Shown: in pieces, positions 1 through 64,000 of the stretch | Layout: every line of letters begins with the position of its first letter | Position numbering within the stretch: the first letter of the stretch is position 1 | DNA from: Squalus acanthias | Lineage: Eukaryota | Direction: 5' to 3' | Length of the DNA: 64,000 nucleotides | NCBI GenBank assembly: GCA_030390025.1 | Contig: CM059431.1 | Coordinates: forward strand, 131,690,001 to 131,754,000 | Translations under genes and position numbers: made by a program | The notes under the pieces: model-generated | The model's database searches: none | What the model was told of the DNA's origin: nothing | The model's input: the letters and a program-made list of their open reading frames with translations, nothing else

Positions 1-1499
1 GTTCTTATGTTAAAACAGTTTCTTAATTAGCTGTTTGTTAATCCTAGGAATTAGCAGCGAACTGCTAACAGGTAGCCCGTTACCACTTTCAACAGTTTTA
101 AAAGCTATCTATATTGTTGCTACCAATAGTGACCAGAGGAATTTTGTCCCCTAAGGTTCCTGTTTATAGTGAACTTGGATACAATAAAATTCTATTTTCA
201 ATGAAAACAGTGTTGTATCCAAAATGACTAAACAGGTCACGAATGGACTGGCATTTTTCTTATAATGAAAAGCTGATTGCTGCTCATAATCAGCCTGAGA
301 AGAGACCATTTTATGTTTGTTGAAAGTTTATCTCTGAGGTCAATTTCAGGGTTTATCATTCTGTTTAGAAGTTTTGATTCTGTTCCTTCAGGACATTTTT
401 TTTCTCTCAAATTGTTATTCGTTGATACTTCAGCTTCTTGGTCTAGCAGAAAGCGATTTTTACAGTAAAGCTCATAGAACGAGTTTATATATTTTCATAA
501 AAAGCAGGGACTGTCACTAGAAATAAGTGAATTATTGAGGGTTTTTTTTTCCATACCAGGTTTTAAGAGAACTCAAATCAGTCAGCCTTTTGTAATGTGA
601 ATGTGTAATTTTCCATCTAAAGTACTTATTTTTGGACTAGTTTGAGTAAATATTTGACTGAACTCTATAGCTGTTGATTTGACTCTGCCTACATCTGAAT
701 TGATGTCAACCTCATACTTTCTACACCCACCTTAATCACCCAGCTTCTGAACTAGTAAAACTCCCGATAAAATCGGAGCCAAAAATGTGTAACTTTGCAG
801 GATCAACAGACCATTTCAAGAAGAAGCTGGCAGTGCAGCCCAAGATCTGTATTCCAGCAGTGTGAGCATTCGTGAGAGATGCTGGCATTAAGTTCTTTGC
901 AGTAGAGGGTTGTTCTGCAGCTATCCCTGGAATTATCACTTACTCCAAGCTGGACTGCAGAGCATCTATTCCGTGCATCAGTAAACCACACATGTGAGTT
1001 TTGGACTCCTCCAACTAGCTGTCATGTAATGGAAACTCCTAGGCACTCTCCCCAGTGATTCCAACAATTTTTCATGTTCAGAAAGCGTCTTTCTTTTAAA
1101 ATCTGACCCCAGAGATCAGGGTCTTTGCCCTCATCAGCTGCTGATGCATACAATTTCACTTTCTGGCCATCTGCTTCCTGCTTCTCCATGCCAACTCCAG
1201 CTGCTCCTGCACAGCTGTGCACTGTGTTTCATCCAGTGCACTCCTCTCAACTTTACTTTCTAACTCTCCCAGAGTATCTGTACCTGTGCTGCTGCTTACC
1301 AGGGTACGATTGATTGACATGATATGCTGGAAGGTGCACAGTTGCTCCTGTTCACTGACCCCAGCAGCAGCTTCTCTGCCACAATAGAGGGAGAAAAAAT
1401 GTTACCAACATGTCCTCATTTAAAACTTGGTGACATTTTGCCTATAGTACTGGTGTGGGCCTGCCGTTCATTGTGTGTTTCACTGCCAGTTAATGTAGA

Positions 1500-2262
1500 A
1501 AGAAAGAAACACTTGCATTTATATAGCGCCTTTCACGACCACCGGATGTCTCAAAGCGCTTTACAGCCAATGAAGTACTTTTGAAGTGGAGTCACTGTTG
1601 TAATGTAGGAAACGCAGCAGCCAATTTGCGCACAGTAAGGCTCCCACAAACAGCAATGTGATAATGACCAGATAATCTGTTTTTGTTATGTTGGTTGGGA
1701 TAAATATTGGCCAGGACCCCTGCTCTTCTTCGAAATAGTACCATGGGATCTTTTACATCCACTTGAGAGAGCAGGTTTAATGTCTCATCCGAAAGACGAC
1801 ACCTCCGACAGTGCAGCACTCCCTCAGCACTCCACTGGAGTGTCAGCCTAGCTTTATGTGCTCAAGTCCCGGGAGTGAGACTTGAACCCACAACCTTCTA
1901 ACTCAGTACAGGAAACTTTCGTTTATCCGGCACCCAAATATCCGGAATTCTCGCTTAACCGGCAAAAATCAGGTAAGTTTTATTATACAGACAAGACCCC
2001 GATTCTGACCTTTCGCCCCCACGAAAGGGGGGTCAACGTTCTTCCGACTCGGACCTGTCGCCGCCACGGAGGAAAAAGCCGGAGTCTCGTTTACTTTCCC
2101 TCTCCGGGTCCCAATTGTTAAGCCTGTGGCCGTGTACGGGGCTCTCGTACCTTGGTAAGTATACCTCTCTGTAATCCGGCACTTTCGATCAACCGGCACC
2201 ACGCCGGTCCCGTCGGTGCCGGATAAACGAAAGTTTCCTGTACTACCAACTGAGCCACAGCC
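1500..2262 (-). mobile_element. SacSINE1-like DeuSINE (tRNA head, Deu core, L2-type tail), head interrupted by a MITE at 1909-2240
   Basis: Reverse complement reads GGCTGTGGCTCAGTTGGTAG (A box), GGGTTCAAGTC (B box), Deu-like GGAGTGCTGCACTGTCGGAGGTG, and tail AAAGGCGCTATATAAATGCAAG; matches the copies at 8278 and 56847. Confidence 0.85.
1909..2240. mobile_element. Tc1/mariner-pogo(Tigger)-type MITE
   Basis: 26-bp perfect TIR CAGGAAACTTTCGTTTATCCGGCACC / GGTGCCGGATAAACGAAAGTTTCCTG, with TA at 1907-1908 and 2241-2242. Confidence 0.9.
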
Positions 2263-2627
2263 AACTGAGTCAATACAATGGCGACTAAAAGAAGGATAAA
2301 TCGTGGTACAAGCCCTGAGTTGGGGTCAGCTTCCTACTTTCCCACCTCCGTTTTCCACTTCAAGTACAGACAGGTCCAGCCAAGTTGTGTCATCCTGTGC
2401 AAAGTACACACCACCTAATATGCTCGACGAAAATGAAAATCTCTCTTGTGTTTTCAAGAGAGAAAATTGACACTTTCTCACATCCATCAGCTATTTAAAT
2501 CTAAAAATTAAAATAAATTGCCTTTGTCCTGTAACATCACTGTTATAGATTTTGTGGGTCCTGCACTAGACATTCTTCAGGTTTCTCCTGTAAGCAGTCC
2601 CAACATCCACTATGATACAGAAGGTAC

Positions 2628-2970
2628 TGCTTCTTAGGCAGTCCCTCGGAACCGAGGATGACCTGCTTCCACATTAGAATGAGTTCTCAGGTGACTGATG
2701 AGTCCAATGCGGGACCGACAGTCTCTGTCACAGGTGGGGCAGACGGTGGTTGAAGGGGCAGGTGGGTGGGGTGCTTGGGTTGACGTGCGCTCCTTGTGCT
2801 GTTTGCGCTTGGCTTCCGCTTGCTCCCGACGAAGAGACTCGAGGTGTTCGGCGCCTTCCCGGATGCTTCTCCTCCACTTTGTGCGGTCTTGGGCCAGGGA
2901 TTCCCAGGTGTCGGTGGGGATGTAGCACTTTTTCAAGGAGGCTTTGAGGGTGTCTTGAAGCGTTTCCTCT
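2628..2970 (-). mobile_element. 5'-truncated RTE-clade LINE 3' end
   Basis: ORF 2634-2936 WESLAQDRTKWRRSIREG...CPTCDRDCRSRIGLISHLRTH is a typical RTE C-terminus with a Cys/His motif; 12-bp TSD TACAGAAGGTAC at 2616-2627 and 2971-2982. Confidence 0.85.
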
Positions 2971-3899
2971 TACAGAAGGTACCTTTATTGTCCAATACCT
3001 AGTTCAACAATAGTGTGACTGTAGGCTTGTAACAGAACCATTGTTGTGTATACTGGATACTGTCACCTCATACATACCGTTATATGCATCCTCCTGTCAA
3101 ACAAAGTGGTTTGTTTTAGATAAAATAAATGAATTAACATAATGCAGCTCTCGCAGCGAGATTCATCAAATTCCTACATTCCGTGTACCTATAAAATAAT
3201 AAAATGAATCTCTGCCTCCATTCACTTTCAAGCTAGCTGTTTTTAAGCTAACTGATACAGTTTTTTGGTTAGCAGAAATATCGATGCACTGTGCTATTCT
3301 GGTGTCGCTGGCACTCACTGACTAAAGAGAGAGAGGTCTCGCTTTGGTCTGTGTGTGCACAGAAAGCCCTTTTCTGATTAAATTAACCCAGAATGGGTCT
3401 TCCACTGTCATTGACTGTAAACAAAGGAGGCCATCAAAGTTGATGGCTGGGGATGCTTTCTCAATATGGCTCTTTTAGCTGATTGATCCCTATGGTCATA
3501 AGCAGCTTCTCCTTTATCCGATATTTACCACAATACAGAACAATGACGGTGTTTCTCCAGTATTTGTCTAGTGTGTATTGAACATCTCCTGTGCACTGAC
3601 AAAACCAAAAGATCTAAATGGTTAACCAGCATGAGAACCATTCATAGCCTGTCATTCAAATGTTGCTGCTAAAATGTGCTTTAACAAGTAATACATTATC
3701 TGTAGGCTTATAATACAGATACTCTGCTATGATAGATCTGCAATCTGTAATTAGTTTATCACTATAATCATTAGCCTAAAGCCTAGTTTCGTAGAGCAAA
3801 GCCTGTAAAACTGGTTATTTACAATATCAAAAAGATCTGAAAAAAGCTTGCAGAGCTGTATATGTTCCAGGAGATACTCAACACAAATTGTTCAATTGT

Positions 3900-4100
3900 T
3901 AAAAATGGGATTCCCAACCTGATCCTGTCTCCACCTGCCCACTTCCAGTTTTAACAGAGGCGGGATGGGGGTGGGTGGGGGGGGGGGGGGGGGCGGGGCG
4001 GGCGACCAACGCGCTCCCAGGGGGCGGAATGTCAATTTAAATATTATAATGAGGCTGGAAGCCTCTTTTTGTTTTTAACTGCATGTGGACGGGTTTTACA
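3900..4100 (+). mobile_element. Fragment of Harbinger-type non-autonomous element
   Basis: Similar to 38905-39035 and to the reverse complement of 33650-33800 (CCACTTCCRGTTTTAACRGAGG ... AAATATTATAATGAGG). Confidence 0.55.
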
Positions 4101-4280
4101 CCATTCGATAGTCAATAGAAGTCAACATGGCTTCAGAAGTGGAAGGTCCCGCATGAGGAGCCTCCTCAACTTCTCTCAACATTCCACAAGATATTGCATC
4201 CACCTCAGAATGGAACGTAGCTATGGTGATGACTGATATGCAGAGCAAAAACTAAGCCATAACAAAAGAATATCCGACCT

Positions 4281-4851
4281 CAATTGGAATATTATGTCCA
4301 ATTCTGGGCACCGTACTTTAGGAAGGATGTGAAGGCCTTAGAAAGGGTGCAGAAAAGATTTACAAGAATGGTTCCAGGGATGAGGGACTTTAGTTACGTG
4401 GATAGACTGGAGAAGATGGGGTTGTTCTCCTTAGAGCAGAGAAGATTGAGAGCAGATTTGATAGAGGTGTTCAAAATCATGAGGGGTCTAGACAGAGTAG
4501 ATAGAGAGAAACTGCTCCCATTGGCGGAAAGGTCGAGAACCAGAGGACACAGATTTAAGGTGATTGGCAGAAGAACCAAAGGCGACATGAGGAAAAACTT
4601 TTTTACTCAGCGAGTGGTTAGGATCTGGAATGCACTGCCTGAGAGGGTGGTGGAGATAGATTCAATCACGGCTTTCAAAAGGGAATTGGATAAGTACCTG
4701 AAGGAAAAAAATTTGCAGGGCTACGGGGAAAGGGTGGGGGAGTGGGACTGGCTGAAGTGCTTTTGCAGAGAGATGGCACAGGCTCGGCGGGCTGAATGGC
4801 TTCCTTCTGTGCTGTAACCAAACTATTATTCTATAAATCTATGATTCTATG
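4281..4851 (+). mobile_element. CR1 LINE 3' end (ORF2 C-terminus and 3' UTR)
   Basis: LEYYVQFWAPY..LERVQKRFTRMVPG..RRLRADLIEVFKI..FFTQRVVRIWNALP; ATTCTATG-like tail. Confidence 0.95.
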
Positions 4852-5877
4852 CTAACAATGCAATTCATTATTCATTGTCAATATCTTTGTATTCTAAGCA
4901 TTCAATTAAGAAGTTGAGGATAGGGTTTTACATTTACTTTGTGTAAAATATTTGCACTCTGAATACAAACAATTGTATCATCAGTTGTCAATTTATTTGG
5001 AGCCTTCTTTGTGTTCTGAAAGTTGCCCCCAATCCTGTGTAGTTAAGAAATCTTATTGACTGGAGTGGGAATCTCACGAGTCTTGTTGTAGTTGGCAACC
5101 TGTGTTTCAAACAGAGGGGCCTGGTATTCCTTGCGGGGGCGCATCCCAGAAGTTGCACCCGAAATTACAATCCATTCCCGCACTCATTCTGCCGATGCCA
5201 AATTACGCTCAAATTTCCTTAAATCTCATTAGCATATGCCATAAAAATGGGCGTAAATTAGTATAAACATTCGAGGTCCAAGGAAAGCATCAAACTCCAA
5301 CCTTCCTCCTTTAAGTATGAAAAGTTTCAACTCATTCAACATCATCCATGAAAATTAAGCACACATGTTTAAGAACTTGCAATCGGGGAAGATTTTCAAT
5401 TTTTAATATGACTTATAGCAATTCTATAAAAATGCATTCAAAGAAATGGAAAAAACAATGCAAGTCTCAGTGAGGATAAATTCTGAAAGTATGCTCAGAA
5501 AAATTGCAATAAAAATCCAGAAAAATGACTTTTTTTCCTGCTGCGCTTGAAAATCTGGTTGCAATTTGAAGACATCTTCTGAGCAAGCGCAATTGCAGGA
5601 AACTCGCGTAAAAGGCTCTGTATCTTGGGAGTGGGCCCATTATTATGGGTGGCAATGTGTTCATGTGGAGGGATCGATAGAGGGTCGTAAAAGATCAAGC
5701 ACATATTGTACTTGCGTGGCTAACTCATGCCCAGTGTTCCATGATATTTGCTTTGAGCCCTGGTTACTCGTGTTTCAGGGCACAACTATGCAGGAACTTC
5801 TTGGAAAATGTTTCTTCCTGCACTGTAGCTTGTTGCAGTCAGCAGCATAAGTAAAATCCAGATTATATAAACGTACT

Positions 5878-6692
5878 GGCCAAGAGTTTCTGCTTTAGGC
5901 GCAATTGGTGATCCAGATGCAAATTGCGCTCAAAATTGCACTATTTTTAAGAAACTTTTTTTGCTCAAGTTTCTGCTCAAACTCATTTGCATATCACCAA
6001 ATGTAAAATCTAACATGAACCAGTGCAATCGGGCAGTGTTTTTGAATGTCATTTAAAAAAAAATTGCATTAAAACATATTCCTTGATGTATGTCAAATTT
6101 TTTGTCTCATAATACTCCTGAGCAGCGCCTTGGGACGTTTTACTACGTTAAAGGCGCTATATAAATGCAAGTTGTTGTTGTATTTAAGAGTGGTAACCTG
6201 GTGCAGCTTTATTACTACAACTGAAACTGGGTTTATCGCAAAAAAGAAGCATTTTTAATCAGAGTGTCTAGTCCACCACCTGTGAGTAATGTATTTTTAA
6301 ATAACTGAAAATGACTTTAAAAAAACTACCGAACCATTTGCTAGTTAGATTGGTGTACAGTAGTCAGTTTCTGACTTTTAAACAGTGCCTATTAGTGTCC
6401 TTGCGCCTAAATAAAAAACAGATTCATTTTAAGAGCCTCCTCGAAGGCCCGCAAATGGGTGCAATTAGCAGAAACTTGCCAAGTTGATTAATTCAATCTG
6501 GGGGTGTGGCCAGTTTTATGGGCGGGGTTGGCTTTGGGCGCGATGTTTTTTAAACTAGTGCACAAGATCGCAAAAACCTGATTTGTACTGGACATAATTT
6601 GCGCTTGAAATTCCTCGATCTTTTGTGCGAGTTTGGGCGATTTCGGGCGAATTGCCCCAAAAAACCAGCACAACCGAGCAGAAACTCCGGTG
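5878..6692. mobile_element. Putative non-autonomous DNA transposon, carrying an L2 tail insertion
   Basis: Imperfect inverted ends GAGTTTCTGCT / AGCAGAAACTC; internal repeats of the same motif. Confidence 0.4.
6113..6182 (+). mobile_element. Extremely truncated L2 3' tail
   Basis: GCGCCTTGGGACGTTTTACTACGTTAAAGGCGCTATATAAATGCAAG(TTG)n, matching the L2 end at 6856-6925. Confidence 0.75.
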
Positions 6693-6855
6693 TTTTGTTA
6701 AACTCATTTATTTTTATAGTAATGCAACTTTTCAAAATCTGTAGTGTCTGTGAATGATCAAATTGTTTATACAAATAGTTTTCAGAAGACTTCCCAGTTG
6801 CCAGCTCTGTTTTAAGTCTACCAAACAAAATCTTGTACCTATTGGTGAAGCATTC

Positions 6856-7325
6856 AACAACAACAGCTTGCATATATAGAGCACCTTTAACATAGTAAAA
6901 CGTCCCACGGTGCTTCACAGGAGCGGTTATCAAACAAAATTGGACACCGAGCCACATAAGGTGATGTTAGGACAGATGACCAAAAGCTTGGTCAAAGAGG
7001 TAGATTTTAAGGAGCTTCTTAAAGGAGGAGAGAGAGATAGCGAGTCAGACAGGTTTAGGAAGCGAATTCCAGAGCTTAGGGTCTAGGCAACTGAAGGCAT
7101 GGCCAGCAATGGTGGAGCGATTAAAATCGAGGATGCGTAAGAGGCCAGAATTGGAGAAACGCAGCGATCTCGGAGGGTTGTGGGGCTGGAGGAGGTTACA
7201 GAGATAGGGAGGGGTGAGGCCACAGAGGGATTTGAAAACAAGGATGAGAATTTTAAAATCGAGATGTTGCCAGACCGGGAGACTATGTAGGTCAGCGAGC
7301 ACAGGCGAACGGGACTTGGTGTGGA
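6856..7325 (-). mobile_element. L2 LINE 3' end
   Basis: PVLADLHSLPVWQHLDFKILILVFKSLCGLTPPYL..RSLR..AFSCLDPKLWNSLP is the L2 ORF2 C-terminal signature; (TTG)n tail. Confidence 0.9.
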
Positions 7326-7477
7326 TGAGATTCATGCATATATGAATATTTGACAGAATCATTAATTTGTAACAAAGAAAATCATGAAATGAAATAACTT
7401 TGCAATAAAGAAGCTGCAACGCATGTACATATTTTAAACCAGGCAGCTATTTATTAAGTGTTTTTTAAATTCTCTCT

Positions 7478-7923
7478 ACAAACGTTTGGCTTGAGGGCTG
7501 ACTTTCCATAGATCGCACCGAGATAGCTGCTCTGCTACGTACGAAACCCTGAGCCAGAATCAGGTCGTCTACGAATAATTTAGCACCAGGTCCCCCACGA
7601 ACGTGCTATGCGTAAACAGGAGAGAGGCGGCGCCCATCCGTCCGCACTCCAGCCCCGAAACGAACGGCACTACACACCGACATGAGTCGGCTATCCCAAG
7701 CCAACCAGTGATCGGCGGCGCTAGGGTATCGTTCCGTTTAGGGGGGATTCTGACTTAGAGGCGTTCAGTCATAATCCCACAGATGGTAGCTACGCACCAT
7801 TGGCTCCTCAGCCAAGCACATACACCAAATGTCTGAACCTGTGGTTCCTCTCGTACTGAGCAGGATTACTATTGCAACAACACATCATCAGTCGGGTAAA
7901 ACTAACCTGTCTCACGACGGTCT
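7478..7923 (-). pseudogene. Retroposed fragment of the 28S rRNA 3' end (~445 nt, includes the sarcin-ricin loop)
   Basis: Reverse complement gives AGACCGTCGTGAGACAGGTTAGTTTTACCC, CTCAGTACGAGAGGAAC (SRL), GAACGCCTCTAAGTCAGAATCC and GAAAGTCAGCCCTC...TTTGT (28S terminus); TSD TTATTAAG at 7451-7458 and 7924-7931. Confidence 0.95.
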
Positions 7924-8277
7924 TTATTAAGGTTTACCCTTCATTTTCTGCCTAGTGCTAAATGACACATGAGAGACTGAGACAGAGTATTTGAATTGAA
8001 ATGTGCATTCAATGAGGCCAGCACAGTATTCCTCAGCTAAGCTGAGACCTTCTGCTCTGACATGCAGAGATGACGTACAAGTTTAGACCTGACATGCATT
8101 TCCTTGTTGTGTCCAGTAATTAAAAGCCCACAGTACCACATTACAAAATCTAATGGCTGCCAAACTTCCATCACTGACTTACTGAGTAACATCTTTATAA
8201 ATGAAAGAAAATGTTTCAGGCGTATGTGAATGATTTTGCAAAATCTCATTGTGATTAGTTGAAAAACCTCAAATACT

Positions 8278-8740
8278 GCCATACCGTGGCTCAGTGTCAG
8301 CACTCTTGCCTTTGAGTCAGAAGTTTGGCCGTTCAAGTCCCATTCCAGAGACAGGAGCACAAAATCTAGGTTGACACTCCAGTACAGTACTGAGTGAGTG
8401 CTGCACTGTCGGAGGTGCCGTCTTTCAGATGAGACATTAAACCGAGGCCCCGTCTGCCCTCTTCAATGGTCGTAAAAAATCCCTTGGCACTATTTTGAAG
8501 AAGAGCAAGGAGTTCTCCCTAGTGTCATGGCCAATATTTATCCCTCAACCAACACCACTAAAACAGATTATCTGGTCATTATCACACTGCTGTTTGTGGG
8601 ATCTTTGCTGTTCACAAATTGGCTGCTGCGTTTCCTACATTACAACTGTGACTACACTTCAAAAGTACTTCATTGGCTGTGCAATACTTTGGGATGTCCT
8701 GAGGTTGTGAAATGCGCTATATAAATGCAAGTCTTTCCTT
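8278..8740 (+). mobile_element. SacSINE1-like DeuSINE, near full length
   Basis: GTGGCTCAGTG head, GTTCAAGTCCC, Deu-like core, GCGCTATATAAATGCAAGTCTTTC tail. Confidence 0.88.
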
Positions 8741-8998
8741 CTGTTTTTCTTTATATGTTCATTACAATGACCTATGCATTTTTGGAATGTTACAAGCTGC
8801 GGTACCTTATATCCTTCTGAGTAATCTTTTTCAAGGGCAAGTTTCAGAATTCACGTAAGTGAAACGTATGATGGATGCAGTTCATTAAATAACTCTTGAC
8901 ATCATACTTCTGATTGATGTTCATGTTGTCATTTGTGATGTGACAAGTTTTAATGTATTGCACCATGAAGCACAGATTTCGGATGGTTGGTTTGTCAT

Positions 8999-9022
8999 TA
9001 TATATATATATATATATATATA
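8999..9022. repeat. (TA)n microsatellite
   Basis: Direct reading. Confidence 0.95.
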
Positions 9023-9291
9023 TTTTAATGCTTGAGAACACTTCATGATTGAGCATTTCATCTTTCTGATTCAACATTTCATCTGTGAAAATGTATTACT
9101 GCTTCCCTGATGGCTCAGCAGGTTTAGTTAATGAACAGCTGAGCAATGCAGCCCAGGAAAGTCCCAGGTTTCGTCGCCGGTCTGTGCTGAGTTAGCTGTT
9201 ATCTGCTGGGATACAGGTAGAGGTGCTACAATTCATCTCCGCACCCTAGGGTCAAGGAAGCAAAAGTCAGTCAGGGTTTTCTATCCTGATT

Positions 9292-12200
9292 TTTTTTAAT
9301 TCAATCATGGGATGTGGGCGTCGCTGGCAAGGCCAGCATTTATTGCCCATCACTAATTGCCCTCGAGAAGGTGGTGGTGAGCCACCTTCTTGAACCCCTG
9401 CAGGCCATGTGGTGAAGGTACTGTTAGGTAGGGAGTTCCAGGATTTTGACCCAGTGACGATGAAGGATCGGCGATATATTTCCCAGTCAGGATAGTGTGT
9501 GACTTGGAGGGGAACTTGGAGGTAATGGTGTTCCCATGCGCCTGCTACCATTGTCATTCTAGGTGGTAGAGGTCGCGGGTTTGGGAGGCGCTGTCGAAGA
9601 AGCCTTGGTGAATTGCTGCAGTGCATCTTATAGATGGTACACACTGCAGCCACGGTGTGCCGGTGGTGAAGGGAGTGAATGTTGGTGGATGGGGTGCCAA
9701 TCAAGCGGGCTACTTTGTCCTGGATGGTGTCAAGCTTCTTCAGTGTTGTTGGAGCTGTACTCATCCAGGCAAGTAGAGAGTATTCCATCACACACCTTAC
9801 TTGAGCCTTGTAGATGGTGGAAAGACTTTGGGGGGGTCAGGAGGTGAGACACTCGCCACAGGATACCCAGCATCTGAGCTGCTCTTGTTGCCACAGTATT
9901 TATGTGGCTGGTCCAGTTAAGTTTCTGGTCAATGGTGACCCTCAGGATGTTGATCGTGGGGGATTCGGCGGTGGTAATGCCGTTGAATGTCAAGGGGCGG
10001 TGGTTAGACTTTTTCTTGTTGGAGATAATCATTGCCTGGCACTTGTGTGCCGCGGATATTACTTGCCACTTATCAGCCCAGGTCTGAATGTCGTCCAGGT
10101 CTTGCTGCATGCGGGCATGGACTGCTTCATTATCTGAGGAGTTGCGAATGGAACTGAACACTGTACAATCATCAGCGAACATCCCCACTTCCGAACTTAT
10201 GATGGAGGGAAGGTCATTGATGAAGCAGCTGGGCCTAGGACACTGCCTTGAGGAACTCCTGCAGCGATGTCCTGGGGCTGTGCTGATTGGCCTCCAACAA
10301 CCACAACCATCTTCCATTGTGCTAGGTTTGACTCCACCCAGTGAAGAGTTTCCCCCTGATTCCCATTGACTTCAATTTTATTAGGACTCCCTGAAGCCAC
10401 ACTCTGTCAAATGCTACTTTGATGTCAAGGGCAGTCACTCTCACCTCACTTCTGGAATTCAGCTCCTTTGTCCATGTTTGGACCAAGGCTGTAATGAGGT
10501 CTGGAGCTGAGCGGTCCTGGCGGAACCCAAACTGAGCGTCAGTGAGCAGGTTGTTGGTGAGTAAGTGCCGCTTCATAGCACTGTCAACGACACTTTCCAT
10601 CACTTTGCTGATGATTGAGAGTAGACTGATGGGCTGTAATTGGCCGGATTAGATTTGTCCTACTTTTTGTGGACAGGACATACCTGTGCAGTTTTCCACA
10701 TTGTCGGATAGATGCCAGTATTGTAGCTGTACTGGAACAGCTTGGCTAGAGGCGCGGCTAGTTCTGGAGCACAAGTCTTCAGAACGATAGCCGGGATGTT
10801 GTCAGGCCCAAGTCTTTGCTGTATCCAGTGCGCTCAGCCGTTTCTTGATATCACGTGGAGTGAATCGAATTGGCTGAAGACTGGCTTCTGTGATGTTCGG
10901 GACCTCAGGAGGAGGCCAAGATGGATCATCCACTCAGCACTTCTGGCTGAAGGTGGTTGCAAACGCTTCAGCCTTGTCTTTTGCACTCACGTGCAGGGTT
11001 CCGCCATCATTGAGGATGGGATGTTCATGGAGCCTCCTCCTCCCATTAGTTGTTCATCACCATTCACGACTGGATGTGGCAGGACTGCAGAGCTTTGATC
11101 TGATCCGTTGGTTGTGGGATCGACTAGCTCTGTCTATAGCATACTGCTTCCACTGTTTAGCATGCATGTAGTCCTGTGTTGTAGCTTTTTTAGATTAGCA
11201 CCTCATTGTTAGGTATGCCTAGTGCTGCTCCTGGCATGCTCTTCTACACATTTCATTGTACCAGGGTTGGTCCCCTGGCTTGATGGTAATGGTAGGGTCA
11301 GGGATAAGCTGGGCCATGCGGTTACAGATTGTGGTGGAATACAATTCTGCTGCTGCTGCTGATGGCCCACAGCGTCTCATGGATGCCCAGTTTTGAGCTG
11401 CTTGATCTATTCTGAATCTATTCCATTTAGCATGGTAGTAGTGCCCCACAACATGATGGAGGGTGTCCTCAGTGTGAAGCTGGGACTTCATCTCCACAAG
11501 GACTGTGTGTGCGGTGGTCACTCCTACCAATGCTGTCATGGACAGATGCATCTGTGACAGGTAGATTGGTGAGGACAAGTTCAAGTAGGTTTTTCCCTCG
11601 TGCTGGTTCACTCATCACCTGCCGCAGGCCCAGTGTGGCAGCTATGTCTTTCAGGACTCGGCCAGCTCGGTCAGTAGTGGTGCTACCGAGCCACTCTTGG
11701 TGATGGACATTGAAGTCCTTCACCTAGAGTACATTCTGTGCCCTTGCTACCCTCCGTGCTTCTTCCAAGTGGTGTTTAACATGGAGGAGTACTGATTCAT
11801 TAGCTGAGGGAGGGCGGTAGGTGGTAATCAGCAGGAGGTTTCCTTGCCCATGCTTGACCTGAAGCTATGAGTTTTCATGGGGTCTGGAGTCAGTGTTGAG
11901 GACTCCAAGGGTCACTCCCTCCCGACTGTATACCACTGTGCCACCACCTCTGGTAGGTCTATCCTGATGGTGGGAGGAGCTTAAGACATTGGTTGAAAGG
12001 TATGATCCTGTGAGTATGACTATGTCAGGCTGTTGTTTGACTAGTCTGTAGGACAGCTCTCCCAGTTTTGGCATAAGTCCCCAGATGCAAGTGTGGAGGA
12101 CTTTTCAGGGTCGACTGGGCTGGGTGTGCTTTGTCGTGTCCAAATCCGATGCCTAGGTCGATGCGGGTGGTCCGTCCGGTTGTATTTTTAATATACTTTG

Positions 12201-12502
12201 TCGTAGTGGTTTGTTACAACTGAGTGGGTGATAGGCCATTTCTGAGGGCAGTTAAGAGTCAACCACTAGACCAGACCAGGTAAGGACAGCAGATTTCCTT
12301 CCCTAAAGGGCATTAGTGAAGCAGATGGGTTGTTACATGGTCACCATTACTGATACTAGTGTTTTATTCCAGATTTATTTAATTAACGGAATTTAAATTC
12401 ACCCTCTGGTTGCCATGGCTGGATTTGAACTCACATCTGCAGATCATTAGTTCAGGCCTCTGGATTATTAGTCCAGTAACATAACCACTATGCTACCGTA
12501 CC
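9292..12502 (-). mobile_element. Full-length decayed 'LINE-A': tRNA-derived head plus single APE-RT ORF (CR1 group, Zenon-like C-terminus)
   Basis: APE motifs (KQQPDIVILT, DFNVHHQEWLG, EPARGKNLLELVLTN), RT motifs (QFGFRQ, ALDIKVAFDRV, PQGSVLGP, FADD), 3' end GCGACGCCCACATCCCATGA-A-rich; TSD CCTGATT at 9285-9291 and 12503-12509. Confidence 0.9.
12418..12502 (-). promoter_or_regulatory. tRNA-derived Pol III internal promoter at the 5' end of LINE-A
   Basis: TAGCATAGTGG (A box), CTGGA-CTAATAA-TCCAG anticodon-like arm, GAGTTCAAATCC (B box). Confidence 0.75.
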
Positions 12503-13174
12503 CCTGATTATTACCCAGTGACTCCCTGCTGGAAGTACATGTGTGTGGATGTTGGGTGAGGATAGGGTGAGTTATTAAAAGAAATATGTGAGGAAATTGA
12601 GGATGCATTAGTCATAATTTTCGAAAGTACTCTTGATTCAGGAGGGACATCGACAGATGATGTGAGGGGAGAAAACAATGGTGAATGGAATTCAGTGTGT
12701 GAGGTCATCCACTTTGGATCTGAGAAAGATAAATTGAAATATTTCCTTAAAGGTGAGAGACTAGGAGCTGTGGAGGAGCAAAGGGTTGTAGGTGTCCATA
12801 TGCACAAATTGCTAAGAGCTAGTGCACAGGTACAAAAAGTAATCAAAAAGGTTAGTGGAATTTTGGCCTTTATCTCGAGCAGGTTGTAATTGAAAAGTGA
12901 TCCTTCAGTTGTACAGAACCATGGTCAGACCCCATCTGGAAAACTGCGTTCAGTTTTGGGAACTGAAGCTCAGGAAAGATATATTGACCTTGGAAGGGGT
13001 ACAGTGATGATTCACCAGAATTTTACCAGGGCTTGAAGGGTTAAATTATGAGAACAGGTTGCATGAGCTTGGCTTGTATTCGCTTGAATTTAGAAGGTTG
13101 AGGGGTGATCTAATCGAGGTGTTTAAAATGATAAAGGGAATCAATAAGGTTGATACAGAGAAACTATTTCCTTT

Positions 13175-13770
13175 ACAAAAGCAAAATGCTGCAGATGCTG
13201 GAAATCTGAAACAAAAACAGAAAATGCTGGAAATACTCAGCAGGTCAGGCAGCATCTGTGGAGAGAGAAACAGAGTTAACGTTTCAGGTCGATGACCCTT
13301 CGTCAGAACTGGAAAAAGCTGGAGATGGAACAGGTTTTTAAGCAAGTGTAGGGGCAGGGAAAGGTGGGAGGGGAGGAAAGAACAAAAGGGAAGGTCTGTG
13401 ATAGGATGGAAGGCAGGAGAGATTAAGAGACAAAAGGGATGATGGTGCAAGGCAAAAGGAGATGGTAATGGGACAAGTTAAGAAACAAAAGATGGCTCTA
13501 GATGAAGTGTGAATGGCGATGGCAGAATGAAAGACAGCTGCCATGTGAGAGAGAGGGGAAAAAAATGGGAAAAAAAGATAAGGACCGAGGTTATGGTCTG
13601 AAATTGTTGAACTCGATGTTGAGTCCAGAAGGCTGTGAAGTGCCTTATCGAAAGATGAGGTGCTGTTCCTCGAGCTTACGTTGAGCTTCATTGGAACAGT
13701 GTAAGAGGCCGAGGACAGTGAGGTTTGAATGGGAGTGGAGCGGAGAATTAAAGTGACAGGCGACCGGAAG
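13175..13770 (-). mobile_element. Penelope-like element 3' fragment (GIY-YIG C-terminus and terminal repeat)
   Basis: HFNSPLHSHSNLTVLGLLHC..QRKLEEQHLIFR; hammerhead motif in the terminal region; sister copy at 18319-18755. Confidence 0.85.
13274..13310 (-). ncRNA. Minimal type I hammerhead ribozyme motif (Penelope-associated)
   Basis: AGTT-CTGACGA-A-GGGTC-ATC-GACCT-GAAA-C-GTT-AACT. Confidence 0.75.
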
Positions 13771-14001
13771 CAGAACAAGAGGGCATAATTTTAAAATTAG
13801 AGCTAGCCATCTAGCAGTGAAATCAGAGAGCACTTTTTCACACAAATGGTAGTGGAAATCTGGAATTCGTTCCCCCAAAAGGCTATGGATGCCGTGTCAA
13901 TTGAAATTTTTAAGACTGAGTTCGATAGATTTTAGTTAGATAAGGGTATCTAGGGATATGGAGCAAAGGCTGGTAAGTGGAGCTCAGGTACAGATCAACC
14001 C

Positions 14002-14390
14002 GGGCGACACGGTGGCATAGTGGTTAGCACTGGTGCCTCACAGCGCCAGAGACCCGGGTTCGAATCTGACCTCGGGTGACTGTCTGTGTGGAGTTTGCAC
14101 ATTCTCCCTGTGTCTGCGTGGGTTTCCTCCGGGTGCTCCGGTTTCCTCCCACAGTCCAAAAATGTGTGGGTTAGGTTGATTTGGCTATGATAAATTGACC
14201 CTTAGTGTTAGGGGGGATTAAATATGTGGGGTTACGGGGGTAGGGTGGGATATGTGTACTGTGGGGATTAAAGCAGGGACAGGGTACTAGATTTGGATGA
14301 TCAGCCATGATCGTATTGAATGGCGGAGCAGGCTCGACGGGCCGAACGGCCTACTCCTGCTCCTAGATTCTATGTTTCTATGTTTCTATG
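14002..14390 (+). mobile_element. HE1-type V-SINE
   Basis: tRNA head GGTGGCATAGTGGTTAGCAC..GGGTTCGAATC; V-domain TGTGTGGAGTTTGCACATTCTCCC..GGTTTCCTCCCACAGTCC; CR1-derived tail. Confidence 0.92.
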
Positions 14391-15691
14391 TAACCATGAT
14401 TCTAATTAAATGGCGGACCAGGCTCAAGGGCTGAATGGCCTACTCCTGTTCCTATGTTCCTAGGACAGGATCAGCTGTGCTACCCCTTGTGGTTTAACAG
14501 TTTGCCAACATTCACTGTCAAGGCATGAATAACGTTCATGAGTGAGGAACCAGAGAGCGACTAGTGCTTGTGAAATTGGTAAGAAAAGAGAGGAAAAAAA
14601 TGGAAAAGCAGTACTGTTCCATGTTATGGCAGACATTGTATAGAAACTTTGTTCAGAATTAGTAGTCTAATTTTGTTAATTATCTTCTGTAATTCATAAC
14701 AAAAGTGAACTAATGCTATAAACTAACTTCAATATGAATAAAACACTTTATGAAGTAAGAATACTTGAAACTAGGACATGTTCTGTAGTAAAAGGTCTTG
14801 CTTTGTGATCTTTGATCCACTGTTAATTTTATCAAGAATAAAAGGAAAGTACAATTCATCTATAATATATTAAAAATCTGATGTCTGTGTGCCCATCCTG
14901 TCAACCTTTTTTATAACAAATTCTTACAACAACATTTATAATGGTAACTGTCTATGTAACTTTGTCACATTGTAATTGCAGCCTCCCACCACTGGGGGTG
15001 CTGTAGTGCCTTAGTTTGTATCTATCCTGTCCTCAGCCTGAACTGCAGAGAAATTCCTACACTTCAACCAACTCTACTTTTCTGCTTCCCAGATTGCTGT
15101 ACATTTTGCTATTTAAGTAAATAATTATATTAGCTCAAAGTATGACATAAAAATAAGGACAGAATGCATGACTTTAAAATAGGACTAAATTACATCTGCA
15201 AACCCTGATCTAATTACCCACTGCCCTCTAACCCTGGTTCACCTGAAGACTACACTCAGCCTTGATTACCCATTTGCAATGCCATGGGAGATCAATAGCA
15301 ATATATTACATTCATTATGTATTTGGCACACTCCTTATTTGGGTATCACTATTCTGTCATACCTCTAGGTCGATAGGAGTTTAGCATTACTATGTTACTA
15401 GTCATACTGTCACATCTACAGGTACACGTTCTACCTGTAAATGAACCTTTATAAGCTCCAGATGCTGCAGATCCCCATACCTATAACATCACTATTCAGA
15501 CTACTTCACAACTCCAACATTCCTAATCTTCCTCCTGGAAAACAGTACATTTGGAACAACTGTTCACCATTTTGTTTTTAACACAGTTCAGTTTCCCAGT
15601 TTCTATGTTGAAGTAAATGATTCATGATACTTTTCTGAGTGGTTTTCACTCTTAAGTGATCAATTGTCCAGGCTGTTCCCACCACATTCCT

Positions 15692-17480
15692 TCAGGAATA
15701 AAAGTTCTCAATTGGGGAAAAGCCAATTTTGCTAAACTGAGATGGGATTTAGTCAAAGTGGACTGCAAGCAGCTACTTGAAGGTAAATCGGTGTCAGAGC
15801 AGTGGGAGGCATTCAAGGAGGAGATCCTGAGGGTTCAGAGCAAGTATGTTCCCATAAAGAAAAAAGATAAAGAAAAAAAGGGAAGTTTAAGTCAGATACT
15901 GAGAGCTCAATACTGCAGAAAGCCTAGAGGAGTATAGAAAGTGCAGGGGTGCAATTAAAAAGGAAATTAGGAAAGCAAAGAGAGGGCATGAAAAAATATT
16001 GGCAAGTAACATCAAGGAAAACCCAAAGATGTTTTATAAATACATTTAGAGCAAGAGGATAACCAAAGAAAGAGTAGGGCCTATCAGAGACCAAAAAGGT
16101 AACCAGTGCATTGAGGCAGAAGACATGGGTATGGTTCTTAATGAATACTTTGCGCCTGTTTTCACAAAAGAGAGGGGTGATACAGGCATTGCAATCAGTG
16201 AGGAGGACTGTGAAATATTAGATGAAATAAACATAGTGAGAGAGGAAGTATTAAGGGGCTTAGCAGCTTTGAAAGTGGATAAATCCCCAGGCCCGGATGA
16301 AATGTATCTCAGCCTGTTAAGAGAAGCAAAAGAGGAAATAGCAGAGGCCCTGACCATCATTTTTCAATCCTCTCTGGCTACAGGTGTGGTGCCGGAGAAC
16401 TGCTAACATTGCATCGTTGTTTAAAAAGGGAGAAAGGGATAGACTGAATAATTACAGGCCAGTCAGCCTAACCTCAGTGGTGGAAAAATTATTGGAAAAA
16501 ATTCTGAGGGACAGGATAAATCTTCATTTAGAAAGACACGGATTAATCAAGGACAGTCTGCACAGATTTGTTAAGGGAAGGTTGTGCCTGACTAACTTAA
16601 TTGAATTTTTTGAGGAGGTAACAAGGAGGGTCGATGAGTGTAGTGCGTTTGATGTAGTGTATATGGATTTTAGCAAGGCTTTTGATAAGGTCCCACATGG
16701 CAGACTGGTCACAAAAGTAAAAGCCCATGGGATCCAGGGCAAAGTGGCAGGTTGGATCCAAAATTAGCTCAGAGGCAGGAAGCAAAGGGTAATGGTTTAT
16801 GGGTGTTTTTGTGACTGGAAGGCTGTTTCCAGTGGGGTTCCGCAGGGCTCAGTACTGGGTCCCTTGCTTTTTGTGGTATATATCAATGATTTAGACTTGA
16901 ATGTGGGGAGTATGATAAAGAAGTTTGCAGATGATACTAAAATTGGCTGTGTGGTTGATAATGAAGAAGAAAGCTGTAGAGGGGGTACAGAGGAGATTTA
17001 CAAGGATGTTGCCTAGACTGGGTAATTTTAGCTATGAGGAACGATTGGATAGGCTGGGTTTGTTTTCTTTGGAATAGAAGAGGCTGAGGGGAGACCTTAT
17101 TGAGGTGTATAAAATTATGATGGGGTCGAGATAGAGTGGACAGGAAGGACCTATTTCCCTTAGCAGAGGGGTCAACAACCAGGGGGCATAGATTTAAAGT
17201 AATTGGTAGGAGGTTTTAGAGGAGATTTGAGGAGAAATTTTTTCACCCAGAGGGTGGTGGGGGTCTGGAACTCACTGCCTGAAAGGGTGGTAGAGGCAGA
17301 AACCCTCACCACATTTAAAAAGTGCTTCGATGTACACTTGAAGTGCCGTAACCTACAGGGCTACGGACCAAGAGCTGAAAAGTGGGATTAGGCTGGATAG
17401 CTCGTTGTCGGCCGGCGCGGACACGATGGGCCGAAATGGCCTCCTTCCGTGCTGCAAATTTCTATGATTCTATGATTCTA
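15692..17480 (+). mobile_element. 5'-truncated, frameshifted CR1 LINE ORF2
   Basis: KSPGPD, NYRPVSLTSVV, YMDFSKAFDKVPH, GVPQGSVLGPLLF, KFADDTK; (ATTCTATG)n tail. Confidence 0.95.
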
Positions 17481-17548
17481 CCCCGCATGACCCAGTTTCT
17501 TTCCTCCATAGCCCAATGCTGAGTGCCAGCTTAAATGAAAAGAGTGTA

Positions 17549-17612
17549 AGAAAGACTTGCATTTATATAGCGCCTTTCACGACCACCGGAAAGTCTCAAA
17601 GCGCTTTACACT
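17549..17612 (-). mobile_element. DeuSINE 3' tail fragment
   Basis: ACTTGCATTTATATAGCGCCTTTCACGACCACCGG, same as at 1511-1545. Confidence 0.8.
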
Positions 17613-18318
17613 CAACGAAAGCTCCTACCATATCATAACAAATCCTGCCCATTTGGAAGTTGGTTTGTCTCATGAAAGAGTATCTTCATTCGAGCCAACA
17701 AGGCTCTTCCCCAGAACACAAAGCACTAGCTGCTTTGCTTTTGATACCATTTCCTGTGATGGTTGATTCTATAAACTAATAATAAACAATTCAGCATCAA
17801 TTAGTTCAACGTGTTTCTGGTGAAATGTAGCTCAGTGAGGGCAAAGTATGAGTTGTTTTTACTAATTTATCACTGGATTTGCCAGAGGAAGATGATTTGA
17901 GACAAAAACATCAGAGGGGAAAGAGACACAAGGTTAAAAAAAAAGAAAGAGCACAGAATTTGAAAAAAAATCAGTGAGGGGAAGAAATGGATAAAGGTTG
18001 AGAAAAGCAAAAAGAGAGAAAATTGACCAATACAGAAAAGAACAGCAGTTTTGGAGCAGTAAATTTTAAAGATGACTGAAATAAGTTGCTAGCTGTGAGA
18101 GACAGTCTGAAGAGTTGTGAGGAAGTGTTTATAAAAATTTGATTTCAGATGTGAATTGAGATTATTTTACCGTGGAACCTTCATTATCCAGTATAATGGA
18201 ATGGACCCCCACCCTGGGTGGATAATGAAGAGTCTCCAAACTTTGGTTTAGCTGCAGAAATACCCTAGGCAAGTTAATGAAGGCATTAATAATATTAATA
18301 TCATAAACTGAACCTCTG

Positions 18319-18755
18319 CTCCACTCCCACTCTGACCTCTCCATCCTTGGCCTCTTACACTGTTCCAATGAAGCTCAACGTAAGCTTAAGGAACAGCACC
18401 TCATCTTTCGATTAGGTACTTTACAGCCTCCTGGACTGAACATTGAGTCCAGCAATTTCAGACCATAACCTCTGCCCCTATTTTTTTTCACATGGCAGCT
18501 GTTGATGATTCTGCCATTGCCATTTACACCTCATCTTTTGTTTCTTAACTTGTTCCATTACCATCTCCTTTTGCTTTGCACCATCATCCCTTTCATCATT
18601 TAATCTCTCCTGCCTTCCACCCAATCACAGACCTTCCCTTTTGTTCTTTCTTCTTCTCCCCCCTTTCCCTGCCCCTGCACTTGCTTAAAAATCTGTTACC
18701 TCTCTAACTTTTTGCAGTTCTGATGAAAGGTCATCGACCTGAAACGTTAACTCTG
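18319..18755 (+). mobile_element. Penelope-like element 3' fragment
   Basis: Reverse-orientation homologue of 13270-13740 (LSILGLLHCSNEAQRKLKEQHLIFRLG). Confidence 0.85.
18716..18752 (+). ncRNA. Minimal hammerhead ribozyme motif
   Basis: AGTT-CTGATGA-A-AGGTC-ATC-GACCT-GAAA-C-GTT-AACT. Confidence 0.78.
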
Positions 18756-18995
18756 CTACCACCACCAACTGCAAGTTCCCCTCCAAGACACACATCATCC
18801 TGACTTGGAAATATATCACCCTTCCTTCATCGTCGCTGGGTTAAAAACCTGGAACTCCCTCCCTAACAGCACTGTGGGAGTACCTTCACCACGCGGACTG
18901 CAGTGGTTCAAGAAGAAGACCCAACACGACCTTCTCAAGGGCAATTAGGGATGGGCAATAAATGCCGGCCTTTCCAGTGAATTAATTAAAAAAAT
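18756..18995 (+). mobile_element. LINE-A 3' end fragment
   Basis: Matches the reverse complement of 9300-9530. Confidence 0.85.
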
Positions 18996-19588
18996 ATAAA
19001 GTACTCATTCCAACACATCCCAATATAGAAGAACATTCTGGATAATTCACTCCAGTAGGGCATTTTAAAATATACTCCAGGAAAAAGATTATTTGATTAA
19101 AAGTCCTTTTTTAATATCTAATCTTTATTTGTTCTTAAATTTTGTTTATATCTAACCAATTTCGGATTTTTTTTCACCCACCACTCCAGTAAAATGAAAA
19201 ACAAAATATGTTATCAAGTAAATTAAGAGTCCGATCCTTATTCCTGTTCCTGCTGCAAAATTACAGGTCTACACAAGTAATTATTCAAGGTCAATTGCTA
19301 CAAACCACTGCCTGAAGAAAAAATAATTGTATTTCGTATGGCATAATGAAATATATTGGTAGTTATGGAGGGAAAAAATGGAATGAAAAAATTCTATTTA
19401 CATTTTTTTGCACTCTCCTCCTTTAAATCTTTCTTTCTATTTACCAGCTGCAGTGCAAAAGATTGAGCAAACTCTGGTGTAGCGTAAAAACTGGTGTAAG
19501 TCACTTATGCGCGAATTTCTTCAATTTTGCACTAAAGATCGGCAATAAATCGGTGTTTTGGCGCAAGTATCAAAGAAATTCCGAGCCA

Positions 19589-20000
19589 TCATTCTGTGGT
19601 CGCTGTCCCTAATGGTACTATGGCTTCCATTTCCTGTACATTTTCTGGGCCATTTGTGAATAATAGATCAATATTAGAGTTGCCTCTCATGGCTTCCGCG
19701 ACGCAGTGTCGAAAAATAGCCATCACAGTTGCCAACTCTGACTCTAAACGACTTGGATTTTCCCAGTTTATGTGTGGTTGATTGAGGTCTCCCATTAAAA
19801 TAGCATTCTTTTCCTGGCTTTTTATCTCTTCATAGAGCAAAATGTCCTCCTTATGTTGATTTGGTGGTCTATAGCACCCAGTGTTAGCTTTGATTTTTTA
19901 GGATTGCAGATGTCTGTTCAGAGTAGTTCATTTTGTAGCTCCCACAGGATCAAATTCTTTTACCTCCCAGCTGTCCCTCATATATAGGGCGACGCCACCA
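19589..20000 (-). mobile_element. Old LINE APE endonuclease remnant (CR1-like)
   Basis: GGVALY, YRPPN, ILMGDLNQPHINW, IDLLFTN motifs. Confidence 0.75.
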
Positions 20001-22912
20001 TTGGCAAATATTTAAAAAAAAATTAAGAATCAAATTAATCTAATGAAAATAAAATAGATTTTGAACTATTTTAGCTAGAAAATTCAATTATTGTACTTTT
20101 GTTGCTCTGTAAGATATAAGACGCTCTGTAATAGTAGGAATGCTGAAAGAGGAATTCCAGTTCAGTAGTGACAGAAAATTAAGCTACATATGTTAATATA
20201 GTCTGAGATTACTGTAATTTGAGAAGCATTTATACTTTAGTGTGTTTTTATTCTCTGAATTGTGGCAATAACATTCATCATTAGAAACCTTACCCAAGAA
20301 GAGGTTTTCCAAAATAAAATTTATAACCTGAAAGCTGGGAAGAACAATTCAGCACTTGAAGGATTAAAGGATAATGCTGACATTTACTGGAATCACCCCC
20401 GTCACCTCTTTAGGTCATGAGCAAAAGATTCCATTGTAAGAAAGTGCATCTCATGAGGGAATCAAACTCGTGTTATTGTACATCTTGGTGGTATCCACTG
20501 GTGTTCCAATCTTGTGTTTTAGCAAACAAAGTGATTTTCTTAGGCAAACATTTACTCTTTTTAAGGTGGTTTTTCTCCTTTCTGCTAGTAATGATTTTGA
20601 CCTAAATGAGCTCCTGGGAACTGTCATGAGTTAAGTAGCTGGTAACTAGATAGAACCAGTTCAATACATACACACCAGTCATTTCTGTGGCGGTTCCCCA
20701 ATCATTCACCATAACTTCAGCGGAAGATTACCGGAAACCCTGGAGAAACGGTGCAAAAGGGGTTTCTGCTGAAGTTACGGTGGGAGATTTAGGAATCCTG
20801 GTGGAAATTCTATCCCACAGTGCTTTACATTGTGTGTTTTGTTATGCAATTTTGATGAGAAATAGTTACTACGAGGTGGATGAGCATAGCCTGGGGAGGG
20901 ACTCTCCCAGATTTCCTCTCCCTCTTGGGGAGGCGTATAACCTCTATCCTGAATTTCTTCAAGGCAGCACAACTGAATTCACAACTCAGCAAATTGGAAA
21001 TCGCATTCACAAACCCGGATTCTGGTAGCTCCAATGTGCTGAGCTTCCGTGCGTTCAACAAGCAAAACATTTGTACAGCTGCAGTGTGAACGTGGCATTG
21101 GGAGCAGAGGTTTTAAACTCGGTTGTTCTAGGAACTGAGCCTGTCTAAAACTTGCCAATGAGGTAATGCCACCTCTTTAATCTCCCTGAAGTTCAGCATG
21201 TGGAATTCTGTTTGGTATTACCTTGGCAGTGGAATCAAGTATACAGCTAAAAGATGGAATGCGTTTTGTTCCATTAAAAACATTTCCACTTTTAAACCTC
21301 GCAAGGGTGGCATCTAGCAGTCAAGTGCATCAGTGTTCACTCTGACTGCTGCTGTTTTGTTCAAAACCTTAGCGAAGAGGGCAGGGTAGCCAAACTAAAC
21401 TTGAGGTTGCACTTTCATTGCTTGCAAGCACATAGCAAAAGCATTTATTAACTTCAAAGTCTGTACAAGTGAAACTACAAATAAAGGAAAAGATTTGCTT
21501 GATTCTCTTAAATATCAGAGGTGTGCAATATTAATATTTCTGCTGGAAAGGATATGTCCCACTATTTAATGATGATACTTGATAGATCCAATTTTCTTGA
21601 ACTACAAATACAGCTGAGAATGCCATTTTTGATGTGTTTTAAAAGACATAACATAAGTCTTGTTTGACTTGAAATTTCTGTTACAGTTTATGTGGCTACA
21701 GTTCAGGGGATTTTTTCAGGAGGTGGTCTTAGGTTGTAGTTTGTGATGGAGAGCATCGAGAGTGTAAGGGTGGAGACTGCAGAGGATGCTGAAACCAACT
21801 GCACTGAAGTTTTATGAATGCATTTGGTTTCATTTTAGAGGATTTTCTTTTAGTTTTGAATAAGTTGATTTGAGGTCATTCCCACAGGCCACTGCTGCTA
21901 AAGGAGTGCGTCAGGCAGTCTCTTTCCAAGGCCCATTCCTCCGATAGCAGCTGCCACATTTTGCTTGGCTTCTGATCCACACTACCCAAAGCTGGTACCT
22001 CAATAGAATTCTCTGTGCCACGACTCCTGCGGATTAGCTGAGCGATTTATTTTGAGTCGGTTCACACTGGGTCTTTGGTACTCATTGAGAGCAATGGCAC
22101 CACAAATGAGTGCTTGTATGTACCCATCCTGTAATGGGGTAAGGTGCAGTACCAATCGCTGAATAAATGAGATATGTAATAAAGTAATCCTATCTGATTT
22201 CTTATTGTCTGTGGTTTGGCGATTCAACTTACTAATATTGTTGCGCCTATTGACTAGTAACTACTGACAAAACCAAATCGATGACCAGGTGCTATGTCAT
22301 TAACGGAGCAAGATTGGCTGTAGACTCGACTTGTTTACACCCCTCTGATATGTAACCTGAAGGATACCAGCTGTATTGTGTACTTGAGAGCTATAGGGCT
22401 TCTGGTTTCCAAGACGTCATGCACATTTTTGGTAGCGTCTGTAAATATGCATATGTGATAAGCAAGGCTGTTGATTTACTGAAACCACCAGCAATACCAT
22501 GTGCAAGAGATATTTTGATAACTTTTTAGTTATTTAAAGGATGGATTGCCCGTTCCTAATGTTGGAAAATTCAGAAGTAAAATGGTGGCTTTGAAACACA
22601 AGAACAATTTCAGAACACCCTTTCCCCCAGAAATTTTGATGATTTCTACGAAATACTGCCCTTAGTCACTAGCCTTTTATTATTTTTACATTTTGTACAA
22701 TTTGTAAAGAATATGCCTACAAAAAAAAATTACTAAATGTAAAGTAACACCCTTTCCTCCTTCCTCCCCCAATTGTCCTGTCCTCTTTTGATGGTGGTGA
22801 TGCAAGGTGGGGTACACTTCCACCGGTGACTGGTGCCCTCTGGTACCTCTCACAAACCCAATCTTGAGAAGTCGCACAACACCAGGTTATAGTCCAACAG
22901 CTTTATTTGAAA

Positions 22913-22949
22913 TCACAAGCTTTCGGAGCGCTGCTCCTTCGTCAGGTGA
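22913..22949 (-). ncRNA. Minimal hammerhead ribozyme motif
   Basis: TCAC-CTGACGA-A-GGAGC-AGC-GCTCC-GAAA-G-CTT-GTGA. Confidence 0.78.
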
Positions 22950-23087
22950 AGTGAAGAAATACATATGGGCACAGCATATATAGTCAGAGAACAATGTCAG
23001 ACGACTACAGTTAATCTTTCTAACTGCCCTTTATCACACGCATTGTTCTCTGACTATATATGCTGTGCCCATATGTATTTCTTCACT

Positions 23088-23124
23088 TCACCTGATGAAG
23101 GAGCAGCGCTCCGAAAGCTTGTGA
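23088..23124 (+). ncRNA. Minimal hammerhead ribozyme motif
   Basis: TCAC-CTGATGA-A-GGAGC-AGC-GCTCC-GAAA-G-CTT-GTGA. Confidence 0.8.
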
Positions 23125-23420
23125 TTTCAAATAAAGCTGTTGGACTATAACCTGGTGTTGTGCGACTTCTCACTTTTGTCCACCCCAGTCCAACACCGGC
23201 ATCTGCGCATCAAACCCAATCTTGTTTTCATCCAACATCTGGACAAAGCATTTTGCGATAGGAGTCACTGGATAGTGACAAGAACTGGAAACCGTTCTTG
23301 CTTTCTCTTCTCTCTGCACCCCTCCCCCATAACCTAGGGTACAGAAATCAAACGTCGCGCCACCATTTTTTTGGAAGGCAGACAGATAATTCAAGGTTGT
23401 TTACTTGAAATAGTGCATGT

Positions 23421-23835
23421 TGGCAGTTTTGAGAATTTGAGTTCATTTAAAAAATATCTGGAAATGGAAAGGTGATATCAGTAAAAGTGACCATGAAACT
23501 GTCGGATTGTTGTAAAAACCCAACTGGTTCACGAATGTGTTTTAGGGAAGGAAACCTGCCATCCTTACCCAGTCTGGCCTATTTGTAACTCCAATCCTAC
23601 ACCAATGTGGTTGACTCTTAACTGCCCTCTGAAATGGCCTAGCAAGTGAATAAGTTGTATCAAACTGCCAGAAGTCCTGGAAATTCTTCCCTAACAGCAT
23701 TGTGGGAGCACCTTCACCACACAGACTGCAGCGGTTCAAGAAGAAGGCCCACCACTACCTTCTCGGGGCAACTAGAAATAGGTAATAAATGCTGGCCTTA
23801 CCAGTGAAGCACATATCCTGAGAATGTATATAAAA
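23421..23835 (+). mobile_element. Internally deleted LINE-A derivative (5' region fused to 3' end), SINE-like
   Basis: 23421-23670 matches the LINE-A 5' region 29436-29685; 23672-23835 matches the LINE-A 3' end 18845-18990. Confidence 0.8.
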
Positions 23836-24540
23836 CAAATAATGGCAGGAGTAAAACCAAATTTGCTGAGTTAAATTTCAATGCTTCATTTTTTTCATTA
23901 TTTTCTCAGACTACCTGAAAAAAACTATTGCTTGATGGAAAAATGAAGAGTATTAATAACTTACATGAACATTCAGAGTTTTTAAAAAGAAATATACATG
24001 TATAAATTGCACTGGGCTGCTGAAGTCTTATTAGGGTATGGTAAAGAGCTTTCTACCGGTTAATCTATTAAGGAGGAAGGAAACAGAATTTCTTGTTAGG
24101 TTTTGATTACGCCATCAAAGGCGAATATAAAAAAAATCTTCAGAATTGTACTTGTTGACGTTTTGTTGCACTGATGAAACAATTTATTTCCTTGGATGTG
24201 TCATTTTTCACTGCCACCTTATCAAGATGTTCCAGCCATACCAGAATCACACTGGTAATTGCTTTAGTTGCTCTTGGCAAAGTTACATCAATGTCAGTCT
24301 CTAAATAACTCATGACTACTTTGTGTTGCAGAAAGCAGGAAATTTGCAGCAATTCAGCCGCTGTTTGTGCTCCATTCAGCTGGGGCGTATTGTTCAGTTG
24401 CTGCACACCAGAGTCCTGTTGTACCCTTTTCACTGTTCACCTTGTTCCCAGGAGAAAATACTTCCAGACTATGGAAAGACCTTTCCTGTGGTCTATGCAG
24501 TTTTCACTTACGCTCCAGTGTTCCATGCTAATTTCCCTGT

Positions 24541-25701
24541 AGGAACATAGGAACAGGAGAAGGCCATTCAGCCCCTCGAGCCTGTTCCGCCATTCAATGA
24601 GATCATGGCTGATCTGCGACCTAACTGCATATACCTGCCTTTGGCCCATATCGCTTAATACCTTTGGTTAACAGAAAGCTATCAATCTTCGATTTAAAAT
24701 TGAAAATTGATTTAGCATCAATTGCCGCTTGTGGAAGAGAGTTCCAAACTTCTACCACCCTTTGTGTGTAGAAGTGCTTCTGAAATTCACTCCTAAAAGG
24801 TCTGGCTCTAATTTTTAGACTATGCCCTCTAGTTCTAGAAACCCCAACCAGTGGAAAGAGTTTCTCTCTATCTACCCTATGGGCTGGATTTTCATTGACC
24901 CGTGGAGGCGGGTTTGGAGGCGTGTGGGAGGTTAAAATTGCGAAAACTGGCGGGCGGGCACAAGTCCGCCTCCATCCCGCCTCCACGCAATTTTCATTAA
25001 ATCGTGTCTGCTGGTCCCGACTCTGTCCCGCCTCTAAGAGGCGGGATAGGTTGTTAAGGCCCTTAACAAGCACTAAATTGCCTCTATAATGCCATTTTGA
25101 AAGGCCTTTGTGATTTTAACCCTTGTTCTACGTGAAGCACGCCTGTTCTGAACCACGATTGTGAAACCTGGCGGGAGCACTTTTGGATAGCTGACTATCA
25201 GTGGCTGGGCTGACTATCAGTGAGTGAGTGGCAGGCATCTGGGAGTGGTGGTGCAAAATATCTCTCTCTCTCTCTCTCTCTCTCTCCCCTTCCTCCTCCT
25301 CCCCCGCCCCGCCCCCCCGCTTTGCTACTGCTCATTTTGCATCCAGGTCCTCTCACAGCAAAGGCCAGGCAGTCTCTGAAGACCTTCAATGCAGCAGTAA
25401 TGATGACATCATCAGAGGCGACTTTCAGTCTGAAAACATTAATTGGTTCATGGGTTCCCACATGCTGGAACTCAATTGCCCAATTAGGTGAAAATCGCAT
25501 CAATCTCCCACATCCAATTGCAGTCGGGTGGATAACACGACCCCAACCCGCCCCAGTATCAAAATCCAGCCCAATCTGTTCCCCTTAATATCTTGAAAAC
25601 TTTGATCAGAATACCCCTTAACCTTCTAAATTCTAGGGAACACAACCCTGATTTATGTTATCTCATGTCATAACTTAACCCTTGAAGTCTGGGTATCATT
25701 C
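24541..25701 (-). mobile_element. CR1 LINE 3' end, interrupted by a Harbinger-type MITE
   Basis: RVDREKLFPLVGVSRTRGHSLK..FYTQRVVEVWNSLP; continues after 25572. Confidence 0.9.
24881..25572. mobile_element. PIF/Harbinger-type non-autonomous element
   Basis: TIR GGGCTGGATTTT / AAAATCCAGCCC; 3-bp flanks TAT/AAT; clean insertion into CR1. Confidence 0.8.
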
Positions 25702-26450
25702 ATTTTTTAAATTCATTCATGGGATGTGGGCGTAGCTGGCAAGGCCAGCATTTATTGCCCTTGAGAAGGTGGTGGTGAGCCGCCTTCTTGAACCGCTGCA
25801 GTCCATGTGCTGTTAGGCAGGGAGTTCCAGGATTTTGACACAGCGATGATGAAGGAACGGCGATATACTTCCAAGTCAGGATGTTGTGTGAATTGGAGGG
25901 GAACTTGGAGGTGGTGGTATTCCCATGCGTCTGCTGCCCTTGTCCTTCTAGGTGGTAGAGGTCATGGGTGGGAGGTGCTGCCGAAGAAGCCTTGGCGAGT
26001 TGCTGCAGTGCATCTTGTAGATAGTACACCGCAGTCACGGTACGCCGGTGGTGGAGGGACTGAATGTTTAAGGAGGTGGATGGGGTGCCAATCAAGCGGG
26101 CTGCTTTGTCTTGGATGGTGTCGAGCTTCTTGAGTGTTGTCGGAGCTGCACTCATCCAGGCAAGTGGAGAGTAGTCCATCACACTCCTGACTTGTGCCTT
26201 GTAGATGGTGGAAAGGCTTTGGGGAGTCAGGAGGTGAGACACTCGCCGCAGAATACCCAGCCTCTAACCTGCTCTTGTTGCCACAGTATTTATGTGGCTG
26301 GTCCAGTTAAGTTTCTGGTCAATGGTGACCCCTAGGATATTGATGGTGGGGGTTTCGGCGATGGTAATGCTGTTGAATGTCAAGGGGAGGTGGTTAGATG
26401 CTCGCTTGTTGGAGATAGTCATTGCCTGGCACTTGTGAGGCGCAAATGTT
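25702..26450 (-). mobile_element. LINE-A 3' portion
   Basis: LSTIYKAQVRSVMDYSPLAW..LDTIQDKAARLIG; tail ATGAATGAATTTAAAAAA. Confidence 0.9.
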
Positions 26451-27490
26451 CACCCTCCCCCTCCAGAATGCCCTGCAGCCGCCCCGAGACATCCTTGACC
26501 CTTGCAGCAGGGAGGCAACATACCATCCTGGAGTCTCGTTTGCGGCCACAGAGACGCCTATCTATTCCCCTTACAATAGAAGCCCCTATCACTATAGCTC
26601 TCCCGCTCTTTTTCCTCCCGTCCTGTGCAGCAGAACCACCCATGGTGCCAGGAAGTTGGCTGCTGCTGCCTTCCCCCGATAAGCCATCTCCCTCAACAAT
26701 ATCCAAAGTGGCATATCTGTCTGAGAGGGGGATGGCCACAGGGGACCCCTGCACTACCTGCCTGCGCCTACTACTCTGCCTGGCGGTCACCCATTCAGTT
26801 CCTGCCTGTGCAGCCTTTACCTGCGGTGTGACCAACTCATTAAACGTGCTATCCACGATGTCCTCAGCATCGCGAATGTTCCAGTATGTATCCATTCGCA
26901 GCTCCAGCGCCGCAATGCGGTCTGCCAGTAGCTGCAGCTGGATACATTTCCCGCACACATGGTCGTCAGGGACACAGGAAGTGTCCCTAATTTTCCACAT
27001 AGTGCAGGAGGAGCATGCCACGGGGCCGAGCTGTGCTGCCATGACTTACCCATTAATTAATTTAAATTAAATTAAATCAAATCAATACCACTAATTACAC
27101 TACAATTAAATGATAAACTCAAGGGCCCTTGTTTACTAGCACTCCCCGCTACACAACAGAGACCTTAGAAACTATAACCACAAAAATTAAGACCTACTAA
27201 ACTTTATAAACTATTAACCTTAACTGTCAAACTATAGAGTAGTATAAATACTCACCTGGCCGTACTCACCCAATCAACTGCTTCCTCTTGCCCGCGTCAC
27301 TTTTTGAATCGTGACGTGGCTCTGGAACGTCTGCGCGATTGGTAAGCCTCTGTAAAAAAGCCTGCGAAAGTGAGTTTAAATACTCACTGTTCTCTCCTGT
27401 TGCTCCCGACACCGGCCTCTGTAAAAAAAAAAGCCCCCGAAAGTGAGTTTAAATACTCACTGTTCTCTCCTGTTGCTCCCGACACCGGCA
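26451..27490 (-). mobile_element. CR1 5' portion: 5' UTR and ORF1 (Zn-finger/leucine zipper plus start of SGNH esterase domain); ATG at 27042
   Basis: CSSCTMW..CGKCIQLQLL..LELRM, IVIGASIVRGIDRRLCG..VCCLPAARVKDV. Confidence 0.88.
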
Positions 27491-27939
27491 TGAGGGGAGT
27501 AAGAAACACAGACACACAGGGTGAGAAAGTGAAATAGAGAGACTTGTAGCTGCAGTGATAGAAGTGGAGCAATCAATACATAGAGAGCAAAGAAGAGCCA
27601 CAGATAGAGAGGTAGAACCACAAATAGGGCCAGAGAGAAGAGAACCACAAGTACACACAAGGATATATCAGCATATATAGAGGGAGAGAAAACATAGGCA
27701 CACACAAGGGCAAGGTTTGGTTTTGGTTATTTATGGCTGTGGATGAACGTGTCACATTAGTGGAGCTGCCCATGAGGACATGGTTACAAAATGTGAAAAT
27801 AAAATCATTTTGCTCCAACAAAATTAGGTGTGCCCACCCCTGCTGGCCTAAACATGCCTCCAGTCCCACACCACATGGTTTACTTTTAGTGTCTTCTCAG
27901 TGGCTTAGCAAGCTACTCAATTGTTATAAAGAAATGGCA

Positions 27940-28118
27940 CTTGATGCTAGGTCAATTGTTAATTTTAAATCTGAGATTGATAGATTTCTGTTAACCAAAG
28001 ATATTAAGGGATATGGGCAAAGGTGGGTATATGGAGTTAGGTCACAGATCAGCCCTGATCTCATTGAATGGTGGAACAGGCTCAAGGAGCTAAAAGGCTT
28101 ACTCCTGTTCCTATGTTT
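27940..28118 (+). mobile_element. CR1 3' end fragment
   Basis: FKSEIDRFL..KGYG and 3' UTR ..CTCCTGTTCCTATG. Confidence 0.85.
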
Positions 28119-28725
28119 CAATGATAGCTGTTCAATATCACCACCAGGACAGTTGCAGTTCAAGAAGACAGTTCACCACCACCCCCAAAGAGCATATATG
28201 CCAGCATCACCGGTATCCCAAAAGCAAAAAAATATACAGTGTGGTGCACCAAGAGCTGCAATATCAACTCCTATTTCCACTTCTGTAAATGTGAGGGCCA
28301 TTTTCACTATCCTCTTGCATCACTGTCAATTTCGGGGTAGGCAGAGCTTCACTCGTCAACAATCTTCAATGATTAAAGTGTGAATATGTATAGTGGGCCT
28401 CTACAGAGTTTGCTTTGAAAGCAAAAAGTTTCTTTTTTGCTGTGGTTTTTATATATATATGATGTTATCACTGTTATCAGTGGAGACAACTTTTCCAGGT
28501 CAGCATTGAAATGAAAGTTGCAGCAATTCCAACATTGCTGCATAGAAACGTATCCTTCTTATCACTGAAGCATGTTAACTCTTAGCAGGACAGTATGCTT
28601 TGTAGAACCTCCTTCTCAAGGGAAGGTAAAGCTACCTGACCCAGTCCTGCTCAGCAGAAGTACATCCATCTCCTGTTCACCAATTACTGAAATATAGAGA
28701 CAGCTGAGAAGTCTGCAACTATGGA

Positions 28726-29148
28726 GTGTCAGCTTGGCTCAGTGTTAGCACTCTCACCCTTGGATGGTAGTTGTGGATGCCAGGACTTGAGCACATAATC
28801 TAGACTGACACTGTAGTGCAGTACTGAGGGAGTGCTGCATTGTTAGAGGTACAATCTTTTATATGAGATGTTAAACTGAGGCCCCATCTGCCTGTACAGG
28901 TCGATGTAAAAGATCCCATGGCACTTTTTAAAAATAAGTTCTTTCAGCATTCTGGCTAAATTCATCTCTCAATCAACACCACCAAAAAAGAGTCATTCTG
29001 TTGTGGGACCTTGCTGTGTGCAAACTGACTGCTATGTTTGCCTACAAAATAACAGTGACTACTCTTCAAAAGTAATTAATTGACTGTGAAGCACTTTGGG
29101 ACATGCTGAGGATGTGAAAGGTGCTATCGAAATACAAGTTCACTCTTT
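28726..29148 (+). mobile_element. Diverged DeuSINE
   Basis: TGGCTCAGTG head, GTACTGAGGGAGTGCTGCA core, tail GAAAGGTGCTAT..AAATACAAG. Confidence 0.8.
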
Positions 29149-30696
29149 CATCTGGAGCATGTGTTGTAGCAGAAGGCATCTAATAAGAAACTTAAAAACT
29201 CCAAACCTTCTTTGGACTTGGCTAATAGAACTGTGTGAAATCTTTTATTCTTATAGACGAGCAACAACCAGTTCAGATCCCAGGCCTGGATCCGTTTTCT
29301 CAACAGAACAACTACTTACCTGAGTAAACCTCGACACAGATTTGCACTGAAAGACAGCTTAGTGGTTATGTTACTAGACTAATAATCCAGAGGCCTGGAC
29401 TAATGATTCGGAGACATAAATTCAAATCTCAGTATGGCAGCTGGGGAATTTAAATTCAGTTAAAGAAATAATTCTGGAATAAAAAGCTAGTATCAGTAAT
29501 GGTGACCATGAAACTTACTGGATTGTTGTAAAAACCCATCTGGTTCACTAATGTCCTTCAGGGAAGGGAATCTGCCATCCTTACCCGGTCTGGCCTGTAT
29601 GTGACTCCAGACACATAGCAATGTGGTTGACTCTTAACTACCCTCTGAATTTGCCTAGCAAGCCACTCAGTTGTACCAAACCGCTACAAAGAAGTATACT
29701 AAGAAGAAAACCGGACGGACCACCCGGCATCGAACTAGGCACCGGACTCAACAGCAGCACGCCCAATCAACCCTGCAAAGTCCTCCTCACTAACATCTGG
29801 GGATTTTTGCCAAAATTGGGGGAGCTGTCCCACAGACTAACCAAGCAAGAGCCAGACATAGTCATACTCACAGAATCATAGTTTCAGCCAATGTCCCAGA
29901 CTCCTCCATCACCATCCCTGAGTATGTCCTGTCTCACCGACAGGACAGACCCACCAGAGGTGGCAACACAGTGGTATACAGTTGGGAGGGAGTGGCCCTG
30001 GGAGTCCTCAACATTGACTCCGGACCCCATGAAGTCTCATGGCATCAGAAATCCTGCTGATTACCATCTACTGCCCTCCCTCAGCTGATGAATCAGTAAT
30101 CCTCCATGTTGAACATCACTTGGAAGAGGCACTGAGGGTAGGAAAAGCACAGAACGTACTCTGGGTGGGGGACTTCAATATCCATCACCAAGAGTGGCTC
30201 AGTCGCACCACTATTGACTGAGCTGGCAGAGTCATAAAGGACATAGCTGCCATACTGGGCCTGCGGCAGGTGGTGAGAGAACCAACACGAGGGAAAAACC
30301 TACTTGACCTCTTTCTTCCCAATCTACCTGTCGCAGATGCATCTGTCCATGACAGTACTGGTAGGAGTTAAGTGACCACTGCACAGTCCTTGTGTAGACG
30401 AAGCAGCAACAGAATTGTATACCACCACAATCTGTGACCTCATGGCCCGGCATATCCCTCCCTCTACCATTACCATCAAGCCAGGGGACCAACCCTGGTT
30501 CAATAAGGAGTGTAGAAGAGCATGCCAGGAGCAGCACCAGGTGTACCTAAAAATGAAGTGCCAACCTGGGGAAGTTACAACATAGGATTATATACATGCT
30601 AAACAGTGGAAGGAGCATGCTATAGACAGAGCTAAGTAATCGCACAACCAATAGATCAAATCAAAGCTCTACAGTCCTGTCACATCCAGTCGTGAA

Positions 30697-30797
30697 CAAT
30701 GTTCCCCCTAAGGTACACAGCCACACACCAATCGGGAGGTCCCGCGCAGGCAATTTAAAGGGACTGCTCACCAAAAAAAACATTAGAGGGAACATTG
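30697..30797. mobile_element. 101-bp hAT-type MITE
   Basis: TIR CAATGTTCCCCCTAA / TTAGAGGGAACATTG (14/15); 8-bp TSD GTCGTGAA at 30689-30696 and 30798-30805. Confidence 0.9.
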
Positions 30798-31389
30798 GTC
30801 GTGAATGGTGGTGGACCATTAAACAACTATCGGGAGGAGGAGGTTCCATGAATATCCCCATCCTCAATGATGGTGGAGCCCAGCACGTGAGTGCAAAAGA
30901 TAACACTGAAGCATTTGCAACCATCTTCAGCCAGAAGTGCCGAGTGAATGATCCATATCGGCCTCCTCCTGAGGTCCCCACCATCACAGAAGTCAGTCTT
31001 CAGCCAATTCGATTCATTCCACAAGATAGCAAGAAACGGCTAAGCGCACTGGGTACAGCAAAGTCTATGGGCCCCAACAACATCCCCACTGTCCTGCTGA
31101 AGACTTGGGCTCCTGAACTAGCCGCACCTCTAGCCAAGCTGTTCCAGTACAGCTACAACACTGGCATCTATCCAAAAATGAGGAAAACTGTCCAGGTATG
31201 TCCTATCCATAAAAAGCAGAACAAATTCAATCCGGCCAATTACAGCCTACTCTCAATCATCAACAAAGTGATGGAAGATGTTTTTGACAGTGGTATCAAC
31301 CGGCACTTACTCACCAATAACCTCCTCAACGATGCTCAGTTTGGATTGCACCAGGACCACTCGGCTCCCGACCTCATTACAGCCTTGGT

Positions 31390-32730
31390 TAAGGAAGTGG
31401 TAGCAGGACATTTAGAAAATCATAATATAGTCAAGCAGAGTTTGCATGGTTTTATGAAAGGGAAATCATGTTTGACAAATTTGCTGGAGTTCTTGAGGAT
31501 GTAACAAACAGGGTGGATAAAGGGGAACCAGTAGATGTCGTGTATTTGGATTTCCAGAAGGCATTCGATAAGGTGCCACATAAAAGGTTACTACACAAGA
31601 TAAGAGCTCACTGGGTTGGGGGTAATATATTAGCATGGATAGAGCATTGGCTAACTAACAGAAAACAGAGAGTCGGGATAAATGGGTCATTTTCAGGTTG
31701 GCAAACTGTAACTAGTGGGGTGCCGCAGGGATCAGTGCTGTGGCCTCAACTATTTACAATCTATATTAATGACTTGGAACAAGGGACCGAGTGTATTGTA
31801 GCCAAATTTGCTGATGATACAAAGATAGGTGGGAAAGCAAATTGTGTGGAGGACGCAAAGAATCTCCAAAGGGATATAGATAGGCTAAGTGAGTGGGCAG
31901 GAATCAGCAGATGGAGTATAATGTGGGAAAATGCAAGGTTATCCACTTTGGTAGGAAAAATAAAAAAGCAAATTATTATTTAAATGGGGAGAGATTACAA
32001 AATGCTGAGGTACAGAGGGATCTGGGGGTCCTTGTACATGAATCACAAAAAGTTAGCATGCAGATACAGCAGGTAATTAGGAAGGCAAATGGAGTGTTGG
32101 CCTTTATTGCAAAGTGAATGGAGTATAAAAGTAGGGAAGTCCTGTTACAACTGTACAGGGCGTTGGTGAGACCACACCTGGAGTACTGTGTACAGTTTTG
32201 GTCTCCTTATTTAAGGAAGGATATACTTGCATTGGAGGCAGTTCAGAGAAGGTTCACGGGGTTGATTCCAGAGATGAAGGGTTGTCTTATGAAGAAAGGT
32301 TGAGCAAGTTGGGCCTATACTCATTGGAGTTCAGAAGAATGAGAGGGGATCTTATTGAAACATATAAGATTCTGAAGGGGCTTGATAGGGTAGATGCAGA
32401 GAGGATGTTTCCCCTCGTGGGGGAATCTAGAACTAGGGGGCATAATTTCAGAATAAGGGGGCACCCATTTAAAACGGAAATGAGGAGGAATTTCTTCTCT
32501 CAGAGGGTCGTGAATCTTTGGAATTCTCTTCCCCAGAGAGCTGTGGAGGCTGCGTCATTGAATATATTTAAGGTGGAGATAGACAGATTTTTGAAAGGTA
32601 AGGGTTATGGGGAGCGGGCAGGGAAGTGGAGTTGAGGCCAAGATCAGATCAGCCATGATCTTATTGAATGGTGGAGCAGGCTCAAGGGGCCAAATTACCT
32701 ACTCCTGCTCCTACGTCTTATGTTCTTATG
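31390..32730 (+). mobile_element. 5'-truncated CR1 inserted in LINE-A
   Basis: [46 protein letters not shown] at 31385-31389 and 32731-32735; close relative of 44045-45403. Confidence 0.95.
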
Positions 32731-33286
32731 TTGGTCCAAACATGGGCAAAAGAGCTGAATTCCAGAGGTGAGGTGAGAGTGACTGCCCTTGACATCAAGG
32801 CAGCATTTTACCGAGTGTGGCATCAAGGATCCCTAGAAAAATTGAAATCAATGTGAATCAGGGGGAAAACTCTCCACTGGTTGGAGTCTCACCTAGCTGA
32901 AAGAAAGATGGTTGAGGTTGTTGGTAGCCAATCATCTCAGACCCAAGACATCGCTGCAGGAGTTCCTCAGGACAGTGTCCCAGGCCCAACCATCTTCAGC
33001 TGCTTCATCAATGACCTTCCCTCCATCATAGGGTCAGAAGTTGGGATGTTCGCCGATGATTGCACCGTGTTCAGTTCCATTCGCAACTCCTCAGATAATG
33101 AAGCAGTCCGTGCCTGCATGCAGCAAGACCTTGATGACATTCAGGATTGGGCTGATGAGTGGCAAGTAACATTCATGTCACACAAGTGCCAAGCAATGAC
33201 AATCTCCAACAAGAGAGAGTCTAACCACCGCCCCTTGACATTCAATGGCATTACCATCGCCAAATCCACCACCATCAACATCCTGC

Positions 33287-33849
33287 CCATAGCCAGCCTG
33301 GCTGCCTGTTGGACGGGAAAGCCTGCAGCACAAGGCTGCAGCAGAGCTGAGAGCAAGTAAGTCTAGTTGGGGAGTGGGAGAGATTGTGGAGGTGGGTGGT
33401 GCTTGGGGAGAGCAGATGGTGGTCGGGGGGTCCGATCACTATGGGGGATGCGATCGCGGGGGTGGGGAGCAGACAGGTCACGGGGAGACAGATTACTGGT
33501 ACGCTTATTGGGCCTGGAGGAAATACTCATGCTCCTCCTGGCCCACAAGCAGTGCGTAAAAGGTGCTCACCTCATGGATTTAACCCTTCTCGCCTACTTT
33601 CACCTGCTGGGTTTAAACCTTGTGGTTAAAAATAAAATCACTGTTAAAATGAAAGCGTGCAGCCTCAGTAAAATATTTAAATGACCAACCCTCCTCCTGA
33701 GAGCGGATTGGTCGTCTGTCCCTCGTTCCACCTCCGTTAAAACCGGAAGTGGGCGAGTTTGAGGCAGATTGGGTTTCTGTTTCAGATTTTTAGCTCTTTA
33801 ACCTCCCACCCGAAACAAAGCACCTGTTTTTGAGGGTTAAAATGACCCC
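33287..33849 (-). mobile_element. Harbinger-type non-autonomous element end
   Basis: Ends TTAAAATGACCCC (reverse complement GGGGTCATTTTAA); subterminal similarity to 38834-39060. Confidence 0.6.
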
Positions 33850-34104
33850 TTTATTTCAATGGATGCCTTACTGGGAGTTCCATTCCGCAATAACCTCAAT
33901 TCCTGTTTATAGCTTTAAGATAGATGTATTTTTCTGTAGTTAGAATATTATGGAAAAGTTTCAGTTTATTTACAAAAAACAATTGCAACTGAAAGAAATA
34001 TTTTGTGGTTCTTTGTTTCCCTCAAGTATGTTTCATGATATTCACTTCATTCATGTAATAAATATATGTTTTTAACGTAAGTATCAAAAAAAGCTCTGGA
34101 ATCA

Positions 34105-37100
34105 AGTGTGTCGAGCCCTCAGTTTCACTATTAGTGTGTCGAACCCTCAGTGTCACAGTTAGTGTGTCGAGCCCTCAGTTTCACAGTTAGTGTGTCGAGC
34201 CCTCAGTTTCACAGTTAGTGTGTCGAGCCCTCAGTTTCACAGTTAGTGTGTCGAGCCCTCAGTTTCACAGTTAGTGTGTCGAGCCCTCAGTTTCACTATT
34301 AGTGTGTCGAGCCCTCAGTTTCACAGTTAGTGTGTCGAGCCCTCTGTTTCACAGTTAGTGTGTCGAGCCCTCAGTTTCACAGTTAGTGTGTCGAGCCCTC
34401 AATTTCACTATTAGTGTGTCGAGCCCTCAGTTTCACAGTTAGTGTGTCGAGCCCTCTGTTTCACTAATAGTGTGTCGAGCCCTCAGTTTCACAGTTAGTG
34501 TGTCGAGCCCTCAATTTCACTATTAGTGTGTCGAACCCTTAGTTTCACTATTAGTGTGTCGAACTCTCAGTTTCACAGTTAGTGTGTCGAACCCTTAGTT
34601 TCACTATTAGTGTGTCGAACTCTCAGTTTCACAGTTAGTGTGTCGAACCCTTAGTTTCACTATTAGTGTGTCGAGCCCTCAGTTTCACAGTTAGTGTGTC
34701 GAGCCCTCAGTTTCACTATTAGTGTGTCGAGCCCTCAGTTTCACAGTTAGTTTGTTGAGCCCTCAGTTTCACTATTAGTGTGTCGAACCGTCAGTTTCAC
34801 AATTAGTGTGTCGAACCCTCAGTTTCACAGTTAGTGTGTCGAACCCTCAGTTTCACTATTAGTGTGTCAAACCCTCAGTTTCACAGTTAGTGTGTCGAAC
34901 CCTCAGTTTCACTATTAGTGTGTCGAGCCCTCAGTTTCACAGTTAGTGTGTTGAACCCTCAGTTTCACAGTTAGTGAGTCGAACCCTCAGTTTCACAGTT
35001 AGTGTGTCGAGCCCTCAGTTTCACTATTACTGTATCGAGCCCTCAGTTTCACAGTTAGTGTGTCGAGCCCTCAGTTTCACTATTAGTGTGTCGAGCCCTC
35101 AGTTTCACATTTAGTGTTTCGAACCCTCAGTTTCACTATTAGTGTGTCGAACCCTCAGTTTCACAGTTAGTGTGCCGAGCCCTCAGTTTCACAGTTAGTG
35201 TGTCAAACCCTCAGTTTCACAGTTAGTGTGTTGAGCCCTCAGTTTCACTATTAGTGTGTCGAGCCCTCAGTTTCACAGTTAGTGTGTCGAACCCTCAGTT
35301 TCACAGTTAGTGTGTCGAGCCCTCAGTTTCACAGTTAGTGTGTCGAGCCCTCAATTTCACTATTAGTGTGTCGAGCCCTCAGTTTCACAGTTAGTGTGTC
35401 GAGCCCTCTGTTTCACTAATAGTGTGTCGAGCCCTCAGTTTCACAGTTAGTGTGTCGAGCCCTCAATTTCACTATTAGTGTGTCGAACCCTTAGTTTCAC
35501 TATTAGTGTGTCGAACTCTCAGTTTCACAGTTAGTGTGTCGAACCCTTAGTTTCACTATTAGTGTGTCGAACTCTCAGTTTCACAGTTAGTGTGTCGAAC
35601 CCTTAGTTTCACTATTAGTGTGTCGAGCCCTCAGTTTCACAGTTAGTGTGTCGAGCCCTCAGTTTCACTATTAGTGTGTCGAGCCCTCAGTTTCACAGTT
35701 AGTTTGTTGAGCCCTCAGTTTCACTATTAGTGTGTCGAACCGTCAGTTTCACAATTAGTGTATCGAACCCTCAGTTTCACAGTTAGTGTGTCGAACCCTC
35801 AGTTTCACTATTAGTGTGTCAAACCCTCAGTTTCACAGTTAGTGTGTCGAACCCTCAGTTTCACTATTAGTGTGTCGAGCCCTCAGTTTCACAGTTAGTG
35901 TGTTGAACCCTCAGTTTCACAGTTAGTGAGTCGAACCCTCAGTTTCACAGTTAGTGTGTCGAGCCCTCAGTTTCACTATTACTGTATCGAGCCCTCAGTT
36001 TCACAGTTAGTGTGTCGAGCCCTCAGTTTCACTATTAGTGTGTCGAGCCCTCAGTTTCACATTTAGTGTTTCGAACCCTCAGTTTCACTATTAGTGTGTC
36101 GAACCCTCAGTTTCACAGTTAGTGTGCCGAGCCCTCAGTTTCACAGTTAGTGTGTCAAACCCTCAGTTTCACAGTTAGTGTGTTGAGCCCTCAGTTTCAC
36201 TATTAGTGTGTCGAGCCCTCAGTTTCACAGTTAGTGTGTCGAACCCTCAGTTTCACAGTTAGTGTGTCGAGCCCTCAGTTTCACAGTTAGTGTGTCGAGC
36301 CCTCAGTTTCACAGTTAGTGTGTCGAGCCCTCAGTTTCACAGTTAGTGTGTCGAACCCTCAGTTTCACAGTTAGTGTGTCGAGCCCTCAGTTTCACAGTT
36401 AGTGTGTCGAACCCTCAGTTTCACAGTTAGTGTGTTGAGCCCTCAGTTTCACTATTAGTGTGTCGAGCCCTCAGTTTCACAGTTAGTGTGTCGTGCCCCC
36501 AGTGTCACAGTTAGTGTGTCGAGCCCTCAGTTTCACTATTAGTGTGTCGAGCCCTCAGTTTCACATTTAGTGTTTCGAACCCTCAGTTTCACTATTAGTG
36601 TGTCGAACCCTCAGTTTCACAGTTAGTGTGTCGAGCCCTCAGTTTCACAGTTAGTGTGTCGAGCCCTCAGTTTCACAGTTAGTGTGTCGAGCCCTCAGTT
36701 TCACAGTTAGTGTGTCGAACCCTCAGTTTCACAGTTAGTGTGTCGAACCCTCAGTTTCACAGTTAGTGTGTCGAACCCTCAGTTTCACTATTAGTGTGTC
36801 GAACCCTCAGTGTCACAATTAGTGTGTTGAGCCCTCAGTTTCACTATTAGTGTGTCGAACCCTCAGTTTCACTATTAGTGTGTCAAACCCTCAGTTTCAC
36901 AGTTAGTGAGTCGAACCCTCAGTTTCACAGTTAGTGTGTCGAGCCCTCAGTTTCACTATTAGTGTATCGAGCCCTCAGTTTCACAGTTAGTGTGTCGAGC
37001 CCCCAGTGTCACAGTTAGTGTGTCGAGCCCTCAGTTTCACTATTAGTGTGTCGAGCCCTCAGTTTCACATTTAGTGTGTCGAGCCCTCAGTTTCACATTT

Positions 37101-37627
37101 AGTGTTTCGAACCCTCAGTTTCACTATTAGTGTGTCGAACCCTCAGTTTCACAATTAGTGTGTTGAGCCCTCAGTTTCACTATTAGTGTGTCGAGCCCTC
37201 AGTTTCACAGTTAGTGTGTCGAGCCCTCAGTTTCACAGTTAGTGTGTCGAGCCCTCAGTTTCACAGTTAGTGTGTCGAGCCCTCAGTTTCACTATTAGTG
37301 TGTCGAGCCCTCAGTTTCACTATTAGTGTGTCGAGCCCTCAGTTTCACTATTAGTGTGTCGAACCCTCAGTTTCACAGTTAGTGTGTCGAGCCCTCAGTT
37401 TCACAGTTAGTGTGTCGAGCCCTCAGTTTCACAGTTAGTGTTTCGAGCCCTCAGTTTCACAATTAGTGTGTTGAGCCCTCAGTTTCACTGTTAGTGTGTC
37501 GAGCCCTCAGTTGCACAGTTAGTGTTTCGAGCCCTCAGTTTCACAGTTAGTGTTTCGAGCCCTCAGTTTCACAGTTAGTGTTTCGAGCCCTCAGTTTCAC
37601 AGTTAGTGTGTCAAGCGCTCAGTTTCA
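34105..37627. repeat. 28-bp minisatellite, ~126 units, consensus AGTGTGTCGARCCCTCAGTTTCAC(AG/TA)TT
   Basis: Constant 28-bp period (e.g. units start at 34161 and 34189). Confidence 0.98.
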
Positions 37628-38833
37628 GAATTAGCCAATGAGTGGTAGAGATGGGAGTTTTGTTGTGAGCATGTCTGCACACACGAAGGGATGGGAAATC
37701 GAAGTGTACCTGGACTGCTCTCCTGTTATGGAGCAGTGTTGGCAGATGGTTGGGAGAAGATTGCCTGCCTGTGTCTCCACAAAAAAACAAGTCCAAGAAT
37801 TTCTGGGCTGCTTTTCCAAGTGGCCAGTTGAAATGGGCAAAGAGGCGTCTTCAGAGGGAAACTTTGATCAGTTAGCAGTATAATTGTCACGGGATACTCC
37901 AAGGATATTTATTAATACTGGAGAAAGCCAGGAGATCCAGTTATTTTTATGGTGTTTACATATCTCCTTTTTCTGCACCCATTGCTAATTCTTTCCAACC
38001 TCTCAATCCTTTATGAAGATTTTGTTTGCTCGATGATCTGTCAGTACATACAGAGCTCCCATCCTAGTCTTTCTGCAGCTTTGCACCAATTAAATGATCT
38101 CATTTGATAGGTGGATATGCACAATCTCATACTATTTGTTACTATTAGCCATTGGTAATTTTCCACAGCAGTGGTGAAGAGGGGAAGGACAGTGACTGTT
38201 TTTCCTTTGAAAAGTGTGTTTTATTTCCTTTTCTAAAATGTGTACTCAGACATATTCTTAAGTGTTTAACTGAGGCCAGTTGTCGTTATTTCGGCAGGCA
38301 GCAATGAGATATAAGCACTTAAGTGGGCAGCACATCTTGAAGTCAGTCTGCCCTCTCAGAGATTTCAGACAGAAATCCAAAGGCCAAAAGGCTCCAGGGA
38401 ACACTCGGAGCACTTAGCGGAGATACCTGTGAATTACATTAGGAGATCTCTCTCTACAGTGCTTACAACTAAGGATGGGTGAACAACATGGATTTCACAC
38501 ATACATTTAACACATAAACCTGTAAAATGCATATTGATGGTAAATCCAAATTAACCTTGGTACAGAAATTATGGGATACGAAAGTGCACTTAGAAACTGT
38601 CATAAATCCAACCTGCTGTAGCTTTTTAAAGAGCTGCAGTGGTCTGAAAAAAAAATCCATCAGCATTGTTTCTGTTTTTATTCTTAAAAAAAGTCAGTTA
38701 GAATGGTTGCATGAAAATTTCATGTATCTACCAAAACAAGTATTGTCCAATTAAAATTGGTATTTTATACTAATTTTATCCAGGATTCTTATTATGTGTG
38801 ACATCAGTAGAAATAAATTATGACTTGTTTTAT

Positions 38834-39524
38834 GGGCGAGAATTTTAACTCCAAAACACGGATGGGTTGGGGTCAGGTGGGAGGTTAAAGTTTTGAAAAC
38901 CTGAATCCCGATCCCAACCCGCCTCCCACCCGCCCACTTTTGGTTTTAACGGAAGCGGGACGGGGGAGGACAGCCAATCCACTCCCAGGAGGTGGGTTGG
39001 CACTTCAAATATTATAATGAGGTGGGAAGCCTCGGATTTATCCTGCTGTGCAGGTTTAACTGTGGCTGGCCGGGGATTCTAGGCCTCGGGATTCCTGGCA
39101 GCTGCAGCGAGGCGAGGACAGCCTTGGGGAGCACTCCTTGTGGGCCGGGAGGAGCAGGAACGCTTCCTCCCGGCCCCTCAAGCTTCCCCACCATCAGACC
39201 CCGCCTCCCCCTGTCGGTGAATGCAGCCCCCCTCAGATTGGAACCCCCCCCCGCCACCCCTGGGGTCAGGGATTGGACACCACCCCCCCCAACCCCTGCG
39301 CTTGGGGCTCACACCTACCGGGGGCTGCAGTCTCTTCTCTAGCGTTTCCGCCCCCCAGACCGTGAGCCAGCCTGTCGATCAGGCTGACTTCCGGGGTGTG
39401 GTGGGGGGGGGGAACCTGCCCGTGACGTCACATTCACGCTGTAGAGTTAAAACACTGCAGCGTGCTTCCCACGTTCTACTGGGTCCCCCCGCTCCCGGCG
39501 GTCTAAACATCAAAATTCCAGCCC
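38834..39524. mobile_element. Harbinger-type non-autonomous element
   Basis: Ends GGGCGAGAATTTT / AAAATTCCAGCCC. Confidence 0.65.
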
Positions 39525-41149
39525 TTGGTGCCTGACAAGCATCAACAAGGGCACTGGCAGAGTGGCAGTGGTGGAAGTACAAATGCTGTCATCCTGAGAG
39601 AGGACAGCAGGTTCGTCCTCCACGGAGCCACTGCCACTCCCCCGGGACGGCACCTCAGCAATCCTAGTACTCTGTTGGAGGACAGATTGCTGGTCTGCTG
39701 TGACACCCTGGAAGCCCCTTTGAACACTGGTATCCAGAGCCATGATGGCAGCAGTCTGAGCTTGCACTGCAGCACTCAGACATTGGGTGGCTGCCGCTTG
39801 TGCTGTAATGGAAGCTGAGACATCGGCCATCAGACGCTGCATCATGGTTGGGTCCAGAAGTGTGCTAATGGAGTTGGCCATCACTTCCATGCTGGAAAGG
39901 ATAGGCTCCAAGCTCTGCGCAAAGCCAAATTGATGCCGGACTCCTCCATGCTCCTTGACATTGAACGCAGGCTTTGTGGTAGGCTTCCCAATGCACCAAG
40001 CATTTCATTGTGTATACCCATCAGCCTTCTTCTGTAGCCTGCCCCATTGAAATCCTCATCCGTGTCCACTGCAGCAGAACTCATGTGCGACCTCGCCCTC
40101 AGTCGATCTGGCACCTCCACTATCCTTGGCCCCTGCCCTGGCTGCAGGCCACTCGTGCCTGGTGTCTCACCATATGCAGTTCCCGCCTCTAAGCTATCCT
40201 CTAAATTACGCACAGTGTCAGTATCTGAGCTTGTGGCTGCGAGTGTGAAATTGAGTGACGGTGTTTCTTCTTCATCACTGTCTTGTTGCTCTTCCACCTG
40301 TTGCTCTTCCACCACTGGTTGGCCAGGTGGCAGTTCTTGGGTATCTGAAAGGAGAAAGGCACAAGGGTAAGGTTGTGGTGAGGGGACAGGGGGGAAGCCA
40401 GAGGTGCATGCTTACACCATCTGCAGCTTGTAAATCAGAAGAGATTGTGTGATGGTGGGGAGGTGCGATGTGAGAAGGAGAATTAGGTATGAGAATACCG
40501 TCATTTTCCATGGTTTTAGCCCTGCCACTGGCCACGGCCTCAGCAATGGCCTTCCTGGGGGTGTGGTGCATTGAGCAGTTGCTGAGGCTAGTGTTGCAGT
40601 TGGTGGGATATGGCATTTGAAGATGCATTCACTGATCTTGCCCACTCGTGAGGTCATTGAATTTTTAGCGGCACTGCATTCAGGCCCTCGGGGCTTGACT
40701 CCTGGCATTGGCCGCCATGGCTATCTGCTCCCACTGCCTTCTGAGCGTTTGTCTGAAGGGCCTCCTGGACCCCTGTGGATAGAGCACTTCTCTCCTCCTT
40801 TCCACCTCCTCCACCAAGGCCTCCAGTGCAGTGTTGGTAAACCTTGGAGACCGCTGTCTCCAATGTTGTGCCATTATTGAGTGTTTCCCAGGTCAAAATC
40901 AGTTGTAGAACAACTTGCAGCACTAGCTCCAGCCACAATGCACCTCCCCTTTAAGAGATGCTAGCCTCTCACAATTTTGGGCCTCCTGCTGACGCTTGCA
41001 GCCAATGAACAGCGCGATTAGCACTGGCTGCACGCTACAATCATGGAAATGAGCAAGCAGCACGATGTTGCATCACATTGAAGTGGTGCCGGATAATCGC
41101 ACATCACAATCCCCGCGCCCGTTTTTGGGGGCTATCGAATTTAGCCCCC
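39525..41149 (-). mobile_element. PIF/Harbinger remnant with an intron-containing Myb/SANT-like gene (pseudogenised; start ~40874)
   Basis: PRFTNTALEALVEEVERRREVLY..RRQWEQIA..FNDL (Myb/SANT-like); acidic and coiled-coil downstream segments; acceptor CTCCTTTCAG near 40345; terminus AATTTAGCCCCC. Confidence 0.8.
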
Positions 41150-42271
41150 TATATGTCTAGTGATGTATCAGGGTAAGTGTGGCCACCTGGAGCTTGCTTC
41201 ATTGTTTTACAGTATCAGGGAGGAATTTTGCAACTGTTTCCTGAAATTGGCCACGGTTTGTTTTCCCCTTTGTTTTTTTGCTTCCCTCATATGTTAGTAT
41301 CACTGGCAGTAAGGTAGGTTAATGCAGTACACTCGGTTGCTTAATGGATAGAATGAGCATTGATCAGCATGATGGGCTTTGCGCACTCTCCTCATATGTA
41401 AATGATACTGGCCATATTACTGGCAATGCCACTCTTATACATTTTCAATTTCCCCTAAAGAATAGTATCCAGTAGGGATAAAAGTTTACAAAACTATGGC
41501 GCAACAAGAGTTAAATGGAGCGCCTCTCTTTTTCCCACTCCAGTACCATCCCACAGCGATTTTCGTGCCGGGCGGTTGAGATGTCCATCTGTTAGGTGGG
41601 CACCTCATTAGTATATGATAAGCAGACTCCTATTGCTCAGATAGGTCACAGAGGCAATTTTAAATGGCCACTGGCTGGAGTGACTACCATGGCCACTCCG
41701 ACCAGTGAAACCTGCTGGACTCCCAGGCGGAGGCCCCAGAAGACAAGTACAGAACTTTTCCTTGTGATACAAGTAGTAGTGCTCCTCCAGGCCCCACGAG
41801 GAAGCTCTGGACATCTGTGGCTCTGGGGTTCCCTCCTCACCCACAGTAGCCTGCCGAATCCACACCCCCTGCCCCCTGTAACCTAAGTGCTACGGGTGGC
41901 GTCTGGGCTGCCCAATCTTCGCCTGCCTGCAGCCAGTCAGCGGCCTCGGTACCCTGTTTCGGGCAGGCAGCTGACTGGCTGAATTTTAATTTTGGCTGTT
42001 GAAATTGGCTGGTCTCCCATGGAGACAACTGGGTGGAAGTTCTGCAGTTCCCCCTAGCTATCCATCCATGAGTTAAAATCCACACTATTTTCTTTATACT
42101 TTAAGCGTAAATAGAACAGGTTAGCATTGAGAACATAAGATAAGTTGAGTACAAAAGAAAATGCCTTTATCCATACATACAAACAAGAGCAAGGAATGTG
42201 TGAAATGACCGCGAGGCTCATTAATGCGTGTTTCCATCCACTAGATGGTGCAACCTCATATGCAGACATTC

Positions 42272-45200
42272 TAACCGGGCTTCACTTGAACCATGCTGGG
42301 ACCAGTGTCCTGGCGAATCGAATAACTAGGGCTGTAGATAGGGCTTTAAACTAAATAGTGGGGGGGGGAGGGGTCAAGTGAGGGGAAATTTAGTAAGTTA
42401 AAGAGAAAGGACAAGGCAATAGTGCAGGGTAGTGATAGGGGTAATGATGATAGGAAGGAACAGAGCGTACAAACATCAGAGTACACCAGAAAATAGGGCC
42501 AGAGTAGGGAGAAATGTTAAAAAGACAAAATTGAAGGCTCTTTATCTGAATGCACGCAGCATTCGTAACAAGATAGATGAATTGACGGCACTAATAGAAA
42601 TAAATGGGTATGATCTGATAGCCATTACAGAAACGTGGTTGCAAGGTGACCAAGGCTGGGAACTGAATATTCAGGGGTATTTGACATTTCAGAAGGATAG
42701 GCAGAAAGGAAAAGGGGGTGGGGTAGCTCTGTTAATAAAGGATGGGATCAGTACAGTAGTGAGAAATGATCTTGGCTCGGAAGATCAAGATTTAGAATCA
42801 GTTTGGGTGGAAATAAGAAATAGTAAGGGAAAGAAGTACTTGTGGGAGTAGTCTATAGGCCCCCTAATAGTAGCTACACTGTAGGGCAAAGTATAAATCA
42901 AGAAATAATGGGGGCTTGTAAGAAAGGTACTGCAATAATCATGGGCGATTTTAATCTTCATATCGATTGGACAAATCAAATTGGCAAAGGTAGCCTTGAG
43001 GACGAATTCATAGAGTGTATTCGGGACGGTTTCTTAGAACAATACATTGTGGAACCTACCAGGGAACAGGCTATTTTGGATCTGGTAATGTGTAATGAGA
43101 CAGGGTTAATTAATGATCTCATAGTAAAGGATCCTCTGGGGAAGAGTGATCATAACATGATAGAATTTCACATACAGTTTGAGGATGAGAAACGTGGGTC
43201 TGAAACTAGTGTCTTAAACTCAAATAAAGACAATTACAAAGGTATGAAGACAGAGTTGGCTAAAGTGGACTGGGAAAATAGATTAAATGGTAAGACGGTA
43301 GATAAGCAGTGGCAGACATTTAAGGAGATATTTCATAACTCTCAACAAAGATATATTCCAGTAAGAAAGAACGACTACACGAGAAGGATGAACCATCCGT
43401 GGCTAACAAAGGAAGTTAAGGATGGTGTCAAATTGGAAAAAAAAGGCATCCAATGTTGCGAAGATTAGTGGTAGGCCAGAAGGATGACTAAAAAAATTAT
43501 AAAGAGGGAGAAAATAGATTATGAGAGTAAACTAGCAAGAAATGTAAAAACAGACAGTAAGAGCTTCTAAAAGTATATAAAAAGGAAGAGAGTAACTAAA
43601 GTAAACGTCGGCCCCTTAGAGGATGAGACTGGGGAATTAATAATGGGAAACAAGGAAATGGCATGGTCTTTGAACAAATATTTTGTATCTGTCTTCACGG
43701 TAGAAGACACTAAAAGCATCCCAATAGTAATAGATAATCAAGGGGTTATAGAGAGGGAGAAATCACTATCACTAGAGAACATGTACTAGGCAAACTAATG
43801 GGACGAAAGGCTGACAAGTCCCCTGGACTTGGTGGCCTGCATCCTAAGGTCTTAAAAGAAGTGGCTGCAGAGATAGTGGATGCATTGGTTGTAATCTTCC
43901 AAAATTCCCTGGATTCTGGAAAGGTCCCAGCGGACTGGAAACCCGCAAATGTAACGCCCCTATTCAAGAAAGGAGGGAGACAGAAAGCAGGAAACTATAG
44001 GTCGGTTAGCTTAACATCTGTCAATGGGAAAATACTGGAATCCATTATTAAGGGAGTAGTAGCAGACATTTAGAAAATCATAATACAATCAAGCAGAGTC
44101 AACATGGTTTTATGAAAGGGAAATCGTGCTTGACAAATTTATTAGAGTTCTTTGAGGATGTAACGAGCAGGGTGGATTGAGGGGAACCAGTAGATGTAGT
44201 GTATTTGGATTTCCAAAAGGCATTCAATAAGGTGCCACATAAAGGTTACTGCACAAGATAAGAGCTCACGGTGTTGGGGGTAATATATTAGCATGGATAG
44301 AGGATTGGCTAACTAACAGAAAACAGAGAGTCAGGATAAATGGGTCATTTTCAGGTTGGCAAACTGTAACTAGTGGGGTGCCACAGGGATCAGTGCTGTG
44401 GCCTCCACTATTTACAATCTATATTAATGACTTGGATGAAGGGACCGAGTGTATTGTAGCCAAATTTGCTGACGGTGCAAAGATAGGTGGGAAAGCAAGT
44501 TGTGAGGAGTACACAAAGGGTCTGCAAAGGGATATAGACAGGTTAAGTGAGTGGGCAGAATTTGGCAGATGGAGTACAATGTGGGAAAATGTGAGGTTAT
44601 CCACTTTGGTCAGAAAAATAGAAAAGCAAAATATTATTTAAATGGAGAGCGACTACAGAATGCTGCGGTACAGAGGGATCCGGGGATCCTCGTACATGAA
44701 ACACAAAAGGTTAGCATGCAGGTACAGCAAGTAATTAGGAAGGCAAATGGAATGTTGGCCTTTATTGCTTGGGGGATCGAGTATAAAAGTAGGGAAGTCT
44801 TGCTACAACTGTACAGGGCGTTGGTGAGACCACATCTGGAGTACTGCGTACAGTTTTGGTCTCCTTATTTAAGGAGGGATATACTTGCATTGGAGGCTGT
44901 TCAGAGAAGGTTCACTAGGCTCATTCCTGAGATGAATGGGTTGTCTTATGGGGAAAGGTTGAGCAGGATGGGCCTATACTCATTAGAGTTTAGAAGAATG
45001 AGAGGTGATCTTATTGAAACATATAAGATTCTGAGGGGGCTTGACAGGGTAGATGCTGAGGGGATGTTTCCCCTCGTGGGGGAATCTAGAACTAGGGGGC
45101 ATAGTTTCAGAATAAGGGGTCGCCCATTTAAGACGGAGATGAGGAGGAATTTCTTTTCTCAGAGGGTCGTGAATCTATGGAATTCTCTACCCCAGAGAAC

Positions 45201-45403
45201 TGTGGAGGCTAGGACATTGAATATATTCAAGGAGGAGATAGACAGATATTTGAGCTACAGGGAAGTCAAGGGTTATGGGGAAAAGGCAGGAAAGTGGAGT
45301 TGAGGCCAAGATCAGATCAGCCATGATCTTATTGTATGGCGGAGCAGGCTCGAGGGGCCGAATGGACTACTGCTGCTCCTATTTCTTATGTTCTTATGTT
45401 CTT
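42272..45403 (+). mobile_element. Long CR1 LINE: ORF1 esterase C-terminus and disrupted APE-RT ORF2
   Basis: GLHLNHAGTSVLA; LYLNARSIRNK, IAITETWL, YRPPNS, MGDFN, SDHN; RT motifs; (TTCTTATG)n tail. Confidence 0.96.
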
Positions 45404-45579
45404 AATGCTAACTCGTAGGGGAGGTAGAAGATGGAGAGGAAAAGAATCTGTGATCAGGAAAACCCTGGGAAATTCTTCCCTGATTCTATTAGATCCAAGA
45501 GAACATAATTGCCCATGATGCTTTATTAGTTGAACTTAACTAACCCAGACACTCGCTATTTGCTGCAATCTTGCAATGG

Positions 45580-47323
45580 TGTTGTGTGTCACTCCCACCT
45601 TGCTAAATGGGATAGCTTCAGAACAGATCTGGCAGCTCAAAACTGGGGATCCATGAGGCGCTGTGGGCCATCATCAGCAGCAGAATTGTATTGCACGACA
45701 ATCTTTAACCTCATGGCCCGGCATGTCCCTCACTCCACCATTACCATCAAGCCAGGCGACCAACCCTGGTTCAATGAGGAGTGTAGAAAAACATGCCAGG
45801 AGCAGCACCAGGCATACCTGAAAATGAGGTGCCAACCTGGTGAAGCCACAACACAGAACTGCATGCATGCTAAACAGCGGAAGCAGCATGCTATAGACAG
45901 AGCTAAGCGATTCTACAACCATCGGATCAGATCAAAGCTCTGCAGTCCTGTCACATCTAGTCATGAATGGTAGTGGACAATTAAACAACTACAGAAGAAG
46001 GAGGCTCCGTGAGCATCCCATCCTCAACGTTGGCAGAGCCCAGCAAGTGAGCACAAAAGACAATCCTGAAGCGTTTGCAACCACCTTCAGCCAGAAGTGG
46101 CGAGTGGATGATCCATCTCGGCCTCCTCCTGATGTCCACACCATCACAGATACCAGACTTCAGCCAATTCGATTCAGGCCACGTGATAGCAAGAAGCAGC
46201 AGAGCATACTACATACACCAAAGGTTTTGGGCCCCGACAACATCCCAGCTGTCGTGCTGAAGACCTGTGCTCCAGAACAACACTAGCATCTACCCGGCAA
46301 AGTGGAAAATTGCCTAGGTATATACTCTCCACAAAAAGCAGGACAAAACCAATCCGGCCAATAACCAAAAAGAAAGAAAGACTTGCATTTATATGACACC
46401 AGGATAACTCCCTTGCTCTTCTTTGAAATAGTGCCATGGAATCTTTTACGTCCACCTGAGAGAGCAGACGGGACCTCGGTTTAACGCCTCATCTGAAAGA
46501 TGGCACCTCCGGCAGTGCAGCACGCCCTCAGTACTGCACTGGAATGTCAGCCTAGATTTTTTGCACAAGTCTCTGGAGTGGGATTCTGAACCCACAACCT
46601 TCTGACTCAGAGGTGAAAGTGCTACCAACTGAGCCACAGCTGCCACATCAAACAAAGCACCCCATCGGCTTACTCTCAGTCATCAGCAAAGTGATGGAAG
46701 GAGTCATCAACAGGGCTATCAAGCGGCATTTACTCACCAATAACCTGCTCACCGATGCTCAGTTTAGGTTCCGCCAGGACCATTCAATTCCAGACCTCAT
46801 TACAGCCTTGGTCAAACATGGGCACATGAGCTGAATTCCAGAAGTGAGGTGAGAGTGACTGCCTTTGACATCAAGCCAATATTTAGTGTGGCATCAAGGA
46901 GCCCAAGTAAAATTAAAGTTAATCGGAATCAGGGGGAAAACTCTCCACTGCGTAGAGTCATACCTAGCACAAAGGAAGATGGTTGTAGTTGTTAGAGGCC
47001 AATCATTTCAGCCCCAGGACATCGCTGCAGTAGTTCCTCAGGGCTGTGTCCTAGGCTGCTTCATCAGTGACCTTCCCTCCATCATAGGGTCACAAGTGGG
47101 ATGTTCGCTGATGATTGCACAGTGTTCAGCTCCATTCGCAATTCCTCAGGTAATGAAGCACTCCGTGCCCGCATGCAGCAAGACTTCATCAACATCCGAC
47201 TTGGGCTGATAATTGGCAAGTTACATTTGTGTCACACAGGTGCCAGGCAATAGCCATCTCCTACAAGAGAGCGTCTAACCACTTGCCTTTGACATTCAAT
47301 GGCATTACCATTGCCGAATCCCC
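45580..47323 (+). mobile_element. LINE-A internal fragment, interrupted by a DeuSINE
   Basis: AKWDSFRTDLAAQNW..KPGDQPWFNEECR, LLTDAQFRFRQDH. Confidence 0.88.
46368..46645 (-). mobile_element. DeuSINE (internally deleted)
   Basis: Head GCTGTGGCTCAGTTGGTAGCAC, Deu core, tail ATATAAATGCAAGTCTTTC. Confidence 0.85.
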
Positions 47324-48946
47324 TACCAATGGAGCAAGGGAATTTTAGATTTTGAAAACATTGTGTGCTTAAAGGAGTGCTGTGCTCTACAGGAATGTAA
47401 TTGGGGGGAGGGGGGGGTAAAGTTAGTAAAACAGTGATTGGTCTGCCAATAATCTGTTGTTTGTTTTTTAGATGAAGCTCCCTTTAAGGTAATTTTATTC
47501 TCGTGCTTTTTCTTCTTTACCATGCACTTTGATCAGCCACATAAATAGCAGAGTTGTCTGCTCCCGAGCCACCAATTGCATTCAGAAACAGGGCTGCTAG
47601 AAGCTGCACTAGAGGACACCATGGGGACTTTTCCTTCAATGTTTCCTTCCTTTCCCTGCAGAAGGGCCTTGTCTTTGCTCTGCACCTCCCCAGAGTAGAA
47701 GAGCTGGGATCAGGATCTCAGCTGTGAGGAAGATTGCAGCATAAAGCTGGATCCAACCATTCAGTAGTGTAGTGAATTGGTGGCTCCAGTCTGGCTAGCT
47801 AGCAGACATTCTCGTTAATGGAGTAGGTTGCATGACGGTGTATGGCTTGTAGTACACTCCAGTAAATTATACTCGAGCAATCCATGTGAATGTTAGTCCT
47901 ATTGATAAGATTACCATGCAATTTTAATTTGCTTTCCTTTACTTGACAATAATGGCACTAATAAGGCTAAATCATTTTTCTGATGGTGTGAACAATGGCA
48001 GTGTGACTCAATGTAAAAGGTGTGAGCTAGGGTGATTAGTGAGCAGAGCTCAACTACTACACTGTTACACACAAGTGACAAATACTCATAGAAATTGGTC
48101 CCTTCAGCAGGGAAGGATACTACTAAGTGGAGACAGTGGAGCATTTGTTTTAGAAGCAATATTGTCATTTGCTATTGTTCTAGGTTCCAACTCTTACGAT
48201 GCTTGTCTCCCCCTCACCACCATCAAGCAGCAAAGCAGTGAGTGTGATGACTTTGGTTCGTTCTATGTTGCACTCCTATGGAAGGTGAGGGCTGAGACAT
48301 CAATCTCATTCTAAGATAAGTCACTTTCATGTTGCAGTTTTATAACAGAGAAAGCCTGTGGCCTTTTTTCCTCCATTGGTAAGAAATAATGCATAGAGGT
48401 GAATATTGCTGAAATGAAGAGACAAAAATGGAAAATGAAAAAAACAGTTAAACCAACATAAAATGTTGGCATTTTGTCTGTTTAAGACCCTTGGTGACAA
48501 AGCACTGCCATACTCTATAACATATTACTATTGCAAAGCTATAACTCTCCAGTGCACTGCTTTCATATTTCACAGTGACATGCAATTTATTTTCATCTAT
48601 CATTCATGTGTGCTCTTTTTGTCATACAGCAGACATGACCGTTGACACAGAGTAGCTGTGTACCAGAACTAATGGGGCTCCACTAACAATGAAATGGAAA
48701 CAGGGCTCTTGGAAGAGGTCTGTATTATAAATGCCACAGAAGGTTGGTTCAAGAAAATGTCCTGATTTCAATGTGTGGAATGAGTACATTGGACTGTAAA
48801 CAGCTTTATGAGTATCTTGTGGATAAGAAACTGTTTAAAACCAGATGTTGAAATAGAACGTTTATTTGCTGTTAGATGATCAGATATAATCAGTACACCC
48901 TTATCTTAAGTCAAACCATATGCAAGAGTGTATAGAACAATGTTAT

Positions 48947-49075
48947 GGGTTAACGTTTCAGGTATAACCTTTTATCAGAACAGTTCTGATGTAGGGCCGG
49001 ATCTGAAGAATTAACCTAGATTTCTTTTTCAGATGCCGACTAAGCAGCGGCTGTGCATTTCCATCATTCTGGGTT
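48947..49075. mobile_element. Decayed Penelope terminal fragment with back-to-back degenerate hammerhead motifs
   Basis: GGTTAACGTTTCAGG..TATCAGAAC followed by AGTTCTGATGTAGG..GAAGAATTAACC. Confidence 0.55.
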
Positions 49076-49283
49076 TTCTTTTAATATTTAACTGGAATAG
49101 AATAAAGATTATACTTTTCATTTTCACTTGAGTGGTTCATTACAGGCAAATAGACCTGTAACAAACAAGGGAAATTTCTACATTCTCTTTCGTACAGTTC
49201 AGAATATAAATGGAAACTATCTTTCCTCACAAAACACAAAATGAAGGTGCGATAAGAATTATCCATGGGACCAGTATCGGTTG

Positions 49284-51191
49284 ATTTTTTAAAAATTCGT
49301 TTTATGGGATCTGGGCGTCGCTGGCAAGGCCAGCATTTATTGCCCACCCCTAGTTGCCCTTGAGAAGGTGGTGGTGAGCCGCCTTCTTGAACCGCTACAG
49401 TCCGTGTGGTGATGGTACTCTCACAGTGCTGTTAGGTCGGGAGTTCCAGGATTTTGACCCAGCGACAATGAAGGATCGGCGATATACTTCTAATTCAGGA
49501 TGGTGTGTGACTTGGATGGGAACTTGGAGGTGGTGGTGTTCCCATCCGCCTGCTGCCCCTGTCCTTCTAGGTGGAAGAGGTCGCGGGTTTGGGAGGTGCT
49601 GCCGAAGAAGCCTTGGCGAGTTGCTGCAGTGCATCTTGTAGATGGTACACACTGCAGCCACGGTACGCTGGTGGTGGAGGGAGTGACTGTTTAAGGCGGT
49701 GGATGGGGTGCCAATCCAGCGGGCTGCTTTGTCCTGGATGATGTCGAGCTTCTTGAGTGTTGTTAGAGCTGCACTCATCCAAGCAAGTGGAGAGTATTCC
49801 ATCACACTCCTTACTTGTGCCTTGTAGATGGTAGAAAGGCTTTGGGGAGTCAGGAGGTAAGACACTCACCACAGAATACCTAGCCTCTGACCTGCTCTTG
49901 CTGCCACAGTATTTATGTGGCTGGTCCAGTTAAGTTTCTGGTTAATCGTGACCCCCAGGATGTTGTTAGTGGGGGATTTGGCGATGGTAATGCCATTGAA
50001 TGTCAATGGGAGGTGGTTAGACTCTCGCTTGTTGGAGATAGTCATTGCCTGGCACTTCTGTGGCGCGAATGTTACCTGCCACTTATCAGCCCAAGACTGA
50101 ACGTCGTCCAGGTCTTGTTGCATGCAGGCATGGACTCCTTCATTATCTGAGGAGTTGTGAATGGCGCTGAACACTGTGCAGTCATCAGCGAATATCCTCA
50201 TTTCTGACCTTATGTTGGAGGGAAGGTCATTGATGAAGCAGCTGAAGATGGTTGAGCCTAGGACACTGCCCTGAGGAACTCCTGCAGCGATGTCCTAGAG
50301 CTGTGATGATTGACCTTCAACCACCACAACCATCTTCCTTTGTGCTAGGTATGACTCCAGCCAGTGGAGCGTTTTCCCCCTGATTCCCATTGACTTCAGT
50401 TTTACTAGGGCTCCTTGATGCCAGACTCGGTCAAATGCTGCCTTGATGTCAAGGGCAGTCACTCTCACCTCACCTCTGGAATTCAGCTCCTTTGTCCATG
50501 TTTGGACCAAGGCTGTAATGAGGTCGGGAGCCAAGTGATCTTGGTGGAACCCAAACTGGGCATCAGTGAGCAGGTTATTGGTGAGTAAGTGCCACTTGAT
50601 AGCACTGTCGATGACACCTTCCATCACTTTGCTGATGATTGAGAGTAGACTGATGGGGCGGTAATTGGCCGGGTTGGATTTGTCCTGCTTTTTGTGGACA
50701 GGACATACCTGGGCAGTTTTGCACATTGTCAGATAGATGCCAGTGTTATAGCTCTACTGGAACAGAGGCGTGGTTAGTTCTGGAGCACAAGTCTTCAGCA
50801 CGATAGCCGGGATGTTGTCGGGGCCCACAGCCTTTGCTGTATCCAGTGCGCTCAGCCGTTTCTTGATATCATGTGGAGTGAATCGAATTGGCTGAAGACT
50901 GGCGTCCATGATGGTGGGGACCTCAGGAGGAAGCCGAGATGGATCATCCACTCGGCACTTCTGGCTGAAGTTGTTTGTAAACGCTTCAGCCTTGTCTTTT
51001 GTGCCCACGTGCTGGGCTCCACCATCATTGAGGATGGGGATATTCATGGAGCCTCCTCCTCCCGTTAGTTGTTTAATGGTCCACCACCATTCACAACTGG
51101 ATGTGGCAGGACTGCAGAGCTTTGATCTGATCCGTTGATTGTGGGATCGCTTAACCCTGTCTTTAGCATGCTGCTTCCGCTTTTTAGCATA
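49284..51191 (-). mobile_element. 5'-truncated LINE-A (RT to 3' end), relatively well preserved
   Basis: PANYRPISLLSIISKVMEG, QFGFHQ, ALDIKAAFDRVWH, FADD, YKAQVRSVMEY. Confidence 0.93.
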
Positions 51192-51487
51192 TTAATCAGG
51201 ATTTAGTGGATTTCTTCTAGATACTAATTGAATTGTACACAGCCAAGACATTATCTGGTTCTCTGAAATCAGACAAAGGGGAACTCCTGATCATTAACAT
51301 TATACATAATAGTTCGCACCATTTATGTCTTTAAGCTTAGATTGTTGACTGTTTATGTAAAGGGCTTTTGGACTGGAGAATTCTCCCATCAGGGCTTTAG
51401 TTCTGGTTGGAGATCCAACCTGTGTGGATGAACCAAGATGTACATTGTCCGTGCACAACATTGCATCATGAACGTTTACAAAATAAT

Positions 51488-52236
51488 TGCCCAGATTTTA
51501 CTGGAGCGGGGAATCTCACTGCGTGCCCCATTAGTTAGGCTTTTTCCCTTACTATTCTGCTTGAAAAAATGTTGCCCTGTAAGTTGCTGGAAGTACAAGC
51601 TGATAATGGCACGGCGAAGGCAAAGGGGCATCTGGACGATGGGACCAGCAGTCTATCTCCTTAACCAATGAGATTTAAGGATTGAGAAATAAACAGAGGA
51701 ACGACGGAGGAGGAAATTGGGTGAATTAGAGTCAAATCAGGTACACAAAAGAGAAATAAAGAGGGAAAGAAAGATTTGATTAAGAGAGAGAGAAAGAGAC
51801 AGAAAAAAAAAGTAAGTAAGAAAAAAAATTAAACATTTTAAAATTCGCTAACAACAATTTACTACCTGTAGGAATGAGACTCCACAGTTTCAATTGTTCC
51901 CTTTCTGGGCCGGAAAGGTTGTGTGGTATTGCAGGAACATAAAACTCGTCATTAAGAAGGTACTTACGCTGTTAAGTACTAGCCCTAATTTTCTGTGGCG
52001 ATTGTAATTGGCAATTAATGGGCATATGCAGGAATTTCTTGAAACTCATGGGGAGGATGAGGGCGACCTGCTGTTTGCCTGAAGCCAGCGGCGGAGTGGC
52101 ACAAATCGTACAGCAATTTGTGGCTATTCGCAATCCATAAGGTATCTCCTCCTCGCCACAAGTTGCTGGACGATTTACACATTAATAAAGGTGCGCGCAT
52201 TAAACTCGCCGTTATTTTGACAGCAAAATCTGTGCC
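51488..52236. mobile_element. Harbinger-type MITE
   Basis: Ends GCCCAGATTTT / AAAATCTGTGCC; purine-rich centre. Confidence 0.6.
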
Positions 52237-52844
52237 ATTGTTTCATTCAAATGTCCTGCTGCTTTCCAAACAGTGTAAGCATTTGTTTTAAAAAGGGTAT
52301 TTTAATCTCTTGTGGACTAATTCAAGTTTTATTGTTTATGTAAGTATTGTGCTGGTTCAGTATTTTGCTGCATCAGAATGTTTTTATGTGTTATTTAGTC
52401 TGTAAATGAATGTAACCAAGTAATTTTATACTGAAAGAGTATTTTCTGCCTTTTGGGAGGGACAGCTGGATGTGGTTTGCATCCCTTGTGATCTCTGGTG
52501 TACTATATACCATAATTATTAATCCCAGGATGCTTGATTCATATACAACATGTGTACAAACAAAGGCTTTGGGTCATTGGATACTTGAACTGCTTATGAA
52601 ACCACTTTTTCACTGGAACACAAGTAAAAAAGTTTGGAAAATGTTTGAACCGTAAGCAGGACATTGTCATGTGCACGATCTGCATGGAATAGGTTCAGTG
52701 TGAGGTATATTACGGTAAATTTTGCGCAGCTACGCTCTGCATGTGGAGCCTCAGTCGCCAGGAGAATCAGATTCTGGGCTCAGTGCATCCAATTCGTACC
52801 AGTCCTGATTTTCCAGGAGCCTGAGCCTTGCCTTGCAAAATTTA

Positions 52845-53515
52845 GGGGGAAAAATTCGGTTGCTTTGCGCCTCCCGTTTGCGCCCTAAGATTCAGCGGGA
52901 GGTTAGCGGCGGTGGTAACCGTTAGTGCCCCGTGGCGCTGCGCCGCCGGCGATGTTGTCATCGCCATGCGCAGCGCTCCGCTCATGCCCTGGCTGCGATC
53001 TTCGGTAGCGCCCCCTGACTTACCGCCGGACGCTATGTCCGACGGGGTCAGGGGGGCCTACCTGCGGCCGGACGGCGCTATTTAAAGGCGAGGTGACTGG
53101 TGGCCATTTTTGTTGCTGGCCGCCTGCCAGCACCTGCCTCCGCTCCCGTCCCCGGCCTCCTTACCCGCACCCCCCCCCCCCCCCCCGCGGAGTGCGGGCT
53201 GCGCTCCATGAGCCCGGCACTTCTCTTGAGTGCCGGGCTCTTTTGCCGGCACTCCCGATCCCCGGAGGCCCAGCTGGGCCCCAGGTCACGCTGCGCAAGG
53301 CCCCTCCCCTTTAAGAAGGGGAAGAAGGCCTGCAGTACCGCGCCGCGATATTCCCTCGCAGCGCCCCAAGAGGGAGGCGGGGCGCTTCCAGTAGCGCCCC
53401 GCTTCCCTCTTGGGGTGCTACTACTCAATTTCGGTCGTGGGGGCGCTAACTTCGCTACTTTTAGCACCCCGGCAAAGTTAGCGCCACAAAGGGGGCGCAA
53501 CTCAATTTTTTGCCC
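52845..53515. mobile_element. GC/CpG-rich PIF/Harbinger (Tourist-like) MITE
   Basis: TIR GGGGGAAAAATT / AATTTTTTGCCC with TTA TSD on both sides. Confidence 0.8.
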
Positions 53516-53587
53516 TTAGTCTCTTATTAATAGAAACACAGAAAAGAATCAAATTTAGAATTTTGGAAAATTGAGCTTCAGACACCA

Positions 53588-53759
53588 TGGGCGTGAATTT
53601 CCACACGGGTTTCCTGCTCATTCACTGTAACCTCTGCGGCAGAGCCACACCCCAGAAAAACTGCGTAAACAGGGTTTATGCTATTTTTCTGGCAGTTCTG
53701 CAGCTCTACCACCAAGTTTTGGTGGACAAATGGAAGAAACCATGTGGAAATTCACCTCC
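53588..53759. mobile_element. Short MITE (related fragments at ~20687-20818 and 59257-59399)
   Basis: Inverted ends GTGAATTTCCACACGGGTTTC / GAAACCATGTGGAAATTCAC. Confidence 0.65.
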
Positions 53760-53859
53760 TAAATGAAGAGATTTCTTATCCTTGAATAGGTATCCATCCC
53801 AATGTGACATAAACAGGTCAAATAGACAAGCAAGGACCTAGACAGCAATTAGAAATATT

Positions 53860-55030
53860 AGCCTCAATATTAACCCCCACCCCGACGGGCAGGAGAGGGT
53901 GGGGTGGATGGTTAAAATGTAAAAATCGTACGACCGTCTCCCAACCTGACACAATTTTTACGGCTGCTTTCAGTGGGTCCAAGTGTCTTGCTATGGAGAG
54001 GCGAGAGAACATAAACATATTTAAATCAGAGTCCTTTGACACAGGAAGGACCCCAAGTTAAATTTAAGTGCAGGAACACGGATTTCACGTGGGTCAACAA
54101 TGTCGCCAGGGAAAATGGAGGCGGGACTGGCAGGATGTTTATTTAGGTGCTTAAATATAAATTCCCATGGGAAAGTTTCTGCATTTACAAGCGCTTCCTC
54201 AGTTCCTTGTTTACAGTACTTGGCTTCAGGTAGTGAATTTGAGACTCTAGAGTTGGCAAGGGAGAAGTCCATTATGGGTGCTGCCATTGCTGCAGTGTGC
54301 TGGACTGATGACGAGGAGTTGGAAGAGGAGCACCAGCAGCAAGCACGAACTGAGAGGGGGTGCTACACATTGGCAGCAGAGAAGGCAGCAACATAGGACT
54401 TGGGCTTGCCCACCCAACAGGGTGTACAGGCAGAGGCTCACTTTCCTTGCCCTCTCGGAGGAGCAGTGCTTGAGGAGACTTCGGATGACACGGTAGGTGG
54501 TCGCCGACCTCTGCAGCCTCCTAGAGGAGGAACTTCTGTCAGCTAGACCTGGCGGCTATGCCATGCCAGTGGCAGTTAAAGTAACCACTGCCCTGAATTT
54601 CTTTGCTTCCGGCTTCTGCCAGGCTGCAACAGGAGACATATCGAGGATGTTGCAGTTGCAAGCTCACAAATGTATCAGGCAGGTCACGGATAGATTATTT
54701 TCCAGGGCCAACAGATATATAAACATGTGACGATGACAGTCAGACAGAGCGAGCGATGCGTTAGTGGGCTTCTTTTTCCCACTGGCTGGGAACAGCACCT
54801 CCCTCCTGCTCCTTACTACACCCAGTAGCACATCCAAAGGTGCATCTGAAAATCTTGGCACAGCCTTTCCTCTTTGCACGCTCATGTTTCAACATCCTGG
54901 TTCTTCTTTCACAATTCAACCCTACAAACCTTATCCTCCATTTCATCTCTGAACTGGGCCTTTAAATAGTCGAGGGGACATTGTGTCATGTGGGTCCACT
55001 CACGGGCAGTGGAGATGCAAAACCCGGAAG
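53860..55030. mobile_element. Internally deleted PIF/Harbinger: transposase N-terminus (+, ~54270-54730) converging on Myb/SANT N-terminus (-, 54885-54760)
   Basis: RVYRQRLTFLALSEEQCLRRLR..PVAVKVTTALNFFASG..GDI..CIRQVT (HARBI1-like); PRFSDAPLDVLLGVVRSRREVLFP (Myb/SANT-like). Confidence 0.85.
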
Positions 55031-55362
55031 TAAAATTATAAGGCATTTTATTTGGTGCATTTTTCAATATTTTGGAACTGGGCTCGTTTATCCATTGGAC
55101 TAGGTGCATGTGCATATTGGGGGTGAAATTGGGGTGATAACTTTTAAAGTTTGGAAAATTAGCGCCAGGCGCTATGTTTTTCTAACTTTTAAAAAATGTG
55201 TTTTTCTCACTCCAAGAGGGAGGTGGAGCGCTAAATCAAACGCTCCACTTCCCTCTTGGAGCGCGATCGGCAGCAGACGGTGTGGTGAGTTCTGCAGCGC
55301 TGCACACTGGGCCGTGCAGCATTGCCGCATTGGAAGGCTCCTTCCCTCCCCTAAAGGGAAGG

Positions 55363-56220
55363 ACAAAAATGAGAAGTCGCACAACACCAGGTTATAGTCC
55401 AACAGATTTATTTAAAATTACAAGCTTTCGGAGCTATTCTGCCCCTTCTTCAGGTAAAGTTACACTGAGTGAATCTACAAAAGTTCACAGAATATAAACA
55501 CAGATACTGCAGAGATACAATCTTTCCTTACATCAAAGACACACCAAGAGCACAGCCAAGACAATGACATGTGTCCCAGGGGGTCCAACGTATCAAATCC
55601 TGCTGACTGCAGCAGATCTCTCTCCTTATCCCTTCCTCTCTCTCCGTCCTTTTTGGGGTTTGTTTTTTGGGTTTGTTTTTTTGTGTTTGTTTTTTAAAAA
55701 ACTGGAAAGACAGACAATGATGTCAAGTCACGTTCTGTAGCGTGACATGAATCCGATATCCCTATTGAGGCCGTCCTCATGAGTGCGGGACTTGGCTATC
55801 AGTTTCTGCTCGATGATTTTGCGTTGTCGTGTGTCTCGAAGGCCGCCTTGGAGAACGCTAACCCGCAGATCCGAGGCTGAATGCCCTTGACTGCTGAAGT
55901 GTTCCCCGACTGGGAGGCAACTATCCTGCCTGACGATTGTTGCGCGGTGTCCGTTCATACGTTGTCTCAGTGTCTGCATGGTCTCGCCGATGTACCATGC
56001 TCTGGGGCATCCTTTCCTGCAACGTATCAGGTAGACAACGTTGGCCGAGTCACATGAGTATGTACCATGTACCTGGTGGGTAGTGTCCTCACGTGTGATG
56101 ACGGTATCTGTGTTCATGATCTGGCATGTCTTGCAGAGGTTGCCGTGGCAGGGTTGTGTGGTGTCGTGGTCGCTGTTCTCCTGACAGCTGGGTAATTTGC
56201 TGCGGACGATGGTACTTTTG
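55363..56220 (-). mobile_element. 5'-truncated Penelope-like element: GIY-YIG endonuclease and terminal repeat with hammerhead
   Basis: CKTC..YSCDSANVVYLIRC..WYIGETMQTLRQRMNGHR..VGEHFS..EQKLI..GLNRD; approximate TSD AGGGAA(A)GG. Confidence 0.92.
55418..55457 (-). ncRNA. Minimal hammerhead ribozyme motif
   Basis: TTAC-CTGAAGA-A-GGGGC-AGAATA-GCTCC-GAAA-G-CTT-GTAA. Confidence 0.75.
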
Positions 56221-56846
56221 AGGGAAAGGCCATTGCTGCAGGCTCTGCAAAAGAAAGGGCACCTATCTGGACCATCAAGGGAGCGGCGAACCTGCATGAT
56301 CAGCCTAGCACTCACTCAGAGCTGCTCGATCGCGGGCAGGAACCCGCGAAAAAAACCGGATCAAAAAAGGTACGTTTTTGTTTACTTACCGTGGCCACCT
56401 CGCCTTTAAGCAGCATCCCAGAAGCAGCCGGTCGACCGATGCGCGTCCCCTGAAGCTGGCGTTGTTTTCCTCCGACGATGCTTCAGGGGGCGGAAATGAA
56501 TTTTGGGTCCGGTGTGCTATCGGGCGATGCGCGGCCGGATGATGTCATGATCTCTGGCCACAGGCGGGCGTGGCGATTGGGGTTACCGCTGCCGTAAACT
56601 GGCAGGTGAATTTCGCGGGCGGCGGTAACATCACCGCGCCTGGGTGGTAAGACCTTAGCACCCCATTATCACCCCCCGGAGGCAAGGCACTAAGGCACCG
56701 AATTTCTAGCCTATTTATTTTTCACACATCTATGCGCTACCCAGTTCTCTTGGATTCCCTGTGTATATTTGCAATGCACAATTGGCATCCAGTTCTATAT
56801 AAAAAGCAGAGTTCTGACCCATTTCTTTGCTGACAGCTTATTTTCA

Positions 56847-57310
56847 TGCCAGCTCTGGCTCAGTGGGTAGCACGCTCACCTCTGAGTCAGAAGGTTGTGG
56901 GTTCAAGTCCCACTCCAGAGACTTGAGCACAAAAATCTAGGCTGACACTCCAGTGCAGTGCTGAGAGAGTCCTGCAATGTCGGAGGTGCCATCTTTCGAA
57001 TGAGATGTTTAACCGAGGCCCTGTCTGCTCTCTCATGTGGCCGTAAAAGATCTCATGGCACTATTTTGAAGAAGAGCAGGGGAGTTATCTCTAGTGTCCT
57101 GGCCAATATTTATCCCTCTATCAACAAAAACAGATTATCTAGTCATTATCACATTGCTGTTTGTGGGAGCTTGCTGTGCGCAAATTGGCTGTCGCGTTTC
57201 CCACATTTCAACAGTGACAACACTCCAAAAGTACTTCATTGGCTGTAAAGCGCTTTGAGACGTCTGGTGGTCGTGAAAGGCGCTATATAAATGCAAGTCT
57301 TTCTTTCTTC
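56847..57310 (+). mobile_element. SacSINE1-like DeuSINE, full length
   Basis: TGGCTCAGTGGG A box, GGTTCAAGTCC B box, Deu core, L2-type tail. Confidence 0.9.
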
Positions 57311-57680
57311 ATGTTTTTTATCCTCCCATTCATAACCACTGACACTGGTGGTTGACATATATGAATAGATTTCCATCTCATTTTCATGGCTGAAGTACAG
57401 CAAGATAATATTCTTTCCTTTTCTCTGCACTCCCTGCCTCGCTGAAAAACATGATTTCACCTCTGGATACTAGTCAGATCACATTGCCTGTGAATTTCTG
57501 TCCAGATGTCTGCATGCACCCACAATAACTGAGATTTCGCTCCAGGTGAGGTAAGGGATTACATTTCATGAAATTATCACTTGTGCCTCAAGCCAGATGG
57601 TGTGAGTGATTGAGTGAAAGTGAGCAAATATGGGAGCCTCTCCATTAACAGTCGCTTATTGCAGTTTTACTAACTTTTAG

Positions 57681-58110
57681 GTGTCAGCCTTGGCTCAGTG
57701 GTAACACTTTTATCTCTGAGACAGAAGGTTGTGTGTTCAAGCCCCACTCGAAACTTGCACACTTCAGTGTAGTAATGAGTGAGTGCTACATTGTCGGAGG
57801 TGCCGTCTTTTAGCTGAAGCGTTAAACGGATGGGGGCCTCTGACCTCTCAGGTGCACTAAAATATCCTACAATGCTATTCGAAGAAGAGCAAGAGAGTTT
57901 TCCTGGTCTCAACCAACACCCAAAACAGATGATCTAGTCATTTATTTCATTGCTGTTTGCAGAACCTTGCTGTGCGCAAATTGGCTGCTACATTTCCTAC
58001 ATTACAACAGTGGCTACAGTCCAAAAGCACTTCATTGGCTGTAAAGCGCTTTGGGACGTCCTGAGGTTGTGCAAGGCGCTACATAAATGCAAGTTCATTT
58101 CTTTTCTTTC
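57681..58110 (+). mobile_element. DeuSINE, diverged
   Basis: Same architecture as 56847-57310. Confidence 0.85.
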
Positions 58111-59024
58111 TTTATGCCAAAGGCCACAATCTGACCAAGGTCTTGCTCCAGGGCCACTCTCGGGAATCCTGAACTACATGGTGATGGGATAGGGATTTCT
58201 CCCTAGGGCTCTTCACACAGTGAAATCCTGGTTTTCATCAAGTCACTGTGGGCAGTTACCATGTTGGGACCAAGCACTTCCCCACTAGAAAAGGGGGAAA
58301 AAAACATCTAGGATCGACAATTTAATTCAATTAACAGGGCTCTTTCACTTGCTGCATGGAAATTGGGATAGCTCCACATACCAATAGCAATCTTTTGACT
58401 TTATTTTGTTGGAGATCAAGAAAAAGTGAGAGAACCTTGGCCCATTTCACTAGACAGGTGGGCTCCAAATGGAAGTCCAGAGGTACGTGAAGCAAAAAGT
58501 CTGCTAAGAGCAATAGGTAAGGAATCGCTGTTCTGTATTTTGAGTACCACCGGGTTATAGAAGTTGTGGCCTTTATACTTTATGAAGGGGCCGCAATCTC
58601 TCCCTATGTACCCTAATAAAAAGTTCAGTATCACTATCACATGTTTCAGTCACTGACTGTTTTCTGCTACATAGTTCTGGTTCAGATATTCTGTTGTCCT
58701 ATTAGAAATATTTTAACCAGTTATCTTCAAATTGCTATGTTCTGAGTATTTACGACACATTGTAATGTGACAGATATTTTTTCTGTGCAGTTTTACAGTA
58801 GATTTTCCAAGTCCTTACCATGGCTGTGAGTATTGATTCAAAAATAACAGGCAGCACTACTGCGATTTTCTAGTCCTTGCTCACAGCAGGCCAGCCACCT
58901 TGCCATGACCAGGGACTTGGAATCTACTCTTTTATGAAAAATGCTGTATGTCAGCTTGGCTCAATTAGCTCTTAATCCTGAGCCAGAGGATGATTTAGAT
59001 TCAAACCCCACTCTCGAATACTAA

Positions 59025-59213
59025 GGGGGTAATTTTAATCTAACTTGCCTGGCAGAAAACTGACCGGATCGGATTGGGTGCCTGTTTTACATTCTTCCTG
59101 AGAGTGTAATTTCCATTGAAGTCAATACAAAGTATAATCGGGTGGGGTGTAAAACGGGTGTCTGATCCGATCATGTCAGTTTCCCGTCGGGCAGGTTAGG
59201 CAAAATTACCCCC
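59025..59213. mobile_element. 189-bp hairpin-like Harbinger MITE
   Basis: TIR GGGGGTAATTTT / AAAATTACCCCC; TAA TSD; extended internal inverted complementarity. Confidence 0.85.
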
Positions 59214-59420
59214 TAAGGGAGTTCTACATTTTCAGAGGTGCTGCCTTTCAGATAAGTGCCAATAATTTTCATGGAGATTCTCCCAATCTCCTGCATGGGA
59301 GAGCCTGGGTGCTGTGGAATCCCCATTTACGCCATTTCTCCGGGGTATCTGCCAAAGTTACAGCAGGAGATCAGGGAACCCCTGTGGAAATTCTACCCCA
59401 AGATGTTGAACCAAGGGCTT

Positions 59421-60893
59421 GGGCTGGATTTTACTAACCTCGGCGGGTCCGTGGTGGGCGACGTCGGTGGCGGGTCCTGGTCCTGCTGCTGCCTCCAGCC
59501 CTCTGTGTAGAATGAATTTCCCCTGATTGGGCTTGTTAAACACACCCTGCGAGGTTCCCGGTCCAGTTGAAGGAAGCAGGCCTGATGACATCATTGATGA
59601 TGCGGTATCAGCCGGTTTCCTTAAAGGAACCATGCGTAAATTTACTTTGACATTTGTGCTGTCAGTGTTCTACAGCATTGAGGTGCTGCAAACACTGACA
59701 AGCACTGCACAGAGGTGCATGGCTGCACCCAGGCTCTCCCATGCACACAGGGAGTCCTCTTCCCTTCCAATGGGTGGAAGAGACGTCCCCAGGAGACCAA
59801 CGCAGCCTGGTTGCACGTTGCACAGGAGGGCACAAGCAGGGATGTTGTCAGGAGGACCAGGCTGCAGAGGCGCAAACCTTTCAATTATCTCAATAAATCA
59901 TGAAACGTTACTGCAAAGCCATACTCAACCTCATCCTGCTGTGCCTCTCATCACATCCCCATCACTCTACCTTCCCTACCCTACTCCTGCACATCCTTAC
60001 TCACACCAACTTACCTTGCACATCCACCCATCCCTCTTGATCTACATTATCACATCCCCATTTTACTAGCCACCCCTCACACTCACCCTCATCTTCGTCC
60101 AATCATACCAACTAACAACACACAAGGGTTGGTACTTGGGTGTTTTATCCAATGTTCATGTAAAGTTTCTGTTAATGTGGTGTCAAACATTGAAACCTTT
60201 ATTTTCAACACTTTGCGTTCTTGGACAGATTTGTGTGCACCTTTGGAAGTGGCTTATGGTGAGATATAACGGTACTGCCCCCCCCCCCCCCCTGCAATGG
60301 TGATGAGTGTGAAAGAAATGGCTTGGCCATTGTAGGGATGCTTTATGCTGTTTGTGTGAGGTGATGGAATAGATGGCAGGTGAAGTAGAGATGACAGAAG
60401 CGATCTGTCAATGGTGGGAGAGGTAATGAGGTCAGACTGGATGGAGACTTGTGTAAAGACTTGCAGCATTCTGATTCTGTAGTGGAAATGCAGTTTAGAG
60501 AAGCGAGTGGCTAAGGGAACATTTCTCAATCACCTGGGAGCTTTGATTTGACATTTGAAGCTGTCAACTCATCAGCTGAAACAATGGCTACTGACCTCCT
60601 GCCTCAGCTTCACAGACGAAGTCTCGGCATAGCGGGAAACCGGTGGGCGACCTGTCAAATTCAAAAAGCTGGGGAAAAAGCATAGTTAAGTGGCTGTAAA
60701 CAAGCCACTAATGATTTTAATTGCCTCCCCAGCCGCTGCGTGTCGTGTCTGTTCAGCGCTGACAGACCCAACATTTGGTAAAGGCACGTGGTGGCGGGTT
60801 GATAGCAGGGCCCCGATCCGCTGTCAAAAAAAACCATTTTCACACCTGACCCGCTACCGATCGTGCCCACTGACCCCCCACAAAATTCCCGCC
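59421..60893 (+). mobile_element. Harbinger derivative with Myb/SANT remnant (~59715-59900)
   Basis: Ends GGGCTGGATTTT / AAAATTCCCGCC; VLFPSNG..AWLHVAQE..RRT.LQ.RK.FN. Confidence 0.7.
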
Positions 60894-63229
60894 TTGCCTC
60901 CCTGCTGTGGTGGATATAAAAGATCCCAGTGCCCAGTTCTCCTGGTGTTCTGGCTAACATTCCTCCCTCAACCAACACCACCAAAAACAGATTATGGGGC
61001 TTATTGTGCAAGTTGGCTGTCGTGTTTGCTTATACAAGAGCAGTGACTGCACTTTGAAAGTATTTCCATGGTTTTAAAGTTCATTGGGGATGTCCTGAGA
61101 TTGTGATAATGAACTTTATAAATGCAGGTTTTTTCCTTCTTTTGAAATTCAAGTCATCCATTCAATGTGTAGGAAATTGTATGGCACCTGTGGGTTGAGT
61201 TTTGGAAGGATTGCACTGGGAAAATCCTATTGTTCTAAACCCCAGAAAATGTTCATAACATTAATTTATAACAAAATATGTAAAAAAGTCGAGAGTGAAG
61301 TGAAAAGTTGAAATTTGAAAGTCCACTGGGTGAAACTAGTTGTTGTCTGCAGCATCAGTTCGATAATGCGTTAGGCCTGTTCTGTTTGACGAAGTGAAAG
61401 AGCATCTCTTGAGCACTAGGAGCTGGATACAGACCAAATGCACAGTTGGCTGCTAAGTTTAGGTTTTCTCTTCACTCCTCAACACACTGAAAGCATTGAA
61501 GACATGGAAGCAGGGATGCTCAACACAGCTGAAAAGAAACAAAGACATTGCGTGACCTTTGAAGATTGGAAAATGGAATACCTGAAGGATTTGAATCCAG
61601 ACATTCTAATATTGATTCACTTCTCCACATGGACTTCCAGTGCAGCAAAAATAACCATCCCCTGGCATTATTTTTTGATAATTTGCATAACAGAGCCCAG
61701 CAGGGCTTTGGGGAGTATCTTTGCTGTGATTTAATGACGAAACATAATTGCAGGTAAATAAAAAGCAGAGTTTTTGAGCTGAATGTTATGCTTTACATGA
61801 TAATACATCATCTAAATATGACAGCGAAACTTGGAATCCAGATTAAAGAAATAGAAAAGTTTATGGGTGCTAATGAACATAGAAATGAATGAACAGATGG
61901 TCCTTTCACTGTTGGAAACACTGGAATGAAACATAACTACTAATGTGTTTGTTATAATTGAGTGTAAACTGGAAGAAAAAAGTCTCCACCTGTTCAGGTT
62001 GTCATTAATATGTGAACAGTCGCAGCTGAGGAATGTTGTCATATGAAAGGGCCCTTGTCTGTGTGTGTCTTTGTTAACCATATCAATTATAGATGCAATT
62101 ACACAAACACAATATCTTATCACCAGGGATGGAATTCAGCCAATTGTCAGGTGAATGCAAATGGTAAACTCACTATTTAAAAGGAGCTTTCTGCAGAGGT
62201 TTTTGGACAGGCCCAGCTCATAGCATAGTCTACACCAGAAGCTCTCTTGCCAGATGGGTAGTGCTGTTAGCTTCAGGCTGTATTTGCTGCAGTATAAAAT
62301 GTTTTAGTGCTTTTTATCCTATATATCATTCCCGAACCTTGTCAGTTCCTGTCCCAGTGGTGGTTCACTTTTCAGTTGTTAAAATGCCTCAGTCCACAGA
62401 TGGGAAATTCAGATATTTAAAAAAAATCTCTTACCCACCTCTCCCCAAAAGCGCTAATTTTCATGTTTCAGGACTTTTTGACTATTGTTCCACAGAAAGG
62501 ATTTGGAAAAAAGATTTAGATTTAAGAGGTGTGCTTTAAAGTAAAATGTATTCATGTAATTTTTTTTTAAAAGGCCCTGAGCGGAAGGTGCTTAAAATGC
62601 TAATGAGCTAAGCATGGAATTCTTTCCCCAAAGACTGTAAACAATGAGCAATTCATTAGCCTGTCTTAGTAATCGATACACCTCACATTCATTGTGTTGA
62701 AAGATCCCTGGTCCCAGGTATAGGGCCCTCCTTACAGGTTGTGATTAGAGAGAGATAAAAACAGAGGCAAAGATACAGGCAGTTAGTCAAGTTTGTAAAC
62801 AGAAAGCTGCGAGGACAAGCTTTCACCAGGCTCAGAAGGTCAGAATGAAAGCTGATAGTTAAAAGTATTTTGTTTAAGTCAAGCAAGGTGACTAACTGAT
62901 GTGGGGAAGCATGGCATTTTCATTATTTTGTATTATATGAAAACAAGTTGTGCTGATTGAATTAGGTGAATCTGGTTATAACTGTTGCTCTGTATGTTCA
63001 CTTGTTTTTTTTAAAGTAAGGAGTTTAATAATTCATACATGGCCTCACCTTTCCAAGTATTCTCTCGGTCTGCCTTGAAAAAGGTTGCAGAAGTGCTTGT
63101 GCAAAAGACATGAATATTCAGTTCAGTCCAAAAGGGACTGCTGTTGTTACATGCTTGGGCTGCCCTATTGTATAGTTAAACATTGTGCAGTATGGGCACA
63201 CCCCTAACTGTAAGGCGCTCAGACCACTT

Positions 63230-63540
63230 CACAGAATCCCCACAGTGCAGATAGAGGCCATTTCGCCCCATCGAGCCTGCACCGACACATATCCCACCCT
63301 ATCCCCGTAACCCCACATATTTAATCCCCCCTAACACTAAGTGTCAATTTATCATAGCCAAATCAACCTAACCCGCACATCTTTGGACTGTGGGAGGAAA
63401 CCGGAGCACCCGGAGGAAACCCACGCAGACACGGGAAGAATGTGCAAACTCCACACAGACAGTCACCCGAGGCCGGATTTGAACCTGGGTCTCTGGTGCT
63501 ATGAGGCAACAGTGCTAACCACTATGCCACCGTGTTGCCC
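63230..63540 (-). mobile_element. HE1-type V-SINE
   Basis: Reverse complement GGGCAACACGGTGGCATAGTGGTTAGCAC, V-domain, CR1-type tail GGCCTCTATCTGCACTGTGGGGATTCTGTG; short flanking repeat ACTT. Confidence 0.92.
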
Positions 63541-64000
63541 ACTTGTGGATGAGGCTAGTACCATTGTACCCAATATCTAAGGCAAGACCTGAACTTTTAG
63601 CAATAACTGAAAGTGATGCCTCAGTTCTAGCTCTCACCTGCACCCAGAGATTAACCCTGTAACATCTGTAATATTACCATCAGAAATATTATCATTTGAA
63701 CCATGTATGCTAAATTAAAGCTCCTTCACATTGTCGGAGCTCATCACCTACCACAACAAGTCAATCATCCTTTTCAACTGTTTTTAATGGGCCCTGATGC
63801 TCACCTACATTGATACGTGACTAAGATTGATCCTTTTTTATTGAAAAGTCGGATGAGCAGTGCATGTTCTAAATCTGTTAAAATGCAGCCAAGATGTAGC
63901 CTGCAGATCTGGCCCAAGCATTTGGCTGTAATGCCAATCACACCAGATGGGTGCTTCTTTGCACTACTCCTGATGGCTGTCTCAGGTAGATCCCATTTGA

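What the first reader, a model, noticed from the sequence alone, without database searches (positions are those of the whole stretch)
9292..12502. Protein-coding LINE with a tRNA-derived head and no TTTT on its sense strand: candidate Pol III-transcribed autonomous retrotransposon
Seen: one TSD (CCTGATT) brackets a 3.2-kb unit that begins with tRNA-like A/B boxes and runs into a single APE-RT frame, with no room for an ORF1. An independent copy at 29355 starts with the same head, so the head is part of the element. By eye I find no AAAA on the + strand across 9292-12502, 49300-51191 or 25715-26450 (no TTTT on ~5.8 kb of sense strand); even TTT is scarce, while sense A-runs are common. The few TTTT in the + copies (e.g. 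~29804, 31280, 32805, 46225) sit where other copies differ, so they look like post-insertion mutations. The ordinary CR1 at 42272-45403 has many sense TTTT. Established: vertebrate Pol III terminates at T4 or longer, and LINEs are normally Pol II transcripts. Inference: selection removed terminators so Pol III can transcribe the whole RT mRNA, which would then need cap-independent translation. I cannot tell whether this family is already catalogued.
Basis: partly seen in the sequence, partly recalled or inferred. Interest (0 to 1): 0.9.

Follow-up and report, generated by a model that had tools for sequence, protein, structure and literature searches.

The report
LINE retrotransposon with a tRNA-derived head
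A protein-coding jumping gene (LINE) in this fish-like genome starts with the tRNA-derived promoter normally seen only on short non-coding SINEs, and its coding strand avoids runs of T, so it may be copied by RNA polymerase III, which no known LINE is.

Summary
Window 9292-12502 (minus strand) is a decayed copy of an abundant ~3.3-kb LINE family with one APE-RT reading frame and no ORF1. It begins with a tRNA-derived head carrying A and B boxes. The head belongs to the family: of 29 other genomic copies, 17 carry a near-complete head, 6 a partial one and 6 are 5'-truncated. Two head variants co-segregate with sites in the reading frame. The partner SINEs are head + 5' body + 3' tail of this LINE, each of 7 with a different junction.

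The majority consensus has no T4 on its sense strand, and 20 copies (56.6 kb) have six. That alone is not significant: composition-preserving shuffles expect 1.2-2.1 (P 0.07-0.25). T-run avoidance at synonymous sites is significant. T|T across codon boundaries is 7 against 17.9-24.7 expected (0 of 5000 shuffles), and T3+ runs are 5 against 9.8-12 (P 0.001-0.011). Sixteen ORF fragments of other LINEs in the same genome show no such avoidance (147 against 148.9).

Polymerase III transcription of the whole element is the best single reading (about 0.45) but is not shown; no RNA evidence was obtainable. Eight literature searches found no description of such an element. Repbase and Dfam could not be searched.

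The parts
12503..12509 (.). 5' flanking copy of the 7-nt direct repeat (sense AATCAGG); possible target-site duplication
   Evidence: ambiguous because AGG may be part of the element
12403..12502 (-). tRNA-derived head (sense 1-100), with a duplicated anticodon-arm-like insert
   Evidence: Rfam tRNA 22.4 bits on a partner-SINE head, below the cut-off of 29
12485..12495 (-). A box TAGCATAGTGG (sense 8-18)
   Evidence: read; the A-box consensus is recalled, not tested
12421..12432 (-). B box GAGTTCAAATCC (sense 71-82)
   Evidence: read; aligned to the tRNA T arm
12214..12402 (-). 5' body shared with the partner SINEs; ends at the in-frame stop TAA (12214-12216) that opens the long frame
9353..12213 (-). 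Decayed single reading frame: APE, then RT, then a CR1/L2-like C-terminus, ending at TAG 9353-9355. No in-frame ATG upstream of the APE in the consensus or in the best copy L056
9316..9348 (-). Conserved 3' hairpin (GGGCA..GCTGGCC TTG CCAGC..GCCC) with AATAAA in its internal loop
   Evidence: RNAalifold on 22 LINE and SINE tails
9290..9297 (-). Terminal A run (8 A) after ..GATTGAATT
9285..9291 (.). 3' flanking copy of the 7-nt direct repeat
29356..33285 (+). More diverged copy of the family (77-87% identity to the element) that also starts with the head; unmatched gaps at 30697-30797 and 31390-32730, the latter an unrelated insertion
49304..51190 (-). 5'-truncated copy (3' 1.9 kb), one frame with three in-frame stops
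25704..26443 (-). 5'-truncated copy (3' 0.74 kb)
45580..47326 (+). Internal fragment of the family with an insertion at about 46366-46657
23511..23818 (+). Short SINE-like derivative (5' body plus 3' tail)
18760..18980 (+). 3' tail fragment of the family or its SINE

Best explanation
SHOWN.
This is a copy of an abundant ~3.3-kb stringent-type LINE family of CR1/L2-like appearance with one APE-RT reading frame. Its transcribed unit starts with a tRNA-derived head carrying A and B boxes, followed by about 220 nt of 5' body. It ends in a conserved hairpin and an A-rich tail. Head and body are inherited as part of the LINE lineage. The very numerous partner SINEs are internal-deletion forms of the same unit: head + 5' body + 3' tail.

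INFERRED.
- RNA polymerase III initiates at the head's internal promoter, as on the SINEs. It reads through the whole 3.3 kb because the sense strand has been kept free of T-run terminators, and it stops in the flanking DNA.
- That full-length RNA is the template which the element's reverse transcriptase recognises through the 3' hairpin.
- The protein may come from the same RNA by unconventional initiation, since the frame has no AUG before the endonuclease. It may instead come from read-through or Pol II transcripts and act in trans.
For: Head belongs to the LINE.
- Of 29 non-self loci picked only by their match to the APE region, 17 have at least 97 of 110 head positions, 6 have 42-81 and 6 have none.
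- In 4 of the 17 the head is split off by insertions that are unrelated to each other.
- The 5'-truncated copies I inspected by eye break off at scattered points, and one (L011) in fact runs further upstream. No alternative 5' end was seen.
- LINE copies begin at the tRNA +1 region against unrelated flanks.

Head inherited with the LINE.
- Head variants A (8 copies) and B (10 copies) co-segregate with 4 ORF sites. Only 5 of 500 label permutations reach 4.

SINEs are deletion forms.
- All 7 SINE loci have a different 5'/3' junction.

T-runs on the sense strand.
- The consensus (3294 nt) has 0 T4+ and 7 T3. Twenty copies (56.6 kb) have 6 T4+, and 15 of the 20 have none.
- In the 900-codon consensus frame, T3+ runs number 5 against 12.0 under synonymous and codon-order shuffles (P 0.0012 each).
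- Under a shuffle that also keeps the CpG context, T3+ is 5 against 9.8 (P 0.011).
- Codon-boundary T|T is 7 against 24.7 (0 of 5000 shuffles) and against 17.9 under the stricter null (0 of 5000).
- T|T that would extend a run is 1 against 9.2; isolated T|T is 6 against 15.5.
- Real copies show the same: L056 6 against 17.9 and W49395 8 against 18.3.

Controls from the same genome.
- Sixteen ORF fragments of other LINEs give T|T 147 against 148.9, with 40 T4+ in about 10 kb.
- Control ORFs have 2.4-2.7 T4+ per kb, one of them at equal T content.
- T-rich windows are about 10 times denser in controls.

Context from a paper.
- In L1 assays, Pol III transcripts need only ORF2p (PMC2666806, abstract). 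This fits an element without ORF1.
Against: - There is no direct evidence of transcription. No run on record as RNA holds the stretch, and only contigs could be laid.
- Absence of T4 is itself within expectation for this composition: dinucleotide shuffle 1.6, P 0.16-0.18; synonymous shuffle 2.1, P 0.07-0.08; stricter null 1.2, P 0.25.
- Isolated TT and UA are depleted too: T|A 37 against 56.9, and TA o/e 0.64 against 0.83-1.05 in controls. This goes beyond what terminator avoidance needs and fits an RNA-stability or nuclease cause.
- The only copy in hand of the nearest related LINE (47% aa identity) is also poor in T-runs: T3+ 1 and T4 0 in 774 nt, with no T4 in its 1.3 kb of LINE-homologous DNA. 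Its upstream 95 nt are not significantly like any head, z<=1.9. T-run poverty may therefore predate the head or be independent of it.
- AATAAA sits in the hairpin loop and at the tail, and a CpG-rich patch lies at consensus 301-450. Both are compatible with Pol II.
- The controls are single copies, not consensuses, from an uncounted number of families.
- The T|T test was chosen after looking at the data.
- All characterised LINEs are taken to be Pol II units (Kojima 2024, PMC10886601, passages).
Confidence: 0.45

Rival explanations
1. This is an ordinary Pol II-transcribed LINE whose 5' UTR happens to include a SINE-type module. It was acquired once, by recombination or template switching with its partner SINE or with a tRNA, and then inherited. 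The head is a passenger or serves as a Pol II promoter or 5' UTR element. The poverty in T-runs has another cause, such as avoidance of UU/UA-cutting nucleases or U-rich destabilising, splicing or termination signals, or a composition typical of this clade.
For: - Prior: LINEs are described as Pol II units and Pol III as length-limited (PMC10886601 and PMC5786205, passages and discussion).
- T4 absence is not significant on its own.
- UA and isolated UU are depleted as well.
- AATAAA lies next to the A tail, and there is a CpG-rich patch at consensus 301-450.
- The related LINE copy is poor in T-runs without a recognisable head.
- Distant relatives (36% identity) are conventional proteins that start with Met.
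Against: - The explanation needs two unrelated oddities, a Pol III head at the exact 5' end and strand-specific T-run avoidance at synonymous sites, to coincide in one family. Sixteen fragments of other LINEs in the genome show no such avoidance.
- T|T that extends a run is depleted more strongly (o/e 0.11) than isolated T|T (0.39).
- The head is retained in two LINE sublineages and in a more diverged copy in the window.
- Full-length copies start where a tRNA-type promoter would start them.
Confidence: 0.35
2. Each headed copy is a fresh chimera. During reverse transcription the enzyme jumps from a headless LINE RNA onto a SINE RNA within the shared 5' body, so the head is never part of a LINE master gene.
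For: - LINE and SINE share about 200-300 nt of 5' body, which offers homology for switching.
- The window element's head is of the SINE-like GGTACGG type, with the SINE-like AGG in front.
- Template switching and chimera formation are established for LINE reverse transcriptases (discussed in PMC5786205 and PMC5499810).
Against: - Head variant and ORF sites 2 kb away co-segregate; 5 of 500 permutations match the observed count.
- No class of headless full-length copies with a common 5' end was seen among 29 loci.
- Most LINE heads (GGAAYGG, preceded by one G) differ at the 5' end from the sampled SINE heads (tAGG GGTACGG). That SINE sample was, however, picked by likeness to this element's head.
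Confidence: 0.07
3. This is nesting, not one unit: a LINE landed in or next to a SINE (or the reverse), perhaps through a target preference.
For: SINE copies are extremely common, with 2624 first-look candidates for the head alone, so chance adjacency happens.
Against: - The same head-to-body-to-APE continuity is found in 17 of 29 independent loci with unrelated flanks.
- No second SINE tail follows the LINE's 3' end.
- Junctions are colinear in the multiple alignment.
Confidence: 0.02

Closest known systems
L2-clade stringent LINEs with one ORF and their partner SINEs (eel UnaL2/UnaSINE1, zebrafish ZfL2-2)
   Same: - A single ORF2-type protein (APE + RT) without ORF1. L2 elements can encode one or two proteins and ZfL2-2 lacks ORF1p (PMC3880073, passages).
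- A conserved 3' hairpin shared by LINE and SINE (UnaL2 hairpin: PMC1636434, abstract start seen in the listing).
- The C-terminal ..WN.LP..FK..L pattern (its CR1/L2 character is recalled).
   Different: - Those LINEs are not described as having a small-RNA head.
- Here the LINE itself starts with the SINE head and body, ends in an A run instead of a short-repeat tail, has no in-frame AUG before the APE, and avoids T-runs.
- Clade membership was not tested by phylogeny.
RTE-clade LINEs with bipartite deletion derivatives and SINEs built on them (Bov-B/Bov-tA; Kojima 2018)
   Same: - About 3.3 kb with one long ORF.
- Non-autonomous forms made of the LINE's 5' and 3' parts.
- A SINE body derived from the LINE 5' region (PMC5786205, abstract and discussion).
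- A small overlapping upstream ORF and no AUG on the long frame; this feature of RTE-1 is recalled, not checked.
   Different: - In that model the head is added to the short derivative, and the autonomous LINE stays headless and Pol II-driven. The paper states that SINEs cannot encode a protein and found only RTE and Vingi 5' parts in SINE bodies.
- Here the autonomous element carries the head.
- The protein looks CR1/L2/jockey-like, but this was not placed on a tree.
tRNA-derived SINEs (SINE2) of cartilaginous fishes and other vertebrates
   Same: - A head with A and B boxes at the 5' end.
- A LINE-type 3' tail.
- High copy number.
   Different: - The unit here is 3.3 kb and encodes its own endonuclease and reverse transcriptase.
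- It is not the V-SINE HE1/HER1 pair as far as I recall those sequences (recall only; HE1/HER1 is named in PMC3747384, table passage).
Non-autonomous LTR retrotransposons with small-RNA promoters (Cassandra, Helenus, Ajax: 'TRIMp3')
   Same: A retroelement other than a SINE that carries a tRNA- or 5S-derived Pol III promoter as its own promoter (PMC10886601, passages).
   Different: Those elements are short (0.3-1.3 kb) and non-coding, and the paper argues that their autonomous partners must use Pol II because of Pol III's limited reach. This element is autonomous in design and 3.3 kb long.

Membership tests
LINE (non-LTR retrotransposon), APE-type | One protein with an N-terminal apurinic-type endonuclease and a reverse transcriptase | tested here: met
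   Best copy L056: Exo_endo_phos 38.2 bits (aa 43-243), Exo_endo_phos_2 57.1 bits, RVT_1 91.8 bits. Window fragments hit RVT_1.
LINE (non-LTR retrotransposon), APE-type | Dispersed copies, mostly 5'-truncated, sharing a common 3' end | tested here: met
   Window copies share the 3' end and differ in 5' extent. Genome loci do the same.
CR1/L2 group, stringent type | Conserved 3' stem-loop shared with the partner SINE | tested here: met
   The hairpin is predicted on an alignment of 22 LINE and SINE tails, -14.3 kcal/mol. Covariation was not counted.
CR1/L2 group, stringent type | RT groups with the CR1 or L2 clade in a phylogeny with reference elements | not testable with these tools
   No Repbase or Dfam reference set was available. 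The nearest named Atlas cluster is 'jockey'. An RTE-like architecture is noted as an alternative.
CR1/L2 group, stringent type | 3' end made of short tandem repeats rather than poly(A) | tested here: inconclusive
   Tails read ..GAA(C/T)GAAT followed by an A run, or by TTT then A. There is no clear microsatellite.
tRNA-derived SINE (SINE2) | 5' head derived from a tRNA with A and B boxes | tested here: inconclusive
   Box motifs are present. Rfam tRNA gives 22.4 bits on a SINE head, below the 29-bit cut-off, with the arms in order. ARAGORN finds none.
tRNA-derived SINE (SINE2) | Short and non-coding, dependent on a LINE's enzymes | tested here: not met
   The consensus is 3294 nt with an open frame of at least 900 codons encoding APE and RT.
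Pol III type-2 transcription unit | Internal A and B boxes near the 5' end at workable spacing | tested here: met
   A box at sense 8-18 and B box at 71-82. The boxes do not differ between head variants A and B, which differ at positions 20, 25 and 31.
Pol III type-2 transcription unit | No T4+ terminator between start and intended end | tested here: met
   0 T4+ in the 3294-nt consensus, and 15 of 20 copies have none. This is not significant on its own.
Pol III type-2 transcription unit | Pol III/TFIIIC occupancy and 5'-triphosphate, amanitin-resistant transcripts | not testable with these tools
   No RNA holder is listed, and only contigs could be laid.

The most novel reading that the evidence does not exclude
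This would be an autonomous, protein-coding LINE whose replicative RNA is made by RNA polymerase III from a tRNA-derived internal promoter. Its 3.3-kb sense strand would be kept free of terminators by selection at synonymous sites. Its SINEs would arise again and again as internal deletions of that same Pol III unit. It would be the first natural multi-kilobase coding Pol III transcript of a cellular genome, and a living intermediate between LINEs and SINEs.
Probability: 0.45. Interest if true: 0.92.

Novelty: new variant of a known kind. Interest (0 to 1): 0.8.

Why it matters
- Textbooks and the specialist papers I read (Kojima 2018, 2020, 2024) split non-LTR retroelements into Pol II-transcribed coding LINEs and Pol III-transcribed non-coding SINEs. 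They explain SINE length by Pol III's reach. A LINE that carries and keeps the SINE promoter at its own 5' end, and that avoids T-runs only on its sense strand, puts that split to a direct test.
- It offers a simple origin for a whole SINE population: internal deletion of a headed LINE, with no separate fusion event needed.
- It extends the 'LINE 5' part becomes SINE body' rule beyond RTE and Vingi.
- If Pol III is confirmed, it would show that Pol III can make a 3.3-kb template in vivo, and perhaps a messenger. It would link the lack of ORF1 to the type of polymerase.
- If Pol II is confirmed, the family is still a clean case of a LINE that adopted its parasite's 5' module. The cause of the UU avoidance would then need explaining.

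Tried and rejected
- RNA evidence: the look-up of sequencing runs listed no holder on record as RNA. Read laying on four coded runs gave contigs only, which cannot show starts, strand or level. It did show the family and many SINE-type deletion joints in several coded organisms.
- T4 count as the test statistic: dropped for lack of power.
- An ORF1 hidden in the 0.75-0.85-kb gaps between head and body in four copies: rejected, because the gap sequences are unrelated to each other.
- Discrete headless 5' ends at element positions 166/168 and 378/381: rejected on inspection. One copy continues upstream and the others break at different bases.
- TSDs in other full-length copies: none obvious by eye.
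- More copies of the related LINE: a search with its APE region returned only the main family. A search with its 5' region returned older SINE-like copies. The head of the related LINE copy could not be shown.
- A -1 frameshift at an A8 run joining the 76-codon upstream ORF to the main frame: the A8 exists only in my majority consensus, not in single copies. Not adopted.
- Clade naming from protein searches: hits carry no useful names.
- The search of earlier findings: nothing on this genome or on look-alike DNA.
Of six regions then fetched, four proved to be this same family.
Full report
WHAT IS THERE

Window 9292-12502 holds, on the minus strand, a 3211-nt decayed retroelement. Read in sense, it has these parts:
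- A roughly 100-nt tRNA-like head, with A box TAGCATAGTGG at 8-18 and B box GAGTTCAAATCC at 71-82.
- About 190 nt of non-coding body.
- A broken frame that encodes an apurinic-type endonuclease and a reverse transcriptase.
- A C-terminus of the ..WNSLP..FKK..L type.
- A 60-nt 3' UTR and eight A.

Pfam finds RVT_1 in the window fragments. In the best genomic copy, L056 (a 693-codon open frame), it finds Exo_endo_phos, Exo_endo_phos_2 and RVT_1.

ARAGORN finds no tRNA in the window. No Rfam family reaches its gathering score on the head. At a loose threshold the head of a partner SINE aligns to Rfam tRNA at 22.4 bits (cut-off 29). The D, anticodon and T arms are in order, and a 22-nt insert looks like a second anticodon arm. 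Two LINE heads did not reach E<=1. 'tRNA-derived' is therefore well supported by layout but not by score.

It is ambiguous, because its AGG may belong to the element. I saw no clear duplications in seven other near-full-length copies.

THE HEAD IS PART OF THE LINE

The window's genome is held as G000, 3.7 Gb.
- A search with the head alone found 2624 first-look candidates. Forty were scored, at 85-89% identity.
- A search with the 5' APE region found 7095 candidates. Forty were scored, at 87-91% identity.

Of the 29 non-self loci returned for the APE region:
- 17 carry at least 97 of 110 head positions;
- 6 carry 42-81;
- 6 carry none.

In four of the 17 the head is separated from the rest by 0.75-0.85-kb insertions that are unrelated to one another, so they are not an ORF1. 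The truncated copies I inspected by eye break at scattered points. LINE copies begin G|GGAAYGGTAGC.. against unrelated flanks.

Two head variants exist among the LINE copies: 8 copies read GTTATGTTACTGGAC and 10 read GTAATGTCACTGGGC. They co-segregate with four ORF sites about 2 kb away. Only 5 of 500 label permutations reach four such sites. The head is therefore inherited with LINE sublineages and is not added anew to each copy.

A more diverged copy in the window (29356-33285, 77-87% identity) also starts with the head.

A majority consensus of 20 copies is 3294 nt long. The copies are 93.0-96.2% identical to it, and it has one open frame of at least 900 codons. That consensus loses the frame in an indel-prone stretch near 560-640. 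The real copy L056 stays in frame from a stop 120 nt upstream of the APE motif for 693 codons.

THE SINES

All seven loci found with the head alone are short elements. Each is made of the head, 160-490 nt of the LINE's 5' end and 75-170 nt of its 3' end, and each has a different junction. The same variety of 2.8-3.1-kb 'skips' appears in contigs of four coded public runs.

LINE and SINE tails share a predicted hairpin, GGGCA..GCUGGCC UUG CCAGC..GCCC, in 22 aligned tails. The SINE population therefore looks like a set of internal-deletion derivatives of the headed LINE.

Kojima (2018; abstract and discussion read) found LINE 5' parts in SINE bodies only for RTE and Vingi. That paper treats the autonomous partner as a headless Pol II unit.

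T-RUNS

The sense strand of the consensus has no T4+ and seven T3. By comparison, A4+ number 17, C4+ 11 and G4+ 8. Twenty copies (56.6 kb) have six T4+, and 15 of the 20 have none. One of the six lies in the terminal A/T tail.

The absence of T4 is explained by composition: T is 19.7% and TT o/e is 0.73.
- Dinucleotide shuffles expect 1.6 (P 0.16-0.18).
- Synonymous and codon-order shuffles expect 2.1 (P 0.07-0.09).
- A stricter synonymous shuffle, which also keeps the first base and whether the next codon starts with G, expects 1.2 (P 0.25).

Statistics with more power do depart from expectation in the 900-codon frame.
- T3+ runs are 5 against 12.0 (P 0.0012, both shuffles), and against 9.8 under the stricter null (P 0.011).
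- T|T across codon boundaries is 7 against 24.3 from the marginals (binomial P 3e-5).
- The same count is 7 against 24.7 under the synonymous shuffle (0 of 5000) and against 17.9 under the stricter null (0 of 5000).
- Only 7 of 122 codons (5.7%) that precede a T-starting codon end in T. The figures before A, C and G are 14%, 22% and 31%.
- T|T that would lengthen a run is 1 against 9.2. Isolated T|T is 6 against 15.5.
- Windows with at least 4 T in 6 nt are 6 against 14.6 (P 0.005).
- Real copies agree: L056 has 6 against 17.9, and window 49395-51191 has 8 against 18.3.
- A-runs show no such effect.

Controls from the same genome:
- Sixteen ORF fragments of other LINEs (22-47% protein identity to the family) give T|T 147 against 148.9, with 40 T4+ in about 10 kb.
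- Three control ORF sets have 2.4-2.7 T4+ and 8.8-12.6 T3+ per kb. The family has 0 and 2.1. One control has the same T content.

Caveats:
- The controls are single copies, not consensuses.
- The T|T statistic was chosen after exploring the data.
- UA is also low: T|A is 37 against 56.9, and TA o/e is 0.64 against 0.83-1.05 in controls.

THE RELATED LINE

Next to one family copy lies an older LINE fragment with 47% protein identity in the APE region.
- It has a homologous 5' body from about consensus position 88-115 onward.
- It is poor in T-runs: T3+ 1 and T4 0 in 774 nt, T|T 7 against 12.2, and no T4 in its 1.3 kb of homologous DNA.
- The 95 nt upstream are not significantly like any head, z<=1.9.
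- Older short copies with the same body type do carry a homologous head, without the 22-nt insert (z 10.6, 9.3 and 4.5).

The head-body link is therefore old. Whether the related LINE had a head is open, and this leaves room for T-run poverty that does not depend on the head.

READING

Most likely, at about 0.45, Pol III starts at the head, as it does on the SINEs. It reads through a body kept free of terminators and yields the full-length template that the RT recognises by the 3' hairpin.

The long frame has no in-frame ATG before the APE, either in the consensus or in L056. A 76-codon upstream ORF overlaps it in another frame. Distant relatives at 36% identity start with Met about 20 residues before the same motif. 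Translation is thus unusual in any case. The protein could also be supplied in trans from other transcripts.

In L1 assays, Pol III-made RNAs need only ORF2p (Kroutter 2009, abstract). This fits the lack of ORF1, though L2-type LINEs can lack ORF1 anyway (PMC3880073, passages).

The main rival, at about 0.35, is a Pol II LINE that adopted its SINE's 5' module and avoids UU/UA for RNA-level reasons. It is supported by the prior, the AATAAA signals, a CpG-rich patch at consensus 301-450 and the related copy. Fresh chimeras (0.07) and nesting (0.02) fit the linkage and colinearity data poorly.

WHAT IS KNOWN

I ran eight full-text searches, reading the listings only. I read parts of seven papers:
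- Kojima 2018, abstract and discussion;
- Kojima 2020 and 2024, passages;
- Luchetti 2017, passages;
- Ohshima 2013, table passages;
- PMC3880073, passages;
- Kroutter 2009, abstract.

None describes an autonomous LINE with a small-RNA head. [quoted passage not shown] Repbase and Dfam could not be searched, so the family may be catalogued without comment.

Fragments 67-87% identical to the protein sit inside gene models of two shark species.

The following are recalled, not checked here:
- Pol III can make a translatable RNA in experiments.
- T-rich non-canonical Pol III terminators exist.
- The RTE-1 small-ORF layout.
- The CR1/L2 character of the C-terminal motif.

VERDICT

What is shown is a new variant of a known kind. 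The Pol III reading remains open and testable.

Noticed in passing
window 7480-7882 (-): A 3'-terminal fragment of eukaryotic large-subunit rRNA (model positions 3006-3399 of 3401, 177.7 bits) lies 1.4 kb from the element, far from any rDNA context visible in the window. It may be an rRNA pseudogene or retrocopy.
   Followed up: no
consensus nt 328-460; window about 12213-12090 (-); locus L056: The long APE-RT frame opens right after a stop and has no in-frame ATG before the endonuclease motif KVLLTNIWGL. The N-terminal stretch is Arg-rich and CpG-rich. A 76-codon ORF starting in the SINE-like body (ATGTGG..) overlaps it in another frame. Some subfamilies have a further out-of-frame ATG 92 nt upstream of the motif.
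   Followed up: partly
3' ends of family copies, e.g. window 49289-49303, loci L039, L041, L048 and SINE loci L003, L006: A tail variant reads GAATTT(T)(T)AAAA in place of GAATAAAAAA in 7 of 22 tails. It has T3 in five of them, T4 in one SINE copy and T5 in the window copy at 49304. That places a short T run exactly at the element's end.
   Followed up: no
consensus nt 560-640; window about 11985-11960 (-): An indel-prone stretch lies inside the APE region (..ATCACCATCCCTGGGTATGTCCTGTCCCACCAGGACAGACC..). Most copies carry different deletions there, and my consensus loses the frame in it.
   Followed up: no
window 42272-45403 (+), 16354-16974 (+), 31429-31953 (+): These are fragments of other LINE families (24-31% protein identity to the family). 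They are C-poor and A/G-rich with normal T-run density. The one at 31429-31953 sits inside the insertion that splits the family copy at 29356-33285.
   Followed up: partly
loci L070-L073 (G000 C3, C2, C1, C8): These are older short elements with the related body type and a simpler tRNA-like head that lacks the 22-nt anticodon-arm duplication. They suggest the duplication arose within this head lineage.
   Followed up: partly
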